Shown one piece after another: positions 1-64,000 of a DNA stretch of 64,000 nucleotides (the first letter of the stretch is position 1; each line of letters begins with the position of its first letter). The position numbers and the translations under genes are program-made. The stretch comes from Alphaproteobacteria bacterium (lineage in GTDB: Bacteria > Pseudomonadota > Alphaproteobacteria > Rs-D84). The stretch is from positions 4,769 through 68,768 of the forward strand of contig JAFSOV010000007.1 in NCBI GenBank assembly GCA_017443235.1, written 5' to 3'. The notes under the pieces were generated by a model. That model was not told the origin of the DNA, did not search any database, and worked only from the letters and a program-made list of their open reading frames with translations.

Positions 1-1317
1 TTCAAATGCCAGCAATGACAATCTGTGCAAAGTTGGCGCACGGTTCAACAAAACGGGATGTTCGTGAATAACCTTTTCAAGTATTTCCCAAACAATATCT
101 TCGCCGTTTTCGACCATTTTACGCGCGGTCTTTAATGTGTTGGCATAATCGCCCGCCATAAGGCGCGCAAACACGAACGGTTTGAACAATTCCAACGCCA
201 TCGCCTTGGGCAAACCAACCTGGTGCATCTTTAATGATGGCCCGGACACAATAACACTGCGGCCCGAATAATCCACACGCTTACCCAACATATGCATACG
301 GAAACGACCGGATTTACCATGCAACGCACCCGACAAAGATTTAAGCGGACGGCGATTTTGTGAAACCATCGGGCGGGCCTTGTGTTCATTGTCGAACAAA
401 GAATCGACCGCTTCTTGCAACATACGTTTTTCGTTGCGGATGATAATTTCCGGCGCATGCATTTCCATAAACCGTTTCAAACGATTGTTACGAATAATCA
501 CACGACGATACAAATCGTTCAGGTCAGATGCCGCAACATGTCCCGCATCCAACGTGACCAAGGGGCGCATATCTGGTGGAATAACCGGGATAATATCCGG
601 CAACATCCATGCAGGTTCCGTTTTAGAATCCAAGAACGCTTCGACCAATTTTAATTGTTTAATAATCGATTTGCGTTTTGCTTCAGATTTTGTTTCCGCC
701 AATTCTGCACGCAGACGTGTTCTTTCATCGCCCATATCAAGGTTTGCAATAATGCTGCGAACACCTTCGGCACCGATGCCAACGCGGAACGCATCTGGGC
801 CAAATTCTTCAACCGCGGCGCGATATTCATCTTCACTGATGACATCGTATTGTTTCAAATTGGTTAAACCCGGTTCAATAACAATATACGCATCATAAGA
901 TACAACTTGGTCCAATTTCTTTTGCGACAGGTTGTTTAACAGTGTCGCAATTTTACCTTCACGCAAGAACCAAGTGTGTGCGACCGGCATCGCCAATTTA
1001 ATATGTCCCATACGTTCACGGCGAACCGACGAAGAACCGACTTCGACCCCGCAACGTTCGCAGATAACACCGCGGAATTTGATTCTTTTATATTTTCCGC
1101 ACGCGCATTCATAATCTTTGACCGGTCCAAAAATCTTTTGACAGAACAAACCATCGGTTTCCGGTTTCAAAGAATGATAATTGATGGTTTCGGGTTTCGT
1201 CACCTCGCCATGGGACCAGGAAAGAATTTCTTCGGGTGATGCAATTGTGACGCGCAACGCATCGAATTGTTCCCTGGTTTCAATTTGTCCAAATATCTTT
1301 TGCAACATATTTGCCAT
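1..1317 (-). CDS. rpoC: DNA-directed RNA polymerase subunit beta-prime, N-terminal ~439 codons (gene runs off window start)
   Basis: Absent from the ORF track because it has no stop in the window. My translation from the ATG at 1317 reads [11 protein letters not shown].... It contains the zinc motif [25 protein letters not shown] plus [19 protein letters not shown] and [12 protein letters not shown]. It lies directly downstream of rpoB. Confidence 0.95.
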
Positions 1318-1334
1318 TTTTCTAAGCTCCTTAC

Positions 1335-1480
1335 TTAGTGTTAGTGGTTAGTGATAGTGGTTAGTATAAATTCTTTTTTATCTTCGCCACTCGTCCCGTC
1401 CACAGTTGGTTGTTAGTTTTGGGTGGTGGTTATGGCCAGCGAAATCTCACTAACCACTAACCACTCACACTATCCACTAA
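1335..1480. repeat. Palindromic repeat element with inverted arms built of TTAGTGG/ATAGTG units (1335-1366, 1448-1480) around an ~80-bp core
   Basis: Left arm is ttagtgttagtggttagtgatagtggttagta. Right arm cactaaccactaaccactcacactatccactaa is its imperfect reverse complement. Related copies occur at 29231-29338 and 48784-48874. Confidence 0.8.
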
Positions 1481-4400
1481 TCAATTTTTTTCGGCGTCAT
1501 CGCCAACCCCAGTCCGCGCAGTTCGCGAACAAACACGTTAAATGCCTCGGGCGTTCCGGTTTGTATATCATCACTGCCCGAAATGATGGATTCATACATC
1601 TTGTTTCGGCCGGTAATATCATCGGATTTCACCGTCAACATTTCACGCAGCAGGTGTGCGGCACCGTGTGCCTCTAACGCCCAAACCTCCATTTCACCCA
1701 AACGTTGACCACCCATATGTGCCTTACCAGACAAAGGTTGCTGGGTCACCAACGAATAACTTGCGGTGGAACGTGCGTGAATCTTTTCATCGACAAAGTG
1801 GTGCAATTTCAACATATACATAACACCAACCGTCACCGGACGGGCAAATTTTTCACCCGTTACACCATCATACAGTGTGAATTGACCGGTTTCCGGCAAC
1901 TTTGCCAATTTCAGCATACGACGAACATCTTCGGGTGTTGCACCGTCAAATGTCGGGGTTGCCATTGGCACGCCATCACGCAGCAACGCCGCGTGCGCGC
2001 GAACCTCGGTATCTGTCATTTTGGCCAATTTTTCGGCGGTTTCTTTGCCGTAAATCTTGCCCATAATCGCACGCAAATCATCCGTTACCGCGCGTTTTTG
2101 TTTGACTTCGTCCAAAACCGCACCGATTTGTTCACCCAAGCTGCGTGCCGCCATACCAAGGTGTGTTTCCAAAATTTGACCAAAGTTCATACGACTTGGC
2201 ACACCCAACGGATTCAGCACGATATCGACCGGGGTTCCATCTTCCATATGTGGCATATCTTCGATTGGAACAACGCGGGAAACGATACCTTTGTTTCCAT
2301 GACGACCCGCCATTTTATCACCCGGTTGCAATTTCATTTTATGGGCGATATAGACCTTGACTTCTTTCAAGACACCCGCGTTCAAAGAATTGCTTTCGGT
2401 TGCCTTTTCGATTTCGCGGTCGGCATTTTCATTCAACTGTTTCAGTTTAATGATATGCTGTTCGCGCAATTCATCAATCTTGGCCTGAGCTTCTTTGTTA
2501 TTCACAACCAATTTTTTAATATCGACCGGTTTAATACCTTCGAACACTTCGGCCGTCAATTTTTTACCAATAAATGGCTTCAAACTGCCGGTGCCAGATT
2601 CAATTGTATAACCTTCGGCGATTTGAAAAACCTGGTCTGCGAAACCCTTTTCGATAATCAGGATTTCTTCATCGCGGTCTTTATTGATTTTTTCAATCTT
2701 TTCCAATTCAATCATCTGGGTGCGTTCATCTTTCTTGACACCATGACGCGTCAAGATGTTCACACCGATGACCGTACCTTCTTCGTTCGGCCCAACACGC
2801 AGTGATGTATCTTTGACATTCAACGCCTTTTCACCAAAGATGTTACGCAATAACGCCTCTTCCGGGGTCAACAAAGTTTCAGATTTCGGTGAAACGTGAC
2901 CAACCAAAATATCGCCCTGTTTCACGCGCGCACCGATATAGATAATACCGGATTCGTCCAAATTCTTTAATGCCTCTTCACTAACGTTTGGAATATCGCG
3001 TGTCAAACTTTCCGGTCCCAATTGTGTATCACGAACCTTGATTTCCTTTTCAACGATTTTTACAGATGTATAAACATCGTCACGTGAAATGCGTTCGGAA
3101 ATAACAATAGAATCTTCATAGTTATAACCACGCCATGGCACAAACGCCACCAAAACGTTGCGACCCAACGCCAATTCACCATAGTTCATTGACGAACCGT
3201 CTGCGATAATATCACCCGCAGAAATACGGTCGCCGGCCTTGACCAATGGTTTTTGGTGCAAAATTGTATCGTTGTTTGAACGTTCATATTTTTCCAAATT
3301 GTAAATATCAACGCCGGTCACGACATTGCGACTGTTCATACATTTAACCACAATACGTTTTGCATCCGCAGATTCAACGATACCACTGTGTTTTGCAACC
3401 TTGCCGGTACGGGAATCACGTGCAACTTCGCGTTCAATGCCGGTTCCAACCAACGGCGTTTGCACACGCATAAGTGGCACGGCCTGGCGTTGCATGTTTG
3501 AACCCATCAAAGCGCGGTTCGCGTCGTCGTTTTCAACGAACGGAATAAGTCCCGTTGAAATAGACACAACCTGGCGCGGTTCAACGTCAATAAGGTCGAT
3601 TTCTTCACGCGGAACACGGGTAAATTCACCGTCAACACGTGCCGTAACCAATTCTTCGGTCAAAACACCTTTGTCATTTGTCGGGGTGTTACCCTGGGCA
3701 ATTTTGTGACCCAATTCTTCATCCGCGGTCAAATAAACCATTTTGTCGGTGATTTTACTTTTTTCGACAACATAGTACGGTGTTTCGATAAACCCATACG
3801 GATTAACACGTGCATATGATGCAAGGTGGTTAATCAAACCAATATTTGCGCCTTCGGGTGTGTTAATTGGGCATAAACGACCATAGTGTGTTGGATGAAC
3901 GTCGCGGACATCGATACCCGCACGTTCACGGTTCAATCCACCGGGACCAAGTGCGGAAATACGACGTTTGTGTTCCAATTCAGACAACGGGTTATACGCG
4001 TCCATAAATTGAGACAACTGACTGGTTCCCAAGAATTCTGCAACCAAAGACATCAATGGATTTACATTGACAACGTCTTGGGGTTGCATTGTTGCGATAT
4101 TCGGCGAAGACAAACTTTCGCGAACCAATCTTTCGATACGAACCATACCGGTGCGGAAATTTTGTTCCAACAATTCGCCAACGGTGCGAACACGACGATT
4201 TGACAGATTATCGATATCATCAATCGTATCTTTGTGGTCAATGATATTGGTCAAAGTCTTCAAAACCGCCAAGAAATCATTTTTGGTCAATAAACGTTCA
4301 TCTTCCGGTTTTTTCCCAGAATCGATTTTCAAACGTTTGTTCATTTTGAAACGACCAACCGGCGACAAATCATAATACGCAGATTCAAAACCTTGACGCA

Positions 4401-5613
4401 GGAACAGGTTGATTGCGGCTTCAAGCGTTGGACGTTCACCCGGACGGATGATGTTATAGATTTCAATCAATGCATCTTCACGATTTGTTGTTTTGTCGGC
4501 AACCAACGTATTGCGCATATGTGCAGTCATCGTTGTGTTATCAATTGAAATCAAAGAAATCTCTTTGATACCCAATTTTTCGATATCCGCCAAAACCTCT
4601 TCGGTGATTTCGGTACCAACCGGATAAATAACGTCGGTTCCAGACATAATCGGGTCAAACAAGTATTCGCCAACCAACGCATCCGGCAAAATACCGAATT
4701 CTTTGGACGCGGTCATAATTTTATTCAAACGTTTTGCGTTCAAACGGTCGCCTTTGACGGCCAATTCTTTTTTATCCTTGGGATTGATTAAATCGTAATT
4801 CAAACGATATTTATCCAAACCTTCGTACACAGATGTTTGGCCAACCCACATTTTGCCATTTGTTTTCAACGGAATGCGTTTATAGAACACAGACAATATT
4901 TCTGTATCGGTCATTCCGCGAATTGTGGTTTTGCGTGGTTCGGCAATCCATTTCTTTTCGTCTTCCGCACACGGCAGGCATCGCAACAGCACAGTTGCCG
5001 GCACTTTGCGGCGGCGGTCGATACGAACATAAATGATGCCCTTGGATTCTTCGAAATCAATCCAAGAACCGTGTTCCGGGATGATACGCGCAGTATACGT
5101 AATAGGATTTCCGGCGACCTTGGCTTCTTTGGTTGTTGCGAAAACCACACCTTGGGCGCGGTGCATTTGTGAAACGATAACACGTTCCACGCCCGATGCA
5201 ATAAAACTGCCGCGTTCGGTCATAAGTGGAACTTCGCCCATAAAGATTTCTTGTTCTTTGATATCACGCAAAGACTTTTTACCGTCTTCGGCGACATCCC
5301 ATAAAATCAATCTTAATTTTAATTTCAATTTGCTGGAATATGTCATTTTGCGTGCAAGGCATTCTTTCACATTGTACGCAGGTTTTTCCAAATTATATTC
5401 CACAAATTCCAATTCGGCGGCCCCCGCATAATCCTTGATTGGGAACATAGAAGCGAATACACTTTGCAACCCCATATTTTTGCGATTTTGGGGTGCAACA
5501 TCGGCCTGCAAGAAATCCTTGTAGGAATTGTATTGAATTTCTATTAAATCAGGAAGCGGAGTTTGCAAAAAACTTTTACCAAAAGATTTTCTAAGTTTCT
5601 GGATAACTGCCAT
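1477..5613 (-). CDS. rpoB: DNA-directed RNA polymerase subunit beta
   Basis: 1378-aa ORF with signature blocks SALGPGGL, GSNMQRQAVPL, GDKMAGRHGNKG and LNPLGVPSRMN. It lies between rplL and rpoC. Confidence 0.98.
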   Translation of the reverse strand: MAVIQKLRKSFGKSFLQTPLPDLIEIQYNSYKDFLQADVAPQNRKNMGLQSVFASMFPIKDYAGAAELEFVEYNLEKPAYNVKECLARKMTYSSKLKLKLRLILWDVAEDGKKSLRDIKEQEIFMGEVPLMTERGSFIASGVERVIVSQMHRAQGVVFATTKEAKVAGNPITYTARIIPEHGSWIDFEESKGIIYVRIDRRRKVPATVLLRCLPCAEDEKKWIAEPRKTTIRGMTDTEILSVFYKRIPLKTNGKMWVGQTSVYEGLDKYRLNYDLINPKDKKELAVKGDRLNAKRLNKIMTASKEFGILPDALVGEYLFDPIMSGTDVIYPVGTEITEEVLADIEKLGIKEISLISIDNTTMTAHMRNTLVADKTTNREDALIEIYNIIRPGERPTLEAAINLFLRQGFESAYYDLSPVGRFKMNKRLKIDSGKKPEDERLLTKNDFLAVLKTLTNIIDHKDTIDDIDNLSNRRVRTVGELLEQNFRTGMVRIERLVRESLSSPNIATMQPQDVVNVNPLMSLVAEFLGTSQLSQFMDAYNPLSELEHKRRISALGPGGLNRERAGIDVRDVHPTHYGRLCPINTPEGANIGLINHLASYARVNPYGFIETPYYVVEKSKITDKMVYLTADEELGHKIAQGNTPTNDKGVLTEELVTARVDGEFTRVPREEIDLIDVEPRQVVSISTGLIPFVENDDANRALMGSNMQRQAVPLMRVQTPLVGTGIEREVARDSRTGKVAKHSGIVESADAKRIVVKCMNSRNVVTGVDIYNLEKYERSNNDTILHQKPLVKAGDRISAGDIIADGSSMNYGELALGRNVLVAFVPWRGYNYEDSIVISERISRDDVYTSVKIVEKEIKVRDTQLGPESLTRDIPNVSEEALKNLDESGIIYIGARVKQGDILVGHVSPKSETLLTPEEALLRNIFGEKALNVKDTSLRVGPNEEGTVIGVNILTRHGVKKDERTQMIELEKIEKINKDRDEEILIIEKGFADQVFQIAEGYTIESGTGSLKPFIGKKLTAEVFEGIKPVDIKKLVVNNKEAQAKIDELREQHIIKLKQLNENADREIEKATESNSLNAGVLKEVKVYIAHKMKLQPGDKMAGRHGNKGIVSRVVPIEDMPHMEDGTPVDIVLNPLGVPSRMNFGQILETHLGMAARSLGEQIGAVLDEVKQKRAVTDDLRAIMGKIYGKETAEKLAKMTDTEVRAHAALLRDGVPMATPTFDGATPEDVRRMLKLAKLPETGQFTLYDGVTGEKFARPVTVGVMYMLKLHHFVDEKIHARSTASYSLVTQQPLSGKAHMGGQRLGEMEVWALEAHGAAHLLREMLTVKSDDITGRNKMYESIISGSDDIQTGTPEAFNVFVRELRGLGLAMTPKKID

Positions 5614-5672
5614 GGGTTTTAATCCTTTTTTTTATGTGTTTTGCAAACGAAACTATTGCGTATACTTTTTTA

Positions 5673-5710
5673 CGCCCGTCGCCCGTCCAGGGATTATTTC
5701 CCGGACGGGC
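5673..5710 (-). promoter_or_regulatory. GC-rich stem-loop in the rplL-rpoB spacer (possible attenuator)
   Basis: gcccgtcc (5681-5688) pairs with ggacgggc (5703-5710). Its position matches the known rplL-rpoB attenuator of E. coli, but no clean U-run follows on the minus strand. Confidence 0.3.
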
Positions 5711-5752
5711 ACGAACATTATTTTTGAACCATAACGGTTCGGGTTGGAATAA

Positions 5753-6118
5753 TTATTTCAATTCCACTTTTGCACCGGCTGCTTCGATGGTGGCCTTCAT
5801 TTTTTCGGCTTCATCTTTTGCAACGGCTTCTTTCACGGCCTTTGGTGCGGATTCAACCAACGCTTTGGCTTCACCCAATCCCAAACCTGTGATATCTTTG
5901 ACTGCCTTGATAACCGCCAATTTGTTTGCGCCAACATCGGTCAACACAACATCAAATTCGGTCTTTTCTTCGGCCGCAGCCGCCGCAGGACCCGCCGCAA
6001 CGGCAACCGCCGCAGCCGCGCTAACGCCCCATGTTTCTTCCAACGCCTTGGACAATTCGACTGCCTCCAAGACGGTCAATTTTGACAATTCTTCAACTAA
6101 TTTTTGAATGTCTGCCAT
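5753..6118 (-). CDS. rplL: 50S ribosomal protein L7/L12
   Basis: 121 aa with an Ala-rich hinge ([24 protein letters not shown]) and the C-terminal domain [12 protein letters not shown]. It is downstream of rplJ. Confidence 0.97.
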
Positions 6119-6155
6119 TTTTTTACTCCTTTTTATCGGAAATTATTCCCGATGT

Positions 6156-6635
6156 TTATTGATTCTTTTTTCCATACTCTGATGAAACACGTGCAAGGCG
6201 CGAACCCGGTTCGACCAAGATACGCGCGATTTGACCACGAATTTCCAACAGTGACGGAAGCTTGGATAATTGCACAATGTCGTCCACACCCAAAACATCC
6301 GCGTCCATTTTACCACCAACGATGGTGAGATTAGGATGTTCTTCGGCGAATTTGACCAAAACCTTGGTCACCGCCAATCCATCGGTTGCAACGGCAACCG
6401 CGGTCGGGCGCTTCATCAAATCAGACACAGGCGCGAAATCGGTATCTTGCAACGCCAATTTCATAAGGCGGTTTTTGACAACTTTGAAAACCGAAACCAA
6501 TGGGCGCAATTCATTGCGCAAACCTTCCATTTCTTTCACGGTCAGACCGTGGTTTTCAACGACAAAAACGCCGTTTGCATCTTGAAGAGACGACTGCAAC
6601 GCAGAAATCAAGTTTGACTTTTCTTCGCGTTTCAT
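6156..6635 (-). CDS. rplJ: 50S ribosomal protein L10
   Basis: 159 aa with an L10-like N-terminus (FVVENHGLTVKEMEGLRNELR). It is immediately upstream of rplL in the conserved operon. Confidence 0.93.
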   Translation of the reverse strand: MKREEKSNLISALQSSLQDANGVFVVENHGLTVKEMEGLRNELRPLVSVFKVVKNRLMKLALQDTDFAPVSDLMKRPTAVAVATDGLAVTKVLVKFAEEHPNLTIVGGKMDADVLGVDDIVQLSKLPSLLEIRGQIARILVEPGSRLARVSSEYGKKNQ

Positions 6636-6841
6636 CTTTTTACCCTTACTTCTTGGTTCATATGAAAACCATATAAACCAACCTTTGTTAAACTTTCCAT
6701 CCGGTTTCCCGGGATGGGACCATTTTCCGTCCCAAAGAATTTTTCTTTGTCTATGATGGAAATTAAGCGTTTCACCGCACCATCAGTCACGGACAGAAAT
6801 CTTGTTTGTGGCCCGGCGCACCCGCACCAGACCACACTTAT

Positions 6842-7516
6842 TTACTTTGCATCGATATGCAGACCCGGACCCTGGGTTGTTGCGACCGCAATGCCCAAGA
6901 TATATTGGCCTTTGCTTGATGCCGGTTTAACCTTTTTCAATTGTTCAACCAATGCGTTTGCATTTTCGACCAATTTTTCGGTTGAAAACGACATTTTACC
7001 AATGCCTGCATGGATAATACCGTTCTTTTCTGCACGATATTCAATTTGACCCGCCTTGGCCGTTTTCACCGCCGCCGCAACATCGTTTGTCACCGTTCCC
7101 AATTTCGGGTTCGGCATCAAGCCTTTTGGTCCCAAAACGCGTGCAACCTTGGACATTTTCGGCATCATATCCGGTGTCGCAATAACACGGTCAAAGTCAA
7201 TTTGACCCGCCGCAACCCGTTCAATCAAATCTTCGCCACCAATAACATCTGCGCCGGCCTTTTTGGCTTCTTCGGCTTTGTCATTGGTAAATACGGCAAC
7301 GCGAACCTTTTTGCCCGTGCCATTTGGCAAAGACAACATTCCGCGAATATTTTGGTCGGCCTTGGTCACATCAATGCTCAACCGAACCGCAATTTCCAAT
7401 GTTTCATCAAATTTCTTGGACGCGAATGGACGCAACGCTTCGATTGCATCGGCAAAAGAATATGTTTTTGCAGTATCCAATTCCGCCCACGTTTTTTGTC
7501 TTTTCGTAATTTTCAT
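6842..7516 (-). CDS. rplA: 50S ribosomal protein L1
   Basis: 224 aa containing DETLEIAVRLSIDVTKADQNIRG and LPNGTGK blocks. It starts 3 nt after the rplK stop. Confidence 0.96.
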   Translation of the reverse strand: MKITKRQKTWAELDTAKTYSFADAIEALRPFASKKFDETLEIAVRLSIDVTKADQNIRGMLSLPNGTGKKVRVAVFTNDKAEEAKKAGADVIGGEDLIERVAAGQIDFDRVIATPDMMPKMSKVARVLGPKGLMPNPKLGTVTNDVAAAVKTAKAGQIEYRAEKNGIIHAGIGKMSFSTEKLVENANALVEQLKKVKPASSKGQYILGIAVATTQGPGLHIDAK

Positions 7517-7519
7517 GGC

Positions 7520-7951
7520 TTATTCCTCCACCTTTACGCCCATTGAACGGCATTGACCCGCAACAATGTTCATCGCAGATTCAATGGTAGAGCAATTCAA
7601 GTCCGGCATTTTGTTTTCCGCAATTTCCCGGATTTGTGCCTTGGTGATAGTCCCAACAAAGTCACGACCCGGTTTATGCGAACCGATTTTCAATTTCAAC
7701 GCCTTTTTAATATAGTAAGAAACCGGCGGCAATTTCATAATAAATTCGAAACTGCGGTCCGTATAGACGGTGATAATGCACGGAATTGGCATACCCGGTT
7801 CTTTGTCAGACGTTTTATCGTTAAACTGTTTGCAGAATTCGGCGATATTCACACCCGCCGCACCCAACGCCGGCCCAATTGGTGGCGCAGGATTTGCCTG
7901 TTTTGCGGGGACGACCAGTTTCACAATCCCCTTCAGTTCTTTTTTTGCCAT
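7520..7951 (-). CDS. rplK: 50S ribosomal protein L11
   Basis: 143 aa containing [16 protein letters not shown] and [12 protein letters not shown]. Confidence 0.97.
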
Positions 7952-8050
7952 TTTTCATCCTTTTTTTGTTTTTGGATTCGTGGTACGATGTGGCGCATCT
8001 TCCACGGTTTATTTTGCGCGCATTTCACACGCCCGCCGACCCGGGGTCGG

Positions 8051-8590
8051 TTAAACTCTTTCGACCTGTTCAAAATCCAGTGAAACACTGGTTTCACGAC
8101 CAAATACCAAAATCGTGACGGTCATTTTTTGCTTTACATTATCAACATCGGACACAACACCATTAAAGTTCGCAAACGGCCCATCGATAACGTGAACTTC
8201 TTGACCAACTTCGTACACCATATCGTCCGGGACGGTGCTGCCCTCTTCTACCTGTTTCAACAAACGGCGCGCTTCTTCCTCGCTTACTGCGACAGGTTTT
8301 TGGCGCGCACCCAAGAACATTACAACCTGGGGCATCAATTTAACCAAGGAAAATGTTTCGTTATTCATAACCATTTGAACAACAATGTACCCCGGAAAGA
8401 ATTTTTTTTCGGTTTTAACACGTTTGCCGGCCTTGATTTCCGTCACTTCGCGCGTTGGCACCAAAATTTCACCAAAATACGCGTTCAGGCGGCGTTTATC
8501 AATTTGTTCCCTCAGGTTGCGCGCAACTTTGTCTTCGCATCCCGTGTGAACATTTACAACAAACCATTGCATTTTATCTTCCATTATCAT
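8051..8590 (-). CDS. nusG: Transcription termination/antitermination factor NusG
   Basis: ORF 8051..8626 has an NGN domain (MQWFVVNVHTGCEDKV) and a KOW motif (GQEVHVIDGPFANFNGVV). I trimmed the start to the in-frame ATG at 8590 so it does not overlap secE; the exact start is uncertain. Confidence 0.93.
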   Translation of the reverse strand: MIMEDKMQWFVVNVHTGCEDKVARNLREQIDKRRLNAYFGEILVPTREVTEIKAGKRVKTEKKFFPGYIVVQMVMNNETFSLVKLMPQVVMFLGARQKPVAVSEEEARRLLKQVEEGSTVPDDMVYEVGQEVHVIDGPFANFNGVVSDVDNVKQKMTVTILVFGRETSVSLDFEQVERV

Positions 8591-8609
8591 TCCCTTTGGC
8601 AAACCCGTG

Positions 8610-8789
8610 TTAGAAAATCCACCCAACCAGTGCGTTCAAAATGCTGTCCACTACAAAGAAAAACAGCGCCGCCAATCCAGAAAACACCAGAATCATAATG
8701 GTTGCGCGTACAACTTCGGCCCGGGTTGGCCAAACAATTTTGAACCATTCGGCCCGAACACCACGTATAAAATCCATTATTTTTTTCAT
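8610..8789 (-). CDS. secE: Preprotein translocase subunit SecE
   Basis: ORF 8610..8834 with a likely start at the internal ATG 8789 (MKKIMDFIRGVRAEWFKIVWPTR...). It has a single C-terminal TM helix and sits in the conserved position between tRNA-Trp and nusG. Confidence 0.88.
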   Translation of the reverse strand: MKKIMDFIRGVRAEWFKIVWPTRAEVVRATIMILVFSGLAALFFFVVDSILNALVGWIF

Positions 8790-8847
8790 TGACGCACCAA
8801 TTTCCTTTGTTTTTAACATCCGGCGTGCACCCACAAACCAAAATCTA

Positions 8848-8921
8848 TGGCAGGGGCAGAAGGAATCGAACCCTCATCTGCGGTTTTGGAGACCGATGTT
8901 CTACCATTGAACCATGCCCCT
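8848..8921 (-). tRNA. tRNA-Trp (anticodon CCA)
   Basis: The reverse complement AGGGGCATGGTTCAATGGTAGAACATCGGTCTCCAAAACCGCAGATGAGGGTTCGATTCCTTCTGCCCCTGCCA folds by hand into a cloverleaf. The anticodon loop is CTCCAAA and the T-loop is TTCGATT. Confidence 0.93.
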
Positions 8922-9147
8922 GTATCACGCGCAAATCTGCGCATTTCTGCGTATTTGGTTCGAACGCACACCCAATATTCCGGTAAAGATTAGCACAGTT
9001 TATCGGAAAATCAAGCGCAAATATTATAAATATTTTGTAAATCCGGCGCAAGTGTTTTTTTAGTGGACGTTGGTCTGTTATTACGACTGTAAAATTTACG
9101 ACGTTCATGCACAGAAATAATAATGCAAAAATAACACAAAAAAACAC

Positions 9148-9177
9148 TTGCATTGGGTGTAAAAATTTTTCTACAAT
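9148..9177 (+). promoter_or_regulatory. Sigma70-like promoter candidate for the virB8-10 operon
   Basis: ttgcat (9148-9153), an 18-nt spacer, then tacaat (9172-9177). This lies ~28 nt upstream of the GTG start, with the SD agggag at 9191-9196. Confidence 0.4.
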
Positions 9178-9204
9178 CGTTTTAAGTAAAGGGAGAATTG
9201 TGCC

Positions 9205-9867
9205 GTGCAAAGCCGCATAGAACCGCCGGTTTTATTATCAAGATTGCTGATTTTCGTGTTCGCCGGATGCGTGGTGGTGTTGTTTGTAATGTTTATGACA
9301 TTGGAAAAAATGTTTCCATTGAACCGGCCCGAAGTATTCTTTATAACATCAAAACCCGAAGGCGCGTCCGTAATTCAAATTACTGAATTGCCGCCAAATG
9401 ACCAAAATTTAGAGGCTTATCGCCAGGCGTTTGTTATGGAATACGTGCGCGCGCGCAACGAAATTGAACAAAATATGTCGGTTATGCGGCAAAAATGGGG
9501 CAACAGTGACGGTGTGGTTGCCGCATGGTCCACCACGGATGTTTATAACGCGTTCCGCAAAACGGGACTGTATCACGCGATTATGAGTGATTATCCCGAT
9601 ATCGCATTTAACTGTGTGGTGAATTTCCGTGGGCGGCCGATGCAGTTGCGCGACAATCAATACACGGTGAAATTCGAATATTTTTGCTCAGATAATAATG
9701 GACAAACCGATAAAAAAGATTATACAATCCTGATTGGAATTACTATGACGGATGACGCACAAATTAAATGGACGGAACGTTTGAATAACCCATTGGGGGT
9801 CAAGGTTTCGCGATATACGGTCGAAGGTGGTGGCGGCGATCCACTGGACACGGTGTATAAACAATAA
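9205..9867 (+). CDS. virB8: Type IV secretion system protein VirB8
   Basis: 220 aa with an N-terminal TM helix (LLSRLLIFVFAGCVVVLFVMFM) and a periplasmic domain with VirB8-type blocks (AYRQAFVMEYVRARNE, NPLGVKVSRYTV). It is followed by virB9 and virB10. Confidence 0.8.
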   Translation: MQSRIEPPVLLSRLLIFVFAGCVVVLFVMFMTLEKMFPLNRPEVFFITSKPEGASVIQITELPPNDQNLEAYRQAFVMEYVRARNEIEQNMSVMRQKWGNSDGVVAAWSTTDVYNAFRKTGLYHAIMSDYPDIAFNCVVNFRGRPMQLRDNQYTVKFEYFCSDNNGQTDKKDYTILIGITMTDDAQIKWTERLNNPLGVKVSRYTVEGGGGDPLDTVYKQ

Positions 9868-9896
9868 AATGTGAAAGGCAAAAAGGGAAAGGAAAT

Positions 9897-11450
9897 ATGA
9901 CATTGGTAAAATCATTTGCGGGCAAGATATCTTTAGTTGGCGCGATTATCGCGTTTGTTGCGTTTGACGCACGTGCGGTGAACTATGGCGTCCAAGGCGC
10001 ATGGGACAACCCAAATGCCAATATGGCATCGGGCAGTATTAAACCCGGATACGCCCAATTGTCTTGGGATGCGGGAACCGTATTACCGGTTAAATTGCGC
10101 AATGGTATGGTGACAATGGTGAACCTGCCGGTCGGTGAACAGATTGAAGAGGCCATTGTCGGTAATGACGGGTTCTTTTCCATTGACGCAACCCAGGGTG
10201 GTCGCACAATGTATATTACGCCCGCGGCCGATAATATGGGTTCCGATACAAACCTGATTGTGACGGGAAAATCGGGAAATGTTTATACTTTCTATCTGCG
10301 CAGCGAACCGTCAAACGCATCGGAAATCACATATTCCCAGGTTGATGTTGTATTGGATGGTGGCGCACGGTTGCCGGCGTCTATGGCCGTGGCGGGCGCG
10401 CAGACCGGTGGCGCAATGAATTCTATATTCAAAAAGACGCCTGCAAAAAGCGGGACCATTGGTGTTGACGGTGAAGATTATGATTGGATTAAAACAATGA
10501 AAATCGACCCATCTGAATTCCGTTTTGATTTAGATATATTTGTTCCAAACCCGGATGATTATGTGATTGCGCCGGAACGCGTGTGGCGTGACCGCGTATT
10601 CACATACATTGATTTCGGCGACAAAGTTATTTCTATGACCCAACGTCCGGTCGTGTCGTTGTTGGTCGAAGGTGGCGAATCGCCCGTTGGTTTCCGCACA
10701 GACGGCGAAGACGGACGGCTGTTGATTGTCGAGGCCGTTGGTGATATGGTCCTGCGCAGTGGTCAAAGAATTGTATGTATCAAAAAACGTTCTAAACCGT
10801 TCTTGATTGCCGACACCGCAAGTGTTATGGCCTTGGCCGAAGCGAACGTTGCACAAAGTATGCTGTCGGGGCAATCGTTGAACAACGTCCTGTACACCGC
10901 GGACCAGGTTGCAATTCAAAACGGTTATGGTAATTACACAACGACACCGACGTACATAAACAACACTATGCCGGTCACAAATGGTGTGCAAATGAATGTG
11001 CCGGCGGCAACATCGGGCGCAATGATGATGAATATGTACGGCACGCCAAGTGGTGGCAGTTCGACCGGATTAACAATGTTACCAACCGCGCGGAATACGG
11101 CCGGTGCGTATTTACCACAATCTAATATACCACTGATTACCACGAACCAAGGTGGCGTTGCGGTCGAATTAAAATCCGACACCAGTGTCAAGGCATTGGA
11201 CGATTACTGGGCGGATTTGATGGCGCGGTTCAGTGGCAATGATGGCCAAGGTTTATTGACCAAGTACAAAGACAGCGTATTTTATGCGGTCGATGAACAA
11301 GGTGTCGGCGAATTGGGCGCGACATCTTCGGCGGCACGTTTGTATCGGTTGCGTATTGGGCCTATGCCGGATATCGATACCGCACAAAAACTGTGTGACC
11401 AATTGTTAAAGTTCAGCGGTGCCAGTTGCCAAGTGGTTCGTATTCAATAA
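9897..11450 (+). CDS. virB9: Type IV secretion system protein VirB9 with a C-terminal SPOR-like extension
   Basis: 517 aa with a signal peptide (IIAFVAFDARA). The VirB9/TrbG N-domain shows VKLRNGMVTMVNLP and TNLIVTGKSGNVYTFYL. The VirB9 C-domain shows PVVSLLVEGGESPVGFRTDGEDGRLLIVE. The last 99 aa resemble a SPOR domain. Confidence 0.82.
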   Translation: MTLVKSFAGKISLVGAIIAFVAFDARAVNYGVQGAWDNPNANMASGSIKPGYAQLSWDAGTVLPVKLRNGMVTMVNLPVGEQIEEAIVGNDGFFSIDATQGGRTMYITPAADNMGSDTNLIVTGKSGNVYTFYLRSEPSNASEITYSQVDVVLDGGARLPASMAVAGAQTGGAMNSIFKKTPAKSGTIGVDGEDYDWIKTMKIDPSEFRFDLDIFVPNPDDYVIAPERVWRDRVFTYIDFGDKVISMTQRPVVSLLVEGGESPVGFRTDGEDGRLLIVEAVGDMVLRSGQRIVCIKKRSKPFLIADTASVMALAEANVAQSMLSGQSLNNVLYTADQVAIQNGYGNYTTTPTYINNTMPVTNGVQMNVPAATSGAMMMNMYGTPSGGSSTGLTMLPTARNTAGAYLPQSNIPLITTNQGGVAVELKSDTSVKALDDYWADLMARFSGNDGQGLLTKYKDSVFYAVDEQGVGELGATSSAARLYRLRIGPMPDIDTAQKLCDQLLKFSGASCQVVRIQ

Positions 11451-11474
11451 TGCGCAAAAATACGGTGGGTTATT

Positions 11475-13901
11475 ATGAGTAAAATCGGGGAACAATTTTC
11501 AGAATTTCGCAAAACCACACCACGGTATGTCCAATGGATATTGTTGGCGGCGGCAATTGTTATTGTGGTCGTGTTGCTGATGATGTTGGTTGGAAATCGC
11601 AAGGCGCAACGTGTTGTGATTGACCCAAATTCTTTGCCGCCGACGCCTGAATTGATTATCACGCCCGATGAACCGGTTGATTGGTCAGATACGGTTGTGG
11701 GCGAAGTTCGCGAAACAGAATTCTTTGTTTTTGCAAATACACGTGTCCAGGTCACCAATGTCGTTGTTCGTGTCGAAGGTGATACAAATGACGCCGTTGG
11801 AATTTCTGCAACGGAAACATGCAAGAATGATCAAACCATTATCGAAGAAAATGTTCCGTGCGTCATAAACATTAAATTTCAACCGGAACACCCAATCAAC
11901 ACAACCGACGCAAATGTCGCAATCACGTGGAGTGCATTTGAAACCGGGGCCGAAGTTGATAACCCAAAGGCAATCACGATGGTTATCGGCGCGCGTGAAA
12001 AACCAATATCACGCAACGACGCGCCCGCACCAAAACCGGAACCCGAACCAGAGCCCGAGCCGGAACCCGAACCCGCATTTGACGATTGGGGGTATAATAC
12101 GGATTTTCAAGATGACCTGAATAATATCGCGGCACCAATCAGTTTTAATGAACCCGCGTACAATGCGCCGGTTGCCGCGCCACGCAATATGTTCAAAAAT
12201 AATTGTTCGGACTTTGCATTTCCGGCATACAACACCGCCGGTATTCAAAGTGGTTGGATAAAACCAATGGGCGGCGCGTATTATTATCATCCGTTTTCCG
12301 ACACGAATTGCGATACACCAACCGGGATGTATAATGCAGACACAGGTTATATTATGGATATAAATAATCCAACACGCAAAATTGGGTCGGACGCGGAACA
12401 CATACGTTTTGTTGTGACGGACCGCCTGCCGCGGCTTGGGGGTGGCACATCAACACGCCGCACCGTCACAAAAGCAGAGCAAATCAATGATATGGATATG
12501 TTGGCATCGCAATTGGCATCTATGCCGGGGGCACGTCAACCGGGTGTTAGGTTAAAACCACGCAAAAAGACAACCGAATTTACCGGATACGACAATGACA
12601 AAGGCGTTGTTGGAACGCGTCCATATGACCGCAGTTTTGTTCTGCGTCAATATAAACCGATTCCGGCAACAATTGTATCGGATATTCAGGCAGATTCAAA
12701 ATTATTGCAAAGTGGTTTGCCGGTACGCGCAACGGTTGACCGCAACGTTTATTCCGATAATGGTCGTACGGTTATAATCCCAACCGGAACATTGATGTTG
12801 GGATATGTGACGGGCGAATTGCCCGGCCCGTACAAGGCGGTTGGCCGTATGGAAATAAAATGGTATCAATTTATTCGCCCCGATGGTGTGGAATTTAACT
12901 TTACAGATAATAAAAAACAGCCGTTTGCCGCCGATTCCCAGGGCCGCAAAGGCGTTCCCGGTCACGGCAGTACGGATTACCTGCAACAATTTGTTATGCC
13001 GATGCTGACCGCGATTGTGCCGGCGGCCGTGAATATGATTGCGCCAATTTCGGATGCATTTGTAAATCAAATTGATTTGGACAATAACACGGTTGTGCAA
13101 ACCGGTACCGTGCGTTCGTCTGAATTGGCCAAAAACGAGATTATTACCGCGTGGAATAATGTCGCAACAAAATTATTGGTGGATTTAATGGATAATACGA
13201 CACCGCCGTTTTCGATTGCCGCCGGTACGCGTATCACGGTATTTTCACCTGTTGATTTGTTTGTGACATGCGGTCAGGAAAATGGTGATACACGCAGATG
13301 TGCAATATTGCCTTATCCAGAATCACCGAAACGCGATGGCAAAGAAGATGACTTTACAGAAACAGATCCATCCAAAACAGAAGAGTTGATTGGTCAGGTT
13401 CGTTCAATGTTGGTCGCAAACATAAGTGAATTTTGCACTCCTGTTAAAGACACTAATGGCAAAGAAACAGGGGCGTATATGGCGGACATTAATGAAAAGA
13501 CAACAATGGAAAAACGTGGTTATAATTTTAATACTGTCGATTTCTATTGCCGTTCAATGGGAACATACGATGCAATCAACAATGCAAAGCAAAAGGCGGT
13601 ATTTGAAAATCAGCAACAACAGATGGCAAACAAAACCCCACAGGGTTCCCAGGCATACAATGAACAGGTTTTGGGATTGAAATATAACGATGATGGTTCA
13701 ATTCAAAATCCGTTCAAGAAAACTTCTTCATCTGGTTCGACCGCAACAACACAAAGCACATCGGTTGTGACGTGTGATGGTGGGGCGGCACCGGATATGA
13801 ATGGATGCTGTCCGGGTGAAACATATACAGATATGGGCGATCAAGGATTTAATTGCTGTCCGGATGCCGGGGGTGATTGTTTCCCGCCAATCGAGTTATA
13901 G
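11475..13901 (+). CDS. virB10: Type IV secretion system protein VirB10 (enlarged, 808 aa)
   Basis: It has an N-terminal TM helix and a PAPKPEPEPEPEPEPEPA linker. The TrbI/VirB10 core shows PATIVSDIQAD, VRATVDRNVYSDNGRTVIIPTGTLMLGY, IRPDGVEFNF and DSQGRKGVPGH. Confidence 0.85.
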   Translation: MSKIGEQFSEFRKTTPRYVQWILLAAAIVIVVVLLMMLVGNRKAQRVVIDPNSLPPTPELIITPDEPVDWSDTVVGEVRETEFFVFANTRVQVTNVVVRVEGDTNDAVGISATETCKNDQTIIEENVPCVINIKFQPEHPINTTDANVAITWSAFETGAEVDNPKAITMVIGAREKPISRNDAPAPKPEPEPEPEPEPEPAFDDWGYNTDFQDDLNNIAAPISFNEPAYNAPVAAPRNMFKNNCSDFAFPAYNTAGIQSGWIKPMGGAYYYHPFSDTNCDTPTGMYNADTGYIMDINNPTRKIGSDAEHIRFVVTDRLPRLGGGTSTRRTVTKAEQINDMDMLASQLASMPGARQPGVRLKPRKKTTEFTGYDNDKGVVGTRPYDRSFVLRQYKPIPATIVSDIQADSKLLQSGLPVRATVDRNVYSDNGRTVIIPTGTLMLGYVTGELPGPYKAVGRMEIKWYQFIRPDGVEFNFTDNKKQPFAADSQGRKGVPGHGSTDYLQQFVMPMLTAIVPAAVNMIAPISDAFVNQIDLDNNTVVQTGTVRSSELAKNEIITAWNNVATKLLVDLMDNTTPPFSIAAGTRITVFSPVDLFVTCGQENGDTRRCAILPYPESPKRDGKEDDFTETDPSKTEELIGQVRSMLVANISEFCTPVKDTNGKETGAYMADINEKTTMEKRGYNFNTVDFYCRSMGTYDAINNAKQKAVFENQQQQMANKTPQGSQAYNEQVLGLKYNDDGSIQNPFKKTSSSGSTATTQSTSVVTCDGGAAPDMNGCCPGETYTDMGDQGFNCCPDAGGDCFPPIEL

Positions 13902-13919
13902 GGTACCGATGAACAAGAT

Positions 13920-13950
13920 GCGGCCGCCATTTTATGGCGGCCTTTTTATT
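13920..13950 (+). terminator. Rho-independent terminator after virB10
   Basis: Hairpin gcggccgccattttatggcggcc is followed by tttttatt. A second hairpin (ggcgcatttttgcgcc plus a T-run) lies near 14000-14030. Confidence 0.75.
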
Positions 13951-14191
13951 AAACCAAAAGGATTTAATATGACATAGAATTCTGTTATTTTTTACAACCG
14001 GAATATTGGCGGCGCATTTTTGCGCCCTTTTTTACAAAAAAATCGATATATGCGATTCGTGGCATATAAGAATAAAATCCTAAACGAATCGCAAATCCAA
14101 GACTATATTCAATTATTGGTTGTAATTATTTATTTTAGTCAATTATATATAAAAAATTGAGAACGTCAAAAAAAACCAAGGAGAAAAGATT

Positions 14192-14536
14192 ATGACGGAA
14201 ATACAAGCAAATTATACACCCGAAAAATTTCAAAACGCGGAACAAATTTGGTTCTGGTTTTTATATTCTAAATCGGTGCGAAATGATATAGGCCAAAACA
14301 ACGGACGGACATCTACGCGGCGTGTGTGCGAATTGGTTGACGTTGAAACATTGATTACAAAACTGTATTTATCCGGAAAACTGAATGATGCCCAATTGGC
14401 GGTTATGAAGGAATTTGGTGACCGTCGTCGCGCACCGCATCAATATATATGGCGGGAAAATCACGCCGCCGCAATTTGGAATACGGCGATGCAAACTTTG
14501 GATGCGGCCGCGCGTGAAAAAGGTTGGATTGAATAA
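14192..14536 (+). CDS. Hypothetical protein (114 aa)
   Basis: ATG preceded by the SD aaggag. It is compact, shares a strand with and lies 12 nt from the next ORF. I recognised no motif. Confidence 0.55.
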   Translation: MTEIQANYTPEKFQNAEQIWFWFLYSKSVRNDIGQNNGRTSTRRVCELVDVETLITKLYLSGKLNDAQLAVMKEFGDRRRAPHQYIWRENHAAAIWNTAMQTLDAAAREKGWIE

Positions 14537-14548
14537 AAGGAGAACAAA

Positions 14549-14887
14549 ATGGTTATAATTGCGTTTGCACCGAAATCCAGTAAAATTTTACCAAATATTT
14601 TTTGCAACCACTTCAAGCACTGTGCCGTTTTGTTGCGTGACGAAAAAGGTTTTATTATGTATCAATTTTCATCGCACAAAAACGTGGCAGAAATTTTTAT
14701 TCGCACGCGCGATATACGGATACTGGGGCGATATGGTTGGCGATTTGTGTATGTGCCGTGCGATATAGATTCGCTTTTTAATCCATACCGTGCATGGACC
14801 TGCGTTGGTATGGCAAAGCGCGCAATTGGTATGCACGCACCGTTTATACAAACGCCCGATGCACTGTACAGAAAATTATGCGACTAA
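14549..14887 (+). CDS. Hypothetical protein (112 aa) with a conserved-looking His/Cys pair
   Basis: SD aaggag lies upstream. It contains KHCAVLL and WTCVGMAKRAIG, which could fit a papain-like/NlpC-type fold (speculative). It ends at a strong bidirectional terminator. Confidence 0.55.
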   Translation: MVIIAFAPKSSKILPNIFCNHFKHCAVLLRDEKGFIMYQFSSHKNVAEIFIRTRDIRILGRYGWRFVYVPCDIDSLFNPYRAWTCVGMAKRAIGMHAPFIQTPDALYRKLCD

Positions 14888-14919
14888 AAAATCCCCACAC
14901 AAATGTGGGGATTTTTTTA
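14886..14919. terminator. Bidirectional rho-independent terminator (ORF112 / yidC)
   Basis: aaaaaatccccacacaaatgtggggattttttt: a 9-bp stem flanked by an A-run and a T-run, between convergent genes. Confidence 0.85.
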
Positions 14920-16506
14920 TTTTTTATTTAATTGTTTTTTTATTATATATGTTTGGAATATGCCGAACACATTCGAAACCGTCCAATACAAAACCAATCC
15001 CGCCGGCATCCACGCAAACATAACCGCAAATATTATCGGCAACCATTTCATCATACGTGCCGTGGCCGCCATCGCATCGTTTTTCGGCGCATCTTTATTC
15101 ACACGACCCGATTGGATATATTGTTGCAACCACATTGTCGCACCCATCAAAATCGGCAATATGAAGTATGGGTCCATCGCCGCCAAATCATTTATCCACA
15201 GGAAATGCGCATTTCGCATTTGGACCGACACCAATAACGCCTTGTACAATGCAAAGAAAATCGGTATTTGAATCAGCATCGGCAAACAACCCGACATTGG
15301 TGAAGTCTTGTGCGTTTTGTATAAATTCATCATTTCTAATTGCAAACGCGCCTTGTCATTTGCATAAAGTTTTTGAATGCGTTGTAATTCCGGCTGCATT
15401 TTCTGCATTGCAATTGACGAAGAATAAGATTTACGCGTCAATGGCCACATCAATAACCGCAATAATATCGTCAATAAAATTATCGCAACACCATAATTCA
15501 TAACAAACGAATTTAATATATTCAACGCCCACAACATTGGCCGCGCCAAGAACCAGAACCACCCGTAATCTATGGTTTCATCCAAACCGCCGATTGTTGT
15601 TGCGGCCGCGTCTAATACACGTTGGTCACGTGGGCCGGCAAAAATTGTTGTTGTGAATATGCCTGTATCATTTGGCGCAACACGAATCGCCGCCGCAGAC
15701 GCATCCGCCATATATTTATCGCCAATGGATTTTGCGCGCATCGTTTGGTCCGGCGATTGAACATTCGCGATTGTTTCCCAATATTGGTCTGCAAAACCGA
15801 CAAATCCGTTTGTTGTAGAATATGCATAAGATTTCTTGGACAATTTATTCCAATCAACATAGTGAACTTTGGAATTGACATTCGTAATTGCACCGGTTGC
15901 AACACCTGCGGAACTGGATTTGTCACCGCGCACGATTCGCGCATACGGCGCAAAAGAAATTTCATGTTTTGTTTTATTTTCAACCGTATCAGTCACCGTT
16001 ATTAAATAACCATCAACGGTAATTGAACGCGTGAATACAACGCCGTCCACATTGCGCCAACGCATTGTGTCATCGGTATCTTGCCATTGGGTTTTGGCAT
16101 CGGGTGCGGTTGTGCCGGTCGCGTTCAGGCCAACCTCGATAAAATCGCCATCGCCGCCCAACAACGTCACGTGCGTGTCATCATCCGCCTTGGCCGAAGC
16201 CGCAAAATCTTGCAGTGCGACATTTGATATGCGTAATCCCCGAACATTTGCACTGATTTTATCGCCGGATATTTCATGCGCCGATACATTTGACACATCG
16301 GTCGCAATAATCGCGTTTTCTGTATCCGTCGGTAATGGGGTGTTTTTCGGCGCCATCCACATACTGAACAACCACCATGTTCCCAAAAATAAAATTCCCC
16401 ACCACAAAAAATTACCAATGCGGGATTTTGGTTTATCATTGGTCGCCGCGGTTTTATTCGCGTTCCACATATTGAATCCAGAATTATTGTCTAAATATTT
16501 TACCAT
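14917..16506 (-). CDS. yidC: Membrane protein insertase YidC
   Basis: 529 aa with an N-terminal TM helix, a large periplasmic domain, and the C-terminal core QPELQRIQKLYANDKARLQLEMMNLYKTHKTSPMSGCLPMLIQIPIFFALY. Confidence 0.95.
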   Translation of the reverse strand: MVKYLDNNSGFNMWNANKTAATNDKPKSRIGNFLWWGILFLGTWWLFSMWMAPKNTPLPTDTENAIIATDVSNVSAHEISGDKISANVRGLRISNVALQDFAASAKADDDTHVTLLGGDGDFIEVGLNATGTTAPDAKTQWQDTDDTMRWRNVDGVVFTRSITVDGYLITVTDTVENKTKHEISFAPYARIVRGDKSSSAGVATGAITNVNSKVHYVDWNKLSKKSYAYSTTNGFVGFADQYWETIANVQSPDQTMRAKSIGDKYMADASAAAIRVAPNDTGIFTTTIFAGPRDQRVLDAAATTIGGLDETIDYGWFWFLARPMLWALNILNSFVMNYGVAIILLTILLRLLMWPLTRKSYSSSIAMQKMQPELQRIQKLYANDKARLQLEMMNLYKTHKTSPMSGCLPMLIQIPIFFALYKALLVSVQMRNAHFLWINDLAAMDPYFILPILMGATMWLQQYIQSGRVNKDAPKNDAMAATARMMKWLPIIFAVMFAWMPAGLVLYWTVSNVFGIFQTYIIKKQLNKK

Positions 16507-16510
16507 TAAA

Positions 16511-17041
16511 TTACCCCCTGATATTTTTCAAACATTTGCGACGCGCCAACCACCAATTCAAAATATAGAACGCCACACCAATCGTTATAAACATATCTGC
16601 AACATTAAACGCCGGCCAATGAATCGCACCAATATGAAAATCCAAGAAATCAATCACTGCGCCAAAGCGGATTCTGTCAATCAAATTTCCCAATGCACCA
16701 CCAACAATCAACACCAAGGGTGCAACCTCGTAATCCCGCGCCCGGCGCAACAAATAATACAACAACAACACAATTATTAAACCCGTTGCAATAATCATTA
16801 TCAACGGCGCGTTATCACCAATCGCACGAAACATTGAAAACGCCGTTCCCGGATTCCACGTAAAAACCAAATTAAAGAAATTCGTCACACGCGCCATTAA
16901 ATATGGCACCGGTACAACCGACCACGCGGGTCCCACAACAAACGCCGAACCGGTAATTAAAAACAAAAGTATCCCCTTGGCAATTTGGTCCAATAAAATC
17001 ACACCGAAAATGCCGGCAAATATTTTGAACATCCTTTTCAT
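16511..17041 (-). CDS. lspA: Lipoprotein signal peptidase (signal peptidase II)
   Basis: ORF 16511..17095 contains GNLIDRIRFGAVIDFLDF and WPAFNVADMFITIG. The likely start is the internal MKRMFKIF at 17041. Confidence 0.92.
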   Translation of the reverse strand: MKRMFKIFAGIFGVILLDQIAKGILLFLITGSAFVVGPAWSVVPVPYLMARVTNFFNLVFTWNPGTAFSMFRAIGDNAPLIMIIATGLIIVLLLYYLLRRARDYEVAPLVLIVGGALGNLIDRIRFGAVIDFLDFHIGAIHWPAFNVADMFITIGVAFYILNWWLARRKCLKNIRG

Positions 17042-17122
17042 TTTCTTTCCTTTTTGATATGGGGTCAATATAGCAATATATGCGCACAAAATCAAACATA
17101 AAAAATGCCCAATCGGGCATTT

Positions 17123-18832
17123 TTAATTATTTCGGTCAGTGATGGCGTTATCCAGTTCCGCGTAATTTTCACTGCGCATTTCATCAACCAGTTTTGATAT
17201 AACAGTGTCCGCGATGCCCAATTGTCCCAAAACACCACGTGCCAACATCAACGAAGATTCTATGGTTTCGGGCCATGCCTCTTGGACGCCGTCTTTTAGT
17301 AATTCGCGCGTTTCGGCCAAATTGCGCGCACGCGCAAATATTTTTACACGTGGGGCAACACTGCGTACACTTAAAACCGCATTGCGTGCCGTGTTTGCAT
17401 TATCCAAAGCAACAACAACCGCACGCACGCGCCGTGACGCCAAACCAAAATCACGCAGGACACTGGAATTTGTGCTGTCGCCATAGAAAACATTATATCC
17501 GTGTTCGCGCCCCATCATAATTGCATTCACATCTAAATCAATCGCAACGTATGGTATCTTGCGCGAGCCCAAAACATATGCGATAATTTGACCAACACGA
17601 CCAAAACCACAAATTATGACTTCGGGTTGAACATTGTTTCCACCACCGTTTAATTGACGGCTGCGCGAACGCGTGAACCATTTTGTAGAACGCATAATCC
17701 GGTCATGAATCGCCAACAAGAACGGCGTTGACACCATAGATAATATAATTATCGCGGTTAAAAGTTCTTGATGTTCGGGTGGAACGGCGGAAATACCACT
17801 GGTCTTCATTGTTTGAAACATCAATAATGCGAATTCACCGCCTTGGCTTAACACCAACGCAATAAGGCGCGCATCATGCAGTGGAATATTGCGAACACGC
17901 GCAACCATAAACAGTGCCGTGAATTTGATTAAAACCAACGCAACCATACCCAAGACAACGATGTACCAATTTGCCAACAATATATCCAGATTTAATCCCA
18001 TACCCAACGACACAAAAAATAATGACAAGAACAATAATGCGTACGGTGCAATTTCTGCGCGCACTTGATGACTGTATATTGTTTCCGACATCAACATACC
18101 GGCCAAAAATGCCCCCAGTCCCACCGGCAATCCCATCAAATCCATAAACACCGCCCACAGCGCGATATTTAACATTACCACCAATAAAAATGCTTCACGT
18201 GATTTTAATTTTGATACGCGTCGCATCAGTGGGTTCAACACGAAACGCCCAACAATCACTACGCCGAAAATCAATGTGGCCGACGTGACAACAACATCAA
18301 TTACCGTTGCACCAAAGTTTAATGAACGCCCCGCAAACACCGGCAACATGGCAAGCAATGGAATAGACAACAAATCTTGGAACAACAATATGGAAAAAGT
18401 TTGATGCCCCATAACCGTGTTCAATTGATTTCTGTCTGTCAATAATTGCAAATCTTCAGACGTACTGGACATTGCCAACAGCAACGATATTGTTATCACG
18501 CCCAATATCGACCAAGTTGTTATACCAACCAATATTGGAAACAGCATTGTTGCAACCATTAAAACCTGGGCCGCACCGAAACCAAAGATTGTTCGCCGCA
18601 TTTTCCACAGGCGCTTCATATTTATTTCCAACCCGATATTAAACCACAAAAATAAAATTCCCAAATCGCCCAAAAATGTCCACGTGGAATTTACCTGGAA
18701 CAAATCCAAAATGAATGGCCCAGAAATCATACCCGCCACCAAAAACGCGACTATCGCGCCGATGCGCATCGTGCGCAACAAAAACACCAACACAAATAAC
18801 ATTGAAAAAAATATCAAAACAGATAAAGACAT
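17123..18832 (-). CDS. Monovalent cation:proton antiporter-2 (CPA2, KefB/YbaL-like) with a TrkA-N domain
   Basis: 569 aa with ~12 TM helices followed by the Rossmann motif VIICGFGRVGQ. Confidence 0.85.
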   Translation of the reverse strand: MSLSVLIFFSMLFVLVFLLRTMRIGAIVAFLVAGMISGPFILDLFQVNSTWTFLGDLGILFLWFNIGLEINMKRLWKMRRTIFGFGAAQVLMVATMLFPILVGITTWSILGVITISLLLAMSSTSEDLQLLTDRNQLNTVMGHQTFSILLFQDLLSIPLLAMLPVFAGRSLNFGATVIDVVVTSATLIFGVVIVGRFVLNPLMRRVSKLKSREAFLLVVMLNIALWAVFMDLMGLPVGLGAFLAGMLMSETIYSHQVRAEIAPYALLFLSLFFVSLGMGLNLDILLANWYIVVLGMVALVLIKFTALFMVARVRNIPLHDARLIALVLSQGGEFALLMFQTMKTSGISAVPPEHQELLTAIIILSMVSTPFLLAIHDRIMRSTKWFTRSRSRQLNGGGNNVQPEVIICGFGRVGQIIAYVLGSRKIPYVAIDLDVNAIMMGREHGYNVFYGDSTNSSVLRDFGLASRRVRAVVVALDNANTARNAVLSVRSVAPRVKIFARARNLAETRELLKDGVQEAWPETIESSLMLARGVLGQLGIADTVISKLVDEMRSENYAELDNAITDRNN

Positions 18833-18882
18833 CTCTCTCCCCTAAAATAACTCAGGGTTATTATAGCAAAAAAATATATAAC

Positions 18883-19710
18883 CTATGCAACCAGTTTTTT
18901 TGAAATTTCTAAAAATTTTTCCGGCGTTAAATCTTCGGCGCGTTCGGTCCCGGTCAAACCGAAACAGTTCCAATCAATATCGCGCATTATTCCGCGTACC
19001 ATTTTACGCCGCATTCCAAACAATCGCGCCGTAAGGTTTTCCAACGCACCAATATCATCAATATTTTTTATCTTGGTCGCGTTTGGAATAATTTGCACAA
19101 CCGCACTTTCAACACGCGGGCGCGGAACAAATGCGGTCGACGGGACACCAAACAAAATTTTTGCATCCGCAACCAGTGATGTTAAAACCGCCAATCGTCC
19201 ATATTGTTCATCGCCGGTTTTTGCAACGATGCGTTCCGCCACTTCGCGTTGAAACATCAACGTCATAGATGTTATCGGCACACCACGCGCAATATCATGC
19301 AACCAATTTATCAACAGTTCTGTTCCAACGTTATACGGCAAATTCGCACAGATGGAAAATTCACCGCCCGCAATTTTTTGCAAATCGACATGCAACGCAT
19401 CATCGTAAATGACGTTGAACCGCCCGGCCGCCGCCGCGATAATTTGCGATAAAATTGGTTCTGTGGTTTTGTCCTTTTCAATCGCAATCAGTTTGTGCGC
19501 ACCAACGGTCAGCAATGCACGCGACAGACCACCCGGACCCGGGCCAACCTCAATAACTGTGGAATTTTCGATATCGGGAACACTGCGCGCGATGCGACCG
19601 GTCAAATTCAAATCAAACAAAAAATTCTGGCCAAATTGTTTTTTGGGTTCTAATCCCGCATCACGCATCATTTGTGAAACCGGTGGCAAAGATTGTAATT
19701 TATCCATCAT
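18883..19710 (-). CDS. rsmA: 16S rRNA (adenine1518/1519-N6)-dimethyltransferase
   Basis: 275 aa containing FGQNFL, the SAM motif VIEVGPGPGGLS, and ANLPYNVGT. Its start overlaps the recR stop (ATGA). Confidence 0.93.
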   Translation of the reverse strand: MMDKLQSLPPVSQMMRDAGLEPKKQFGQNFLFDLNLTGRIARSVPDIENSTVIEVGPGPGGLSRALLTVGAHKLIAIEKDKTTEPILSQIIAAAAGRFNVIYDDALHVDLQKIAGGEFSICANLPYNVGTELLINWLHDIARGVPITSMTLMFQREVAERIVAKTGDEQYGRLAVLTSLVADAKILFGVPSTAFVPRPRVESAVVQIIPNATKIKNIDDIGALENLTARLFGMRRKMVRGIMRDIDWNCFGLTGTERAEDLTPEKFLEISKKLVA

Positions 19711-20303
19711 AATGCGCGCCGCCCCCCAAATGCCAAAGACAGTGTGCCGTCATCTATGTAATCCAAATCACCCCCCAACGGTACGCCGGACGCCAATTCT
19801 GTAAATTTAACATTCGCGGTCGCCAGTGTTGATATAATATATTGCTGGGTCGTTTTGCCTTCGACAGTATTTGGCAAAGCAAAAATTATTTCATTTATTT
19901 TTTCATCAATTATGCGTTGCGGTAAATTCCCTATGTTCAAATCCCCGGGCGTAATACCGGCAACACCCGACAACAAACCACCCAAGATATGATACCGACC
20001 ATTAAACACACCGGTTTTTTCCAATGTCCACACGTCCGCCAAATCGCGCACAATGCATAACATTCCATTTGCACGCGCCGCATCACGACAATATTCGCAT
20101 GTGCCATTTGTTCTGTCGGTTAAAACGCCGCAATTTGGGCAAGGATATACATTGTCGCGGCCATCCGTCAACGCATCAATCAATTTATCTATGCGTCCGG
20201 TTTTATCCTGTAATAAACCCAAGACGATACGACGTGCCGCACGGTTTCCAACGCGTGGCAACTTTGCAAATTGTTTAATAAGTTTTTCTATTTTTGCATT
20301 CAT
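19707..20303 (-). CDS. recR: Recombination protein RecR
   Basis: It has a helix-hairpin-helix (LPRVGNRAARRIVL), the Cys4 finger CPNCGVLTDRTNGTCEYC and a Toprim region. I trimmed the start to MNAKIEKL. Confidence 0.93.
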   Translation of the reverse strand: MNAKIEKLIKQFAKLPRVGNRAARRIVLGLLQDKTGRIDKLIDALTDGRDNVYPCPNCGVLTDRTNGTCEYCRDAARANGMLCIVRDLADVWTLEKTGVFNGRYHILGGLLSGVAGITPGDLNIGNLPQRIIDEKINEIIFALPNTVEGKTTQQYIISTLATANVKFTELASGVPLGGDLDYIDDGTLSLAFGGRRAL

Positions 20304-20320
20304 CGGTAATATAATAGCAA

Positions 20321-21433
20321 TCAATGAAACACATAGCAATCAATTCCGGCACCAATTGCACGATTTTTTAATTCGTTCGCCGATGCATCGGTCAGCCCCG
20401 AAACGCGCACACGGTATAATCCTGTGCCCGTTGGTTCAATATATCCATTTACACCAAGTGTGTTTTTAACCCGTACCAACATGGAATTTGCCGCATCGGT
20501 TGATGAAAATGCGCCGAATTGTACGCCAACGCCGCCACGCGCCGCAATCGCCGGTGCATCGGTCGCATATTTTTGCACAATCGGCGATGACACGGGCGCC
20601 GGCTGGGCCACCGCCGTTTGCCTTACCACCGCAGGCGCCCCGGCACGCAATATTTCAAATCCGCGATTCAACATACGAACCGAAACATCTGAACGAACGT
20701 CTTTGTTTTCCGCACCCAACACCACAGATATCAAACGATGACCATTTTGCTGTGCCGTCGCAACCAACGAATATTTCGATTTATTTGTAAAACCGGTCTT
20801 CATACCATCGCAACCCGGATATGTTCCCAATAACCGATTTCCGTTGGTATATGTTTTACCGTTATATGTCCAAGACCGAATTCCAAAATATTTCCAATAC
20901 TGTGGGAAATGTTTATAGACCGCCATAGACAGCAACGCAATATCACGCGCAGTAGAAAGATGGTCATCGTCCGGCAGGCCGGATGAATTTTCAAAATTTG
21001 TCTGTGACAAGCCAATTTCCCGCGCGACACGCGTCATCAGTGACGCAAAACTTCCTTCTTTACCGCCCTTTAGGTTTTCCGCCAAAACCCGGGCCACATC
21101 ATTTGCACTGTGCACCGCGACCGCGATAATCGCGTCTTCAACACGAATTTTTGACCCCGCCGTCAACCCAAGTTTCACCGGTGCCGCCGCCGCCGCATTT
21201 TGTGACACAATTAAATAATCATCCAAATGCAACCGCCCATGTTCCAGCGCATCAAAGGTTAAATAAAGTGTCATTATCTTGGTCAGTGATGCCGGATAAT
21301 TCACGTCCTTGGCATTTTCCGCAATTAGAACGCGGCCCGTATCCATATCTGCAACCAATGCCGCCCGATAATTCGTCGCATGCGCAAACGTGCAGAAAAA
21401 CAGTGCCGGCAAAACAAATAAAAATTTTCTCAT
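20321..21433 (-). CDS. D-alanyl-D-alanine carboxypeptidase (S11, PBP5/6 class) with a C-terminal SPOR domain
   Basis: It carries SxxK (SLTK), SxN (SAN) and KTG (KTGFT) motifs plus a signal peptide. The last 70 aa (GVGVQFGAFSSTDAANSML...GLYRVRVSGLTDASANELKNRAIGAGIDCYVF) are SPOR-like. The ORF track begins at 21466. Confidence 0.88.
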   Translation of the reverse strand: MRKFLFVLPALFFCTFAHATNYRAALVADMDTGRVLIAENAKDVNYPASLTKIMTLYLTFDALEHGRLHLDDYLIVSQNAAAAAPVKLGLTAGSKIRVEDAIIAVAVHSANDVARVLAENLKGGKEGSFASLMTRVAREIGLSQTNFENSSGLPDDDHLSTARDIALLSMAVYKHFPQYWKYFGIRSWTYNGKTYTNGNRLLGTYPGCDGMKTGFTNKSKYSLVATAQQNGHRLISVVLGAENKDVRSDVSVRMLNRGFEILRAGAPAVVRQTAVAQPAPVSSPIVQKYATDAPAIAARGGVGVQFGAFSSTDAANSMLVRVKNTLGVNGYIEPTGTGLYRVRVSGLTDASANELKNRAIGAGIDCYVFH

Positions 21434-21531
21434 TTCCATAAGTTTTATGTTAGTAAAAAATCGCAACGCGGGTCAACACAATTTATACAAAAAGTTGCAA
21501 AGGGGATAATATTTTTTATAATGCGCGTGTT

Positions 21532-22071
21532 ATGATTGTTGAAATAGAAGAATTTTCTTTTCGAAATATTATTCCACAATTTCGTGAGTTTAATTCTGCG
21601 GTGCGTGAAAATCGTGCGCGATTGACGCCGTACTTTTGGTGGGCGGATATAAATTCCATATCCAGATTCAATTTTATACTGTCCGGCGTGTTGACCGAAA
21701 AATTGACCCGCGTTATGCGTGATTTGCCGTATAACAAGAAATTTATAATCCGCGCAGACGGTGAATTTGCCGGCACAATTGGACTGGACGATGCGGCACA
21801 AAACGCATACCGCGCGGAACTCTGGATTTTTGTGACCGCGAAACATGCCGGGGCGCATGTTGCATCCCATTCGATAAAATTGATTGAAGAATACGCGTCA
21901 AAAAAATCTATTCAAAATATCTATGCGCGTACAGACGAACAGAATTGGAATTCGCGGAATATGTTGGCGGCCAATAATTATGAATTGAAACAAACAAAAT
22001 CAAACTTTTGGCGAAATGTGATTGAATTGCGTTGGAATAAAACGATTAAAACAAAAACTGTTGAAAAATAA
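21532..22071 (+). CDS. GNAT-family N-acetyltransferase (RimJ/RimL-like)
   Basis: 179 aa with a pattern typical of RimL-type GNATs: FIIRADGEFAGTIGLD, ELWIFVTAKHAGAHVAS and ARTDEQNWNSRNMLAANNYEL. Confidence 0.7.
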   Translation: MIVEIEEFSFRNIIPQFREFNSAVRENRARLTPYFWWADINSISRFNFILSGVLTEKLTRVMRDLPYNKKFIIRADGEFAGTIGLDDAAQNAYRAELWIFVTAKHAGAHVASHSIKLIEEYASKKSIQNIYARTDEQNWNSRNMLAANNYELKQTKSNFWRNVIELRWNKTIKTKTVEK

Positions 22072-22194
22072 AATTAGGTTGTTAAAATAACCGCGTATAT
22101 TGGTCCCATCGTTCTGGCCGAAACACCCACGCGATGCATCGCGCGGGACCCGGACGCCGGAATGACAACGACGACGGGGCCACGCTTCGCTAGG

Positions 22195-22269
22195 GGTCCC
22201 ATCGTCTAGCGGTCAGGACATCGGATTCTCATTCCGGTAACATGGGTTCGATTCCCATTGGGACTGCCA
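22195..22269 (+). tRNA. tRNA-Glu (anticodon CUC), CCA encoded
   Basis: GGTCCCATCGTCTAGCGGTCAGGACATCGGATTCTCATTCCGGTAACATGGGTTCGATTCCCATTGGGACTGCCA folds by hand into a cloverleaf. It has a Glu-type 3-bp D stem (GTC/GAC), anticodon loop TTCTCAT and T-loop TTCGATT. Confidence 0.88.
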
Positions 22270-22298
22270 TCCGCTTTCGCTTACGCTACAGCGAGATT
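22264..22298 (+). repeat. 35-bp direct repeat, left copy (overlaps the last 6 nt of tRNA-Glu)
   Basis: CTGCCATCCGCTTTCGCTTACGCTACAGCGAGATT is identical to 25531-25565. Confidence 0.9.
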
Positions 22299-22393
22299 GG
22301 TTTTGCAAAAAACAAGCGAAGGTGGAGTGTTAGAGAAACGGATGTCTCGCTGTAATGAACGTAGTGAATGAAAGCGGACCGAATGGATTGAAA

Positions 22394-22633
22394 ATGTATT
22401 ATACTTATATCTTGCAAAGTATAAATTTTCCTAAACATTTTTATGTTGGATATACCCAGGATTTAGAACAGCGTTTAAAACAACACAATCTTGGTAATTC
22501 CATTCATACCAACAAATTTCGGCCTTGGAAATTACGAGGCTGTATTGCATTTGATACCGAAGACAAGGCAAAAAAGTTTGAACAATTTCTAAAAACCGGT
22601 AATGGCAGACTTTTTCAGAAAAAATTTTTCTAG
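22394..22633 (+). CDS. GIY-YIG nuclease-superfamily protein (YhbQ/UPF0213-like, ~80 aa)
   Basis: ORF 22355..22633 with a likely start at MYYTYILQS. The GIY (YTYIL) and YIG-type (FYVGYTQDLEQRLKQHN) blocks are present, followed by PWKL...E...A...E..LK. Confidence 0.82.
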   Translation: MYYTYILQSINFPKHFYVGYTQDLEQRLKQHNLGNSIHTNKFRPWKLRGCIAFDTEDKAKKFEQFLKTGNGRLFQKKFF

Positions 22634-22780
22634 TTATTTATCATTTGAATTTAACCGCTGCAAAAAGGCAGACGGAAGTATGCCGGTCACCCGAAGTTTT
22701 AACGAAGGGTGATTTTGCAAGGTGGCGAAGCATTCCCATTATGTCAATTTTCGAACTCTTTAAGAAAAACGATTGGTTTT

Positions 22781-25411
22781 TTACATTTTATGTTGGTCAT
22801 CTGGTTTGGTGCTGTTTTCTATATCCTGCACCGCACTCATCGCACCAACCACTTTTGTTCCATCTTGCAATGATTGCCACTTCTTTCGTTTTCGACCAGC
22901 CCAAGCTTTATCTATTAGTGCCTGTTTTTTACTTTTATGCACACATCTAGACACCATGGAACCATTTTTCATTTCAAGTATAAAACCTTCGAAATCCGGA
23001 TCGTGTCGAAGTTCGTCCAACAGTTTATTGGTAGTTGATGCATCATTACGTGGGAAATCTTTATCTTTTGCTAAATCATTAGCCGATAACCATTCATCTG
23101 TTTTAGGTGGATAATACTTAAATCCCGCTCTTTCGGCAAGTAATTGTTTTTTACTAACATGTATGCATTTGGTCACCTTACTTCTGGTTTTCATATTAAG
23201 TATAAATCCTTCAAAGTCAGGATCATGTTCAAATTTGTCCAATGCATCATAGATATATCTGATATGACCGCTTGGAAAATCTTTGTCTTTTATCAAATCA
23301 CTAGCCGATAGCCATTCATCTGTTTTAGGTGGGTATGTTCTAAATCCAGCTCTTTTCGCAAACAACAGTTTTTTACTAACATGCAAACACTTGGTAACTA
23401 AGCCACTACATTTCATATCAAGTATAAAACCTTCAAAGTCTGGATCGTATTCAAATTTGTCCAATGCATCATTGATATTTTCACGATTACTGTTGGGAAA
23501 ATCTTTATCTTTTGCCAAATCGTTAGCTGACAGCCATTCATCTGTCTTTAATGGATATGCTATAAATCCCGCTCTTTTTGCAAACAACAATTTTTTACTT
23601 TTGTGTATGCATTTGGTCACAAAGCCACCACTTTTCATATCGCGTATAAATCCTTCAAAGTCCGGATCATGTTGAAGTTCATCCAACGCTTTATTGATAA
23701 TAGGTGGCGTATTACGTGGGAAATCTTTATCTTTTGCTAAATCGTTAGCTGACAGCCATTCATCTGTCTTTAATGGATATGCTATAAATCCCGCTCTTTT
23801 TGCAAACAACAATTTTTTACTTTTGTGTATGCATTTGGTCACAAAGCCACCACTTTTCATATCGCGTATAAATCCCTCAAAGTCAGGATCGTGTTCAAAT
23901 TTATTCAATGCGTTATTGATTATTATCCAATCACTACGTGGGAAATCTTTATCTTTCGACAAATCTTTAACCGACAACCATTCATCTGTTTTTTCGGGAA
24001 TAAATTCGTCTGCTATGCGTTCTTCGGTTCGACGATTCAATTCGATTAGGGTTGCACTATCCGTAATCAAGTCGAAATCCACAAATTCGACATTGCCATG
24101 AGTGCGTGCACCTATGTTAGTTTTATCACGTTGAAAATCCTTGGGGTACAAAACGATATTACCTTCGGCGATATCTTTGAATAATACTTGATGCGAATTT
24201 GATGCCGTGTATAAAATTTCTTCAGGTGCTTCATTTTTTGTAGCACGAAATATAGTATCCAAAACAAATGCAATTTTATCGGGGTTATCTTCATCCAATC
24301 GTATTGCTCGACCGGCGGTCTGTTCCGCTTTGACCCGCGAACGTGTCGGATAATTTATACACAAAGCAACCGTTACATCATCAAACCCCTCGGTTAATGT
24401 CCCCACCTGACATGCGACAGTGTACCTGTTGCCATATTGGAATTCATCTTTTAAACTATTATATTCTTTATCGCCAATTCCTACTTTATGTAAAGATATT
24501 GCGACATCTTGTCCCATAACTTCATTTATTTTGGCTGCCTGTAAATTTGCAATTGCTGCATTTGGACAATTTATTATTGTTTTTAATGTCCTGAACTGTA
24601 TCCCTGTTTCTTTATCAAACCCATCCGCATAAATACGTGCGATTTCCGTTGCCAAAGTTTCTGGGCTGATTTTTGTTGTTATTTTTTCATAATCATAATC
24701 GCCGGTACTTGTTGCAGCCACCGAAGACAAATCGCATACAATACTTGAACGATAAAGGATGTTTTTCACTGGGCTTAGAACACCTCTATCTACAGCTTCT
24801 GGGATATTCATGGAGTATATTTCAGTGTTCAGCATATTCGCAACCGCACGATTTACTTCATATTTAGGTGTAGCGGTAAAACCTATAATTGGCACAAACT
24901 GGTTATAGAAAGTTAATTGTTCGGAAATTTTCGCCCCCAACATATGATGTGCCTCGTCCGCAAAAATCAGGGCAACATCATTAAAATCTACAACCCCAAA
25001 TAATTTTACTAACGAATTATAGGTCGTGATAATAACATCACTATTGATATTCTTTTTCTGTCCGCTGTATTCTGTTGCGGTAATGTTTGCGAATTTTTCT
25101 AGTTTTTTCTGTGTTTGTTCTATCAGTGATAAACGTGGCACAATTATTACAATTTTTTGGTGTTTTTTTGTACCGGTTGCAATAAGCGCATCAAAATAAG
25201 CACGTGCCATACGCGCAAACATAACCGTTTTGCCATAGCCAGTTGGCAATTTAAAATAACTATGTGCTATTTGTTCGTCTGTAAATTTGTCGGACACAAG
25301 TTCACGAAAAACCTCAAGTTTTTGCTTGTCACGCCACGTAGGCCAAGCATCTGCATCGGCTATCTGCCTGGCAAGACCCGTACGTAAAAGTTCCACATCT
25401 GTTGTATCCAT
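22781..25411 (-). CDS. SF2 (ResIII/DEAH-type) helicase with five C-terminal 74-aa tandem repeats
   Basis: 876 aa carrying motif I PTGYGKT, motif II FADEAHH, motif III FTATP and motif VI QTAGRAIR. From aa 474 onward KTDEWLS recurs at 474, 548, 622, 696 and 770. Confidence 0.85.
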   Translation of the reverse strand: MDTTDVELLRTGLARQIADADAWPTWRDKQKLEVFRELVSDKFTDEQIAHSYFKLPTGYGKTVMFARMARAYFDALIATGTKKHQKIVIIVPRLSLIEQTQKKLEKFANITATEYSGQKKNINSDVIITTYNSLVKLFGVVDFNDVALIFADEAHHMLGAKISEQLTFYNQFVPIIGFTATPKYEVNRAVANMLNTEIYSMNIPEAVDRGVLSPVKNILYRSSIVCDLSSVAATSTGDYDYEKITTKISPETLATEIARIYADGFDKETGIQFRTLKTIINCPNAAIANLQAAKINEVMGQDVAISLHKVGIGDKEYNSLKDEFQYGNRYTVACQVGTLTEGFDDVTVALCINYPTRSRVKAEQTAGRAIRLDEDNPDKIAFVLDTIFRATKNEAPEEILYTASNSHQVLFKDIAEGNIVLYPKDFQRDKTNIGARTHGNVEFVDFDLITDSATLIELNRRTEERIADEFIPEKTDEWLSVKDLSKDKDFPRSDWIIINNALNKFEHDPDFEGFIRDMKSGGFVTKCIHKSKKLLFAKRAGFIAYPLKTDEWLSANDLAKDKDFPRNTPPIINKALDELQHDPDFEGFIRDMKSGGFVTKCIHKSKKLLFAKRAGFIAYPLKTDEWLSANDLAKDKDFPNSNRENINDALDKFEYDPDFEGFILDMKCSGLVTKCLHVSKKLLFAKRAGFRTYPPKTDEWLSASDLIKDKDFPSGHIRYIYDALDKFEHDPDFEGFILNMKTRSKVTKCIHVSKKQLLAERAGFKYYPPKTDEWLSANDLAKDKDFPRNDASTTNKLLDELRHDPDFEGFILEMKNGSMVSRCVHKSKKQALIDKAWAGRKRKKWQSLQDGTKVVGAMSAVQDIENSTKPDDQHKM
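22904..23992 (-). repeat. Five in-frame 222-bp tandem repeats inside the helicase gene
   Basis: The period is exactly 222 bp. 23521-23656 and 23743-23878 are identical by eye, and the other copies are diverged. Confidence 0.9.
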
Positions 25412-25530
25412 ATTTAGACCTATCTTACGAATTGCATTGTACCATAAAAATCTAATAAAAACACCTTAATTTTCTTTCCGAACCGCAACAAATCTTTGAT
25501 TTCATCGGTTCGTGAATTGCACAGTATGTC

Positions 25531-25565
25531 CTGCCATCCGCTTTCGCTTACGCTACAGCGAGATT
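25531..25565 (+). repeat. 35-bp direct repeat, right copy
   Basis: CTGCCATCCGCTTTCGCTTACGCTACAGCGAGATT is identical to 22264-22298. Confidence 0.9.
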
Positions 25566-25596
25566 AAGCAGCGCGACCAGTAAATAATTCTGATTT

Positions 25597-25998
25597 TTAT
25601 TGCAGCAACTCTCTCGCTTGATTCAACAGACCAATTGCCAAATCTATTTTTGTTGTATCAAATGGTGATGCGGTCGGTGCGGATTCGGTTTCGTAAATGT
25701 CGGGGCGTGGCGTGCTGTGCGGAATTTCACGCGTTGGCATTTCCATATCAATCGCAGAAAAATCACCATTATGAATCAATTTTTTTACACCGGCGATTGT
25801 CATTCCGCGATTATACAACAAATCTTGGATAGTTTTCAGGCGCGCGATTGTTTCCGGACGATAATAACGTCGCCCGCCGGCGCCGGCGATTGGGCGCACA
25901 ACGGTTGGAAATTGCTTTTCCCAATACCGCAGTGTGTGCGCCGGCAAGCCCATTTCACGCGATACTTCGTTTATTGATGCAAAGTATTCTTTATCCAT
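25597..25998 (-). CDS. MerR-family transcriptional regulator
   Basis: 133 aa with a MerR-type HTH ([22 protein letters not shown]...[21 protein letters not shown]). Its start overlaps the gyrA stop by 8 nt. Confidence 0.85.
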
Positions 25999-28729
25999 TT
26001 GTCACCTGATCCAATGTTTCTTCTTCCGCGTCCGCACCGTCCGATTCAATAGAAATTGCAGACATAACCTTTTCATTTTCCGCCGTACGGAACAGTGTCA
26101 CACCCGCAGTTGAACGGCCCGCAATGCGAATGTCCGATGCCGGTGTGCGAATAATTTTTCCACCATTCGTCACCATAATAACATCGTTATCTGCGTTCAC
26201 CGGGAAAGAACCCGCAACCGCGGTATTTTTACCGCCCAATTTAATGTTGGTAAATCCGCCACCACCACGATGCGTTAAACGATATTCATACGAAGATGTC
26301 CGTTTACCAAATCCGTTTTCAGAAATGGTCAGTATGAATTCTTCTTTCTTCGCCATTTCCGCCATTTTCGCATCGTCCAGAACCAGTGTTGTTGTTTCTT
26401 CTTCGGCATCACCCTCTTCTTCTATACCGGTTGCGGCGCGACGCGCGGCGCGTGACTGTTTCACATATGCCGCACGAACCGACGAGTCAGATTCACCACG
26501 ATTCAACATGGACATTCCAATAATACGGTCGTCTTTGGATAACGTGATTCCGCGCACGCCGGTCGAATTGCGTCCGGCAAAGATACGAATTTCCGGCACA
26601 GGGAATCGTATTGCGCGCCCGCGATATGTTGCCAAGAATACGTCTTGGTTTTCGTTGCACGGCAATACAGAAACCAAACTGTCGCCTTCGTCCAGTTTCA
26701 TTGCAATTTTTCCGTTGGCACGAATTGAATCAAAATCAGACATACGATTACGGCGTACCGTACCCGACGCGGTTACAAACATCAAGAAATGTTCCGTACC
26801 AGAATTTTTGATTGCTGCAACATCTTCTTCGGGAACCGGTAAAATGGCCGTGATTGTTTCGCCCGCCTCTAACGGCAACAGGTTCACCAATGGCCGTCCC
26901 TTGGCCGCGGCCGCCGCCTCGGGCAACTTGTACGTTTTTAATTTATAGCACAAACCACGCGACGAGAAGAAAAGCAACGGCGTATGTGTGTTTGCAACAA
27001 AAACCTGGACCACATAGTCGTCGTCTTTGGTTGTCATTGCATTGCGACCCTTGCCACCGCGTTTTTGCGCGCGATATGTATCCAGTGACACGCGTTTGAT
27101 ATAACCCGTATTTGACACAGTCACGACCATGTCTTCGCGCGCAATCAAATCTTCGATATCAATATCGATTTCCGCATCAGAAATTTCTGTACGACGTGGC
27201 GATGCCCAATTATCACGCACCGCGGTCGTTTCATCACGAATAATTTGAATAATGCGCTCGTGCGATGCCAAAATATCCAACAGGTCGCGAATCTGCGCAC
27301 CCAATTCCACCAAATCCGCGTGTAGTTTATCGCGTTCCAACCCGGTCAATCGATGCAATTGCAATTCCAAAATCGCACGTGCCTGGTCTTCGGACATATA
27401 GAACATTCCGTCTTTGTATTCCGTGTTCGGATCATCAATCAATTTAATATAGTTTTCAATATCAGATGCACGCCAACCACGCGCAATCAACGCGGCGCGG
27501 GCTTCCTCGGGGTTTGCGGATGATTTAATCAGTTCGATAACTTCATCCAAATTACCAACCGCAACAGACAATCCCAACAAAGTGTGCGCACGATTTCGCG
27601 CCTTGTTCAAATCAAAAATTGTTCTGCGGCGAATAACCTCTTCACGGAATTCGATAAACGCATCCAGCACCCCACGCACGTTGAACAGCATTGGCCGCCC
27701 GCGGTTCAACGCCATCATATTTACCGGGAAATTCGTCTGCATTTCCGTGTATTGGAACAGATGATTCAACACAACGTCCGCAATCGCATCGCGCTTTAAT
27801 TCGATAACAATGCGCAGACCTTCCTTGGACGATTCATCACGAATTTCACTGATGCCTTCGATTTTTTTATCTTTGGCAAGTTCGGCGATTTTGATAATCA
27901 TCTGGGCCTTGTTCACCTGGTACGGGATTTCATCGACAATAATCGCCTCGTGATCATGGAATTTTTCGATATGGGTTTTTGCACGAACAATAATCGAACC
28001 ACGACCGGTGGTGTGCGCCTTGTATGCGCCGGCACGACCCATAATGACCGCACCCGTCGGGAAATCCGGTCCCGGAATAATTTGGAACAATTCATCATCG
28101 CTCAGTTCACGATTATCCAACACCGCCAAAATACCATTGCAAATTTCACCAAGGTTATATGTTGGCACATTTGTCGCCATACCAACCGCAATACCCGAAC
28201 CGCCGTTCACCAAGAAATTTGGAAACTTGGTCGGCAACACAACCGGTTCTTGCAGTGTTCCGTCAAAGTTCGGTTGCCAATCAACGGTATCTTTGTCCAT
28301 ATCTTCCATAAGCGATGCGCCCAGTTTGGACAGGCGTGCCTCGGTATAACGCATAGCCGCGGCCTTGTCCCCGTCGCGCGAACCAAAGTTACCCTGGCCT
28401 TGGACCAACATTTCGCCCATAGAAAAATCTTGGCCCATACGAACCATTGCTTCGTAAATAGAACTGTCGCCGTGGGGGTGATATTTACCCATAACATCAC
28501 CGACAATACGCGCAGATTTAACCGTTGGCTTGGTCGCCGGCGCGACATCGTTCATAACGTATAAAATACGGCGATGCACCGGTTTGCAACCGTCGCGCAC
28601 ATCAGGCAACGCACGGTCCACAATAACAGACATCGCATAGTCCAAAAACGATGTCCGCATTTCATGTTCCAACGAAGATTGTGGGACTTTGATTGTATTT
28701 ATTTCGTTTGTGTTTTCGATTTCTGACAT
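25991..28729 (-). CDS. gyrA: DNA gyrase subunit A
   Basis: ORF 25991..28771 contains [12 protein letters not shown], the active-site region [10 protein letters not shown] and a C-terminal beta-pinwheel repeat region. I trimmed the start to MSEIENT by codon arithmetic. My reading of the printed sequence near 28680 disagreed with the ORF track by 1 nt in a T-run, and I followed the track. Confidence 0.95.
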
Positions 28730-28885
28730 AACTTCACTTTCCCTTGGTTTATAGCATATAAACGATAGCAAATTTTTGCGCGCACGGTCAAGAAATAAAG
28801 CAATTTTTATGTATTAAATTTCATATTGACAAAAGGTTTTATTTGTAATACGATTAAACCAAGAAAAACAAAAAGGGATAGAAAA

Positions 28886-28996
28886 ATGATAACAGGCGTT
28901 TTTTCTGGGATTTTTTGGAATTTGTTCGCGGCGTTGTTTGTATATCACCTTATATTGTTGGCGTTGCAAAAACTGGGGTTGGTAAAAAGTAAATAA
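28886..28996 (+). CDS. Possible small hydrophobic peptide (36 aa)
   Basis: My translation is MITGVFSGIFWNLFAALFVYHLILLALQKLGLVKSK, preceded by the SD-like aaaagggatag. It is below the ORF-track size cutoff and sits upstream of rpmH. Confidence 0.25.
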   Translation: MITGVFSGIFWNLFAALFVYHLILLALQKLGLVKSK

Positions 28997-29052
28997 AATA
29001 TTTGCTTTTTTATAAAACATATGATTAAATATATGGCACAAAAGGATTTGAA

Positions 29053-29205
29053 ATGGCAACTAAAAGAACTTATCAACCGTCAAAGACACGCCGTATTCGC
29101 ACGCACGGGTTTCGCGCACGTATGGCAACCAAGGGCGGTCGCGACGTTTTGAATCGCCGCAGGGCGACGGGTCGCAAACGCATTGCGGTCACCGCAGCAA
29201 ATTAA
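29053..29205 (+). CDS. rpmH: 50S ribosomal protein L34
   Basis: Not in the ORF track (50 aa). My translation is [50 protein letters not shown], the canonical L34 sequence pattern. The SD aaaggat lies upstream. Confidence 0.95.
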
Positions 29206-29210
29206 AAAAT

Positions 29211-29232
29211 CGCCGCACGGCGGTTTTTTTTT
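29211..29232 (+). terminator. Rho-independent terminator after rpmH
   Basis: Short GC hairpin cgccgcacggcg followed by a run of 9 T. Confidence 0.7.
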
Positions 29233-29338
29233 AGTGGTTAGTGTTAGTGGATAGTGGTTAGTAAATTCTGGAATAAGTTCACAATTACAAAATTATTCCG
29301 GAACCTGCTAACCACTAACACTAACCACTAATCACTAA
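29231..29338. repeat. Palindromic TTAGTGG-unit repeat element (best-preserved copy)
   Basis: Left arm ttagtggttagtgttagtggatagtggttagta (29231-29263) and right arm ctaaccactaacactaaccactaatcactaa (29308-29338) are inverted. The core contains its own small inverted repeat, ctggaataa...ttattccgg. Confidence 0.85.
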
Positions 29339-29370
29339 AAAATTGCCGTGCGGAGGAAATGCACGGCAAT
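29335..29370 (-). terminator. Rho-independent terminator of the surface-protein gene
   Basis: A 10-bp stem, attgccgtgc/gcacggcaat, is followed on the minus strand by a T-run. Confidence 0.8.
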
Positions 29371-29388
29371 TGACTTTACTTGGTATAC

Positions 29389-30315
29389 TTACGATTGACT
29401 GCCACCGGTGACACAATTGATCGTAATCAAATCACATGGTGTGGTACCACCATCACTGGATGCACATGTGTGTGTGCAATTTTGTAATGCGGTGACCGCA
29501 GTTTGAACGGTATTCAGTGCCGATGCAGCAACCAATTTATTTGCATCTGTACCCGCGGTATACGATGATGCATCGCTGTAAATTCCGCGTTCACCGATTT
29601 GACCGGCCGTACCTGTATAAGTGATAACTGTTGTACCGGCTGTTGCACTGTTTGTACCGGTCGCAGGTATCGTTGCCTGTTTACCGTTCAATGCGGTTGT
29701 TGTTGCCGCATTGGTCAACGCGTGCGTAGTATCCGTTGTACTTTGTGTACCATTTAAAATATTAGTTGCCACGGAAGAGGCCTGACTATCAACGTATGTT
29801 TTCACAGCATTTGCCGTAGGTATTTTTGCCGCATCGGTTCCGCCGGTCCCAGCATTTGCCAAACTACCATCTGTTGTGGCATTAACATCAATAGTCACAG
29901 CACCCGTTGTTGCATTAACACTTTTGGTTGCATATGTACCATTGGTGACGGCATTTTCAACTGCAGACCACGCACCATTTTGGCCAACCTTATAAACCTG
30001 TGTAGTATCTTTATCCTGTTTATTTGCCAATGCATCGTGAACCGCATTTTCTGATGGTGCTTTATTTGTCACACCGTCAGTGATGGAATCTTCAACAAAA
30101 TTACTTGCCGCAACTTCGCCCAATTCCAAATTACCTTGCGAATTGACGATAAGTGTTTTACCAACGTTTGCGTTATTGGTACCAACACCCTGGGCAATAT
30201 CTACTTTCAAATTATCCCTGTTATCAACGTATGTTTTTGATGTGACGATTGTGTCTGCGGACGCGGCCACGGACGCCATTATCGCCGCCAACGATATAAA
30301 TGCTAATTTTTTCAT
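29389..30315 (-). CDS. Secreted Thr/Ala/Asn-rich repetitive surface protein (308 aa)
   Basis: It has a signal peptide (MKKLAFISLAAIMASVAASA) and low-complexity T/A/N/G-rich sequence. Recurring motifs are APSENAVHDALANKQD, IPTANAVKTYVDSQ and LVAASALNTVQTAV. The tail is Cys-rich. Confidence 0.75.
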   Translation of the reverse strand: MKKLAFISLAAIMASVAASADTIVTSKTYVDNRDNLKVDIAQGVGTNNANVGKTLIVNSQGNLELGEVAASNFVEDSITDGVTNKAPSENAVHDALANKQDKDTTQVYKVGQNGAWSAVENAVTNGTYATKSVNATTGAVTIDVNATTDGSLANAGTGGTDAAKIPTANAVKTYVDSQASSVATNILNGTQSTTDTTHALTNAATTTALNGKQATIPATGTNSATAGTTVITYTGTAGQIGERGIYSDASSYTAGTDANKLVAASALNTVQTAVTALQNCTHTCASSDGGTTPCDLITINCVTGGSQS

Positions 30316-30659
30316 GCTTGTTTTCCCCCTTCCTTTTAGAGTCTGTTGTGTGTTTTTGAATCAAATGGTGAAACTGTGTGGTCGGGGCGTTGAGGAATCA
30401 TACAAGCAAATGACTCCGAAAGTCTTCAGATATACACTTTCGGCACCCCGACCCCATAACGGGAAAAATCGGGCGACACACCACATGTAACAAAAATTGT
30501 TGTACGTGCGTTGTGTCATACCTGTCTGAGACCCCTTCAAAAATCCCAAACCCAACAACTTCAATTGGATTCATACCTATTATATATGTTTTCCAGAAAT
30601 AAAACAAGCGTTATTTTACAAAAAACAATTTTCGCAAAATTTATCGTATTTCCGCATAC

Positions 30660-31706
30660 TTACGAAACAACCGTATCGGCAATCATTTTAACCGCGTGAT
30701 TTGGAACCAATGATTTTTTTGCCATTTTTTCCAAACGCGTCGGGTTTTCAAAAAGTTCCGTCAATGTTGCGGTCAACCATTTTGGGGTAAATTTATCCTG
30801 GGGCAGTGCAAACCCACCACCCAGTTTTTCAAAGTTTGCGGCATTGGCGGCCTGGTCCGGGTTTATGGATAATGGCACCAATATTGCCGGGCGACCGATT
30901 GTTGTCAATTCTATGACGGTACTGGCCCCACTGCGGCCGATAACCAGGTCTGCATCGGTAATCGCGTCCGCCATATTGCGAATAAACGACAAAACATTTG
31001 CGTGAATTTTATTGTCTGCATAGAATTTCTGCAATCGCGCAACGTTTTCCGGACGCGTTTGATGAGTTATAAAAACTTTTTTATTTTTCATATCGCGCAC
31101 CGCGATTGGCACAACATCGTCCAAAATTTGTGCGCCCAGCGACCCACCCGTCACCAAGATATGTGTTTTACCCGGCAAAGGCGCGCCGGCGCGTTCAATG
31201 AATTCACGCCGCACCGGCAACCCGGTATATACCACGCGCGCACCCGAATTTTTTGGAATGCCGGTGACGTTATTGAAACTGGTCATCAATGTTTTTACCC
31301 AACGCATTGCAAACCGATTTGCGCGACCGATTGCGCCGTTCTGTTCATGCAGGTATGTTGGAATGCCCCACACGTGCGCCGCAAACACCGCCGGCACAGA
31401 TGCATATCCACCGAATGCCACGACCCTATTGGGGCGCGAAAACACAAAACGCAGAATTAACGCAACCCCGGATGTTCCAATTTTGAACAAAGCCCATAAT
31501 TGTTTTATGCGACTTTTGGCGCCAACACCCGATGCCCAGATATGAACGCGTCGCGCACCACGCGGGGCGCCTTCGGCAACCATTTTTCGCACACGACCAT
31601 CGCATGAAATTGTTATTTTATGACCGCGTGATGCCAATTCGTGGGCCACCGCCAATGCCGGAAAAACATGTCCACCCGTGCCACCCGTTGCAATCCATAT
31701 TTTCAT
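30660..31706 (-). CDS. murG: UDP-N-acetylglucosamine--N-acetylmuramyl-(pentapeptide) pyrophosphoryl-undecaprenol GlcNAc transferase
   Basis: It carries the G-loop IATGGTGGHVFPALAVAHEL and a C-terminal GT28 domain. I trimmed the start to MKIWIATGG; the ORF track begins at 31784. Confidence 0.93.
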   Translation of the reverse strand: MKIWIATGGTGGHVFPALAVAHELASRGHKITISCDGRVRKMVAEGAPRGARRVHIWASGVGAKSRIKQLWALFKIGTSGVALILRFVFSRPNRVVAFGGYASVPAVFAAHVWGIPTYLHEQNGAIGRANRFAMRWVKTLMTSFNNVTGIPKNSGARVVYTGLPVRREFIERAGAPLPGKTHILVTGGSLGAQILDDVVPIAVRDMKNKKVFITHQTRPENVARLQKFYADNKIHANVLSFIRNMADAITDADLVIGRSGASTVIELTTIGRPAILVPLSINPDQAANAANFEKLGGGFALPQDKFTPKWLTATLTELFENPTRLEKMAKKSLVPNHAVKMIADTVVS

Positions 31707-31722
31707 CACGCGCCCCCTTTTA

Positions 31723-32862
31723 TTATTTCCATTTGTCTTCACGCACAATCGCCAACACCATACCGAACAACAGGCAAAAACCAATCAGCGAACTGCCCCC
31801 GTACGATATGAACGGCAAAGTCATACCCTTGGGCGCGAACAAATGCAATGTTGATATTAAATTTATACACGCCTGAATTCCAAACAGTGCCGCCGTGCCG
31901 CCCACCGCATAGAACACAAACCGGTCACGCGCATTCAATGCATCGGTCACCAATAACTTTAACACATACACCAATAAACAGAGCAACAAACACGCCATTA
32001 TCGCACCCAAATCTTCCACAATGGCGGCGTAAATAAAGTCTGTGTGTGCATCGGGCAGCGATTGTTTTATAAACGCATCATCGCCACGCCCAAACAACCC
32101 ACCGTGTTGAATTGACTGAACAGACTGAGTCACTTGGTACGTGTCACCGGTGCCGGTCAGCATAGATTCTATACGATTGTGAACGTGCGACATTGTATGA
32201 TACGCAAACACCAACATACCCGCACCCGCCGCAATCAGGCCCGCAAATATCGACCACGGCAAACCCGCAATCAACAACATTGCAACCAAAACCCCAAGGT
32301 ACAGCAAGGACGTTCCCACATCGGGGTGCGTTAAAATAATCACCAAAACCGGAATGAACAGTGCGATATAACTCCACCAACTGAACCAATGAAATTTCCA
32401 CGCAGATTTAACCGTGAACATATGTTCGCCAAAGCGTTGGCGCATACCCGCCAAAAACCAAGCGGTCAACATAATGAATCCGGGTTTCATAATATCAGAC
32501 GGCAAAACATTCACCGGGCCAATCGATACAAATCGTGCGGAACCCTTGATAATATGTGGGGAAACAACCGTCATCGCCAACAATAATAAACCAACCGCCA
32601 CATCGGCAACCGACAGCCCCAAAATCGTTTTCTTGTTCAATAAACTGGTCACGAACAATGTAATGACGCCGATGACATAAAACGGCAAAGCCTTGGCAAT
32701 AAAGAAATACCACGGTTGATTTATACGTTCGGCGGCGACACTGCCGGCGGAAACGGCAAAGCACATACCAATTGCAATCATCAGCAGTACGACATACAAC
32801 AACCGTCTGTCTATTTCAAAAAACCAACTGGTCAGTTTGCTTTCTTCCGTACGTTTGAACAT
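31723..32862 (-). CDS. ftsW: SEDS-family peptidoglycan glycosyltransferase FtsW
   Basis: 379 aa, polytopic, containing LPDAHTDFIYAAIVEDLG and PFISYGGSS. It lies between mraY and murG. Confidence 0.9.
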   Translation of the reverse strand: MFKRTEESKLTSWFFEIDRRLLYVVLLMIAIGMCFAVSAGSVAAERINQPWYFFIAKALPFYVIGVITLFVTSLLNKKTILGLSVADVAVGLLLLAMTVVSPHIIKGSARFVSIGPVNVLPSDIMKPGFIMLTAWFLAGMRQRFGEHMFTVKSAWKFHWFSWWSYIALFIPVLVIILTHPDVGTSLLYLGVLVAMLLIAGLPWSIFAGLIAAGAGMLVFAYHTMSHVHNRIESMLTGTGDTYQVTQSVQSIQHGGLFGRGDDAFIKQSLPDAHTDFIYAAIVEDLGAIMACLLLCLLVYVLKLLVTDALNARDRFVFYAVGGTAALFGIQACINLISTLHLFAPKGMTLPFISYGGSSLIGFCLLFGMVLAIVREDKWK

Positions 32863-32874
32863 TTAACCAATCCC

Positions 32875-33963
32875 TTATGCGAATTTTAATAACATCAGTG
32901 CCAGGCCCGAAAACAAGATAGACATAACAAAGAACCGGTCCACTATCTTGGTTTCGTCCCAACCCAATTCTTCAAAATGATGGTGCAATGGCGCGCGCAG
33001 GAACACCCGACGGCCCGTACCCGATATGCGCCGCGTGATTTTGAAAAACATTGTTTGAATAAACGATGACAACAATATCAAAACCATCATCGCCGCCGCA
33101 ATTCCCATAATGACTTCGGATTTAAGCAGCATCGCAACCGTTCCCATAAATCCACCCAAGGCCAATGAACCCACATCACCCATAAATATTGATGCAGGCC
33201 GCGCATTAAACCATAAAAAACCAAGTACCGCACCAAACGCCGCACCCAATACCGCGTACAGGCCACTGGTCGCCGGCATAAACAAAACCGTGTCCATAAA
33301 ACCAATGCGTGTCGCGCCATACAACGCAACAACCAAAACAATCAACACCGGCATATATAACTTGGCCAACATTCCATCCAAACCGTCTGTGATATTCGTT
33401 GCGTTCGCGCCACCACAGATAACAAAATATGCAAAAACATAGTAAAACAGACCAAGCGAGAATATTATCCCAAACGGTAACGCCAATGAATATTCCGGCA
33501 CATATGACGGCATAGTTTTATTTATCAAATATGCCAAAATTACGACGAATATGCCTTCGACAAACAAACGCATCATCGGCGTCAGGCCATTTGATGCCTT
33601 TTTGGATTGACTGGATACCTTTTTATAATCATCAACGAACCCAAGTGTGCCGAACATAACCAAAGCCAGCAATGCAATCCAACCCGTCATACTGTCCACC
33701 GGCATAAACAAAATCGCACCGATTAAAATCGCAATTATCACCAATATTCCGCCCATTGTCGGGGTGCCGGCCTTTTTGCGGTGTGATTCGGGAACATTTT
33801 CACTGATTGGTTGGCCTTTTTTCTGCCACGCGTGCATCGCACGAATAAATGGGCGCCCAAATATCATCATTATCAAAAACGCCGTGCCAAAGGCCGCACC
33901 AAACTGTGTCCAACCACCAAAAAACAATCCATAACCGTGTGATAACAAATAATCCGTAAGCAT
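32875..33963 (-). CDS. mraY: Phospho-N-acetylmuramoyl-pentapeptide transferase
   Basis: 362 aa containing PTMGGI, NATNITDGLDG and MGDVGSLALGG. Confidence 0.95.
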   Translation of the reverse strand: MLTDYLLSHGYGLFFGGWTQFGAAFGTAFLIMMIFGRPFIRAMHAWQKKGQPISENVPESHRKKAGTPTMGGILVIIAILIGAILFMPVDSMTGWIALLALVMFGTLGFVDDYKKVSSQSKKASNGLTPMMRLFVEGIFVVILAYLINKTMPSYVPEYSLALPFGIIFSLGLFYYVFAYFVICGGANATNITDGLDGMLAKLYMPVLIVLVVALYGATRIGFMDTVLFMPATSGLYAVLGAAFGAVLGFLWFNARPASIFMGDVGSLALGGFMGTVAMLLKSEVIMGIAAAMMVLILLSSFIQTMFFKITRRISGTGRRVFLRAPLHHHFEELGWDETKIVDRFFVMSILFSGLALMLLKFA

Positions 33964-34029
33964 AAATTCTCCTTTTATGCAATTATTGTATCACAAACGT
34001 GAAGATAATGAAATCTTATTTGAAAAAAA

Positions 34030-34317
34030 TTATTTACATTCAACCGGTTCTTCGTCACCGATAATCAATGTCCAATCGCGACCCTTGTTCCACAGGGTGA
34101 TTTCCGTATCGTTCAGGTTCGCAATATACCGCGCCCCATCGGCGGATGGCGCAATATTCATTTCCACCACGTCGCCATTCAAATCCGCGGTCAATTTTTC
34201 CCCGGATTCATCCAAATTGATTTCAACCGTATATTTATCGCAAACATATACATTGTCCGCACGGTCGCACGCAACCAAAGTCAACAAACCAATAAAACCA
34301 AACATAATTTTTTTCAT
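34030..34317 (-). CDS. mliC: MliC-family lipoprotein (membrane-bound lysozyme inhibitor, C-type)
   Basis: The likely start is MKKIMFGFIGLLTLVACD, which includes a lipobox. The pattern Y.C...V......L.A.L.G....M....SADGARY.......LWNKG.......C is typical of MliC. Confidence 0.7.
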   Translation of the reverse strand: MKKIMFGFIGLLTLVACDRADNVYVCDKYTVEINLDESGEKLTADLNGDVVEMNIAPSADGARYIANLNDTEITLWNKGRDWTLIIGDEEPVECK

Positions 34318-34333
34318 ATCATACCCCCTTGTC

Positions 34334-36412
34334 TTAGAACACGCCACCAACAACCGCACTGGACCCGGAATTGCCACTTTGATAGACAACCGGATTTGGA
34401 TGCTGGCCGGGCTTGAAAGCCTCGGTCACAATTGTGCCGTTTGGGTCTTCGGCGGCCGATGCGCCGGTGCGGCGGTTTACCCGCACAAAGTTCAACCCGT
34501 CCGGTACAGAAAACGGTTGGTTCTTTTCATTTTCCAACGCCACACGCATAAAGTCGGCGAATGCGGTTGCGGCCATATGGCTGCCTGCGCCTTTGCCCAA
34601 CGGTTTTGGCGTGTCATAACCCAAATACACCCCCGCAATCAGGTTTTTTGTGAACCCAACAAACCAAACATCTTTGACATCGTTTGTTGTGCCGGTTTTA
34701 CCCGCAATTGTGTGACCGGGAATTGCCGCCTGGCGACCGGTGCCGCGGTCAACAACGCCCTGTAATATCGACAACAATTGATACAGACTTTGCGGGTCCG
34801 ACAATGGTTCGGCATCATTTTTTTCTTCGACCGGTTCCATATCGGGCGACCAAGTCAATATTTCACTTTTATCGCCGCCGATAATGTTGCCATATCGGTC
34901 TTCGATATAGTCAACCAATTTCGGTTCAATTTTGCGGCCACCGTTCACAAATGCAGAATAACCCAAAACCAAATTTTCCAATGTTGTTTCACCCGAACCC
35001 AATGCCAAAGACAGATTCATATTCTTCATATCGGCCGGATACACGCCAAAGCGTTGTGCGGTCTCAATCGCATTTTCAACGCCGATTTTTTCGACCATAC
35101 GAACACTGGGGACATTACGCGAAGTTTCCAACGCAAAACGCAATGGCACATCACCAAGGAATTTCTTGTCATAATTTTCCGGCTTCCATTGCATATTGTT
35201 CTCGCGCCACCCAACAATCGGCGTATCAGAAATCAAATATTCTGGCGAAAAATCACGTTCCAATGCAGACAGATATACAAACGGTTTTATCGTACTGCCA
35301 ATCTGGCGGTATGCCTGGGTTGCACGGTTAAACGAACTTTCTGCGAACGAACGCCCACCCGCCATCGCCAACACACGACCCGTATGCGGATTCATAACAA
35401 TAATTGCGCCCTGTAATTTTTCACTGCGGCCCGCGTTATACGCATCCAACGCTTTGTTCAATGCCGCAGACGCCGCCCGTTGATAAACCGGATTGATTGT
35501 CGTTTTGATGTATAAACCTTGGTTATACAATGTTTCGCGCCCTAATTTGTCCAACAATTGTCGGCGCACATCTTCGGCAAAGTATTGAAAATCATCCTCC
35601 ATCTGGGCGGTGAAACCACTGTTGATATTCAATGGTTCGGCCGCGGCGGTGTTCGCCTCGTCCCGGGTGATATAGCCTTCATCGGCCATACGGCGTAAAA
35701 CATAGTTCCGGCGTTCTTCGGCACGCGCGCGGTCATTTGGTGCCTTGGGCAGAGACGCCAAGAACGCACATTCTGATAAAGTTAAATCTTTCACCGGTTT
35801 GTTAAAATACATCAATGCCGCAGAACCCACACCATATGCACGCGCACCCAAGAATATTTGATTCAAATACAGTGTCATAATATGCTTTTTCGAAAACGCG
35901 CGTTCCAGGCGCAATGCCAAAATCGCCTCTTTAATCTTTCGTGACATAGTGCGGTCGGACGAAAGGAAGAAATTTTTTGCAACCTGTTGAGTGATAGTTG
36001 ATGCGCCGGTAAAGGTTTTATCAAAACCGAACACACGCATCGCGTTGTTTATCGACGCACGCAAAATACCCTGGACATCTATACCGGGATGGGTCCAAAA
36101 ATTTTGGTCTTCGGCGGCAACGAACGCATTTATCAATTGCGGCGGCATATCTTCAAAGTCAATAAAGACGCGACGTTCTTCGGCATATTCAATCAAGAGC
36201 GAACCGTCCGCCGCATACAGGCGTGTCGCAACCGGTGGCGCATAGGTTGCCAATTTACGATAATCCGGCAAATTTCCACCATAAATTAAAAACAATGTCG
36301 CAGTCGCGGCAACCATTGCAACCACGCACCAAAATATAACGTGTAAAAAGATACGAAAAATTTTCTTGAATTTCATAAAAATGATTTTAAGACAAAAACT
36401 TTTCATTTGCAA
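34334..36412 (-). CDS. mrcA: Penicillin-binding protein 1A (bifunctional GT51 / transpeptidase)
   Basis: GT51 blocks are EDQNFWTHPGID, STITQQVAKNFF and RKIKEAILALRLE. Transpeptidase blocks are GSTIKPFVY and KTGTTND. The true start may be an internal Met (MKFKKIF). Confidence 0.93.
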   Translation of the reverse strand: MQMKSFCLKIIFMKFKKIFRIFLHVIFWCVVAMVAATATLFLIYGGNLPDYRKLATYAPPVATRLYAADGSLLIEYAEERRVFIDFEDMPPQLINAFVAAEDQNFWTHPGIDVQGILRASINNAMRVFGFDKTFTGASTITQQVAKNFFLSSDRTMSRKIKEAILALRLERAFSKKHIMTLYLNQIFLGARAYGVGSAALMYFNKPVKDLTLSECAFLASLPKAPNDRARAEERRNYVLRRMADEGYITRDEANTAAAEPLNINSGFTAQMEDDFQYFAEDVRRQLLDKLGRETLYNQGLYIKTTINPVYQRAASAALNKALDAYNAGRSEKLQGAIIVMNPHTGRVLAMAGGRSFAESSFNRATQAYRQIGSTIKPFVYLSALERDFSPEYLISDTPIVGWRENNMQWKPENYDKKFLGDVPLRFALETSRNVPSVRMVEKIGVENAIETAQRFGVYPADMKNMNLSLALGSGETTLENLVLGYSAFVNGGRKIEPKLVDYIEDRYGNIIGGDKSEILTWSPDMEPVEEKNDAEPLSDPQSLYQLLSILQGVVDRGTGRQAAIPGHTIAGKTGTTNDVKDVWFVGFTKNLIAGVYLGYDTPKPLGKGAGSHMAATAFADFMRVALENEKNQPFSVPDGLNFVRVNRRTGASAAEDPNGTIVTEAFKPGQHPNPVVYQSGNSGSSAVVGGVF

Positions 36413-36471
36413 GTGCGATATGAAGTTGTTAAACTAAAATTCGAAAGGAATATTTTATGGAGAGGTTAATC

Positions 36472-37647
36472 ATGAGAAAATTTCTAATCGCCATATGTGG
36501 AATTTTGGTTGTAAGCGGTGCATTGGGGGCAAAAAGCCAAAAGAGCCCTAACCCAGTTACAGACGCAATTAAACAATCATGGGGTTGGGGTGGTAATTAT
36601 AATCAATCCGTGGCCGGAGAATTTATGGATGCAGATTATCTTAATCAACGACACGGCGCATGTGGCAGAGATGAGGGTGCAGGTGTTGCAATTATTGCAC
36701 ACAAGATATGGGAACATGGCGGATATTTTTGCACAACACAAATTCAATCCGCAAATGCGGGAGGCAAGTCTTGGATTGATTTCTATAAGCGAACAGATAA
36801 CATATATAAATGCGAGACCATATGTATGCCTGGATATTATGGTACAAAATGTGAAAAAACCGGTGTTGGCGATTGTAATGATGGTGCAAACAAAGATTAT
36901 ACATCCGATTTGGATAATGTTATAGATAATTCCAAATTGGACAAAACCGATGGTTGCGAAACTGGGGTTATCACTTCTGATATAGATGTTTTCCGATATG
37001 TTTCGAACAGCAATAACAACAGACATTCTAATGTACATGTGTTGGGTGTTATTGAACGTAAAGAACACGGAGTGATTGTTGGTATAATTCAAGTCAATGC
37101 CAACAGAAGAAGTAATCATTATTCTTATATTGCCGATGTATATTCAGATGGCCAAACTAAATTGCTTTGCGCCGAAGGTTATGTTGCAAATTCTAATAAG
37201 ACGGACTGCATACCCGGGCCATTGTGTGCCACCGATGAAGACAAGTTGAATAATATGTGTCCCGGTTTTTCCGGATATGATTCATCCCAACACAGTCTTA
37301 AACACGATGCCGCAAAAAGTTGTTATTATTTCCGTTGCAAGAACAACAAGGGATTTCAAAGCGAGCTAAGTAGGACATGCATTGAATGTGAAGGTGGACT
37401 GTTGGCGTATGTGAATAACGATGGGTTATGCGACGTATGTATAAAGGGTGAATATCCCAGAAGCAGTGGCAACGGCTGCATACCAAAGGAGCAAATGGAC
37501 ACATATTCACAAACACAAATGAAATCTGGGCCTAATAGCAATCGGGATTGTTGGTTAGAAACCGACCCAGAAAAATTTGGCGGATGCGTGATATGCAGTT
37601 CAAATAATCAGTGTTGGGACGGTGGAAGTTGTACATCGTGCGATTGA
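36472..37647 (+). CDS. Secreted Cys-rich protein with EGF-like / furin-like repeats
   Basis: ORF 36457..37647 has a signal peptide (MRKFLIAICGILVVSGALGA). It contains CETICMPGYYGTKCEKTGVGDC (EGF-like spacing), CAEGYVANSNKTDCIPGPLC and CIECEGGLLAYVNNDGLCDVCIKGEYPRSSGNGCIP, with many paired Cys. Confidence 0.7.
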   Translation: MRKFLIAICGILVVSGALGAKSQKSPNPVTDAIKQSWGWGGNYNQSVAGEFMDADYLNQRHGACGRDEGAGVAIIAHKIWEHGGYFCTTQIQSANAGGKSWIDFYKRTDNIYKCETICMPGYYGTKCEKTGVGDCNDGANKDYTSDLDNVIDNSKLDKTDGCETGVITSDIDVFRYVSNSNNNRHSNVHVLGVIERKEHGVIVGIIQVNANRRSNHYSYIADVYSDGQTKLLCAEGYVANSNKTDCIPGPLCATDEDKLNNMCPGFSGYDSSQHSLKHDAAKSCYYFRCKNNKGFQSELSRTCIECEGGLLAYVNNDGLCDVCIKGEYPRSSGNGCIPKEQMDTYSQTQMKSGPNSNRDCWLETDPEKFGGCVICSSNNQCWDGGSCTSCD

Positions 37648-37661
37648 TGTCATTACGAATC

Positions 37662-37694
37662 AAAAAAAACGCCGGCGGTTGCCGGTGTTTTTTA
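37662..37694. terminator. Bidirectional terminator between the Cys-rich gene and the IMPase-like gene
   Basis: aaaaaaaacgccggcggttgccggtgtttttt: a GC hairpin flanked by A- and T-runs. Confidence 0.75.
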
Positions 37695-37729
37695 TCTACC
37701 CCACCGTGTTCCACGGTCCCCCCCCTTCA

Positions 37730-38440
37730 CTATGCGAAGGGGAATTTGCCATTTGTGGCGATTACGTCTGCGCCGATTTCAATTTTGCCGCCCGATTCGC
37801 GAACGATTAAATCACCCGCCGCAATTTCTGCAAAATCCAGATTCGTTGACATAAACCCGTCAAATTTACCCGCGGCAACCCACGCCAAATCCATCGCCGG
37901 ACACCCGGTTGTGCGAACATTGCCCGCGTTCAGCGGATTTCCCACAATATCGTTATATGCGACCGTCATATCGGCCAAATCTTTGATATTAGACGTGCGG
38001 ATGCGCGCCGAATGAAAGGCGGAATATGCATATGCACCCGCGCCCGCCTCGGCATAATACAAATATTCATCAATCGGCGAATAAATCAGTGCGATTTTTG
38101 TTTCGTCCATTGAACGCAATGCCAAAGATATTGCAAAACGCGGATTTCCGCGAACAAAATTCGCCGCCCCAGACAGAGCCAGCACAAATTCATCGCGACC
38201 ATCACCCGCACGCGTCACATTTGGGGTCAGCAGCCCCGCCGATGGACGAACCAATGATAAATCGGATAAAATTTCTTCTTCAATACGGGCGGCGGCACGG
38301 TGCACAAAATCACGCGCACCACGCAGGGATTGTTGCAGGTTTTCAACCTCGCCAAAATCGTGGCGCAGACCCGTTGCGGTCCGTTGCAGCGCCATAAACA
38401 TCTTGTTTAATTCCGGCGAACCCTTAATCAACAAATCCAT
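37730..38440 (-). CDS. Inositol-monophosphatase (SuhB)-family protein with degenerate catalytic motifs
   Basis: The C-terminal blocks GCPAMDLAWVAAGKFDGF and DFAEIAAGDLIVRESGG match the IMPase family. The expected DPxDGTxNF motif reads ALSGAANF instead. Confidence 0.7.
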   Translation of the reverse strand: MDLLIKGSPELNKMFMALQRTATGLRHDFGEVENLQQSLRGARDFVHRAAARIEEEILSDLSLVRPSAGLLTPNVTRAGDGRDEFVLALSGAANFVRGNPRFAISLALRSMDETKIALIYSPIDEYLYYAEAGAGAYAYSAFHSARIRTSNIKDLADMTVAYNDIVGNPLNAGNVRTTGCPAMDLAWVAAGKFDGFMSTNLDFAEIAAGDLIVRESGGKIEIGADVIATNGKFPFA

Positions 38441-38467
38441 TATGCGCCCCCCAATTTACACACAAAT

Positions 38468-38680
38468 TTAGAAACCAAAACCGGCAAATTTCTTTTTGAA
38501 ATCCGCGGTACGGCGACCTTTTTCACCAGCGTTTGAACGTTGACCCGTCCATGCAGAATGGTTCAAATTGTCGGTGGACAAAACCAAATCTTTATTCACC
38601 GAAGAAAACATTTTAACCGTTTTGCCGTCGGTACGTGTCACGTTGATTTCATAATAATCCGGATGAATACCCTTTTTCAT
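38468..38680 (-). CDS. rpmE: 50S ribosomal protein L31
   Basis: MKKGIHPDYYEINVTRTDGKTVKMFS...; it lacks the CxxC pair (type-B-like). The ORF track starts one Met earlier, at 38683. Confidence 0.9.
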   Translation of the reverse strand: MKKGIHPDYYEINVTRTDGKTVKMFSSVNKDLVLSTDNLNHSAWTGQRSNAGEKGRRTADFKKKFAGFGF

Positions 38681-38761
38681 CACAAACCCCTTTTTAATTT
38701 TTTTGCCCGGAAATTATACAGGCTTTTTTTGGAAAATCAAGGCAATAATGCAATTGCCACA

Positions 38762-39277
38762 CTAATATTGGCCAATGCAACCCAGATACGCGTTTCCGGT
38801 CGATTCCAATACGCGGACAAATCGATTCTTGTCATGTCCCGCAAACAGCGCCAATATCGTCCCCGCATCGGTCGCCAACATATCGGCAACCGTCGCGATT
38901 TCAGAACTCATTTTCTTGAAAAATCCACTGGTTGGGTATATTTCCGCCGCAAATAACTGATGCGATGCGTGTTTCGGCGTCTTTGCCATATTCGAATTTT
39001 CAATAACCATCAATTGGCATTCCGGCGATATAATCAATTTATCGGTTATAACCCCGGCACCACCCAATAATTCGCCCCACCAACCGGTAGAACCGTAAAA
39101 CACAGGATAATATATCACCGCATCGGGACGCGCGACAAAAATATCACCGACATTCAAATCGCCGGTTATAACATCGGGCATTGCCCCAATGGTGGAATTT
39201 ATGACCTTGCGTGCCGTCTGATATTCTGTATCAGATTTCGTACTGCGCGGCCAATAAAGAATCGGAAATCTACTCAT
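38762..39277 (-). CDS. Hypothetical protein (171 aa)
   Basis: Coding-looking ORF downstream of, and co-directional with, the first VirB6-like gene. I recognised no motif. Confidence 0.5.
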   Translation of the reverse strand: MSRFPILYWPRSTKSDTEYQTARKVINSTIGAMPDVITGDLNVGDIFVARPDAVIYYPVFYGSTGWWGELLGGAGVITDKLIISPECQLMVIENSNMAKTPKHASHQLFAAEIYPTSGFFKKMSSEIATVADMLATDAGTILALFAGHDKNRFVRVLESTGNAYLGCIGQY

Positions 39278-39345
39278 TGCTAAGAATTATATCAGATTCG
39301 GTGCAAATAAAAAAGGGGTGGGCGAAAAATAAATGTCTTGATTTT

Positions 39346-40653
39346 TTATTTTTTCAATGTTTTCCACCATTTTCCGGCCAAGCCGCGCATTGTATTAAAG
39401 TCTTTTTTCGCCGTTTGATAGTATTTATCGGAAACACTGACATTGAATAATGTCTTAATCAATGCCGGAATTGACGTCATAAACACCATAAAGAACGCCC
39501 CCAGCAAGATTATGGTTATAAGGCCGTCATCACGCAACATAAGGCCATCCATCAAAATTTTCGAACTTTCCGAATCGCCCGCCATAACCGCCGCCGCGAT
39601 TCGCGACACGCCATCAACATTTCCAATAATCGCGTCCAAAAACATCAGTCCAAAGATTAAAAATACCACCGTCATGGCAATACCGACCGTGCCTTTGACC
39701 ACATCGTCTATCATACCTTGGATATTTTTACCGCCATTCAATGCGGCCGCAATTTTCCAATCTTTGAACAACCAACCCAATAACATCAACGGCAACATTA
39801 TGAAATCCAATGCCAACCCAACAAAAATTTCCAAGAAATATAACGGTATCGGCAATATCGCCATAAAATACAGAACCAAAACCAAAAGTCCCCCAAAAAA
39901 CATTGGAACATTTGGAAAGATTGGTATGCCCCACATAATCTTGTGCATATAATCGTAATTGAACGCCATATTCAACATCGTCCATCCAACCGTCATCCCC
40001 AAACCGGTCACTTGGTGAACATTTGCCAATTCACAGCTTAGGCCACTGCGCAACTTTACCGGGAATGCCCCCGTTGGCATATTGTCGTTACGCAAAGATT
40101 TCGCGTCCCCGCCATTGTCCATCAATGTTGTTGCAACCATACATTCGGCAAATTTATCACCGTCACCCACAATATGATTCACCGACATACCAATATTGAA
40201 AACGGGTTCTATGACAACGTTGCTTATCAATCGGGGCAAAGGTAAAAATAACACCGTACATATCACCGCCAATTTAATCATATGTGTTGTGAATTTAGAT
40301 GTGATTGCCCATCCGCTTTCAATTTTAGAATTAAAAAATCCCGATGTTATGGTCCATGTAAAATACACCGCCGTCAACATCAATGCCATTGGTACAACCG
40401 CACGACCAATCTCGGCAAATATTTGTGGCAAAATTGTTGACATTGTTGCCATAACCGCACTGAACATTTGGCACGTCCAACACGAAGAAAAAAATTGCAA
40501 TGCATCATTCACATTGACCGGTGCAACACTGCGCCAAATAGAAAAACCTGCAACAACCGTACCAACACCCGCCAACACCCACGGCCAAAATGCAGCCGCG
40601 GTTAGTGGAAAGAATGATAAAAATACAATTAAAAATTTTTTTAACTTGCTCAT
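39346..40653 (-). CDS. VirB6/TrbL-like polytopic membrane protein, paralogue 1
   Basis: 435 aa with an N-terminal signal-like helix and multiple TM helices. Its central block FVGLALDFIMLPLMLLGWLFKDWK resembles the VirB6/TrbL L(A)P...F..T+..F..W region. It is divergent from paralogue 2. Confidence 0.55.
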   Translation of the reverse strand: MSKLKKFLIVFLSFFPLTAAAFWPWVLAGVGTVVAGFSIWRSVAPVNVNDALQFFSSCWTCQMFSAVMATMSTILPQIFAEIGRAVVPMALMLTAVYFTWTITSGFFNSKIESGWAITSKFTTHMIKLAVICTVLFLPLPRLISNVVIEPVFNIGMSVNHIVGDGDKFAECMVATTLMDNGGDAKSLRNDNMPTGAFPVKLRSGLSCELANVHQVTGLGMTVGWTMLNMAFNYDYMHKIMWGIPIFPNVPMFFGGLLVLVLYFMAILPIPLYFLEIFVGLALDFIMLPLMLLGWLFKDWKIAAALNGGKNIQGMIDDVVKGTVGIAMTVVFLIFGLMFLDAIIGNVDGVSRIAAAVMAGDSESSKILMDGLMLRDDGLITIILLGAFFMVFMTSIPALIKTLFNVSVSDKYYQTAKKDFNTMRGLAGKWWKTLKK

Positions 40654-40715
40654 TTTGTTTAATTATATCACAATTTTGTCATAAGTAATATAATCAATTG
40701 TAAAAATGTAGGATA

Positions 40716-42008
40716 ATGTTTTTTAACCGGCGACATTTTAGAAATATTTTTCGGCGTTTTTTGCCGGTGGTTTTTGTTGCATCCATATTCGCGCCACACG
40801 CGGCATCCGCGGCCAGTTGGGCGGTTGTTGATAAATTAAACCTGGCGCCGTTTGTACCGCATGTGTTGGATGCATTTATGACGGTTGCACGTGGAACGTA
40901 CGAATACTTTGTTGGAAACGGCGATGGAATTATTTACATTTTAATTTGGACGTTTTTGGCGTTTTCAATTTTACTGTACGCGGCGTTGATGTGGTTTCCA
41001 AAACGTTGGGTTGAATTCTTGGGATTTTCCGGTGGTGGCGAAATGTGGGACGGAAAAACATCGGGATTTGCAATGGCGGAAACGGTATTGAAAAGTGCAA
41101 TGCGCGCGGTTATTGCGGCAACATTTTTATTGCAGGTAAAACCCGTATATGTGACGCAATGGTTGGTAAATCCGTTCTTGGAATTTGGCGCGATTTATAC
41201 GAAATCTGTAATAGATACCGCAAACATAAATGGTGCACACGTTGATAACATAAAATGTCCGCAAAGCGTGTTGGCCGGCGATTGGATGAGCGAACGCAGT
41301 TGCGATTTCCTTATACAACCGGTTGCAAAAGTATCGGCCGCAAACAATGTGATTATAAAACGTGGATTTGAATATCTGTCACGTGGGTTGCACGGCCTGG
41401 TGACGTTGGTTCCGCACGGCGGACAAAATATTATGAGTGTGATAACGGGGGTGCTGTTGATATTTACTTTTGTTGGTTGCAATTTGTTTATGGCACTGCT
41501 TATTATCCAGGGTATATTTGATTTTGGTATGGCATTGATACTGTATCCGTTTGGTGTATTGGCGTGGGTTGCAAAGCGTAATGACAAATGGTTCGATATT
41601 TGGCCGCCGTTCAGTGAAATTATCAAAGCGTTGCAAAAATTGGTTATAACAATGATTGCGTGTGCGTTTATATTGATTATCAATATCGCCGTTGTGCGCG
41701 CATTGTTTCAATCGGCCGGAACGCAAAGCATTGCCGCCGGTGGCACGGCCGCCAGTAATTTGATGAACGGAAATATAACGGCAACGGCGGTGAACTTTGG
41801 TGGGCATTCGTTGTTATGGTTGTCTGCATTACTTACATTCTTTTTGATGAACGCGATTTTCGATATGACACGTAAAAAACTGAACGAATATGCATCGGGA
41901 ATGTCAAAATTGTACGACCAAACAAAATCAGATTTCAAGGCAACAACCACATGGACCAAGAACGCGTACACTTCTATTAAAAAGGCCATAGGATTGATTA
42001 AGAAATGA
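40716..42008 (+). CDS. VirB6/TrbL-like polytopic membrane protein, paralogue 2
   Basis: 430 aa with a signal peptide (ASIFAPHAASAAS), polytopic. The central block is FDFGMALILYPFGVLAWVAKRNDKWFDIW. Confidence 0.55.
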   Translation: MFFNRRHFRNIFRRFLPVVFVASIFAPHAASAASWAVVDKLNLAPFVPHVLDAFMTVARGTYEYFVGNGDGIIYILIWTFLAFSILLYAALMWFPKRWVEFLGFSGGGEMWDGKTSGFAMAETVLKSAMRAVIAATFLLQVKPVYVTQWLVNPFLEFGAIYTKSVIDTANINGAHVDNIKCPQSVLAGDWMSERSCDFLIQPVAKVSAANNVIIKRGFEYLSRGLHGLVTLVPHGGQNIMSVITGVLLIFTFVGCNLFMALLIIQGIFDFGMALILYPFGVLAWVAKRNDKWFDIWPPFSEIIKALQKLVITMIACAFILIINIAVVRALFQSAGTQSIAAGGTAASNLMNGNITATAVNFGGHSLLWLSALLTFFLMNAIFDMTRKKLNEYASGMSKLYDQTKSDFKATTTWTKNAYTSIKKAIGLIKK

Positions 42009-43237
42009 ACAATATGATGAACAGTTTTGTTGAACGTATCGCGCAATGTTGGGGTTGCGATGTGTTTGATAATTTGTTTGGCGTTGTATCAAACGCGGGC
42101 GCGGTTGTTTATAACAAAGTGGCCAATATATGTTTTGCAATTTTTGCGGTGTTGTTTGTGTTCTATGTCATATGGGCCGTATGGAAAACATTGAACCCCC
42201 AAAAACCGGACACGTCCGACCCAATGTACACAAAAAGCGTTGTTCGCGTCGTGATAAATTCTTTGTTTGCATTGACACTTTTGGGATTGGGCGTTGGCGT
42301 ACCACGATTTGTGACACGTATAACATTTGAACCGGTTGCGGATATTACTTTGATTTATACGCAATCGATATTAAAGACCACACCTGAATTTGTGGACGAA
42401 CATGTAAAAAGCGCACCATTGAAAACGGTGTCCAGTGACGGTTTTTATCGCCCAGAATTGCGCAACACAATTATTGACATTATGAAAACAACAATTGTAA
42501 TGTTTCAATCGTATATGAAATTGGGAATTGCGGTCATAGATAAATCTTTCACATGGCATGAAATGCCGACCATCGGTGCAATATTCCGGCATATATTGTA
42601 TTTCTTTGTGGGTATATATTTGTTCTATGGTTTTCTTAAATTATTTTTACGTTTTTGTTTTTACTTTGTGGACGTGATTATCAATATGGCGATGTTTGCA
42701 TTTCTGTTTCCAATTGCGTTGATGATGATGTCTTTCCGCGGGGGCGATATGCCGGAATGGATGTCATCATTGGGCAAAGGTTTGGGAACAAATCAATTAA
42801 AAAAAGTTATCGGTTCAATTGTCGCACTTGGTGCGGCGGTTATAACATACCTTGTTGTTATGGTGATTATTGCGCGTTTCTTTACAGATTCCGGAACATC
42901 GGTCAATGAATTGATGAATGCAATTATGTCTGGCGAAGTTTTCGCATCAGATTTGTCGGATGATAATTTGGCATCTATTACACTGGTTGGAATTATCGTG
43001 TTGATATATGTTTTAAATTATATTTATTCCAAAGTTCCCGATGTATCAAAAATGATACTTGATACGTTTGGCGTTTCGCAGGAAAATAAGATGAGTGAAC
43101 AAATGGCAGACGATGCAGAAAAATTGGTTGGATTGATTACAAATGGAATTAAAAACGTTGGAGAAAAAATAATCAACAACGGCGATAAAAAAGAATCAGG
43201 TGATAAAAAGGCGGACGATAAAGAAGATAAAAAGTAA
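42005..43237 (+). CDS. VirB6/TrbL-like polytopic membrane protein, paralogue 3
   Basis: 410 aa, polytopic, with the block FYFVDVIINMAMFAFLFPIALMMMSF. It has a charged K/D/E-rich C-tail. Its start overlaps the previous stop by 4 nt. Confidence 0.5.
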   Translation: MNNMMNSFVERIAQCWGCDVFDNLFGVVSNAGAVVYNKVANICFAIFAVLFVFYVIWAVWKTLNPQKPDTSDPMYTKSVVRVVINSLFALTLLGLGVGVPRFVTRITFEPVADITLIYTQSILKTTPEFVDEHVKSAPLKTVSSDGFYRPELRNTIIDIMKTTIVMFQSYMKLGIAVIDKSFTWHEMPTIGAIFRHILYFFVGIYLFYGFLKLFLRFCFYFVDVIINMAMFAFLFPIALMMMSFRGGDMPEWMSSLGKGLGTNQLKKVIGSIVALGAAVITYLVVMVIIARFFTDSGTSVNELMNAIMSGEVFASDLSDDNLASITLVGIIVLIYVLNYIYSKVPDVSKMILDTFGVSQENKMSEQMADDAEKLVGLITNGIKNVGEKIINNGDKKESGDKKADDKEDKK

Positions 43238-44676
43238 TGAAAAAATTATTATTGGGATATCTTGTTCGTTTTCTTATTGGCGCAATTGCGTTGGGTGTCG
43301 GTATTTGGTATGTTAGTTCATCACTTGGTAATGCATCAATTACATATACCAGTATGGACAGTTTCCTTAAATCAATCGGTGCAACGGATGGAAACATTGC
43401 GTCTGCAAATGGTTGTTTCCTGTGTGGATACGTAAATGATTTATTTACGGTATTGGGGGTGGCCGCGGAGAAATTCTGGACGGCAATTTTGGATAACCTG
43501 TGGATAATTATGGTGTTTGGGTTTGGTATATTTATTGTCATTCACACAATTAAATACGTGTCCAAGGCAATGGTTGACACCGGCACATTGGATACAAAAG
43601 AAAAGAAATTAGAATTTGCGCCGTGGTTTGACACCGTTTGGCGCCAAGGCGTACGTGTTATGATTGTGGGCGCATTGATTGGTGCGTTTGGTATGGGCGG
43701 AATTTCATCTATTAAAACACTGTCCAATGTGACCATAACGCCCGTAATGTACATTGGCACAGAATTATCAATGGCCGCAACCAATGTTTCGGATTCAACC
43801 AAGTGCGTTCCAACAAAATTTGATATTGAAAACCCGATGGCACCGGTTGCGAATTCGTTTATGTGCATTGTTGGAAATATAAATACGGTTATGTTGGCGG
43901 GCGCGGCGGGCGGATTCGCATTGATGAACTATGCGTGGATGGGAATTGGTGGTGGTGTGTTCACCTGGGTCGCAGGATTATTGATTGTGATAATGTTTGT
44001 TGTTATGGGATTTGATTTATTCTTTCAAATATTATCGGTCATATTCAAATTGGTATTCTTGGTTATATTCTTGCCGTTGATTGTCGCGGCATCGACATTT
44101 GAAAAAACATGGAAGATTGCGTCATCCGCATTAAAAAATTCAATTACTATGTTGGTCGATTCGGCAATAAAAGTTATCGGTATTTCATTAAAGGTTGTTA
44201 TAATCTTTGCAATTATATCTTTTGCCGGTGGCGAGGTTTTCCGCGGTGCCGGTCTGTTTCCGCCGTTATTGGGTGCGGAAAGTGTTGCAACCGATGAAAC
44301 GCTTTCTGTAAAAAATACTTTCGCAATGTGTGAAGCCCAATCGACACAACCCAATGGTGAAATTGATAAAGATGCATTCAAAGAATGTTTTATTGCACGC
44401 AAACAAATTGTAGAGGCCCGATATCCCGGTGCATTTGATTTTATGCGTGATGGATTTGGGTTCCTGATTTTGATGGCGGGTTTGGTGTTTATTTATTTCT
44501 ATATATTAAGTCCGCGCATTGATAAACTGATGGTCAGTGTTCCACCATTTGAACCATTTAATAAATCCGATGGCAAGGGCGGATTTGATGACTTTGGAAC
44601 CGACCTTAAAAAAATGGCGAAAATGACGTGGCAAAAACCCCAAGAATTGGCAGACAAATTGATAAATAAAAAATGA
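43237..44676 (+). CDS. VirB6/TrbL-like polytopic membrane protein, paralogue 4
   Basis: 479 aa, polytopic, with the block FKLVFLVIFLPLIVAASTFEKTWKIASSAL. Its start overlaps the previous stop. Confidence 0.55.
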   Translation: MKKLLLGYLVRFLIGAIALGVGIWYVSSSLGNASITYTSMDSFLKSIGATDGNIASANGCFLCGYVNDLFTVLGVAAEKFWTAILDNLWIIMVFGFGIFIVIHTIKYVSKAMVDTGTLDTKEKKLEFAPWFDTVWRQGVRVMIVGALIGAFGMGGISSIKTLSNVTITPVMYIGTELSMAATNVSDSTKCVPTKFDIENPMAPVANSFMCIVGNINTVMLAGAAGGFALMNYAWMGIGGGVFTWVAGLLIVIMFVVMGFDLFFQILSVIFKLVFLVIFLPLIVAASTFEKTWKIASSALKNSITMLVDSAIKVIGISLKVVIIFAIISFAGGEVFRGAGLFPPLLGAESVATDETLSVKNTFAMCEAQSTQPNGEIDKDAFKECFIARKQIVEARYPGAFDFMRDGFGFLILMAGLVFIYFYILSPRIDKLMVSVPPFEPFNKSDGKGGFDDFGTDLKKMAKMTWQKPQELADKLINKK

Positions 44677-45980
44677 AGAAAATTATAAAAAGATTTTTAT
44701 CGGTTATATGTATCGCATCTTTGGCGGCGGTTTTTGTTGCACCGGCAAATGCCGTCACAATCGGCAATATTTCAACGGGCGATATTGGTGAATATGGCAC
44801 ATGGACGACCGACCACAACCGCAATGAATTATTGGGTAATGTTCAAAATGATTTAAACGGATTTGAAAGCGAATACGGCCACGAATATGTTCAAACAGGC
44901 GTCCCAATCGAGGCACGTTTAGGAATTGTATTTGTGCGCGCATTATCATATGTTGCAAAAATTTTGGACAATTCTTTGGTGCGATTTGTAAATATATTTT
45001 TGATTATCGCATTTATATTTTGGGTCATGCTGTATGCATATCAATTGATTACAGACGATAAAACGAAACCAATGGCAACATTCCAAGATATTGCAAAAAA
45101 GGGTGCAACTCTTGCAATATGGTTGATTTTATTGACCGGTGGAATTCAATGGTTATTTGGCGCGATTATGGGGCCGGTTTTTGGATTTTCTTCGTATTTA
45201 TCAAATTTAATTTTGAATGCAACAACCGAAACGGGGGGATATGTGTTGGCGGATAATTGCGCCGCAATTCATTCATATGCGGTATCGCACCTTGGGAATA
45301 ACACAATATTTACCCCCGATTTTGCTGCAAACATAATGTGCGTTCCGGCGCGATTGTCGGGATTTTACTATGGTGCAATAAAATTTGGTTGGGGGTTGGT
45401 TTTATCCGGACTGGGGACCAGTACGTTCACACTGTTGGTTGGATTGATATTGGTGTGTTTGTTTATATACACGGCATACAAATTTTTATTCGTCGCATTT
45501 GGGGTTATCGCAGATTTATTCTTGGTCGTAATAACATTGCCATTTACCGCCATCGCAGAAACCGTGAACAAAACATCATATAAAGGAATTGCCGGCGATA
45601 TATACAATGCATTCTTGGGACTGTTCAAATCACAAAGTTTATCATCACAAATTAAACGGTTTATTGATGCGGCGATTTATTTTGTGTCGTTATCAATTAT
45701 CATCGCAATTGCGGGCGCGTTGTTGGCATCGGCCGTTCAGTTAAATTCTCAAACACATTTGATAACTGTATTAAATGGCGATGTGGTCACATTATTGCTT
45801 ACGGGTGCATTGGTTGCGTATATCGCTACGCACGCCGAAGAATTTGCAAAAACAATTGGTGGTGCCATAGACTATGCAATCGGGTCTGATTTGCAGAAAG
45901 ATTTGAAAACCGTATATAATGATACCAAGAAAAAAGCCGAAGCATTTATCAAGGCATTAAAGGCAGACAAGAAAAAATAA
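44673..45980 (+). CDS. VirB6/TrbL-like polytopic membrane protein, paralogue 5
   Basis: 435 aa with a signal peptide (LAAVFVAPANA), polytopic. The block is ADLFLVVITLPFTAIAETVNKTSYKGIAGDIYNAF. It overlaps the previous stop by 4 nt. Confidence 0.55.
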   Translation: MKKIIKRFLSVICIASLAAVFVAPANAVTIGNISTGDIGEYGTWTTDHNRNELLGNVQNDLNGFESEYGHEYVQTGVPIEARLGIVFVRALSYVAKILDNSLVRFVNIFLIIAFIFWVMLYAYQLITDDKTKPMATFQDIAKKGATLAIWLILLTGGIQWLFGAIMGPVFGFSSYLSNLILNATTETGGYVLADNCAAIHSYAVSHLGNNTIFTPDFAANIMCVPARLSGFYYGAIKFGWGLVLSGLGTSTFTLLVGLILVCLFIYTAYKFLFVAFGVIADLFLVVITLPFTAIAETVNKTSYKGIAGDIYNAFLGLFKSQSLSSQIKRFIDAAIYFVSLSIIIAIAGALLASAVQLNSQTHLITVLNGDVVTLLLTGALVAYIATHAEEFAKTIGGAIDYAIGSDLQKDLKTVYNDTKKKAEAFIKALKADKKK

Positions 45981-45984
45981 ATTA

Positions 45985-48066
45985 TCAATCAATTATTTTT
46001 ATAAAATCGCGTGCAACTTTTTTTATTCCGGTCTTATTGAATGCAACCGTCAAAATGTTTTCGTTTTCTTCAATAACAACACCGCGACCCATATCCGCGT
46101 GCGCGACCAATTTTCCAACCATTGTTGTGCGCATCGGTTTTATGCGCGGTTGATATGTTGCCGGGCGCGCGGCATATCGCGGCGACCGCCCGCCAAAGTC
46201 CAAATAACGCGCATCCATTTCACCAATAAAACGTGCCGGCGGATAAAATTGCCGTGAACCGAAAATAACACGTGACATAGTATTTGTAATTATCACACGC
46301 CGGCGCGCACGTGTAATTGCAACATATGCAAGACGGCGTTCTTCTTCCATACCGCCTTCTTTGATTGCTTTATCATTCGGGAAAATTCCATCTTCCCATG
46401 CCGGCAAAAATACAGTATCAAATTCCAAACCTTTGGCGGCGTGAATTGTCATAACACTTACCGCCTGGGAATCATTTGTAAATTCTGCATCATTTTCATC
46501 GGTTGTCATCAATGCGGCGTGTTCCAAAAATTCCGGCAAAGTATTATAATTTGCAATAACATTTGTTATCAATTCGCGAATATTTGATAAACGTTCTTCG
46601 GCATCTGCATCTTTCGATTCGGTCCAGTATTTCATATACCCAGATTCATTCAATAATTTTGTCACGGCGTCTTTTGGCGATACGGACGCCCAATCAAAAT
46701 CAAACGCAGATAAAAATTCTTTGGCGATTATTCCCTGTTTGCCACCAAACCCGACATTACGCAACCCCGACATCAGCGAATCGCCCGCCGCGTGCATCTT
46801 TGCAATGGCCGCCGGCCCAAACCCACGGCGTGGCCGCGTCATTGTGCGCACAAAAGACACGTCATCCGCCGGATGCACCAACAAACGTATGTATGCAATA
46901 ACATCACGAATTTCCATTCTATCATAGAACTTGGTCGTGCCGATTAAACGATACGGTATGCGCGATTCGGCAAATGTTTCTTCGAACCCGCGCGACAGCG
47001 AACCGGTGCGAATTAAAACCGCATAGTCGCCGTACCGCCCATTCGCATATCGCAAAATTGTATCTGCAATCAATTTAACTTCGTCAAAATTTGATGGCAC
47101 GGTTAAAACATAAACAGGTTCGCCAACATTTTTTTCATCGGCCGGCCGCAGGTCTTTGCCCAAACGTCCATCGTTATGCCGTATCAAAGAATTCGCCGCC
47201 CCCAGGATGTTTGCGGTACTGCGATAATTTGTCTCAAGCCGAATAATTTTCGCACCCGGAAAATTTTTTTCAAAATCCAAAATGTTTTTAATTTCTGCGC
47301 CACGCCAAGAATAAATAGATTGGTCATCATCACCGACACAGCATATATTCGGCGAATCCGTATCACGCGTCAACATTTTCAAAAATTGCATCTGGGCGGC
47401 GTTGGTATCTTGGAATTCATCAACCATAATATATTTGAATTGCCGTGCGTATTTTTCGCGCACATCGGGATTTTTTTCGAACAATTCCAACACCAATAAA
47501 ATAATATCACCAAAGTCAATTGCACCTTGACGCCGCAATTCGGCGTTATAATTATCCAAGATTTGTTTCGTCCGCGCACCAATATCCATATTTTCCACGC
47601 GTCCGCGGTCTTTGATATTTGAAATTTTTTCGACCCAATCGGTTGCATCAAATTCCTTGGAATCTGCGCCCATTGCCGCAAATACATTTTTCAAAACCGC
47701 GCGTTGGTCGTCTTCGCCAAAAATTATAAAGTCCGGTTTCAATTCGGTGTACATAACATTTGCGCGCAGTATTCGCAGACATATCGAATGAAACGTCCCA
47801 CACCACAGGTCGCGCGCATAAAACCCGGTATCGCCCGCCAACATAGCCGCAATTCTATTTTTCATTTCGTTCGCGGCTTTGTTGGTAAATGTCAATGCCA
47901 AAATTTGCCACGGGGCGGCCAAATTATTTGCCAATATATACGCGACACGCGTCACCAAAACGCAGGTTTTTCCGGTTCCCGCACCCGACAGCACCAAAAG
48001 TGGCCCTGCGGTCGTTTCAACCGCTTTTTTTTGTTCGGGGTTAAGATTTTCTAGCATTAAATTCAT
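45985..48066 (-). CDS. uvrD: ATP-dependent DNA helicase UvrD/PcrA/Rep family
   Basis: 693 aa containing LNPEQKKAV, Walker A GAGTGKT, DEFQDTN, and the TIHAAKGLEF and VAITRAR blocks. Confidence 0.9.
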   Translation of the reverse strand: MNLMLENLNPEQKKAVETTAGPLLVLSGAGTGKTCVLVTRVAYILANNLAAPWQILALTFTNKAANEMKNRIAAMLAGDTGFYARDLWCGTFHSICLRILRANVMYTELKPDFIIFGEDDQRAVLKNVFAAMGADSKEFDATDWVEKISNIKDRGRVENMDIGARTKQILDNYNAELRRQGAIDFGDIILLVLELFEKNPDVREKYARQFKYIMVDEFQDTNAAQMQFLKMLTRDTDSPNICCVGDDDQSIYSWRGAEIKNILDFEKNFPGAKIIRLETNYRSTANILGAANSLIRHNDGRLGKDLRPADEKNVGEPVYVLTVPSNFDEVKLIADTILRYANGRYGDYAVLIRTGSLSRGFEETFAESRIPYRLIGTTKFYDRMEIRDVIAYIRLLVHPADDVSFVRTMTRPRRGFGPAAIAKMHAAGDSLMSGLRNVGFGGKQGIIAKEFLSAFDFDWASVSPKDAVTKLLNESGYMKYWTESKDADAEERLSNIRELITNVIANYNTLPEFLEHAALMTTDENDAEFTNDSQAVSVMTIHAAKGLEFDTVFLPAWEDGIFPNDKAIKEGGMEEERRLAYVAITRARRRVIITNTMSRVIFGSRQFYPPARFIGEMDARYLDFGGRSPRYAARPATYQPRIKPMRTTMVGKLVAHADMGRGVVIEENENILTVAFNKTGIKKVARDFIKIID

Positions 48067-48111
48067 TATTTCATTATAATATCACAAAATTTGCTTTGGG
48101 AAAGGGTAAAA

Positions 48112-48795
48112 ATGACACGGGTAATTTGTTTTGATATCGAAACCACAGGATTTGAATACCTGCGTGGTGACCGATGCATTGAAATCGGTGCGGTCGAGGT
48201 GGTGGACGGTAAAATCACCGACAACACATTTCACGAATATATAAATCCCGAAGGCAAAATAATTCCACCCGAAACATATATGGTGCATAAAATTTCAAAT
48301 GCATTTTTGGATGACAAGCCCAAGATGTCTGTCGTTGCACCAAAATTTCTGGAATTTGTCGGCGATTCGCCAATTGTTGCGCATAACGGGTTGGACTTTG
48401 ACTTTCCGTTTGTAAATCACGAATTGGAAATGTTGGGGTTGCCACAAATTCCGCGCACGCAAATGCAGGACACTTTGGTTATCGCACGCAACCGGGTATT
48501 TGGTCCCAAAAGTTATACTTTGGATGCATTGGCAAAATGGTTTGGCGTGTCTTTGACCGCGCGTGCGGATGCGCACGGCGCATTGATAGACAGCGAAATT
48601 TTGGCCAAGGTTTATTTGGAATTGGAAAATACCGCCCCGGCACCGGAAATCGCGGATATTGTCGCCGAACAACATGCGGCATTTTTAAAGCACCCGAAAA
48701 TTGGTGGCGATTTTCCGTATCGACAATTCCCCGTGTCGGCCCAAGAAGAAAAAATTCATAATGAATTTATGGAAAAAATAAAAGTTAGTGGTTAG
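48112..48795 (+). CDS. dnaQ: DNA polymerase III subunit epsilon (3'-5' exonuclease)
   Basis: Exo I is FDIETTG, Exo II is AHNGLDFDFPF and Exo III is HGALIDSEILAKVY. The ATG at 48112 is preferred over the TTG at 48091. Confidence 0.92.
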   Translation: MTRVICFDIETTGFEYLRGDRCIEIGAVEVVDGKITDNTFHEYINPEGKIIPPETYMVHKISNAFLDDKPKMSVVAPKFLEFVGDSPIVAHNGLDFDFPFVNHELEMLGLPQIPRTQMQDTLVIARNRVFGPKSYTLDALAKWFGVSLTARADAHGALIDSEILAKVYLELENTAPAPEIADIVAEQHAAFLKHPKIGGDFPYRQFPVSAQEEKIHNEFMEKIKVSG

Positions 48796-48874
48796 TCCGT
48801 CCCGGCATCCGCTTACGCTTGCGCTACAGCGAGATATGCCGCGGCCGCGACGGGTGTTAGCGGTTAGTGGATAG
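48784..48874. repeat. Composite repeat: two direct TTAGTGG-unit arms flanking a GC-rich hairpin that contains the CGCTACAGCGAGAT motif
   Basis: The arms are gttagtggttagt (48784-48796) and gtgttagcggttagtggatag (48854-48874). Between them, ccgtcccggcat...atgccgcggccgcgacgg encloses ggcatccgcttacgcttgcgctacagcgagat, which has 3 mismatches to the 35-bp direct-repeat core. Confidence 0.8.
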
Positions 48875-49028
48875 CAAACCACAATAAAAAATCGATTCGG
48901 TCAAAAAGCACCAATTTTGATATACTATCTGGATTTCTAAGATGACTTTCTTATAATACTAGAATCATTTGACTAATTTCTTAAATTCCGCCAAAATGGA
49001 TTTGTGTTAAATTAAATGGGGGAATACT

Positions 49029-49283
49029 ATGACGCATAATGATGTATGGATGGGAATCGTGAACGTTGCACGTTGGAAAAATTTATCTTGTTCGGGTTTG
49101 GCACGATTATCCGGATTGGATTCTACGACGTTTAACAAAAGCAAGCGCACGAATCGTGACGGTTCGCCGCATTGGCCGTCAACATATACGATTGCATGCG
49201 TGTTGAACGCACTGCATATGACATTGGGTGATTTTGCAAAATTTATGCCGAACAACGGCCCGACATCCCACCAAAAGAATTAG
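49029..49283 (+). CDS. HTH DNA-binding protein, phage-repressor N-terminal-domain-like (84 aa), paralogue A
   Basis: MTHNDVW..IV..A..KNLSCSGLARLSGLDSTTFNKSKR...G.P.WPSTYTIA.VLNA. From memory this resembles the HTH half of alphaproteobacterial LexA/S24-type repressors, but no peptidase domain is present. Confidence 0.7.
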   Translation: MTHNDVWMGIVNVARWKNLSCSGLARLSGLDSTTFNKSKRTNRDGSPHWPSTYTIACVLNALHMTLGDFAKFMPNNGPTSHQKN

Positions 49284-49551
49284 TCTGGGAAATTCCGTAA
49301 AGACCAATCCGTATCGGCGTGGGCGGGCGCATTTGTCGCAGCGCCCCCAATATCGCCATTCGCATTATATGTGACCGGCCCCCGACGTTTCGGTCGGCAA
49401 ATAACTACTGGATATATCCAATTTTTTTACTTTATTTTTACAAGTTAAATTTTTTTGATACAAAAACCAACAAAATACGCGTCACAACCCACCAAATGGG
49501 ACGAACGCGCACAATTATTTCAATTTAATCAAATTAAAAAAAGAGGATACA

Positions 49552-50151
49552 ATGGCTGTAATTGGATATATTCGCGTTAGTTCTAATAAACAAACATGTG
49601 AACATCAACACTATGAAATTGAACGATTCGCACGACAAAACAGAATAAAAATAAATCGTTGGGTTGAAGAAACTATTTCGTCTAAAAAACCACTGCACAC
49701 GCGCAAACTGGGGAAATTACTAAATGAATTGCAACCCCAAGATATTTTAATTTCCTGCGAAATTTCACGATTGGGGCGATCACTGCTTGAGGTGATGCGA
49801 ATATTGGAAAATTGTTTGAGTAAAAATTGCCGTGTGTGGACGATAAAAGAAAACTATCGATTGGGCAACGATATTCAAAGCAAAGTTATGGCGTTCGCGT
49901 TCGGGTTGTCTGCGGAAATTGAACGCAACCTTATCAGTCAACGAACCAAGGCGTCTTTGGACAACCTGCGGGCACGCGGACAAAAACTGGGGCGACCATT
50001 GGCCGCGACATCAAAGAAACTGAAAATGGATAAAAACAAAATTATTGTTAGGCATATGTTGGACGCGGGACTGTCGAAATCACAAATTGCACAGAATTTC
50101 CAAATTCAAAGAATTACCCTGCGCCGATTTATGCGACGTATGGATTGGTAG
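49552..50151 (+). CDS. Small serine recombinase (resolvase/invertase family)
   Basis: 199 aa with the catalytic-Ser block VIGYIRVSSNKQ, plus ISRLGRS, ERNLISQRTKASLDNLRARGQKLGRP and a C-terminal HTH. Confidence 0.9.
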   Translation: MAVIGYIRVSSNKQTCEHQHYEIERFARQNRIKINRWVEETISSKKPLHTRKLGKLLNELQPQDILISCEISRLGRSLLEVMRILENCLSKNCRVWTIKENYRLGNDIQSKVMAFAFGLSAEIERNLISQRTKASLDNLRARGQKLGRPLAATSKKLKMDKNKIIVRHMLDAGLSKSQIAQNFQIQRITLRRFMRRMDW

Positions 50152-50162
50152 GCCGCATCGGT

Positions 50163-50414
50163 CTATCTTTCCGGGGTGGACGTGTCGTGTGATGGCATAA
50201 ATTTCACAAAATCACTCATCGTTGTACCTGTGGCGTTTAATACTTTGGCCAAACTGTACGTGGACGGCCAACGTGGTTGACCATATTTACTGAATCGTTT
50301 GCTTTTATTAAAAGTTGTTGCGTCCAGACCGGAAAACTTGGCCAAGCCCGAACAAGACATATTCTTTGACGCCGCCAATTTAACAATTGCGCGCCACAGT
50401 TCATCGTGGGTCAT
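50163..50414 (-). CDS. HTH DNA-binding protein, phage-repressor N-terminal-domain-like (83 aa), paralogue B
   Basis: About 60% identical by eye to the 49029..49283 product (MTHDELW..IV..A..KNMSCSGLAKFSGLDATTFNKSKR...G.P.WPSTYSLAKVLNA). It is in inverted orientation. Confidence 0.7.
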   Translation of the reverse strand: MTHDELWRAIVKLAASKNMSCSGLAKFSGLDATTFNKSKRFSKYGQPRWPSTYSLAKVLNATGTTMSDFVKFMPSHDTSTPER

Positions 50415-50617
50415 ACTTATCCCTCCATTTGTATAAGACTAGAATAATTTATGTTGTTCATATTATACTTGAAACATTTTCCTAGGACAAGTCTTTATAC
50501 AATGTATGTTTTCCTAAGGGACGATTTGAGTTTTTAATAAAATGTCGCGGGCGCGCCGCACTTTCAACTTGATTTTGATATAAATTAGTATATAATCGGT
50601 TTGCTCTTGAATTTATC

Positions 50618-50692
50618 GCGGGCATAGTACAAGGGCTAGTACGCAAGCCTTCCAAGCTTGATGTGCGGGTTCGAGTCCCGCTGCCCGCACCA
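50618..50692 (+). tRNA. tRNA-Gly (anticodon UCC), CCA encoded
   Basis: GCGGGCATAGTACAAGGGCTAGTACGCAAGCCTTCCAAGCTTGATGTGCGGGTTCGAGTCCCGCTGCCCGCACCA gives a clean hand-folded cloverleaf with anticodon loop CTTCCAA. Confidence 0.93.
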
Positions 50693-50804
50693 CGAATTTT
50701 CGTTATTGCGCGCATAGCGCACAATTAAGAAAATTCAGTGCCGCGGCGTAGCGAAGCGGAGACGGGCTATATCGCAAAGGCGGACATAAGTGGGAAAAAG
50801 TTCT

Positions 50805-50891
50805 GGGCGTGCGCCGGAGTTGGAGAGCCGGGGCAGACTGTAAATCTGTTGGCTTAAGCCTGAGGTGGTTCGAATCCACCCACTCCCACCA
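50805..50891 (+). tRNA. tRNA-Tyr (anticodon GUA), long variable arm, CCA encoded
   Basis: GGGCGTGCGCCGGAGTTGGAGAGCCGGGGCAGACTGTAAATCTGTTGGCTTAAGCCTGAGGTGGTTCGAATCCACCCACTCCCACCA has anticodon loop CTGTAAA and variable stem GGC/GCC. There is one C4:U69 mismatch in the acceptor stem. Confidence 0.85.
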
Positions 50892-50898
50892 AGAAATG

Positions 50899-50922
50899 CC
50901 GACCAAGTATGGTCGGTTTTTT
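50899..50922 (+). terminator. Rho-independent terminator after the tRNA-Gly/tRNA-Tyr pair
   Basis: ccgacc aagtat ggtcgg followed by tttttt. Confidence 0.8.
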
Positions 50923-51063
50923 CTTTGTCCAAACATGGCTGATTTCCGGGACGTTTTCAGGGTGTTTTGTGGTGAAAATATCTTGTATGTATATAGGGTT
51001 CGCCAAAATACGTTATTTTTCCAAAATTACATACAAAGCCGATTTTTTAACTGGAGATTCATC

Positions 51064-51933
51064 TCATATAATAAGACGCATCGCGACATTCATATCAGAA
51101 ATCCAAGGTTCTTGATTGTTATGATACAATGATAAATTGCGATCCAACTCTAGTTGTGTACTTTTGTACACAGCTTGCAATTCAACGATGTTTTGACCTT
51201 CTTTGGGGGCTATAATCTGGTTTGATATATCTTGTAGTTTTTTTACCTCATCTGTACACCAAATATGAAAGTTTTTTGAGAATTGAGCTTTTACGTTTTG
51301 CAACAATAGACTGGTGTGAAAGGATGCATACTTGTAAGCGTCTAAAATAGAGCAGTTTCCATCGCCATCAACATCTTGATTGTTGTTTTCAATAAACCAG
51401 CGAGAAAAGAAATACAGAAATATGTTTGCACACCAGGAAACTTCACTAAATTCAGCACTTAATGATTCACAAAAATTACTTGCACCAATAACACATATTT
51501 TTGATGTTGTTGGCGTATTGAAGACACCCGCAAAACACTGACCCAATAACAATAGGCCGTCAGTTAGTCCTGGAATGTTGTTTATACAGCTTAATATTTT
51601 GTTAGGATTTAATGTTGCTGCACCATCTATGTTTCCGTGTGACGACACGACACATCCTAAAAATGGTATACCAGATAATTTACCCATTTCAGTTTTAAAT
51701 TGAGATATTTCATAGACTTTATCTGTTGATATGTTTTTTAGTGCTAAAACTGATTTCAACTGCTCTACGTTATCAACAAAGAAATAAAAATTAGAATCAT
51801 TACCAGATTGTTTGGCTTTTAACTTCTCAGCAAAATTTTGTATATCAAACAAAAACCTCGGCAGATCCCTATCCATTTCAGCAATAAACACCCATACAGA
51901 ACTTTGCGCTGAAGTTTGGAGAATCTGAACCAT
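51064..51933 (-). CDS. Caspase/legumain-like (clan CD, C13-like) cysteine peptidase homologue (289 aa)
   Basis: A hydrophobic strand precedes His-Gly (FLGCVVSSHG, His99). A second strand precedes Cys (GLLLLGQCFAG, Cys133). Then come a legumain-like IGASNFCESLSA block and DVDGDGNCSILDAYKYA (a DxDGDGxxSxxEAxxY-like motif). This is motif-level evidence only. Confidence 0.5.
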   Translation of the reverse strand: MVQILQTSAQSSVWVFIAEMDRDLPRFLFDIQNFAEKLKAKQSGNDSNFYFFVDNVEQLKSVLALKNISTDKVYEISQFKTEMGKLSGIPFLGCVVSSHGNIDGAATLNPNKILSCINNIPGLTDGLLLLGQCFAGVFNTPTTSKICVIGASNFCESLSAEFSEVSWCANIFLYFFSRWFIENNNQDVDGDGNCSILDAYKYASFHTSLLLQNVKAQFSKNFHIWCTDEVKKLQDISNQIIAPKEGQNIVELQAVYKSTQLELDRNLSLYHNNQEPWISDMNVAMRLII

Positions 51934-51935
51934 AA

Positions 51936-52178
51936 TTAATCCTTTTGGAGTATAACCAAATCAGATCTATCGGCATTCTCTGGCATTTTATCAAGTGGTG
52001 GTAAAATTAACTTTCCAGTTACGTTTATTCTGAAATACAGATCGCCAACCACCATTATATATTTTGTTCCTCTATCATCAAAACCATCCTGTTGTGAATA
52101 TAACGCAATATTTCCACTCATAATTTCATTTCTTATTTGTGGCGGAAGATCTACTAATACATCATACTTTAAAATCAT
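51936..52178 (-). CDS. Hypothetical small protein (80 aa), translationally coupled to the C13-like gene
   Basis: Its stop TAA lies 2 nt before the ATG of the downstream gene. It has its own AT-rich upstream region of ~160 bp. I recognised no motif. Confidence 0.55.
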   Translation of the reverse strand: MILKYDVLVDLPPQIRNEIMSGNIALYSQQDGFDDRGTKYIMVVGDLYFRINVTGKLILPPLDKMPENADRSDLVILQKD

Positions 52179-52338
52179 ATTTGACCCTTTTGCAATGTCA
52201 TTATATCACAAATTATCCATATTTGTTATGAAATATTTAGCACATAAAAATGGAAAAATCAACTTGATAAGATACGGTTTATATACTTAACCGTCTTGAT
52301 GCAGGCATTATATCATAAAACAACATAAAAATCAAGAA

Positions 52339-53928
52339 TTAAAGCATGTTTGGCAGATTAAACAACTTATCAACACTACATTGCAACTTGCCAGACATGA
52401 TGTCATTGATAGTATGCGGGTTCATATATGCAAGTTTCAGATGTCGGTATACACTGCTTTCCGAGACATTTTCTGCTCTTGCGATTGATTTATAATCACT
52501 ATTTTTTTCATATAATTCACGATATTTAAATGCACGTGCAAATGTACGAACAATTAAATGATTATTATCAGTAATACTGATAGCACCAGATTTGCCACAG
52601 TTATATTCATTGCTTTTGTTGTATTTACTAAGAATAAATAGCTGTTCAATTATTATGGTGTCACCATTCACAATGTAATCCATTTGATTGGTTGATTCAT
52701 TTATGAAATCATCACACATAAATTGTTTCAAATCATTACTTAATTTCAAATAAAACGTCAGTTTGTTGTCGGAATAAACTACTTTATCAACAATTGTTTT
52801 TATAAATTCTCGTTTCTGCGTATACGGCAAACTTTGTACATTTACACGTTTTAACATCAATGTTATATCCGGTGGTAATTTTTGCATGTCAGAATTCAAA
52901 AAATCGATGATGGTATTCATTGCAATTTCATCAACACTAAGTGACGGAATATAAAAACCAGGTTTTGAATAGTAATATTTTATAGGTTGTCCAGATTTTC
53001 GTGTTTGTTGATTTGTGAATTTAGTACCATCTATATCAAATAATTTTCCAGTCAGTAAATTTGGTGAACCAGCATAACGATTACCTTTATGATTACCATT
53101 TCTGTTCAATGCCATTTGAACACGATTGAACAAATCTTTTTCTATGATTGCCGCATGTTCACCCTTTACAGATGTTCCACCAGATTTACAGACCATATTC
53201 CCAATATAAACTTCATCACGCAATAAATTGTGCAACGTTTGTTGATAAAATTCTGCGCCACCACGCACAACACCTTTCTTGGTTGTCCATTGCTTGTTAT
53301 GGATATTGTTTTCACGTGCGAAGCGAACTAATTCAACCACAGATTGTAATTCCAGATATTTTTCAAATAAGATTTTTACCTGTTCTGCTTCGGATTTATT
53401 AATAATCAACTTTTTATTTATTATGTCATAACCAAGTCGCGGATTACCACCAACCCAAATGCCTTTGGCTTTTGATGCACGAATTTTATCACGCACACGT
53501 TCACTGGCAACCTCGCGTTCAAACTGAGCAAATGACAGCAACATGTTCAATGTCAATTTACCCATAGAATTTGATGTGTCAAATGACTGTGTTATGGATA
53601 CAAAATTCGCACCGTATTTCTCAAAATATTTCATCATATTATGAAAGTCCAGAATTGAACGTGACAACCGGTCGACCTTATAAACAACCACTGTGTTTAC
53701 CAAACCGTGTGCCATATCGTCCAACATTTGCTTTAACGCCGGACGTTCCATAGTCCCGCCAGATATTGCCGCATCACTGTATGTTTTATAATATTGCCAA
53801 CCGTTGAATGTTTGGGACGCAATATATGCTTTGCAAGATTCTTCTTGGTTTTGCAAAGAATTGAATTCCATATCTAAACCGTGTTCGGTTGATTTGCGAA
53901 CATATATGGCACATCTATTTATCGGCAT
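52339..53928 (-). CDS. Large serine recombinase (integrase)
   Basis: 529 aa with a resolvase-type N-domain (CAIYVRKSTE catalytic Ser, VYKVDRLSRS, LSFAQFERE), followed by a recombinase domain and a long C-terminal region. Confidence 0.9.
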   Translation of the reverse strand: MPINRCAIYVRKSTEHGLDMEFNSLQNQEESCKAYIASQTFNGWQYYKTYSDAAISGGTMERPALKQMLDDMAHGLVNTVVVYKVDRLSRSILDFHNMMKYFEKYGANFVSITQSFDTSNSMGKLTLNMLLSFAQFEREVASERVRDKIRASKAKGIWVGGNPRLGYDIINKKLIINKSEAEQVKILFEKYLELQSVVELVRFARENNIHNKQWTTKKGVVRGGAEFYQQTLHNLLRDEVYIGNMVCKSGGTSVKGEHAAIIEKDLFNRVQMALNRNGNHKGNRYAGSPNLLTGKLFDIDGTKFTNQQTRKSGQPIKYYYSKPGFYIPSLSVDEIAMNTIIDFLNSDMQKLPPDITLMLKRVNVQSLPYTQKREFIKTIVDKVVYSDNKLTFYLKLSNDLKQFMCDDFINESTNQMDYIVNGDTIIIEQLFILSKYNKSNEYNCGKSGAISITDNNHLIVRTFARAFKYRELYEKNSDYKSIARAENVSESSVYRHLKLAYMNPHTINDIMSGKLQCSVDKLFNLPNML

Positions 53929-54355
53929 TTTTCGTCCTTTTGGCTATTCCAAAGAAATCTGGTCCCGATATTTTTATGCCGGTTATATCCATCGCAACTG
54001 CTGACAAAGTTCGGTATCTTTTATCGTTATACGCGAACCCGTCGTCTGTAACGACAACATTGTGTTTAATGCCACGAAATGTCTTGGTTATGGTGCTACC
54101 GATGGTTAGGTTGTATTTATTTTTATGCACCTTATCCAAACAAGCATTGGGGTTATCCTTATATTTGCGAATTTTTACCATATATTTTGGTTCTATTCGC
54201 AGTTTTAATCGGTCGCATTGAATGTAATACCACAGGGCAAAATTCTGGCGTTTGAACGGGTATTGCGAATACTTTGCCCACAATCGCCCACGTTCTGCAA
54301 ATGACAGGCGTTTTAACTCTGCCAAACTCTGCGGTAAATCAGTTTCATACGACAT
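53915..54355 (-). CDS. DUF2924-family protein (recombinase-associated)
   Basis: 146 aa. The C-terminal block GSTITKTFRGIKHNVVVTDDGFAYNDKRYRTLSAVAMDITGIKISGPDFFGI matches my recollection of DUF2924. It overlaps the recombinase start by 14 nt, which is the typical pairing. Confidence 0.7.
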   Translation of the reverse strand: MSYETDLPQSLAELKRLSFAERGRLWAKYSQYPFKRQNFALWYYIQCDRLKLRIEPKYMVKIRKYKDNPNACLDKVHKNKYNLTIGSTITKTFRGIKHNVVVTDDGFAYNDKRYRTLSAVAMDITGIKISGPDFFGIAKRTKNADK

Positions 54356-54476
54356 ATAAACTCCTTTTAACGTCGTCCAATTACCGCTCTAAAGAAGCCG
54401 AAAGTCAAGTTATTTTAAGAAAATTTCTTGAATAAATTGTATATTTATGTAGTATGTACGTCACAAGAGGTAACAA

Positions 54477-55565
54477 ATGGCATCGTTTGAAGATATACAA
54501 AATAAATTAAATGAATTACGTAGTATTATAGGAGAGATAGAACAAGTTTGGCCTACAGATCAATTAGATCAAAAAGAAAAAGTCAACGTTCTTATGCGAT
54601 TTGCAACAGATAGATTACAAAGCGAATATGTACAATTGTTGCATGTAAATGAAATTAATAATATATTTAATGCAATAAACGCTATTATTGCGGATCTTAC
54701 TAATTACAAAAATACAAAACATCCAAATTATATTCGTAATGCCGTAGCTCAAATTAATAATTTAAGAGTACAACTGAACGCGATTCCAACAAGTAGCATA
54801 AACCAAATTTCGTTAAGAAAGTTAATTGCTGAATGTTCTAAAATGAAAGATGTAAACGCGAAAACAATAGACCAATTAAGACAACAGCAAGACGATTTAA
54901 AAAGTAGAGGTGATCGGATATTAAATCAGGCAATAAATTTATTATCAAATGTTACTACTGGGGTTTTATCGAAGGAATTTGAACTAAAACGTCAAACGGA
55001 AATAGGAGGTTTGCCACAGAATTTTAAACCACTTAAATGGCTAGGCGTAAAAAAATTGGGTGTTTATCAAAAAAACACTATTGGGCTATGGTTATTATTA
55101 TTAATTATGTGTTGCATAGTTATATTTGGGGGATATCTAATTGATTATATTGTTGTTTTGGACAAACCACAAACATCATTATGGATTTATGCTTTGATAA
55201 AATTTATAGTAAGATTATCCATATTGGGACCACTAATTTGGTTAGCTATTGTGCAAAACAAAAAGATGAATTTATCAAAAAAATTAGCTGAGGAATACTG
55301 GCATAAGGAAATTATAACAAAAACATTTGTTGGATTGTCTGATCAGATTGATAAAACAACAGAAGGAGAAACGTCAAAAAAATTAAGACTAAAATTATTA
55401 GAATTGACATTAGATACAATTGCGAAAGATCCTGCAGACTGTATAGGAAACCACAATGATGCAGACAACCCCATGCATAATATTATGAAAATATCAAATA
55501 AGGGCTTGGGTAAAGTGAATGATATATTAGATATAACTAAAAAGACAAAAGAAGTTTTAGAATAA
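54477..55565 (+). CDS. Hypothetical membrane protein: N-terminal helical/coiled-coil region, 2-3 TM helices, C-terminal helical domain (362 aa)
   Basis: The TM segments are IGLWLLLLIMCCIVIFGGYLIDYIVVL and LWIYALIKFIVRLSILGPLIWLAIV. It is the first gene of a co-directional, tightly spaced four-gene block. Confidence 0.6.
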   Translation: MASFEDIQNKLNELRSIIGEIEQVWPTDQLDQKEKVNVLMRFATDRLQSEYVQLLHVNEINNIFNAINAIIADLTNYKNTKHPNYIRNAVAQINNLRVQLNAIPTSSINQISLRKLIAECSKMKDVNAKTIDQLRQQQDDLKSRGDRILNQAINLLSNVTTGVLSKEFELKRQTEIGGLPQNFKPLKWLGVKKLGVYQKNTIGLWLLLLIMCCIVIFGGYLIDYIVVLDKPQTSLWIYALIKFIVRLSILGPLIWLAIVQNKKMNLSKKLAEEYWHKEIITKTFVGLSDQIDKTTEGETSKKLRLKLLELTLDTIAKDPADCIGNHNDADNPMHNIMKISNKGLGKVNDILDITKKTKEVLE

Positions 55566-55581
55566 ATTAATTAGGCTAATA

Positions 55582-55863
55582 ATGATAAAATCGTTTAATT
55601 GTCGTGAGACAGAAAAGATTTTCAACGGCAAGTGTTCTAAGGACTTTCCTGCAGATATTCAGTCTAGAGCATTTAAGAAATTAAGCATGATTAATGCGTC
55701 TGAAAAGGTGGAAGATTTACGTCTTCCGCCATCAAATCATCTTGAAAAGTTGTCAGGAGATCGTAAGGGGCAATGGAGTATTCGTATAAACGGTAAGTAT
55801 AGAATATGTTTTACTTGGACCGAGAAAGAAGCAAATAATGTGGAGATAGTAGAATATCATTAA
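55582..55863 (+). CDS. higB: HigB-type toxin (RelE/ParE superfamily, plasmid maintenance system killer)
   Basis: 93 aa containing IKSF....TEKIF.G......P.......A.KKL..I and LRLPPSNHLEKLSGDRKGQWSIRINGKYRICFTW, which is the classic HigB pattern. Confidence 0.85.
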   Translation: MIKSFNCRETEKIFNGKCSKDFPADIQSRAFKKLSMINASEKVEDLRLPPSNHLEKLSGDRKGQWSIRINGKYRICFTWTEKEANNVEIVEYH

Positions 55864-55870
55864 ATAATAC

Positions 55871-55899
55871 TTGACTTTTCTTATTATCTATTACATAAT
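55871..55899 (+). promoter_or_regulatory. Sigma70-like promoter candidate in front of higA
   Basis: ttgact (55871-55876), a 17-nt spacer, then cataat (55894-55899). Confidence 0.35.
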
Positions 55900-55923
55900 A
55901 CATAATAAAAGAATAGGTAAGCT

Positions 55924-56265
55924 ATGTCTAACTATATTGATATTGAACATGTTGGTACTATTTTAAAAGAAGAATTCATGGAACCTTTGGGGTTGTCCAT
56001 GAATGCTTTGGCGCGTGCAATAGACGTTCCTGCTAATTATATTCATGGAATAGTTCACGGTACGCGGGGTATATCTGCAATGTTAGATTTACGTTTAACT
56101 CATTATTTTGGATTGTCTCAAGGATATTTTCTGCGTATTCAGACACATTATGATATGGTGTTGGCTTCTCGTAATATAACAAGTAAAGAATTAGCGAAAA
56201 TTATACCTTTTAGACCATTAGACAGTCGTCCTGCTAACGATGATTTTAAACGGATAGCGATGTAA
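55924..56265 (+). CDS. higA: HigA-type antitoxin (XRE-family HTH)
   Basis: 113 aa containing ILKEEFMEPLGLSMNALARAIDVPANYIHGIVHGTRGISAMLDLRLTHYFGLSQGYFLRIQTHYD. It follows higB in the toxin-first order typical of HigBA. Confidence 0.85.
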   Translation: MSNYIDIEHVGTILKEEFMEPLGLSMNALARAIDVPANYIHGIVHGTRGISAMLDLRLTHYFGLSQGYFLRIQTHYDMVLASRNITSKELAKIIPFRPLDSRPANDDFKRIAM

Positions 56266-56320
56266 ATATTTCCTTCAAAAGTCTAATTGTATGATAATAT
56301 CCTCCTAAAAGGAGACGTTT

Positions 56321-57487
56321 ATGGATATATCTAATATTTATAATTTGTCAGAAGAACAACTTGTAAAATATCAAAACAATCCATTCCCAGATGATGAAAT
56401 TAGACCGGGTTTGAAGGGTTTTGCTAAAAAATTCAAAGAGGAAATATCCGTTTTGCCGACACCATATGTTATGGCTCTTGAAGGCGGTTATGGAACAGGT
56501 AAAACGTATTTTATTACAAGATTTTGTGAGTATTTGAAAAAAGTAAATTTTGATGGAGATGAATCTATTTTTGCTATTTATTTAAATTTGTGGGAAAGGG
56601 ATTATATAGAAAATCCGTTTCCTGTCATATATTCTCAAATAATATCCGCATTGGAACCTGGTCATGAATTACAAAAATCTATAAGAGATAACGCAGTAAA
56701 AATTACAAAGAATTTGTTAAAATTTGGTGCGAAGGCATTTGGTGGGTTAGATATAAGTGAATTGTTGCCAGATCCAGAACAAGAAAAAGCTGATTTGATA
56801 TCTTTTAAACAATCAATGCAACAAGTAATTGCGGAAAAAGGCACAAAAGTTGTTTTAGTCGTCGATGAGTTGGATAGATGCAAACCTGATTATGCGGTAA
56901 AAGCTCTTGAAACACTAAAACACTTTTTTGATATAGAGGGCTTATTTGTGATATTAACTACAAAACTTGATTTTATGAACAATATATGTGAGGCATATTA
57001 TGGTCATCCCCAGTGCAAGGTTAATATGGGCGAAGGTTATATACAAAAATTTGTTCAATCAACAAAGATTTTAAATCCAACATCTAAAGAGGACTATTGG
57101 TTTATAATAAACAGGATTTTGAATAAGGATACCCTACCGGTCAGAATGCCTAATTATGGACAAGCACTAGAAAGAGACAGCGATGAAAATTTATACGCGA
57201 TTAACGGTTTTCAAAATAATATGGCTGAACTGTTTTGTACAGCTAAATTTTCAATACGTAAAACGATTGATGTTTCCAAAGAATGTTTGAATATTATCAA
57301 AAAGTATAAAGGTAAGATATGGGAACGAATATATGCTGGCTTCCCTGAGTTTATATTGATCAGGTATTTAAAAGCAAAATCTTTGATTCCAGAAAATTTT
57401 CCAGATCCAAAAGTTGGTTGGGACTACAAAACAGACTCTTCAAGAGTAAATAATTTCATCGAGGAAACTTTAAAAACATTACTATAA
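56321..57487 (+). CDS. KAP-family P-loop NTPase (short, no obvious TM insert)
   Basis: 388 aa with Walker A LEGGYGTGKTYF and the Walker B/KAP block VLVVDELDRCKPDYAVKALETLKHFF. Confidence 0.8.
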   Translation: MDISNIYNLSEEQLVKYQNNPFPDDEIRPGLKGFAKKFKEEISVLPTPYVMALEGGYGTGKTYFITRFCEYLKKVNFDGDESIFAIYLNLWERDYIENPFPVIYSQIISALEPGHELQKSIRDNAVKITKNLLKFGAKAFGGLDISELLPDPEQEKADLISFKQSMQQVIAEKGTKVVLVVDELDRCKPDYAVKALETLKHFFDIEGLFVILTTKLDFMNNICEAYYGHPQCKVNMGEGYIQKFVQSTKILNPTSKEDYWFIINRILNKDTLPVRMPNYGQALERDSDENLYAINGFQNNMAELFCTAKFSIRKTIDVSKECLNIIKKYKGKIWERIYAGFPEFILIRYLKAKSLIPENFPDPKVGWDYKTDSSRVNNFIEETLKTLL

Positions 57488-58141
57488 TGTTCTGTCTTCG
57501 ATATTGGTACGTTGGTGTTGGCGTGATAACTCCCATAACGTTTTGCCATTGTACATAAAATCTTTTGCTCCGTCTGGCAACCCTTTAATTCCATTGTTCG
57601 GGTTCGTTTGATCGCGAAATCTTTTTGCGGCAATACTTAATGTTGAACTTTCGCCATTCAAAAAGAAAACTCTCCGCCAATCATTGCCGGTTTTTACCCT
57701 TAATTTTGGCTTTGATACAAATGTCAATATAGTTCCAACGGGAATATTTAACGATTTAAATGTGATAGTTTTACGTTGGTTTTTGATTGCTACTTTTTCT
57801 TCTGGTAAAAACGCATTTTTTATTGGAACTTCGACAGCGCTACCACTTGCAATATGGACAGATAATAAGTTAATTGCATCATCAACGCTCATTTTGAAGA
57901 ACTCACGATTTGGATTGTGTCGTAATTTTGTTAACCCCTTGTGAATCAATTTTTCTATATCTTTATAATTGTTCACGCAAATTGCGAATTTTGCTTCAAA
58001 TGGTTGTGGCATGTTTTCTCCGTGTGACAATTCTTTACGGCGTTTTTCAACATCTTTTGATGTACTGCCTTGGGTCACACCAATTTTCACCAGTTCTGGA
58101 AATAACTCATTCCACATTACATAAATAATTCCACGGTTCAT
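57482..58141 (-). CDS. T5orf172 / GIY-YIG-like domain protein (219 aa)
   Basis: The N-terminus GIIYVMWNELFPELVKIGVTQGS...RRKELS...PFE...NREFF has the T5orf172 (MUG113) pattern. The C-terminal ~100 aa are uncharacterised. It converges on and overlaps the KAP gene by 6 nt. Confidence 0.7.
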   Translation of the reverse strand: MNRGIIYVMWNELFPELVKIGVTQGSTSKDVEKRRKELSHGENMPQPFEAKFAICVNNYKDIEKLIHKGLTKLRHNPNREFFKMSVDDAINLLSVHIASGSAVEVPIKNAFLPEEKVAIKNQRKTITFKSLNIPVGTILTFVSKPKLRVKTGNDWRRVFFLNGESSTLSIAAKRFRDQTNPNNGIKGLPDGAKDFMYNGKTLWELSRQHQRTNIEDRTL

Positions 58142-58158
58142 TTGGTTGCTCCTATATA

Positions 58159-58656
58159 TTACCTTGCATATCTATTCTGGTATTTATTTGTATTATAAAT
58201 TCCTGTTAGACCGCGTGTTTGTGACACTGGCACTAAACTTAAATCATTGCCCCAACCACCACATTGCAGTTCCATAAACGTTCTTCTTCCAGAAATAATA
58301 TTCACATCATCACCAACTCTACTTTCTGTTGGTAGAGCAGCTCCTGCATAATAAACCGAACTTTTTGCGTTGCCTGATATATTATGATTACCAGGCGTTA
58401 AATTTACACAAAAGTACTCATTGCCTGTACGGATATCGCCGATTGTGCGTTCATAGTTATCAATAAAAGTGAATTTTAGTCCTTTATCACAAGTGTAAGC
58501 ATCGCCAACACGTGATATACATAATTGTCCCTGTCCGTAATTCATAGGTGGCAATTTTGTTGCCACAGCATGTGTTTCAGAAACAGACAATTCCTGTATT
58601 GATGTAACACAAGCAGCTAAACTGCAAACTAACCCCAAAATTATAAAATTTTTCAT
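58159..58656 (-). CDS. Lipoprotein (165 aa), possibly DUF2846-like
   Basis: The lipobox is LVCSLAAC. The pattern FIDNYERTIGDIRTGNEYFCVNLTPGNHNISG resembles DUF2846 (from memory, weak). Confidence 0.65.
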   Translation of the reverse strand: MKNFIILGLVCSLAACVTSIQELSVSETHAVATKLPPMNYGQGQLCISRVGDAYTCDKGLKFTFIDNYERTIGDIRTGNEYFCVNLTPGNHNISGNAKSSVYYAGAALPTESRVGDDVNIISGRRTFMELQCGGWGNDLSLVPVSQTRGLTGIYNTNKYQNRYAR

Positions 58657-58680
58657 CGCGCTCTCCTTTTTTTGGTATTA

Positions 58681-58710
58681 ATTAAAAACCGCTATCATCA
58701 AGAGAGCGGT
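58681..58710 (-). terminator. Rho-independent terminator downstream of terL
   Basis: The stem accgct/agcggt is followed by a T-run on the minus strand. Confidence 0.65.
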
Positions 58711-58898
58711 TGGAGGTTAGTTACTACCAAATGAATAGTGTGGCTTATTTGGCAAATGCCTTATTCACCGACCCTCCAACCATAAGGCTGCAGGGCTATT
58801 AACGTCAGCGCTGACGCATTTGGAGAGGTAACTACACCCCAACATCGGGATCCCCGACATCAGTCCTATTTTACAATAAACATGTTGTTTTATCAAGT

Positions 58899-60347
58899 TT
58901 ATACGATAAATAAGTGTGGGGTTGGTTGCGCAATTATTTTGGTGCAGTATAGAACACCCTGTGCAAAGGCATCGCATTGGTCTTTGAATGCGGAATTTGG
59001 GAACAGCAACAATTCTTTTTCAAAATTATCCCAAAAATGGTTGTGGATTGATGGAAATAATACCGTTCCACGATAAACATATGCTGATGCACCATTCATA
59101 CGCGCAACTTTGTCTTCGTCTGGATGAACGGCTTGAATATACGTGCTACGGATACCATTTTCTGGCAAAAATTGAATAAGTTGAGTACCCGACGAAGCAT
59201 CCTCTATAACAACTTTATGTTGTGCTCTTGGATATGCTGAACATAAATAATCAAATTTAGATTTTACCATATTTGCCAAGTGCGGAAATTCAAGTTTATC
59301 GCGATAAATGTCCAACAGATAAATATGTTTGTCTGCAGAAATTCCGAACGTTATGCATGCAGAATATGCGTTTGTCGAGCCTGTTTTTGATGCGGTGTCC
59401 CAAGATGTAATTATATGCGTAAAGTTTTCGGGTATTGCCGTATAATATTGCATCCATTCAGATTTGATTATGCAACCTTCCTGGGGCGCAGGTAATTGTT
59501 GATATTGTCCAGCGAACACCAATTCACCGACACTGTTTTTGATGCGCATAACGGTTTCAATGGATTCACGTTCCGGATGTAGTGGTGTCCCAATCGTTCG
59601 CTTAAAAACACGATTTGATTGTGTGAAGTGTATTTGTTCATCCGTGTCCGCAATAATCGGCAATCGCAGGAGTTGAAAATCATCACTATTTTCTAACAGG
59701 TGTCCAGTCAGGTCATCTTGATGCAATCGCTGCATAATTAATAAAATGCGACCGGTGTTTTTATCATTTAACCGCGAAAATAACGTTGTATGATACCAAT
59801 CATTCACTCGATTTCGTATAATTTCTGAATTTGCATCAACAGGTTTTATCGGGTCGTCAATAATTATCCATTCTGCACCACGTCCAGTTAAAACACCACC
59901 AACAGATGTCGCAAAACGTCCACCATGGACGGTTGTTTCAAAATCATCTTTGGCGAATTGTTGCTTGGAAATTCGTGTTTGTGGAAACACGTGTTTATAC
60001 CAATCTGTTGTCATAACCGTTCTGGTATCATTTGCGAATTTAGTTGCCAGGTCATCAGAATAACTTACACATATTATGTGTGAACGCGGATTGTGCCCCA
60101 GTATAAACGCTGATAAAGCAACCGAACAAATGATGGATTTCATATATCGTGGCGGTATATTGATAATCAGGCGGTTTTTATTGCCATTAATAACATTAAC
60201 GATATAATCGCAAACCAGGTCGATATATTCTCCGTCTATGTATCCGCCGCCACCAGATATTTCATTGAACACTTTAATAACGAACGATTTAAAATCTGTT
60301 CGTAATAACGAATAAAACACATCTAATTCAGTAATATTATTGTCCAT
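58899..60347 (-). CDS. Phage terminase large subunit-like protein
   Basis: 482 aa with an ATPase N-domain (LIINIPPRYMKSI Walker-A-like, IIIDDPIKP Walker B) and a nuclease C-domain. It is preceded by a DUF5681-type small gene, as in alphaproteobacterial prophages and GTA-like clusters. Confidence 0.75.
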   Translation of the reverse strand: MDNNITELDVFYSLLRTDFKSFVIKVFNEISGGGGYIDGEYIDLVCDYIVNVINGNKNRLIINIPPRYMKSIICSVALSAFILGHNPRSHIICVSYSDDLATKFANDTRTVMTTDWYKHVFPQTRISKQQFAKDDFETTVHGGRFATSVGGVLTGRGAEWIIIDDPIKPVDANSEIIRNRVNDWYHTTLFSRLNDKNTGRILLIMQRLHQDDLTGHLLENSDDFQLLRLPIIADTDEQIHFTQSNRVFKRTIGTPLHPERESIETVMRIKNSVGELVFAGQYQQLPAPQEGCIIKSEWMQYYTAIPENFTHIITSWDTASKTGSTNAYSACITFGISADKHIYLLDIYRDKLEFPHLANMVKSKFDYLCSAYPRAQHKVVIEDASSGTQLIQFLPENGIRSTYIQAVHPDEDKVARMNGASAYVYRGTVLFPSIHNHFWDNFEKELLLFPNSAFKDQCDAFAQGVLYCTKIIAQPTPHLFIV

Positions 60348-60711
60348 TGTGCGATTTGACGTATTGTTGCAATATTAGTTTGTCGTCGTGATTCAGGTGT
60401 TCGCGTGCCGCGGACATGGCTTCGTATTCCGCATCTGCGACATCGCTTAATTCCATTATCCACTTTGCAGAATTCAGGTCGCCTTGTAGAGCTTTGTTGG
60501 TTTGTTTTGCGATAATGCCTTCTTTGGTACTAATACGACGACTATTGCCATCCGGACTCGTCAAAGTTATTTTGCGGTTCATTTGCTCACGCACAATCGT
60601 ATTGCGATTACGAACACCACGTGGGCGACCACGTGGATTGCCCGATTGTCCCTTTTGATATTGGTGTTCTTTTGGCGGGACACAAAACCCGCATTTTTGT
60701 TCATTAGGCAT
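60337..60711 (-). CDS. DUF5681-family protein (putative small terminase-like)
   Basis: It contains PPKEHQYQKGQSGNPRGRPRG, the hallmark GNP.GRP.G block. I trimmed the start to MPNEQK. It overlaps the terL start. Confidence 0.65.
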   Translation of the reverse strand: MPNEQKCGFCVPPKEHQYQKGQSGNPRGRPRGVRNRNTIVREQMNRKITLTSPDGNSRRISTKEGIIAKQTNKALQGDLNSAKWIMELSDVADAEYEAMSAAREHLNHDDKLILQQYVKSHNGQ

Positions 60712-62032
60712 TTTGCACCTCCTTAGCTGCATGTTTTTCCACCAACAAATCCGTATATGTTTTACCAGTACGCAGATTTATCGCATCAATACCGAATGCC
60801 TCGTAAAAACGTTTTACACAGGTATCGACATATTTCGGTTCGTATTCAATTCCATAACAAATGCGTTTATGCCGTTGCGCCGCGATAAATGTGCTGCCAG
60901 ACCCCAAGAAACAATCCAAGACGGCATCGCCAATACTTGTTACGTCCAACATAATATCGCTTAACATCTCGAAACTTTTAACGGTTGGATGCATTTTCAA
61001 ATCATTGCGGTGCGGTCCATACGAATTACATCCATAGTAATGCCAAACATTACTGCGATTGCGTCCGTATTTGCCTAATTGAATATGGTCGGGAACCTTG
61101 CCATCTTTGTTCAAGAATACAGTGCATAACTCATGCTGACTTCGGTAAGGCGTTCCCATGCCAGCCTTGTTTTTAACCCACACGCACAGGTTGATATATC
61201 GTGCAAAATTTTGTTTGCAGGCGGTCAGCATAGGCATAACGTTTCGCCAATCTATGAAATTAAAAATCATGGCATTGTCATTGGCAAATTCTGAACAAAG
61301 CGCAAAGTTTTTACCAAGAAATTCCGTATATTCGGAATCTGACATTTCCCCGGCAGCCATTGCAAAGTCTGGATGTTTAACACTGCCGTTGCCAGACACA
61401 AATCCTTTGATTTTTATATTAAACGGCGGATCTTGCAAAACCAGATTTACCCGTTTGTTACCAAGCAGTTTCGCAAAAGTATCACGATCTGTGCTGTCGC
61501 CACAAATAATTCTGTGACCGCCGTCAAATTCCCAAATATCGTCAGGGACTGTGATTATCTCATCATCCGCCACATATGGCACCGCATCCAGTTTTTTGAC
61601 TTCGGCCTTTGTACGCGGTTCTGCCAAGATTTGATCGATTTCAATGTCATTAAATCCGGTAATTGTTATGTCTGAAACATCTTCCAGTTCGCATAATTCG
61701 CTGATTTCTATATTCAAAATATCCGCATTCCATCCGCCACCATTTTCAGATATTCGATTGTCGGCAATCCGCAACTTGCGTTTTTGGACATTGGTCAAAT
61801 GTCCAATACGTATCACAGGCACTTGTGGCAGATTTAATACCTTGGCTGCCTCAAATCGTCCGTGTCCGGCGATGATTTCACCATTTTCATCAATCAAGAT
61901 TGGATTCACAAAACCGAACTGATGAATGGAATCAGCAATTTGACTAATCTGGTCTGGACTGTGAATTTTTGCGTTATTTTTATAAGGTTTTAATTGTTCA
62001 ACGTTTACGGTTTCGATTTTTAATTCTGTCAT
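60704..62032 (-). CDS. ParB-like nuclease domain fused to a DNA (N6-adenine/N4-cytosine) methyltransferase
   Basis: The ParB-N block is LKPYKNNAKIHS...ILIDENGEIIAGHGRFEAAK. The catalytic motif is LVLQDPPFN (DPPF). The SAM motif is VLDCFLGSGSTFIAA, giving beta-class order. Confidence 0.85.
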   Translation of the reverse strand: MTELKIETVNVEQLKPYKNNAKIHSPDQISQIADSIHQFGFVNPILIDENGEIIAGHGRFEAAKVLNLPQVPVIRIGHLTNVQKRKLRIADNRISENGGGWNADILNIEISELCELEDVSDITITGFNDIEIDQILAEPRTKAEVKKLDAVPYVADDEIITVPDDIWEFDGGHRIICGDSTDRDTFAKLLGNKRVNLVLQDPPFNIKIKGFVSGNGSVKHPDFAMAAGEMSDSEYTEFLGKNFALCSEFANDNAMIFNFIDWRNVMPMLTACKQNFARYINLCVWVKNKAGMGTPYRSQHELCTVFLNKDGKVPDHIQLGKYGRNRSNVWHYYGCNSYGPHRNDLKMHPTVKSFEMLSDIMLDVTSIGDAVLDCFLGSGSTFIAAQRHKRICYGIEYEPKYVDTCVKRFYEAFGIDAINLRTGKTYTDLLVEKHAAKEVQNA

Positions 62033-62101
62033 TGCATATACCTTTGGTTAATTCACAACGAATATATGCGGACAGAATCAGGGTTGCAATAACTCGTTTC
62101 T

Positions 62102-62827
62102 CTAAGCGCGCTTACCGGGTAAATGATTTATGGAAAATTCATAAATCCAGTTCGTAATTGTTTTATCACATGGGGTGATGCCACCTTTTTTGTTCGGTTT
62201 TTGCAGTGATTCGCCATATATCTCAAAGTATACATCTTTGATTTTTTGGATCGTGTCCGCTAAATGCGTTTGGGTATTGCTCGGTCTGATATTATATTCT
62301 GGTGATTGAATTATTGCTTTGCATCGTGCTTGCCTGGTACTGCGTTTTTCACCGCCGGTTTTAGCGTTCTTACCGTTAATACACACTGTTGATAAATCGT
62401 CGGTAATTCCGCGTAATGTATCAGTGCGCATAAACAGCAATCTTATGTCCTTGGGTAATTTTAATTGGTCGGGGGCGGTCATTTGTTGCCATATCTGGTC
62501 AATCAAAATAAAGACTTCGCCAATAAGGAACAGTTTATTTTCTTTACTTGATTTGACGCCTGCGGTTCGCCACAGTTCTTTTTCGTAATTAGGTTGAATA
62601 TATAATTTTCGATTTCCATGGGTTAAAAAGCCGACTAAATCACAGCCATATTTTTGGGCGATATTTGCCATCAAATCATGAATATTTGCGGTTAAAACAT
62701 CATATTGTTTATGTTTTAATTTTTCAGAAATATCTGGGCGTATAATTCCCCAAGCGGTGAGCGCAATGCTTAAGTGGGCTTGAAATAAAGATTGGAATTT
62801 AAAATTATCAGTAAAAAAATCGGTCAT
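62102..62827 (-). CDS. Hypothetical protein (241 aa)
   Basis: Coding-looking ORF co-directional with the methylase gene. I recognised no motif. Confidence 0.5.
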   Translation of the reverse strand: MTDFFTDNFKFQSLFQAHLSIALTAWGIIRPDISEKLKHKQYDVLTANIHDLMANIAQKYGCDLVGFLTHGNRKLYIQPNYEKELWRTAGVKSSKENKLFLIGEVFILIDQIWQQMTAPDQLKLPKDIRLLFMRTDTLRGITDDLSTVCINGKNAKTGGEKRSTRQARCKAIIQSPEYNIRPSNTQTHLADTIQKIKDVYFEIYGESLQKPNKKGGITPCDKTITNWIYEFSINHLPGKRA

Positions 62828-63210
62828 CTAAATCTCCTTAATTTTATGCCAAATGTTACCTGACGGAACACATGAAATACAGTAAAAACGACAATTGCGT
62901 AAAATCAAAGGGTTGTCCGCCAAAAATCGCTGATATTTAAAATATTTTCCCTGTTATTTTTGTGATCATTCTCTGATGATATGCAGAAAAACCGGTGTTT
63001 TCACAAAATTTGTGCAAAAATCACTATAACAAAATCCCTGCAAATCCCTGTTATCTTGTATGTGAAAAACCGTACTAATTTACAACTCCACCAAAAGATA
63101 CACCGCACCATTAAAGTGCGGTTTTCTTTTAGATTTCCAATACTTTTAATGGTTTGAAGAAAGCATATCCAAAAAACACCGTTTTTTACCAATCTTCGAA
63201 CAAATTTATA

Positions 63211-63238
63211 AAAAAGGTTAGAAAACTAACCTTTTTTA
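63211..63238 (-). terminator. Rho-independent terminator after the ART-like ORF
   Basis: aaaaaggttagaaaactaacctttttt: a 7-bp stem flanked by A/T runs, 16 nt past the stop at 63254. Confidence 0.75.
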
Positions 63239-63253
63239 TCTGTCTACCCTATT

Positions 63254-63925
63254 TTAATCATTTTTTTGATGAAATAATTTATGAAACATTGTGGAGGCCC
63301 TGTTTTTAGATTGTTGCTCTATCATACTTGCTATATCAACACGATGATACCTTTTGTTTTCAATCGCATCATTAAATTCTTTTTGAACATTGAAATTATG
63401 TCCTAACCCTTTATCTACTTTGGTTTTTAACGGCTCATCTAAAACATATACTTCGTAACCCAGTTTTCTTATCTCTTCTGCCGTATCACATTTTTCAGAT
63501 TCTGCTATTTTTATTGGTTGTGTAGAGTAATATTCTGTTCCTTTATCGTGTATAAACGGATTTTCTTCCGTTTCATATGCTGTGTATATATAAAAATAAG
63601 ATTTTATATTTTCTTGCAATTGTTCAAGATATAAAACATTGCCATGTTTTTTACCCATTCCCTTGCCAATGCAATGATGAATTGCAAAATATTTAGCATG
63701 ATTTATATCAGATGTTACAAAAGCACCAGAAACAACACCATCTTGTACACTATTAAAAGCCTCTCTTGGCCTTAGATACTCACCATGTATTTCTCTATCA
63801 GAACCATGATAATACTTATGTGGTGTTAAACTTGTTGTCGCCTGATTAAATATATCTACTTTATCCATAACAAACCTTTTTAGTAATTGTATCATATTCT
63901 GAAAATTAATCAAATTTTTCACCAT
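63254..63925 (-). CDS. Hypothetical protein with H-Y-E ADP-ribosyltransferase-like motifs (223 aa or shorter)
   Basis: It contains KYYHGSD, SGAFVTSDINHAKYFA and GTEYYS, which resemble the YHG[ST] / [FY]xT[SD] / EY triad layout of diphtheria-toxin/PARP-type ARTs. The true start may be an internal Met (MDKVDIF). Confidence 0.5.
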   Translation of the reverse strand: MVKNLINFQNMIQLLKRFVMDKVDIFNQATTSLTPHKYYHGSDREIHGEYLRPREAFNSVQDGVVSGAFVTSDINHAKYFAIHHCIGKGMGKKHGNVLYLEQLQENIKSYFYIYTAYETEENPFIHDKGTEYYSTQPIKIAESEKCDTAEEIRKLGYEVYVLDEPLKTKVDKGLGHNFNVQKEFNDAIENKRYHRVDIASMIEQQSKNRASTMFHKLFHQKND

Positions 63926-64000
63926 CGGGTGAAATTAACCATTTTTCTTTAAACTCTTTTATCCGTTGCATTAAATCAGCAAATTCTTGTTTGTTTTCTG
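63906..64000 (-). CDS. 3' end of an unidentified gene (runs off window end)
   Basis: My translation of the minus strand reads ...ENKQEFADLMQRIKEFKEKWLISPDGEKFD*. Its stop overlaps the annotated start of the next ORF. Confidence 0.4.
   Translation of the reverse strand, partial: ENKQEFADLMQRIKEFKEKWLISPDGEKFD

Follow-up and report, generated by a model that had tools for sequence, protein, structure and literature searches.

A tRNA-Glu-anchored hotspot for variable genes, probably built from two nested single-gene cassettes without a recombinase

Direct repeats at the end of tRNA-Glu

The window analysed here, a 64,000-nucleotide stretch of an Rs-D84 alphaproteobacterial contig, carries a tRNA-Glu(ctc) gene with an encoded CCA (22195–22269, plus strand; ARAGORN and Rfam RF00005, 61.5 bits). 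The tRNA gene is intact and is preceded by genes for a GNAT protein, a D-Ala-D-Ala carboxypeptidase, RecR, and KsgA. It is the attachment point of foreign DNA, which starts at 22270. Beyond this segment lies a conserved chromosomal flank with genes for a MerR-family regulator (25597–25998, minus strand) and gyrA (25991–28771, minus strand), both identified with Pfam; the flank (25597–28771) is syntenic with loci L016, L025, L030, L033, and L092.

A 35-mer, CTGCCATCCGCTTTCGCTTACGCTACAGCGAGATT, occurs exactly twice as a perfect match, at 22264–22298 and 25531–25565 (both on the plus strand), and had no matches in 100 shuffles. The sequence-only reading of this DNA had reported perfect 35-bp direct repeats, the left copy overlapping the 3' end of tRNA-Glu; we located both copies, and ARAGORN and Rfam agree on the tRNA. 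The first six nucleotides of the left 35-mer are the last six of tRNA-Glu (CTGCCA) because the tRNA ends at 22269 with an encoded CCA, and the other 29 nt are the start of a cassette that encodes a GIY-YIG nuclease. The right 35-mer consists of the CTGCCA that ends a conserved cassette arm, here called seg, followed by a second copy of the same motif. The two 35-mers are thus identical because CTGCCA is common to tRNA-Glu and seg and a motif copy follows each. This motif copy either is the repeat that closes the GIY cassette on its right or represents the trailer that tRNA-Glu had originally. The same junction of seg-CTGCCA and motif was also found in L041, L030, L033, and L108.

Only two convergent genes lie between the repeats, a GIY-YIG ORF and a gene for an 876-aa SF2 helicase, and screening both proteins with Pfam, NCBIfam, and PADLOC gave no integrase or recombinase, as the sequence-only reading had also stated. 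The AT-richness that it had noted is real but modest: the GC content of the segment is 0.37 versus 0.44–0.48 in the flanking genes, which places it only in the lowest 13% of 2.8-kb windows of the 64 kb, and its tetranucleotide distance is in the top 16%.

These features could be read as a single 3.3-kb island that brought both genes into tRNA-Glu, with the 35-mers as attL and attR and an integrase that was lost or acts in trans. The perfect repeats, the left one over the tRNA 3' end, the GC content below that of the flanks, and the absence of both genes from the same locus in related species (L025, L030, L033, L041, and L014) agree with such an event. We consider it very unlikely, given that the GIY-YIG nuclease and the helicase are found apart in nearly all other genomes, and that the junction of seg-CTGCCA and motif occurs in genomes with neither gene (L041, L030, and L033). 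What holds of the earlier proposal of a tRNA-integrated att island is that acquired DNA sits exactly at the tRNA 3' end and that the repeats are insertion boundaries. Rather than a single element between one attL and one attR, the segment comprises two nested modules, each of which occurs alone elsewhere.

Two modules that occur independently

The GIY cassette (22270–22740) comprises a 27-nt motif, a structured leader, the gene for an Slx1-like nuclease, and a tail with a remnant of the tRNA-Glu 3' end. The motif, TCCGCTTTCGCTTACGCTACAGCGAGA (22270–22296, plus strand), is unvarying across all 18 distinct cassette leaders that we aligned. In species-representative genomes, mostly of gut Alphaproteobacteria, the 29-nt post-CCA family has 45 copies at 44 loci; the conserved leader follows 25 of the copies and an intact GIY ORF follows 19. 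CCA precedes the motif in 40 of the 45, and 26 directly adjoin a tRNA gene (Thr-GGT, 16; Glu-CTC, 4; Leu-AAG, 3; Ser-TGA, Ser-CGA, and Arg-CCT, one each), so that six kinds of tRNA have the GIY cassette adjoining their CCA end in other species. The earlier caveat that the repeats might belong to a dispersed family is correct insofar as the motif forms a family, but this family is low-copy (about 1–3 copies per genome in MAGs, three in this 64 kb) and tied to tRNA ends and GIY-YIG cassettes. A high-copy dispersed repeat of the REP or MITE kind is ruled out by the one to three loci per genome and by the CCA and tRNA contexts. The relative of the motif that had been noted near 48.8 kb exists as a solo third copy (48808–48834, plus strand; two mismatches over 27 nt) and lies within a GC-rich palindrome with no adjoining tRNA.

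The leader (22270–22378, plus strand) lies directly upstream of the GIY-YIG start. In it, an imperfect inverted copy (22345–22378) base-pairs with the motif. Enclosed by this pairing are two small hairpins, which vary, and a conserved loop, which reads GTAGAGTTAGAGAAACGGATG in most copies and GGAGTGTTAGAGAAACGGATG in this window. The predicted fold has a free energy of -40.3 kcal/mol (z -3.1), and 94.6% of the cells in the leader alignment are paired versus about 40% when the alignment is slid. Compensatory changes are confined to helices 3 and 4; helices 1 and 2 have uncompensated changes on the 3' side. There is no conspicuous promoter between the tRNA and the GIY-YIG gene, which is therefore probably transcribed by read-through from the tRNA promoter.

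The nuclease gene (22394–22633, plus strand; Pfam PF01541, E 6.5e-15) most likely starts at 22394 and encodes 79 aa; with the other possible ATG, at 22355, the product would have 92 aa. By sequence similarity, the protein is of the minimal bacterial Slx1-like/UPF0213 type, with PDB matches to UPF0213 (1zg2, E 4e-5), SLX1 (7cq2, E 1.6e-4), and 1ywl (E 1.6e-3). Copies that are 62–86% identical occur in 22 other loci, and there are 22 loci in which the GIY cassette is present and the helicase absent. The cassette tail (22634–22740, plus strand) shares 58 nt with L092 and ends in ATTCCCATT (22732–22740), the first 9 nt of a duplicated 19-nt tRNA-Glu 3' end. L092 continues beyond the shared tail with ATTCCCATTGGGACTGCCA, and L028 shows the same junction. 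Copies of the local tRNA 3' end flank the GIY cassette in L092 (19 nt, z 11), in L005, and at tRNA-Thr loci, and in L016 and L028 the cassette lies between two motif copies. Its right boundary varies (motif, local tRNA end, or neither), and how it inserts is harder to tell than for the seg family described below.

The nuclease itself might drive this spread as a free-standing homing endonuclease: it would cut motif sites or tRNA ends that lack the cassette, which would then be copied in by double-strand-break repair through the motif and tRNA-end repeats; the helicase cassette would then be a bystander. The catalytic domain is intact, the cassette is present or absent between species at the same tRNA-Glu site (L016, L024, L092, and the window versus L014 and L034), and the invariance of the motif would be expected of a recognition site. 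In addition, the L028 cassette, which lies away from tRNA-Glu, took along 19 nt of the tRNA-Glu end as if by co-conversion, and a GIY-YIG homing enzyme encoded among clustered tRNA genes is known from T4 (SegB; PMC2330249). The protein is, however, only a 79-aa catalytic core without a DNA-binding domain, and it groups with the structure-specific Slx1/UPF0213 nucleases rather than with the lineage of homing enzymes and UvrC (PMC1564403). Homing alone also does not produce the local duplications of tRNA ends that we observe, and the cassette at tRNA-Thr sites looks like an old one that many species have inherited vertically. We regard homing as a somewhat unlikely explanation.

The second module, the helicase cassette (22741–25536), carries as its cargo gene the SF2 helicase of the ResIII/DEAD type (22781–25411, minus strand). 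Its N-terminal core is RadD/XPB/HsdR-like, and its C-terminus contains five tandem 74-aa repeats that have a winged-helix-like fold (DNA 22886–23995, period 222 nt). At about 80% aa and 82–84% nt identity, the closest homologues are in L045–L051, which have unrelated contexts and lack the GIY cassette. In one of these, L049, the helicase follows a tRNA-Glu(ttc) and has a seg copy on either side, and homology to the window runs exactly from 25536 to about 22744. A nuclease paired with an SF2 helicase is common in anti-phage defence, and the helicase core has weak PADLOC matches to PbeA, the R subunit of type I restriction enzymes, Cas3, and HamB. These matches are confined to the generic ATPase core (best E 9e-10), however, and the two genes are convergent, have a cassette junction between them, and occur without each other in almost every other locus; the recurrent neighbour of the helicase is instead an ABC-F ATPase. 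That the pair forms a two-gene defence system is thus extremely improbable.

The helicase cassette ends in seg, a conserved right arm of about 95 nt (25440–25536, plus strand; nhmmer E 1e-24) whose last six nucleotides are CTGCCA (25531–25536). It contains a stem, GAACYG...CRGTTC, in which the alignment shows a compensatory change (CCG/CGG versus CTG/CAG). We found seg in 81 metagenome loci. Members of the family share a layout of AAA, a bidirectional terminator, a left arm of about 85 nt, one or two cargo genes, and the 95-nt seg with its CTGCCA. Downstream of the seg CTGCCA there is usually another AAA, terminator, and conserved left arm; at other loci the motif comes next, or a terminator with a convergent tRNA, or, in 13 loci, a second conserved flank. 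Tandem arrays occur in L101 (three copies), L074, L089, L122, L124, L138, L049, and L033, where co-oriented units of one or two genes are separated by a sequence-conserved unit of about 240 nt with inverted repeats. The cargo is diverse: the 74 seg-adjacent ORFs fall into 46 clusters and include ABC-F ATPase, GNAT, SAM methyltransferase, PNP_UDP, thioesterase, HAD, peptidase S51, and flavodoxin. Both seg and the left arm have stems, and insertion is always after CTGCCA. Wherever a tRNA lies to the left of seg on the same strand, it is tRNA-Glu (34 of 34 loci; ttc in 22, ctc in 12).

The inter-cassette blocks might instead be reused expression signals (a terminator and promoter region) with no dedicated mobility, cargo being swapped between strains by homologous recombination through these ~240-nt blocks and the tRNA gene. 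The conserved unit does lie upstream of each cargo gene with its bidirectional terminator, no recombinase was found, and Rs-D84 genomes are small and streamlined (PMC12306168). Nevertheless, the CTGCCA junctions are sharp in many different contexts, the number of cassettes differs among arrays, and the linkage to tRNA-Glu is exclusive; moreover, the direct and inverted GTTCGTRA boxes and compensating stems look like protein-binding arms and not like promoters. We therefore hold this explanation to be doubtful.

The cassette junction and a proposed history

The two cassettes meet at 22740|22741, where the 9-nt remnant of the duplicated tRNA-Glu 3' end is followed by the helicase cassette, whose left arm is truncated (ATGTCAATTTTCGAACTCTTTAAGAAAAA..., 22741–22780, plus strand). 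Comparison with L092 (5843–5990) and L049 shows that about 100 nt are missing here, namely the remainder of the duplicated tRNA end, the AAA and terminator, and the greater part of the left arm, and that the missing stretch lies between two CCATT microhomologies. The metagenome locus L092, which is syntenic at gyrA, keeps the undeleted arrangement, and a complete pseudo-attachment site separates its modules. Both the double truncation in the window and the intact site in L092 argue further against a single island.

We conclude, with a probability of about 0.7, that the segment is a tRNA-Glu-anchored hotspot for variable genes that holds two nested single-gene cassettes and no recombinase, a reading that draws on the composite anatomy, the independent occurrence of the modules, the sharp CTGCCA junctions, the specificity for tRNA-Glu, the tandem arrays, and the diverse cargo. 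The locus would have begun as tRNA-Glu followed by the motif only, the state seen in L014. Arrival of the GIY cassette would then have given tRNA-Glu|motif-leader-GIY-tail-[19-nt tRNA end]|motif, the helicase cassette would have inserted at the CTGCCA of that pseudo-tRNA end, and about 100 nt would finally have been lost between the two CCATT repeats. The order of GIY arrival and helicase insertion is one that we infer from the anatomy only. Given a composite history, the 35-mers are therefore the left end of one cassette and the right end of another. Insertion may have proceeded by site-specific recombination or strand transfer directly after CTGCCA with an enzyme acting in trans, and the T-loop-like GTTCGTRA boxes that recur in both arms are putative protein-binding sites.

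An empty site of the kind that the sequence-only reading had suggested seeking does exist across species, since L014 and L034 have the simple state of tRNA-Glu and motif only, but not within the species: all same-species contigs (>20) are occupied and 100% identical, and none shows signs of recent movement or excision. In L041, tRNA-Glu is followed by AAA, a terminator, the left arm, ORF291, seg-CTGCCA, and the motif. We found no recombinase, transposase, or integrase in the window segment or among 18 Pfam-scanned representatives of seg-adjacent cargo, and a scan of all retrieved loci, covering ORFs of 150 aa or more, gave no match to the box-II pattern of tyrosine recombinases. On this reading, each of the two cassettes belongs to a family that seeks out tRNA ends, has no recombinase of its own, and furnishes uncultured gut Alphaproteobacteria, whose genomes are tiny, with variable genes.

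Comparison with known systems

Like the Slx1-like/UPF0213 proteins (PDB 1zg2 and 1ywl; PMC1564403), the nuclease is a stand-alone GIY-YIG core of 80–100 aa. Unlike known UPF0213 genes, its gene sits in a cassette of about 470 nt with motif and leader, fused to the CCA of six tRNAs, and the literature searched gave no description of such a fusion. T4 SegB (PMC2330249) is likewise encoded beside tRNA genes, is present or absent between relatives, and carries its flanks along; the protein described here differs in having no DNA-binding extension, belonging to another GIY-YIG lineage, having a cellular host rather than a phage, and in that its cleavage is only putative. IS200/IS605 elements may resemble the cassettes in their subterminal hairpins at both ends without terminal inverted repeats, and the cassettes' putative mode of insertion, oriented and directly 3' of a short specific sequence that the element end recreates, would match theirs. 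They differ in that the cassettes carry arbitrary accessory cargo and target only tRNA-Glu ends, and neither a Y1 (HUH) transposase nor TnpB was found in the window segment or the Pfam-scanned cargo.

Tycheposons of Prochlorococcus are tRNA-anchored flexible islands built by repeated site-specific integration (bioRxiv 10.1101/2020.12.28.424599). They and integrase-less cis-mobilisable elements share with the present locus the specific insertion at a tRNA 3' end and partial tRNA ends as direct repeats; also as in tycheposons, newcomers push older elements outward into tandem arrays, degenerate remnants occur, and accessory genes are the cargo in a streamlined host genome. In contrast to tycheposons, a tyrosine recombinase was seen in none of about 150 loci here, the units are single genes (about 1–3 kb) with a conserved unit of about 240 nt between them, and identity with the tRNA is limited to CTGCCA versus about 40 nt.

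The arrays resemble those of integrons in their co-oriented single-gene cassettes, their very diverse cargo (GNATs, methyltransferases, hydrolases, and unknowns), the structured unit between cassettes that may be similar to a recombination site, and their accumulation at one attachment point. They depart from integrons in that the attachment point is the 3' end of tRNA-Glu with no intI beside it, that the inter-cassette unit is conserved in sequence (attC is not), and that each cassette has its own terminator. It is a speculative and rather improbable idea that Rs-D84 has an integron-like system in which the tRNA-Glu CTGCCA is the attachment site, the ~240-nt unit is the cassette site, and the enzyme is something other than a cis-encoded tyrosine integrase. 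If it were true, one candidate enzyme would be the Slx1-like minimal GIY-YIG nuclease, cutting hairpins at cassette junctions, as the nuclease's own cassettes home to tRNA CCA ends.

Anatomy of the segment behind tRNA-Glu

The window contains exactly two copies of the 35-mer CTGCCATCCGCTTTCGCTTACGCTACAGCGAGATT, at 22264–22298 and 25531–25565; it appears in none of 100 dinucleotide-preserving shuffles (0/100). The start of the left copy is formed by the last six bases of a tRNA-Glu(ctc) gene with an encoded CCA (22195–22269; ARAGORN and Rfam). The copies enclose two convergent genes: a GIY-YIG ORF (PF01541, E 6.5e-15), whose most plausible start is 22394 (MYYTYILQS...; gene callers use the upstream ATG at 22355), and an 876-aa ResIII/DEAD helicase on the minus strand (22781–25411). 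The sequence-only reading had described this geometry correctly, including the tRNA overlap, and ORF calls and domain scans agree with it that the segment holds only these two genes and no recombinase domain. The AT-richness it noted is also present (GC 0.37 versus 0.44–0.48 in the flanking genes), but the segment ranks only in the lowest 13% for GC among 2.8-kb windows of the 64 kb and in the top 16% for tetranucleotide deviation, so the compositional argument is weak. The most AT-rich part of the window is at ~54300–57400 (GC ~0.31, below the segment studied), with ORFs at 54477–55565 and 56321–57487, both on the plus strand.

The proposal that the repeats enclose a single att-duplicated island holds only in part. 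The segment is composite, and its two modules are distributed independently. In a syntenic metagenome locus (L092), tRNA-Glu is followed by the 27-nt motif (22270–22296 in the window), a structured leader (22270–22378), the GIY-YIG gene and its tail, then by ATTCCCATTGGGACTGCCA, AAA, a terminator and a left arm, two cargo genes, a conserved right arm of ~95 nt that we call seg, ending in CTGCCA, and further on gyrA. The window matches L092 over the final 58 nt of the tail, to ATTCCCATT (22732–22740), and past 22740 jumps to ATGTCAATTTTCGAACTCTTTAAGAAAAA, which matches the distal left-arm end of L092 and of L049, a locus with a related helicase; relative to L092, ~100 nt between two CCATT repeats are absent. 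The segment thus comprises a GIY cassette (22270–22740), a helicase cassette (22741–25536), and a further motif (25537–25565). The left 35-mer is the left end of the GIY cassette and the right 35-mer the right end of the helicase cassette; they are identical because CTGCCA is shared and the motif flanks the GIY cassette on both sides. For annotation, the lesson is that long direct repeats beside a tRNA, even perfect ones, do not always mark out one element.

We compared the interval from tRNA-Glu to MerR-gyrA in related species (gyrA 87–95% aa identity) and found that its content differs between them. L014 and L034 have tRNA-Glu followed by the motif only, L025 has 135 nt plus the motif and one other ORF, L016 has a GIY cassette between two motifs plus two other ORFs, L041 has one seg cassette (ORF291) and then the motif, and L033 has two seg copies. 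In L044 (571–902), two 113-nt units stand in tandem between tRNA-Glu and the motif, and each closes with the 20-nt 3' end of tRNA-Glu; this mini-array carries no genes and occupies the same attachment point. Empty sites exist in other species (L014, L034) but none was found within the species, for which searches starting from the MerR and GNAT proteins of the window gave only occupied, identical loci. An apparent disruption of the helicase in L052 and L062 is a 100-N scaffold gap.

The motif family and its GIY-YIG gene

Scanning the motif core across one genome per species yielded 45 copies in 44 loci, nearly all of them in MAGs of uncultured gut Alphaproteobacteria, e.g., Ca. Enterousia, order Rs-D84 (cf. 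PMC12306168). The earlier suspicion that the repeats belong to a family was apt, but the family is tied to tRNA ends and small GIY-YIG genes. CCA precedes the motif in 40 of the 45 copies, and 26 lie directly against an annotated tRNA gene, with six kinds represented (Thr-GGT 16, Glu-CTC 4, Leu-AAG 3, Ser-TGA 1, Ser-CGA 1, and Arg-CCT 1). The same ~85-nt leader follows the motif in 25/45 copies, and an intact 79-aa GIY-YIG ORF, with 62–86% identity to that of the window, in 19/45. The right boundary of the GIY cassette varies. In L016 and L028 the motif occurs there again; in L092 (19 nt, z 11) and L005 (11 nt) the boundary is a repeat of the 3' end of the local tRNA, and the tRNA-Thr loci carry a decayed ~30-nt version of such a repeat.

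Across 18 distinct aligned leaders the 27-nt motif is invariant and its inverted partner varies without compensation, while compensatory changes occur in two small internal hairpins; 94.6% of alignment cells are paired versus ~40% for slid controls, and the window leader folds at −40.3 kcal/mol (z −3.1). We read the motif as a sequence-specific site with a second role in a fold. Its bases 22275–22296 can form a local 7-bp hairpin followed by a T-rich run, a terminator-like arrangement that competes with long-range pairing to 22345–22378. This competition hints at a switch that might control read-through from the tRNA into the GIY-YIG gene. No promoter stands out in a scan between tRNA-Glu and the GIY-YIG start, and the promoter and terminator scan of the segment did no better than shuffles. 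A whole-window Rfam scan at gathering thresholds, extended to E up to 5 on 22000–25800, matched tRNAs only; neither the leader nor seg was assigned to a known RNA family. We dropped the idea that CUGUAAUGA-stem-GAAUGAAA is hammerhead-like, given its misfitting spacing and the lack of an Rfam match.

The GIY-YIG protein is of the minimal bacterial Slx1-like/UPF0213 type (1zg2, E 4e-5; SLX1, E 1.6e-4) and not of the homing-endonuclease lineage (PMC1564403). It could act as a selfish homing enzyme or as the nuclease behind mobilisation, or it could be a passenger transcribed by read-through from the tRNA promoter. Our search of the literature for small GIY-YIG genes beside tRNAs (UPF0213, YhbQ, COG2827) returned nothing relevant. 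This widespread and functionally obscure family gains a concrete genomic habit: a cassette of ~470 nt that is joined to the CCA end of a tRNA and bears both an invariant 27-nt site and a structured leader. This suggests direct substrates for GIY-YIG biochemistry.

The cassette tail (22655–22715, ...CACCCGAAGTTTTAACGAAGGGTG...) recurs at 86–90% identity in other genomes, away from GIY genes (L003 2643–2703, L018 6855–6915, and L019 114–176), and may be a second small dispersed element. The motif relative noted earlier near 48.8 kb exists as a solo third copy at 48808–48834, with 2 mismatches in 27 nt; it sits in a GC-rich palindrome, CCGTCCCGGCA...TGCCGCGGCCGCGACGG, 3' of a 234-aa ORF with no tRNA adjoining. 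Synteny of this copy with the L028 cassette site near tRNA-Gly/Tyr was rejected, as only the tRNAs match. Between tRNA-Gly and tRNA-Tyr of the window, 50739–50760 bears a weak gapped likeness to the motif reverse complement (2 substitutions and 5 deletions), probably by chance.

The seg cassettes and the helicase

In the window, seg occupies 25440–25536; its stem, GAACYG...CRGTTC, shows compensatory change between copies. A metagenome scan found the seg core in 81 loci. CTGCCA is usually followed by AAA, a bidirectional terminator, and a conserved left arm of ~85 nt; this arm contains GAGTTCGTAAG...TTTACGAACT as well as an inner stem showing compensatory changes. The same series follows true tRNA-Glu genes (L041, L049). 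Tandem copies lie 0.7–4 kb apart (three in L101; also L074, L089, L122, L124, L138, L049, and L033). The last seg of an array joins unrelated sequence at CTGCCA: the motif in the window, L041, L030, L033, and L108, and otherwise a second conserved flank (13 loci) or a terminator and a convergent tRNA. Wherever a same-strand tRNA precedes the first seg on its left, it is tRNA-Glu (34/34 loci; ttc 22, ctc 12). The 74 adjoining ORFs fall into 46 clusters and include an ABC-F ATPase, a GNAT protein, a SAM methyltransferase, a PNP_UDP phosphorylase, an acyl-ACP thioesterase, a HAD hydrolase, peptidase S51, flavodoxin, and DUF3419, and many without a family. By eye, some cargo looks defence-like, with HNH-type motifs and NERD-like and cytidine-deaminase-like proteins (L128 4594–6940; L097 7599–9878). 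A sigma-54 promoter reading of TGGCAG...TGCA in seg was rejected for wrong spacing. Both the motif and seg are absent from the viral contigs searched, which leaves a phage or satellite origin without support.

The helicase is separate cargo of this second family, with no functional tie to the GIY-YIG gene. Its closest homologues (~80% aa and 82–84% nt identity) are in unrelated places beside an ABC-F ATPase, with no tRNA, motif, or GIY gene nearby (L045–L051), and in L049 the helicase stands behind tRNA-Glu(ttc) between two seg copies, the homology to the window spanning exactly 25536 to ~22744. The neighbouring ABC-F-type ATPase (two ABC_tran domains and ABC_tran_Xtn; L045–L051, L049) is paired with the helicase in two unrelated contexts, as adjacent genes beside ParB-methylase and terminase-like genes and as adjacent seg cassettes.

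The N-terminal core of the helicase resembles RadD, XPB, and HsdR (NCBIfam and Pfam; Foldseek E 2e-11 to RadD), and the C-terminus carries five tandem 222-nt (74-aa) repeats (22886–23995; KTDEWLS...DPDFEGFI...VTKCIHKSKK). Lengths of the 133 homologues step by ~74 aa (728, 801, 875, 951, 1020, and 1164 aa), so strains and species differ in repeat number. The repeats are also where many metagenome contigs of the window species break. Each repeat is predicted to fold as strand-helix-helix-hairpin-helix (pLDDT 80–90); the top Foldseek matches are all winged-helix regulators, none significant (E at least 0.2, TM ~0.45), so "winged-helix-like" denotes resemblance only. The most economical reading is an ATPase that would track along DNA and bear an array, variable in size, of putative DNA-binding modules.

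Probable insertion at tRNA-Glu and comparison with known systems

Junctions are precise at CCA| and CTGCCA|, seg is specific to tRNA-Glu, and the cassettes form arrays with diverse cargo. The sharp junctions, exclusive tRNA-Glu linkage, and arrays argue for site-specific insertion at CTGCCA|. We infer that a site-specific recombinase or strand-transfer enzyme carries out the insertion in trans. No such enzyme was found in cis among 18 Pfam-scanned cargo representatives, nor when the ORFs of 150 aa or more from every fetched locus were searched for a box-II pattern. Each inter-cassette unit has three or four T-loop-like GTTCGTRA boxes in direct and inverted orientation, which resemble the GGTTCGATTCC T-arm of tRNA-Glu and are putative binding sites for such an enzyme. 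Every contig of the same species is occupied, with 100% identity among them, and they thus give no sign of current mobility.

Genomes of Rs-D84 and Ca. Enterousia are ~0.75–1 Mb (PMC12306168). Our results suggest that a single tRNA-Glu end acts as the loading dock for cassettes of one gene each, whose cargo is very diverse. To our knowledge, little is known about gene gain and the shuffling of accessory genes in such small genomes. The cassettes resemble integron arrays in layout and IS200/IS605-type oriented insertion in form, and the closest known concept is the tRNA-anchored flexible island built by successive integrations, e.g., tycheposons (10.1101/2020.12.28.424599). We sought the defining enzymes of all three systems and found none, and therefore do not assign the cassettes to any of them. 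The tRNA-anchored islands of streamlined marine cyanobacteria offer a parallel, although the units described here have no recombinase in cis and are much smaller.

Follow-up and report, generated by a model that had tools for sequence, protein, structure and literature searches.

The gene analysed here occupies positions 22781-25411, on the reverse strand, of the window (the whole 64,000-nucleotide stretch of DNA that was analysed), with its stop codon at 22781-22783. Based on the open reading frame (ORF) listing, Pfam, and homologues, it encodes an 876-aa SF2 helicase with a C-terminal repeat array. The SF2 ATPase/helicase core (aa 1-473; 23993-25411, reverse strand) is followed by five tandem units and a conserved tail. 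A tRNA-Glu(CTC) gene, called by ARAGORN and Rfam, lies nearby on the forward strand (22195-22269), 86 bp upstream of a GIY-YIG ORF; this tRNA gene directly upstream was overlooked in the earlier note on this DNA.

The helicase core

The assignment to SF2 made in the earlier note was upheld. Its motifs lie at the places given for them (PTGYGKT at aa 56, DEAH at 152, TATP at 179, and QTAGRAIR at 364), and residues K61, D152, E153, Q364, G367, R368, and R371 are invariant across 90 homologues. Motifs I, II, III, and VI and two RecA-like domains, the features by which SF2 membership is judged, are all present. Pfam supports the core with matches to ResIII (1.4e-21) and DEAD (4.7e-18), both above threshold, as well as SWI2_SNF2 (2.8e-9), and the AF2 model of the core has many Foldseek matches to SF2 structures at E < 1e-10. 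RadD and XPB were the top matches to the two-RecA core (E 2e-13 to 1e-11), and Rad25 and HsdR were among the matches of a PDB sequence search with the helicase. However, identity to RadD of E. coli and to XPB/Rad25/Ssl2 is only 12-20%, and the C-terminus of the helicase is entirely different. No domain outside the SF2 core was identified by Pfam, whether the accessory domains of RadD and XPB or a nuclease or other effector domain.

Two closer labels were considered and rejected. The RadD equivalog (NF053632), though the best NCBIfam match, reached 33.9 bits, where the cut-off is 720. The R subunit of type I or type III restriction systems was matched over the ATPase core only, with 19.9 bits for hsdR (cut-off 284.55) and 29.7 for EcoAI (cut-off 550), and no mod, hsdM, or hsdS genes are present in the window or at the related helicase loci.

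The best sequence matches to the core are helicases of temperate phages. The PHROG 16 "DNA helicase" profile matches aa 46-405 (4.1e-42, 145 bits), and helicases from temperate phages of Paenibacillus, Streptococcus, and Flavobacterium are 24-28% identical over about 80% of the core, with E values down to 7e-20. By sequence comparison, the motor falls within the DEAD/DEAH helicase clade of phage replication modules. It differs from those helicases in that the related loci in the tested viral contigs lack the repeat domain, and in that its own family is mostly chromosomal; in IMG/VR viral contigs the family was not found, and only distant, core-only helicases were.

The repeat array

The earlier note had described five tandem 74-aa units with an exact period, and this description was borne out. 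The motif KTDEWLS begins at aa 474, 548, 622, 696, and 770, which is an exact 74-aa (222-bp) period; TRF scores for the array are 1034 and 1140, and each of the five units matches the family repeat HMM at E 1e-18 to 1e-24. All units are on the reverse strand: unit 1 (aa 474-547; 23771-23992), unit 2 (aa 548-621; 23549-23770), unit 3 (aa 622-695; 23327-23548), unit 4 (aa 696-769; 23105-23326), and unit 5 (aa 770-843; 22883-23104), which is the most diverged and whose last helix continues into the tail. Pairwise identity among them is 53-84% at the amino acid level and 64-87% at the nucleotide level. A long stretch of perfect identity between units 1 and 2 does exist, spanning 137 bp (23517-23653 and 23739-23875), but the boundaries quoted for it in the earlier note, 23521-23656 and 23743-23878, enclose sequences that match at 135 of 136 positions. 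The conserved C-terminal tail (aa 844-876; 22784-22882, reverse strand), ...LQDGTKVVGAMSAVQDIENSTKPDDQHKM, is modelled by AF2 as a long helix of lower confidence. Its motif, G-T/I-K-V/A-V-x-A, recurs across clades of the family and in some proteins that consist of repeats only.

The earlier note could not assign the repeat to any named domain, and neither could we. Searches of Pfam, NCBIfam, and PHROGs with the whole protein or with units gave no named-domain match, the single NCBIfam match being a sub-threshold one to Sul7s (24.6 against 100 bits). A PDB profile search was also negative (best E 0.45, the AtxA HTH). When 131 units were each compared with Pfam, no family was matched by more than two of them. 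The unit is rare, with 151 cluster representatives among 1.84 billion, and nothing about the helicase protein turned up in literature searches that covered Enterousia and helicases with tandem winged helices. The ~70-aa repeat unit is a previously undescribed domain.

AF2 predicts a beta-alpha-alpha-beta-beta-alpha fold for unit 2 (pLDDT 88.4). Foldseek searches with this model returned nothing at E <= 0.001 from either PDB or BFVD (best 0.28 and 0.04, respectively), and the weak matches are mostly HTH, Excise/excisionase, MerR-like, Cox, PrtN, MarR, and PadR proteins (TM 0.45-0.6, probability up to 0.97). The predicted fold looks like a MerR/excisionase-type winged helix, in matches that do not reach significance. 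The unit shares with MerR and excisionase proteins (Xis, HTH_17) a predicted topology of beta-alpha-alpha-beta-hairpin followed by a helix, but it has no significant sequence or profile similarity to them and its inter-helix loop is long, at about eight residues. An hhalign comparison of the repeat profile with the MerR protein encoded in the window itself gave no match (probability 0.1). We know of no MerR/excisionase-type winged-helix domains in arrays of five to ten. Of the small nucleic-acid- or protein-binding modules suggested earlier, the nucleic-acid-binding kind is a reasonable guess, given the predicted winged-helix-like fold and the pI of the array (8.9, against 5.3 for the core).

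Distribution and turnover of the array

The helicase family comprises about 120 proteins and was located at 32 loci, which belong to 30 genomes. The labels are nearly always Enterousia or uncultured gut or rumen (Alpha)proteobacteria, and, judging by them, the family appears to be confined to "Ca. Enterousia"/Rs-D84 gut Alphaproteobacteria. The next relatives outside it do not have the repeat and share no more than 28% identity with it. Nearly all members carry between one and nine units, in an array that starts near aa 475, and even near-identical strains have gained or lost whole units relative to one another (for example, ABCDE, BCDE, ABCE, and CDE). These array lengths carry the caveat that repeats of 222 bp can be collapsed in short-read assemblies. 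Together with the 137-bp identical run, the gains and losses of units agree with the recent duplication or concerted evolution suggested earlier, and turnover of the array by duplication, deletion, and gene conversion is supported by the sequences.

The most variable parts of the unit are residues 19-24 and the tip of the hairpin, with a nonsynonymous divergence (pN) of 0.47 in codons 19-25, 0.32 in the hairpin, and 0.15 elsewhere. Discrete types of the variable block recur at different array positions. Among close pairs, the ratio of nonsynonymous to synonymous changes was 16:4 inside the block and 50:31 outside it (Fisher p = 0.19, only seven pairs). With so few close pairs, and with synonymous sites saturated across species, dN/dS on the block is uninformative. 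Consequently, as the nonsynonymous excess is not significant, we do not claim positive selection.

The array also exists apart from the SF2 core, in repeat-only proteins of up to ten units. Genomic context is informative for three of these. Two, each of ten units, are encoded immediately upstream of the gene for a PIF1 SF1 helicase, which links the array to helicases of two superfamilies. One repeat-only protein, P0153, has no helicase neighbour.

Proposed function and alternatives

Our preferred reading, to which we give a probability of about 0.5, is that the protein is a lineage-specific, DNA-dependent SF2 motor targeted by its winged-helix-like array, sometimes borne on mobile elements and unrelated to the GIY-YIG gene. 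The array would bind nucleic acid, most likely duplex DNA, and would tether or target the motor. Its contact surface would consist of the hairpin tip and of the hypervariable residues that lie just before helix two and at its start, and duplication, deletion, and gene conversion of units would alter the length and composition of the array between strains. In FtsK gamma and RecQ WH, a nucleic-acid motor carries a C-terminal winged helix that recognises DNA sequence or structure. The helicase likewise would join a motor to a C-terminal, here predicted, winged-helix module, but those proteins have a single winged helix rather than a fast-changing array and no sequence relationship to it. The reading is weakened by the absence of a significant Foldseek match or of an hhalign match to the MerR protein of the window, a second helix that is not basic, the ability of winged helices to bind protein or RNA, the lack of a significant nonsynonymous excess in the variable block, the repeat-only protein without a helicase neighbour, and the fact that no candidate target DNA was identified.

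The host lineage consists of obligately partner-dependent gut bacteria with sub-megabase genomes. That the array is kept on helicases of two superfamilies in genomes of this size suggests an important role. If it binds DNA, it would represent a type of nucleic-acid-binding repeat module that has not been described before and whose evolution proceeds by shuffling of units; in the best case, it would provide a new modular scaffold for DNA recognition. The repeat unit would give the databases a further domain family, and the array could account for differences between strains of an uncultured rumen and gut lineage.

A role in anti-phage or anti-plasmid defence, or in counter-defence, seems to us unlikely. 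Here, the helicase would sense or translocate on foreign DNA, the array would provide a changing specificity, and the effector would be encoded elsewhere or be unneeded. Rapid shifts in array length and composition between strains would fit such a role, as would the low GC content of the helicase gene (0.35-0.39, against 0.44-0.49 in the flanks) and the position of many homologues in variable islands with GNAT, HExxH, and ABC genes. A homologue whose core is 92% identical to that of this helicase (P0004, P0010) also lies within a mobile element, between terminase/ParB-methylase genes and a serine recombinase. The same type of element is present in the window, where the corresponding region holds KAP NTPase and T5orf172 cargo. 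The GC content and the element-borne homologue lend some support to the inserted cassette proposed in the earlier note for the helicase alone, but not for its pairing with the GIY-YIG gene.

However, a search for known defence systems, also suggested earlier, turned up only weak, generic SF2 matches. In PADLOC-DB 2.0, the best match was PbeA (35.8 bits over 200 core residues); HsdR, Cas3, and HamB also matched, all at no more than 36 bits and all to the generic ATPase core. When all ORFs of 35 loci were clustered, no universal neighbour of the helicase was found, GNAT and ABC genes being recurrent but not fixed. Other clades of the family are in stable housekeeping synteny, adjoining ligA, near ribosomal protein genes, or after gyrA-merR, and the absence of the family from IMG/VR viral contigs likewise counts against a defence role. 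Hachiman HamAB, Gabija GajAB, Nhi, and type I/III restriction systems have an SF1/SF2 helicase in common with this locus, but our helicase lacks a nuclease domain and a conserved nuclease or methylase neighbour. With generic PADLOC matches only and no conserved partner across more than 30 loci, defence was rejected as the leading explanation; a helicase beside a small nuclease is insufficient grounds for calling a defence system.

Quite unlikely, in our view, is a role of the array as a scaffold that binds protein or RNA instead of reading DNA, and that either recruits the motor to a partner complex (for example, that of RNA polymerase, the ribosome, or the replisome) or drives oligomerisation. 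Winged helices can bind protein or RNA too, and often mediate protein contacts. The predicted second helix (IINKALDELQH), which occupies the "recognition" position, has a neutral to acidic character that is uncommon among recognition helices; the conserved residues of the unit are mostly hydrophobic core positions, and the conserved tail motif suggests a docking peptide. Against a scaffold are the similarity of the core to DNA helicases, the overall basic character of the array, and the association of the array with a second type of DNA helicase, PIF1.

We regard as improbable that the protein is the replication or maintenance helicase of an integrative element, with an array that binds iterated, origin-like sites and loads the motor there. 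Tandem winged-helix Rep initiators bind iterons, the core is closest to helicases of phage replication modules, and some homologues lie within the terminase/ParB-methylase/serine-recombinase element. A 35-bp identical direct repeat (22264-22298 and 25531-25565) also encloses the helicase and GIY-YIG block. However, a third copy of this repeat occurs at a distance of 23 kb, and the repeat resembles a dispersed, terminator-like element. No iteron-like DNA repeats were found near the gene and no phage genes surround it in the window. There, and at loci L008 and L038, the helicase gene is flanked by gyrA-merR on one side and by housekeeping genes on the other, and its surroundings contain no element genes.

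Our preferred reading of a targeted motor has a bolder extension, which we consider a long shot. The array might be a modular, re-assortable DNA reader, each unit of which would read a short subsite through its six-residue block and hairpin tip, so that strains could retarget the attached (SF2) or co-encoded (PIF1) helicase through the gain, loss, and reshuffling of units. If true, the array would be a prokaryotic counterpart to TALE logic that uses another fold and acts together with a motor. In TALE-like recognition, one repeat reads one DNA subsite through its hypervariable residues. Like TALE and TALE-like arrays, the array is a tandem series of near-identical units, each with a conserved scaffold and a short hypervariable block, and closely related strains have the units in different numbers and orders. 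However, the TALE repeat is a two-helix unit of 33-35 aa, whereas the unit described here is about 70 aa and predicted to be winged-helix-like; the folds are unrelated, and the fusion to a helicase is a further difference.

The neighbouring GIY-YIG gene

The small GIY-YIG nuclease-family gene (22355-22633, forward strand) is a neighbour and not a part of the helicase unit. Its product passes Pfam PF01541 (54.9 bits against a gathering threshold of 22.6; E 1.1e-14), and the motifs YTYIL...FYVGYT...R...E are present in the translation. The earlier note had paired this gene with the helicase, and the pairing fails: the gene is present at none of more than 30 other helicase loci, the syntenic L008 included. 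Homologues (71-75% identical) are instead found downstream of tRNA-Ser and tRNA-Thr genes in unrelated contexts, and the helicase of this family was not found in the homologue contexts examined. With tRNA-Glu in the window, GIY-YIG genes of this kind are directly downstream of three different tRNA genes. On this distribution, the GIY-YIG gene is an independent, tRNA-linked gene rather than the functional partner of the helicase. A two-gene helicase and nuclease module can be all but dismissed on these grounds and on the convergent orientation of the genes, despite their adjacency and the 35-bp direct repeats around both. As the GIY-YIG homologues are mostly 79 aa long, the true start of this gene is probably the ATG at 22394.

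Helicase core and accessory array

The ORF at 22781-25411 on the minus strand encodes an 876-aa SF2 helicase bearing a new accessory array. Pfam matches in its N-terminal 473 aa are to ResIII (1.4e-21), DEAD (4.7e-18), and SWI2_SNF2 (2.8e-9), and motifs I (PTGYGKT), II (DEAH), III (TATP), and VI (QTAGRAIR), which an earlier note had recognized, lie at aa 56, 152, 179, and 364. The closest sequence model for this core is PHROG 16 ("DNA helicase," 4e-42), and it shares 24-28% identity with DEAD/DEAH helicases of temperate phages (E as low as 7e-20). By Foldseek, a full-length AlphaFold2 model (pLDDT 85.8) is closest to RadD and XPB/Ssl2 (E about 1e-13 to 1e-11); identity as a RadD orthologue was ruled out, with 33.9 bits against an NCBIfam cut-off of 720. 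Across 90 family sequences, no change is seen in the Walker A, Walker B, or motif VI residues, so the ATPase is under purifying selection.

The array is basic (calculated pI 8.9), while the core is acidic (5.3). KTDEWLS starts at aa 474, 548, 622, 696, and 770, giving the five repeats at an exact 74-aa period claimed earlier, and TRF also detects the array (scores 1034 and 1140). It is a previously undescribed repeat module, probably of winged-helix fold, that would most likely target or tether the DNA motor, a role to which we assign a probability of about 0.5.

Nature of the repeat domain

By sequence comparison, the repeat domain is real, conserved, and very rare: a 131-unit profile retrieved 151 proteins (E <=1e-3) from 1.84 billion cluster representatives. 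The earlier note could not assign the repeat to a named domain, and neither could our searches. In profile searches, the repeat fell outside every Pfam, NCBIfam, and PHROG model; when 131 diverse units were searched singly against Pfam, every family was matched by at most two; and PDB profile hits, the best with an E of 0.45, were to HTH or winged-helix regions of AtxA and ScpB. An AlphaFold2 model of unit 2, built with the 131-unit alignment (mean pLDDT 88.4), has the topology beta(5-7), alpha(8-13), loop, alpha(22-32), beta-hairpin(42-56), alpha(57-67), which can be read as a MerR/excisionase-type winged helix. No Foldseek hit to the unit reached significance (best E 0.28 in PDB and 0.04 in BFVD), the sub-significant lists being mostly MarR, PadR, and ArsR regulators and phage "HTH DNA-binding," Excise, MerR-like, Cox, and PrtN proteins (TM 0.45-0.6), and hhalign found no similarity between the repeat profile and the window's own MerR protein. 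On these results, the winged-helix fold is plausible but unproven. Conservation lies chiefly at hydrophobic core positions (W5, L11, C54, and F63, each at least 90%). Most units have a Cys-x-His pair in their last beta-strand (e.g., C-I-H, aa 527-529 of the helicase), with Cys in at least 90% of the 131 units and His the majority residue; the pair may be structural or may form a ligand or metal site.

Array turnover and family distribution

Units 1 and 2 have a perfect 137-bp run in common (23517-23653 vs 23739-23875). The perfect identity of at least 135 bp previously reported therefore exists, although the coordinates given for it were off by 3-4 bp and match at 135/136. Both this run and the mosaic nature of the units suggest that the array has undergone duplication and gene conversion, in line with the recent duplication or concerted evolution proposed at the time. 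Differences between units cluster in codons 19-24 (where the loop ends and helix 2 makes its first turn) and at the hairpin tip; pN (nonsynonymous divergence) reaches 0.47 in codons 19-25 and 0.32 in the hairpin but 0.15 elsewhere. Synonymous sites are saturated in these comparisons, and the nonsynonymous:synonymous contrast among the seven closest pairs (16:4 vs 50:31) is not significant (p = 0.19); consequently, we claim a relaxed or diversifying regime for both patches, positive selection not being proven.

A whole-protein search found about 120 homologues, and nearly all full-length members hold 1-9 units in an array starting near aa 475 (iterated repeat HMM). The nearest helicases beyond the family are at most 28% identical and lack the repeat. 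Scanning one genome per GTDB species yielded 32 family loci in 30 genomes, some with two paralogues; for nearly all, the label reads "Candidatus Enterousia" or uncultured (Alpha)proteobacteria, with rumen, caecum, or faeces as the source. The family is specific to the Enterousia/Rs-D84 lineage. Enterousia (order Rs-D84) genomes span 0.75-1.0 Mb, and dependence on a partner organism has been proposed (PMC12306168). One locus, L027 (CAZJGX010000049.1, a 6.5-kb contig), comes from a MAG labelled Muribaculaceae and is probably mis-binned, because all other members derive from Alphaproteobacteria MAGs.

Unit number and the variable patches change quickly. Four proteins that are near-identical over shared sequence differ by whole units (P0004 ABCDE, P0009 BCDE, P0010 ABCE, P0014 CDE), so the repeat-number variation that the earlier note thought worth surveying is present; block types such as RN[ST]PxIIN, SG[HY]PxKIN, and SNT[FL]VxIN reappear in different species at different array positions.

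Some proteins consist of the repeat only, with 8-10 units and proper N-termini; genomic context was informative for three of them. The 10-unit P0125 is followed on the same strand, 37 bp downstream, by a PIF1/RecD-type SF1 helicase (L068, 758-4390), and the 10-unit P0123 by a 3-unit ORF and then such a helicase, again on the same strand (L069, 211-4593); the P0153 neighbourhood has no helicase gene. Weak repeat-profile matches include other helicase architectures as well. A C-terminal tail motif (L/F-x-x-G-T/I-K-V/A-V-x-A...P-D-D/N-Q-H/Y), found at 22784-22882 (minus strand) in the window helicase by a tail listing across homologues, is common to distant clades and some repeat-only proteins and may be a docking peptide.

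Genomic context and mobility

The helicase has gyrA-merR upstream in the window, L008, and L038, adjoins ligA and PBP1a in L031-L035, lies close to ribosomal protein genes in L012-L015, and in L004, L017-L025, and L037 falls in variable islands with abundant genes for GNATs, HExxH-motif proteins, and ABC exporters. RimJ/RimL-type GNAT acetyltransferases (Acetyltransf_3) occur within 7 kb in about 13/35 loci (window 21532-22071; L001, L004, L008, L009, L016-L018, L023-L025, L027, L037), frequently accompanied by MsbA-like ABC exporters and small proteins with an HExxH motif, in varying position and strand.

In L001 and L009, which hold the closest homologues (core 92% identical), a mobile element carries the gene, flanked by its terminase/ParB-methylase genes on one side and its serine recombinase on the other. 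In the window, GC falls to 0.35-0.39 over the helicase, vs 0.44-0.49 in the flanks. The helicase is therefore mobile cargo, at least sometimes. A homologous low-GC (0.30-0.39) integrated element lies in the window at ~51000-62100 (47-60% aa vs the L001/L009 element), adjoining tRNA-Gly (50618-50692) and tRNA-Tyr (50805-50891). It encodes a serine recombinase (52339-53928), KAP-family NTPase (56321-57487), T5orf172/GIY-YIG-like gene (57482-58141), terminase large subunit (58899-60347), and ParB-N6 DNA methylase (60704-62032). Cargo differs, with the KAP NTPase and T5orf172 gene here and the repeat helicase in L001/L009.

This mobility leaves room for a role in defence or element maintenance. 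However, the helicase has no effector or fixed partner gene, and PADLOC, one of the checks that the earlier note had suggested, returned only generic SF2-core matches of at most 36 bits; defence is an unlikely function. A protein or RNA scaffold is a less probable role for the array, a part in element replication is marginally less so for the helicase, and lower still is the chance that the array represents a novel, modular way of reading DNA.

The GIY-YIG neighbour

We reject the two-gene anti-phage or anti-plasmid system once suggested for the helicase and the GIY-YIG gene (22355-22633, plus strand): the genes are convergent, tblastn finds the latter at no other family locus, syntenic L008 (gyrA-merR-helicase-(tRNA-Glu)-GNAT-...-dac-recR-rsmA) included, and its homologues follow other tRNAs. 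The inserted cassette proposed with it has some support for the helicase alone (low GC, element-borne homologues), without the GIY-YIG gene. A tRNA-Glu(CTC) (22195-22269, plus strand; ARAGORN and Rfam), retained in L008 where the GIY-YIG gene is missing, lies 86 bp upstream of the ORF. The 41 close homologues of the GIY-YIG gene are mostly 79 aa long; in two other contexts, tRNA-Ser(CGA) and tRNA-Thr(GGT) precede them by 90-120 bp, and no repeat-bearing helicase was found nearby. Gene (79-92 aa) and co-oriented upstream tRNA (Glu-CTC, Ser-CGA, or Thr-GGT) together span 22195-22633 in the window and, in related genomes, 4791-5240 in L117, 427-876 in L120, and 4842-5270 in L121. The non-coding stretches flanking the gene match L008 at 97-99% identity but in permuted order, and a 9-bp tRNA 3'-end piece, ATTCCCATT, occurs at 22251 and 22732. 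From this tRNA adjacency, the permuted flanks, and the 9-bp repeat, the gene is tRNA-linked and probably mobile, and it may be a tRNA-targeting mobile gene.

A dispersed 35-42-nt repeat with a short hairpin (TCGCT...AGCGA) occurs at 22256-22297, followed by a T-rich tail, and at 25523-25564 and 48794-48835; two 100%-identical 35-bp copies flank the helicase and GIY-YIG block. This dispersed repeat may be terminator-like or REP-like. Inverted heptamer arrays, (TTAGTGG)x4-5 and, after 45-80 bp, (CCACTAA)x4-5, occupy intergenic 1335-1480 and 29231-29338, one site falling between rpmH and a 308-aa ORF, and would form long imperfect hairpins.

Follow-up and report, generated by a model that had tools for sequence, protein, structure and literature searches.

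A Mpi-like DNA invertase gene between two small repressor-domain genes in an uncultured gut alphaproteobacterium: probably ordinary neighbors rather than a mobile or invertible cassette

A small serine recombinase gene that is flanked by two paralogous, inverted regulator genes and by a short direct repeat raises the question of whether the whole forms a unit that moves or inverts, or a set of neighbors with separate roles. Such an arrangement is found in the 64,000-nt stretch of an Alphaproteobacteria bacterium genome analyzed here (hereafter the window; assembly GCA_017443235.1, contig JAFSOV010000007.1), and an earlier note on this DNA had suggested a Hin/Gin-style invertible segment, a res-like or excisable cassette, or a shared operator. 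We conclude that HTH1-REC-HTH2, as we call the three genes, is not a mobile or invertible cassette; it is an ordinary juxtaposition, and one that is informative about the invertase. The explanation that best fits the locus as a whole, and which we consider likely, combines a Mpi-like recombinase acting in trans, the loss of its local switch, and autorepressed HTH genes with the repeated 19-mer as their operator. Coordinates of all features are collected in Table 1; below, G numbers denote genomes of relatives, X numbers runs, and C numbers contigs.

Table 1. Features of the window around the recombinase gene, in window positions.
Feature	Position	Strand	Remarks
dnaQ (DNA polymerase III epsilon)	48112..48795	+	NCBIfam TIGR01406, Pfam RNase_T; core gene, left flank
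GC-rich dispersed repeat, REP-like	48784..48870		outside the module
19-mer copy a	48952..48970	+	CTAG-centered dyad at -70 of HTH1; read as operator
Predicted HTH1 promoter, sigma-70 type	48969..48997	+	TTGACT-17-CAAAAT; 9/12 positions (consensus scan)
HTH1	49029..49283	+	84 aa; predicted XRE/Cro-type DNA-binding protein, S24-less repressor N-domain
Spacer	49284..49551		remainder of a deletion that removed a surface-protein gene with its promoter switch
REC	49552..50151	+	199-aa small serine recombinase, Mpi-like DNA-invertase kind
HTH2	50163..50414	-	83 aa; paralog of HTH1
Inverted repeat, left copy (HTH2 and upstream)	50164..50543		380 bp; partner HTH3 at C4:70377-70755
19-mer copy b	50432..50450		CTAG site at -28 of HTH2, between predicted -10 and ribosome-binding site
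19-mer copy c, weaker	50461..50479		16/19 identity; overlaps -10 hexamer of predicted HTH2 promoter
Predicted HTH2 promoter	50462..50490	-	TTGTCC-17-TATAAT; 10/12 positions; CCTAGG at 50481-50486 in -35
tRNA-Gly(tcc)	50618-50692	+	single-copy in genome
tRNA-Tyr(gta)	50805-50891	+	single-copy in genome
Prophage remnant, ~14.2 kb	50885..64000		at tRNA-Tyr 3' end; extends beyond window

The resolvase/invertase gene that had been reported between the two HTH genes is present: its product matches Pfam PF00239 at 110.8 bits over model positions 1-144 of 145, and it carries the YxRVS serine nucleophile motif (GYIRVSS, residues 5-11). Two further Pfam models, HTH_7 (15.8 bits) and HTH_23 (17.3 bits), each stay under their cut-off on this protein, whose 199 aa fall within the ~180-210 aa expected of recombinases with a C-terminal HTH DNA-binding domain, and which could be aligned to Gin and to gamma-delta resolvase up to residues 189-194. 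REC also matches PHROG 125 (“DNA invertase”), and the nearest solved chains are those of Gin, Bin3, and the gamma-delta/Tn3 resolvases, Gin being the best by sequence (4m6f, E 2.7e-8). Against NCBIfam NF009949 it aligns end to end at 267.8 bits, under the curated equivalog cut-off of 272, as do two paralogs encoded on contigs C10 and C13 of the same genome (254.2 and 258.9 bits), the G040 copy (271.5), and the G161 ortholog (260.4). Because REC and its relatives all narrowly miss this cut-off, we term it Mpi-like, by sequence, rather than a member of the family. Orthologs in G191, G161, and G055 are 93%, 79%, and 77% identical, and dN/dS values of 0.04-0.16 indicate purifying selection.

Both HTH genes lie where the earlier note had placed them. 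Their paralogy stands (BLASTP E 4e-36), at an identity slightly below the ~60% first given (46/83 residues, 55%), as does the lack of a peptidase half, since the proteins end at 83-84 aa. Longer homologs of HTH2 number 62 at E ≤ 0.001, most of them ~208 aa long with the Peptidase_S24 domain PF00717; the 62 proteins are 52-65% identical to HTH2 over 84-100% of its length, and for the carriers of PF00717 the identity of their N-terminal part to the HTH proteins is 54-63%. These relationships indicate that the small family descends from alphaproteobacterial S24 (LexA/CI-like) repressors, of which it keeps the N-terminal domain and has lost the peptidase half. PF00717 itself is unmatched across the whole genome, which is 94% complete, and does match in control genomes. 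RecA is encoded in this S24-free genome; RecA-triggered cleavage would be unable to inactivate the HTH proteins, because they have no self-cleaving half.

The AF2 model of HTH2 (pLDDT 89) contains five helices, at residues 3-16, 21-27, 32-37, 52-62, and 66-70. In Foldseek it ranks closest to prophage Lp1 protein 11, ClgR, and restriction-modification controller proteins; the best rows are all XRE-type, with probabilities of 0.9-1.0 and weak E-values (0.03 or more). Pfam HTH_26 scores 13.5 and 17.8 bits on the HTH proteins, under its cut-off of 22. HTH1 and HTH2 are, as modeled, small XRE/Cro-type proteins with a five-helix fold, and they presumably bind DNA. HTH1 orthologs are 95% (G191), 87% (G055), and 83% (G161) identical, with a dN/dS of 0.07 against G161. 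The family is multi-copy, and a search of 41 genomes of the order found it in 37. This defines a family of S24-less repressor-domain proteins which, as described below, is accompanied by a position-fixed, putative CTAG operator in genomes that otherwise avoid CTAG.

The two 19-mers were reported correctly as direct repeats: copies a and b are identical at 17 of 19 positions, both read on the plus strand, and are 1480 bp apart. Two further copies had been overlooked, one next to copy b (copy c in Table 1) and one upstream of HTH3, a gene whose product is 98% identical to HTH2 and which lies 1.7 kb past the window end. With up to three mismatches allowed in the 985-kb genome, the 19-mer is found at four places upstream of HTH genes and in one three-mismatch match on contig C9, a distribution that exceeds chance. 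The core of copy a, ACTAGAAT(C/T)ATTTGA, is kept upstream of HTH1 in G191, G055, and G161, and the copy overlaps the predicted -35 hexamer of HTH1; copy b is likewise conserved, ahead of HTH2-type genes in G055 and G012 and ahead of HTH3. The predicted -10 hexamer of HTH2 occupies 50467-50462 on the minus strand.

The CTAG at the center of the 19-mer is scarce, with 202 occurrences in the 985-kb genome. It is nevertheless found within 140 nt upstream of 18 of 29 HTH-family genes (the other 11 have none there), and in eight of the 29, HTH1 included (70 nt), it stands exactly 70-71 nt before the ATG; those eight include genes from another family of the order, in G040. CCTAGG occurs ten times in the genome, three of them upstream of HTH2, HTH3, and HTH4. 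The motif accompanies HTH genes even where there is no recombinase (G012, G017); G012 has no REC-like gene at E ≤ 1e-10. Among the readings first offered for the 19-mer, the shared operator is thus the supported one, as the motif goes with the HTH genes and not with the recombinase. It is best read as an operator, namely the local form of an order-wide, CTAG-centered dyad upstream of the HTH family. Each HTH gene is probably autorepressed, to judge from where the 19-mer sits: on the -35 in the case of HTH1, and in the interval from the -10 to the ribosome-binding site in HTH2 and HTH3. Two properties speak against a plain operator: the 17/19 identity reaches past the dyad core, in which 5-6 of 9 positions are symmetric by our own count, and the 19-mer is oriented one way with respect to HTH1 and the other way with respect to HTH2, an arrangement not called for by a simple shared operator. 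CTAG motifs beside the other two REC paralogs are embedded in unrelated sequence and differ from the operators, and the HTH leaders fold no better than shuffled sequence.

The placement of the three genes between dnaQ and a tRNA pair is as originally described. Synteny of uvrD and dnaQ holds in the loci of 29/29 relatives, and homology with most of them stops at the dnaQ stop codon. Copies of the dispersed repeat at this boundary (22-76 nt, 87-100% identity) lie on contigs C13, C5, C7, C6, C8, and C2; run contigs break at the repeat, which is missing there in G161 and folds no better than shuffled sequence. A search of Rfam over 48700-51000 returned the two tRNAs and nothing else. The prophage remnant encodes a large serine recombinase, DUF2924, a HigB/HTH pair, a KAP NTPase, a terminase, and a ParB-methylase, and in contigs of runs X5 and X6 tRNA-Tyr is joined directly to its far side.

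In G191, G161, and G055 the gap between HTH1 and REC holds a minus-strand gene for a signal-peptide protein. A pair of palindromic sites lies just before REC in G191 and G161; in G055 the gene is present with no more than degenerate remnants of sites. The strain of run X6 has G191-type sequence before REC. In the present genome we can read only a degenerate half-site in the spacer, the 268 bp left by deletion of the surface-protein gene together with its invertible promoter segment. A 12/12 inverted repeat over the REC start (49412-49423 / 49560-49571) was considered as a local switch; it is missing in G055 and was taken as chance. The spacer folds no better than shuffled sequence.

Switches of this kind are common among relatives and elsewhere in the same genome. 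In 25 of 34 loci of REC orthologs, the gene is immediately preceded by an inverted repeat with left and right sites 110-135 bp apart. Of these 25 loci, 12 (the reference itself counted) have the inner segment in the reference orientation and 3 have it reverse-complemented, hence flipped between genomes; in 10 its orientation is not assignable. In the present genome, paralogous signal-peptide genes are preceded by paired palindromic sites of ~31 bp that are 85-87 bp apart, with at least 16 such pairs in all; the flanks at C2:52057 and C15:75607 are identical, and the inner segment occurs in both orientations. When the left and right arms of the ortholog loci were searched for in this genome, nothing convincing was found, the sites here being GGTAC-centered and of a different form. 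Pfam returned no match for an N-terminal piece of 40 residues from one of the switch-controlled proteins.

REC most likely does its flipping away from its own locus, at many promoter switches elsewhere in the genome: it would act in trans on at least 16 similar switches before paralogous secreted-protein genes, and would have been kept intact because it most likely does so. The choice of the acting paralog is not fixed by NF009949, because REC and both paralogs all fall below the cut-off; which recombinase flips which switch, and hence the assignment to REC, we infer from sequence comparisons. G191, the closest relative, has a single REC-like gene, the ortholog of REC, and ~53 such palindromic sites; G012 has neither a REC-like gene nor any of these sites. 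For the many promoter switches that precede secreted-protein genes in Candidatus Enterousia, a group of gut Alphaproteobacteria that are uncultured and have ~1-Mb genomes, REC is the best candidate enzyme. Among the papers listed by a literature search, none ties Enterousia or Rs-D84 to invertases or phase variation.

Several alternatives would give the arrangement itself a role. With the 19-mers as recombination sites, REC might cut out the three genes as a circle of 1.48 kb or carry out resolution there. In favor are the position of a serine recombinase gene between direct repeats 1480 bp apart and the symmetry of the central TA of CTAG, a property of some resolvase crossover sites too. We regard this as highly improbable. 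No joint from excision (a skip of ~1480 bp) or inversion of the 1.5-kb unit occurs in the contigs of runs X1, X4, X5, and X6, contigs being blind to rare variants, and one contig bridges 19-mer a to HTH2 in each of X1, X4, and X5. There is no empty site among the dnaQ loci of 29 relatives, none of which has a tRNA within 1.5 kb, and homology to unit-free genomes has its limits not at the 19-mers but at the dnaQ stop (left) and ~120 bp past copy b (right). The shared stretch is just 19 nt, the three-subsite architecture of res is absent, and the 19-mer is present upstream of HTH3 as well, and of HTH genes in REC-free genomes. The proposal of a res-like or excisable cassette is therefore unsupported, and so is that of a Hin/Gin-style segment, since the 19-mers are direct rather than inverted repeats and HTH1(+)-REC(+)-HTH2(-) has a single orientation wherever the unit is found (6/6 assemblies or strains: this genome, G191, G055, G161, X5, and X6); the contigs of X1 and X4 show this orientation as well. 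A version in which REC inverts the segment between the 380-bp repeats of HTH2 and HTH3, with the 19-mers, inverted between those copies, as crossover sites, fares a little better and is still very unlikely. Within the segment lie two small ORFs and the genes for tRNA-Gly and tRNA-Tyr, and in this strain the prophage remnant as well. One repeat copy directly adjoins REC, and over their 380 bp the copies agree at 91% (235/252 in the coding and 111/130 in the upstream part). G040 and G017 likewise have nearly identical inverted HTH pairs, which enclose 1.3-2.4 kb: repeats of 327 bp at 95% in G040, where a Mpi-like gene abuts one copy, and of 541 bp at 97% in G017. Assemblies break inside the repeats in G055, G191, and run X6, so orientation is not readable there. 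Where the segment is bridged, however, its orientation is the same (all of it in this genome and G161, the tRNA part in run X5). The HTH2 and HTH3 copies differ synonymously at 13 codons, and at 2 non-synonymously, and have therefore not been homogenized recently. Inversion would also swap equivalent promoters with no obvious effect, no recombinase lies near the G017 pair, and the 19-mer differs from the sites associated with REC's recombinase family. An apparent joint between opposite strands in X5 and X6 (2286/17380), considered as an inversion, reflects a contig whose start and end both fall inside the two inverted-repeat copies.

It is also unlikely, if less so than excision or inversion, that HTH1 and/or HTH2 control REC transcription or act as accessory factors that set the genome-wide rate of switching, the HTH bracket then being functional. 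In the fuller form of this reading, to which we give an equally low chance, the HTH pair would be a conserved bracket that gates the invertase level, and hence the speed of switch flipping, through the putative CTAG operators, and in this genome, with the local switch deleted, REC would have become joined to an autoregulated HTH1 unit; such a locus would act at the level of transcription as a dedicated governor of phase variation across a host-associated genome of ~1 Mb. The order HTH1...REC...HTH2 is maintained in G191, G055, G161, and the strains of X5 and X6, and in G040, which represents a different family within the order, a Mpi-like gene by dnaQ has a co-oriented HTH gene 145 bp upstream; chance explains this recurrence in a second family poorly. 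A consensus scan of 48780-50640 listed neither a REC promoter nor a plus-strand terminator-like site, so read-through from the predicted HTH1 promoter into REC would be possible. On the other hand, the oppositely oriented gene parts HTH1 from REC in G191, G161, and G055, so there is no conserved HTH1-REC operon. In G161, HTH2 is truncated to ~30 codons and REC is intact, and the HTH family is far more widely distributed than the neighborhoods of REC. Little is left, then, of the “unusual recombinase-regulator module” of the earlier note: HTH genes do occur in the fetched flanks of 5 of 52 recombinase loci, in two independent lineages, but the other 47 have none in the fetched 1.5-3 kb. We retain the reading of a trans-acting invertase next to separately autorepressed HTH genes.

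Compared with Hin, Gin, Cin, and Pin, the locus likewise has a small serine invertase gene adjoining DNA bounded by inverted sequences. The crossover sites of those systems are inverted, however, whereas the 19-mers that bracket REC are direct repeats, and the inverted HTH genes here are 55%-identical paralogs rather than crossover sites. For the HTH proteins, the closest sequence relatives are the alphaproteobacterial HTH-S24 repressors (COG2932; the LexA and lambda CI kind), with which they share the N-terminal DNA-binding domain at the identities given above, and one source names the short homologs “phage repressor protein C with HTH and peptidase S24 domain”; the self-cleaving half belongs to those repressors and is missing in HTH1 and HTH2. 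The top structural neighbors are small XRE autoregulators, namely the restriction-modification C proteins C.Esp1396I and C.BclI, ClgR, and prophage Lp1 protein 11, which are ~80 aa long with a similar five-helix XRE fold (TM ~0.6-0.7), yet have only ~20% sequence identity and weak Foldseek E-values. An imperfect dyad over their own predicted promoter suggests that the HTH genes are autoregulated in a comparable manner. They differ from the C proteins in that restriction-modification genes are not adjacent and that the putative CTAG operator center is specific to the HTH family.

The closest parallel for REC is Mpi, the master DNA invertase of Bacteroides fragilis (NF009949). Mpi targets polysaccharide loci, whereas the candidate targets here are small secreted-protein genes; REC scores 4 bits under the cut-off and comes from an alphaproteobacterium with a ~1-Mb genome, the sites are palindromes of ~31 bp at a spacing of 85-87 bp, and the switch adjacent to REC has been lost. 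The core of the switch sites presumably matches the published Mpi repeat consensus. Both are small serine recombinases of ~200 aa, and, as with Mpi, orthologs of REC stand beside short inverted-repeat promoter segments before genes for surface molecules, with many such segments scattered over one genome.

The genome under study, assembled to 985 kb in 18 contigs (94% complete), is placed in Candidatus Enterousia by the names that sources give its close homologues; passages of one source describe this genus of order Rs-D84 (Alphaproteobacteria) as gut bacteria with reduced genomes (PMC12306168). It carries four paralogous genes for small XRE/Cro-type proteins (HTH1 to HTH4) and three for serine recombinases of the REC type. 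HTH1, REC and HTH2, flanked by dnaQ on the upstream side and by tRNA-Gly and tRNA-Tyr on the downstream side, all lie where the earlier note had placed them, in a window that spans G000:C4:4769-68768.

Features of the HTH1-REC-HTH2 module, its surroundings, and inverted HTH pairs in the genome under study (G000) and in related genomes G040 and G017 (loci L100 and L099). Positions are those of the window unless a contig or locus is named.
Feature	Position	Strand	Remarks
HTH1	49029-49283	+	
REC	49552-50151	+	199-aa serine recombinase
HTH2	50163-50414	-	
HTH3	C4:70505-70753		just beyond window; 98% identical to HTH2
Prophage remnant	50885-64000, on to ~1.1 kb past window end		~14.2 kb; at 3' end of tRNA-Tyr
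HTH2/HTH3 inverted repeat	50164-50543 / G000:C4:70377-70755		380 bp, 91%; HTH2 and HTH3 are the cores
Inverted HTH pair, L100 (G040)	1902-2228 / 3576-3902		327 bp, 95%
Inverted HTH pair, L099 (G017)	2738-3278 / 5495-6031		541 bp, 97%

The 19-mers at 48952 (copy a) and 50432 (copy b) are identical at 17 of 19 positions, both on the + strand, and a third, weaker copy (c) lies at 50461. With up to three mismatches allowed, occurrences of the 19-mer in the genome are confined to sites preceding HTH1, HTH2 (two copies) and HTH3, apart from one three-mismatch match on contig C9; the motif is tied to HTH genes. CTAG is strongly avoided in the genome (202 per 985 kb). It nevertheless occurs no more than 140 nt upstream of 18 of 29 HTH-family genes from this and related genomes, their loci having a background of 0.45 per kb with the HTH-upstream sites counted in. 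For eight of the 29 (HTH1 to HTH4, the gene at locus L014, the G055 orthologue of HTH1, and both copies in G040, from another family of the order) it stands exactly 70-71 nt before the ATG, as it does at -70 in the G191 orthologue of HTH1, which is outside the 29. This fixed position identifies copy a as the -70 site of HTH1, where it overlaps the predicted -35 element (TTGACT-17-CAAAAT). HTH2 and HTH3 have CCTAGG at -71, within the predicted -35 (TTGTCC-17-TATAAT). A further site, copy b, stands at -28, in the stretch from the predicted -10 to the ribosome-binding site, and copy c overlaps the predicted -10. The few CCTAGG and CTAGAAT sites of the genome concentrate before HTH-family genes, with three of the ten CCTAGG sites upstream of HTH2, HTH3 and HTH4.

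The core ACTAGAAT precedes HTH1 in conserved form in G191, G055 and G161, and likewise the HTH2-type genes of G055 and G012; no REC-like gene was found in G012 at E<=1e-10. In G017, where an HTH pair has no recombinase in its vicinity, each of the two copies is preceded by a CTAG dyad. The 19-mer is an imperfect dyad (5-6 of 9 positions symmetric by our own count) whose positions are typical of repressor operators, and the HTH proteins probably bind it. Among the readings put forward in the earlier note, a shared operator is the supported option, as the motif goes with HTH genes, including in genomes without a REC-like gene.

HTH1 and HTH2 share 55% identity (46/83). A search of 41 genomes of the order detected the family in 37, and within the genus all 24 besides the one under study have it, with one to seven matches per genome. 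Longer homologues of ~208 aa carry a Peptidase_S24 domain and are 54-63% identical over the HTH part, so that the comparison with the DNA-binding half of an S24 repressor was correct. A whole-genome search found no Peptidase_S24 domain, and hence no LexA-type repressor, in the genome under study; RecA is present. Its four truncated HTH genes are its only relatives of S24 repressors. An AlphaFold model of an HTH protein (pLDDT 89) has five helices, and its best Foldseek matches, with weak E-values, are XRE-type (among them prophage Lp1 protein 11, ClgR, and restriction-modification controller proteins). The dN/dS of HTH1 is 0.07 (vs. G161), and HTH2 and HTH3 differ by 13 synonymous and 2 non-synonymous codon changes; all three are maintained genes. 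The proteins are of S24-repressor descent, yet are not S24 repressors themselves, and by analogy they would act as small XRE autoregulators do.

REC aligns with the Mpi-family model (NF009949) over its full length and scores 267.8 bits, where the cut-off is 272; two other REC paralogues of the genome score almost as high. It also matches PHROG 125, a phage 'DNA invertase', and its nearest solved relatives are Gin, Bin3 and the gamma-delta/Tn3 resolvases. Of 151 genomes of the order, 110 carry REC-like genes, and dN/dS for REC is 0.04-0.16. The third paralogue (G000:C13:119594-123803, locus L007) lies between a tyrosine-integrase-family gene and one for an 819-aa N6 DNA-methylase-domain protein, a locus that might constitute a mobile or phase-variable unit of its own.

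Regions upstream of the recombinase gene were read at 34 loci, comprising 31 relatives (62-74% identity) together with G000, G055 and G161. At 25 loci, two sites lie 110-135 bp apart, the left one ACAAACCAACGAT-like and the right one, 37-62 nt before the recombinase start codon, ATCGTTCTATTAAA-like; the other nine, including G000, G055 and G161, are without one or both sites. By a crude orientation score, which gave no call at 10 of the 25, the inner segment is in the reference orientation at 12 (the reference itself counted) and reverse-complemented at three (G132:C7, G132:C20 and G044:C7:254247). Among the loci inspected first, at least four have a gene for a signal-peptide protein (>400 aa) divergent from REC across the segment. 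Both states of these invertible promoter segments are represented among the loci. The segments, of the AACGAT...ATCGTT form and found in other Enterousia genomes (loci L059-L066 and L118-L139), separate the invertase gene from a divergently oriented gene encoding a large protein with a signal peptide, and differ in form from the switches of G000 described next.

Candidate switches also lie elsewhere in the genome. A ~31-bp palindrome built as GGTCACAAAAAA-G/C-GTAC-G/C-TTTTTTGTGACC occurs 32 times in the genome under study, nearly all copies being paired at 85-87 bp (at least 16 pairs), on contigs C2, C3, C5, C6, C7, C11, C13, C15 and C17, with none in the window and several pairs <1 kb from contig ends. 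Most pairs directly precede paralogous genes whose products, 165-340 aa long, have signal peptides. Inner segments at C2:52057 and C15:75607 have opposite orientations behind the same flanks, and reading of the inner promoter would put four loci ON and seven OFF. A survey of 111 genomes from the genus placed this exact form of site in G000, G055 and G191 only. A single REC-like gene, the orthologue of REC, accompanies ~53 core sites in G191, and G161, likewise with one REC-like gene, has ~5 sites, of which one stands 35 nt ahead of REC; core sites, like REC-like genes, were not found in G012. These observations make REC the foremost candidate enzyme for inverting the palindromic-site switches; in G000, however, the two other paralogues come close to it on the Mpi model.

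The readings of the module as a Hin/Gin-style invertible segment or an excisable cassette found no support. One contig runs from copy a through HTH1 and REC into HTH2 in each of sequencing runs X1, X4 and X5, and none of the joints listed for the run contigs skips ~1480 bases or inverts the unit, although this is weak evidence because contigs drop rare variants. No empty site was seen in the loci of 29 relatives, where no tRNA lies within 1.5 kb of dnaQ, and the 19-mer resembles neither type of site associated with the recombinases. Five of 52 REC-family loci have an HTH gene in the 1.5-3 kb of flank that was examined: those of one clade (G000, G191, G055 and G161) and that of G040.

The local history can be read from the closest relatives. 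G191 (identities to G000: dnaQ 98%, HTH1 95%, REC 93%, HTH2 93%) has the order dnaQ, 19-mer, HTH1, an opposite-strand signal-peptide protein gene, a palindromic site pair, REC and HTH2. G161 (REC 79%) has the same order with HTH2 cut to ~30 codons, G055 (REC 77%) keeps the signal-peptide gene with sites only as degenerate remains, and the X6 strain has G191-type sequence immediately before REC. G000 and the X5 strain instead hold a 268-bp spacer, the surface-protein gene and its switch having been deleted. The inner promoter of the REC-adjacent switch in G191 (L155 1356-1500, reverse complement) appears directed towards REC, and the invertase's own expression might thus depend on switch state.

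The single-copy tRNA-Gly(tcc) and tRNA-Tyr(gta) genes both lie between HTH2 and HTH3, an interval that also holds HxlR-type and cupin genes, two small ORFs, and a low-GC prophage remnant encoding a large serine recombinase, DUF2924, a HigB-type toxin with HTH partner, a KAP NTPase, a T5orf172 protein, a terminase and a ParB-methylase. Strains of X5 and X6 (runs from other studies, strains ~98% alike) are without the remnant: their contigs link the tRNA-Tyr 3' end directly to the far side, skipping 14,233 and 14,316 bases, respectively, at a clean joint with 8 shared bases in X6. The HTH2/HTH3 repeat copies are then only ~0.8 kb apart. In G014, dnaQ is directly followed by a homologue of the gene that follows HTH3 in G000, and for most relatives the homology extends no further than the dnaQ stop codon; the HTH1-to-HTH3 stretch is thus a variable region downstream of dnaQ. 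Directly 3' of dnaQ, a GC-rich dispersed repeat (window 48784-48870) has copies on at least six other contigs; it is a breakpoint of public-run contigs and is absent at that place in G161.

Inverted HTH pairs with near-identical copies enclose short segments in three lineages (G000, G040 and G017), often beside tRNA genes. In G040, an Mpi-like gene lies between dnaQ and an HTH copy of the inverted pair, and in four of 13 other genomes of its genus (G031, G065, G026 and G084; L142-L145) an HTH gene follows dnaQ by ~215 bp, which marks the dnaQ 3' flank as a recurrent home of HTH-family genes. Modules that bear HTH genes may thus settle preferentially beside dnaQ and tRNA genes.

Among the papers listed by our literature searches, none connects invertases or phase variation with Enterousia or Rs-D84. 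In its way of working, REC is likened to Mpi, the master DNA invertase of Bacteroides fragilis, while scoring 4 bits under the curated family cut-off, and the switch-site core of G000 would fit the published Mpi repeat consensus.
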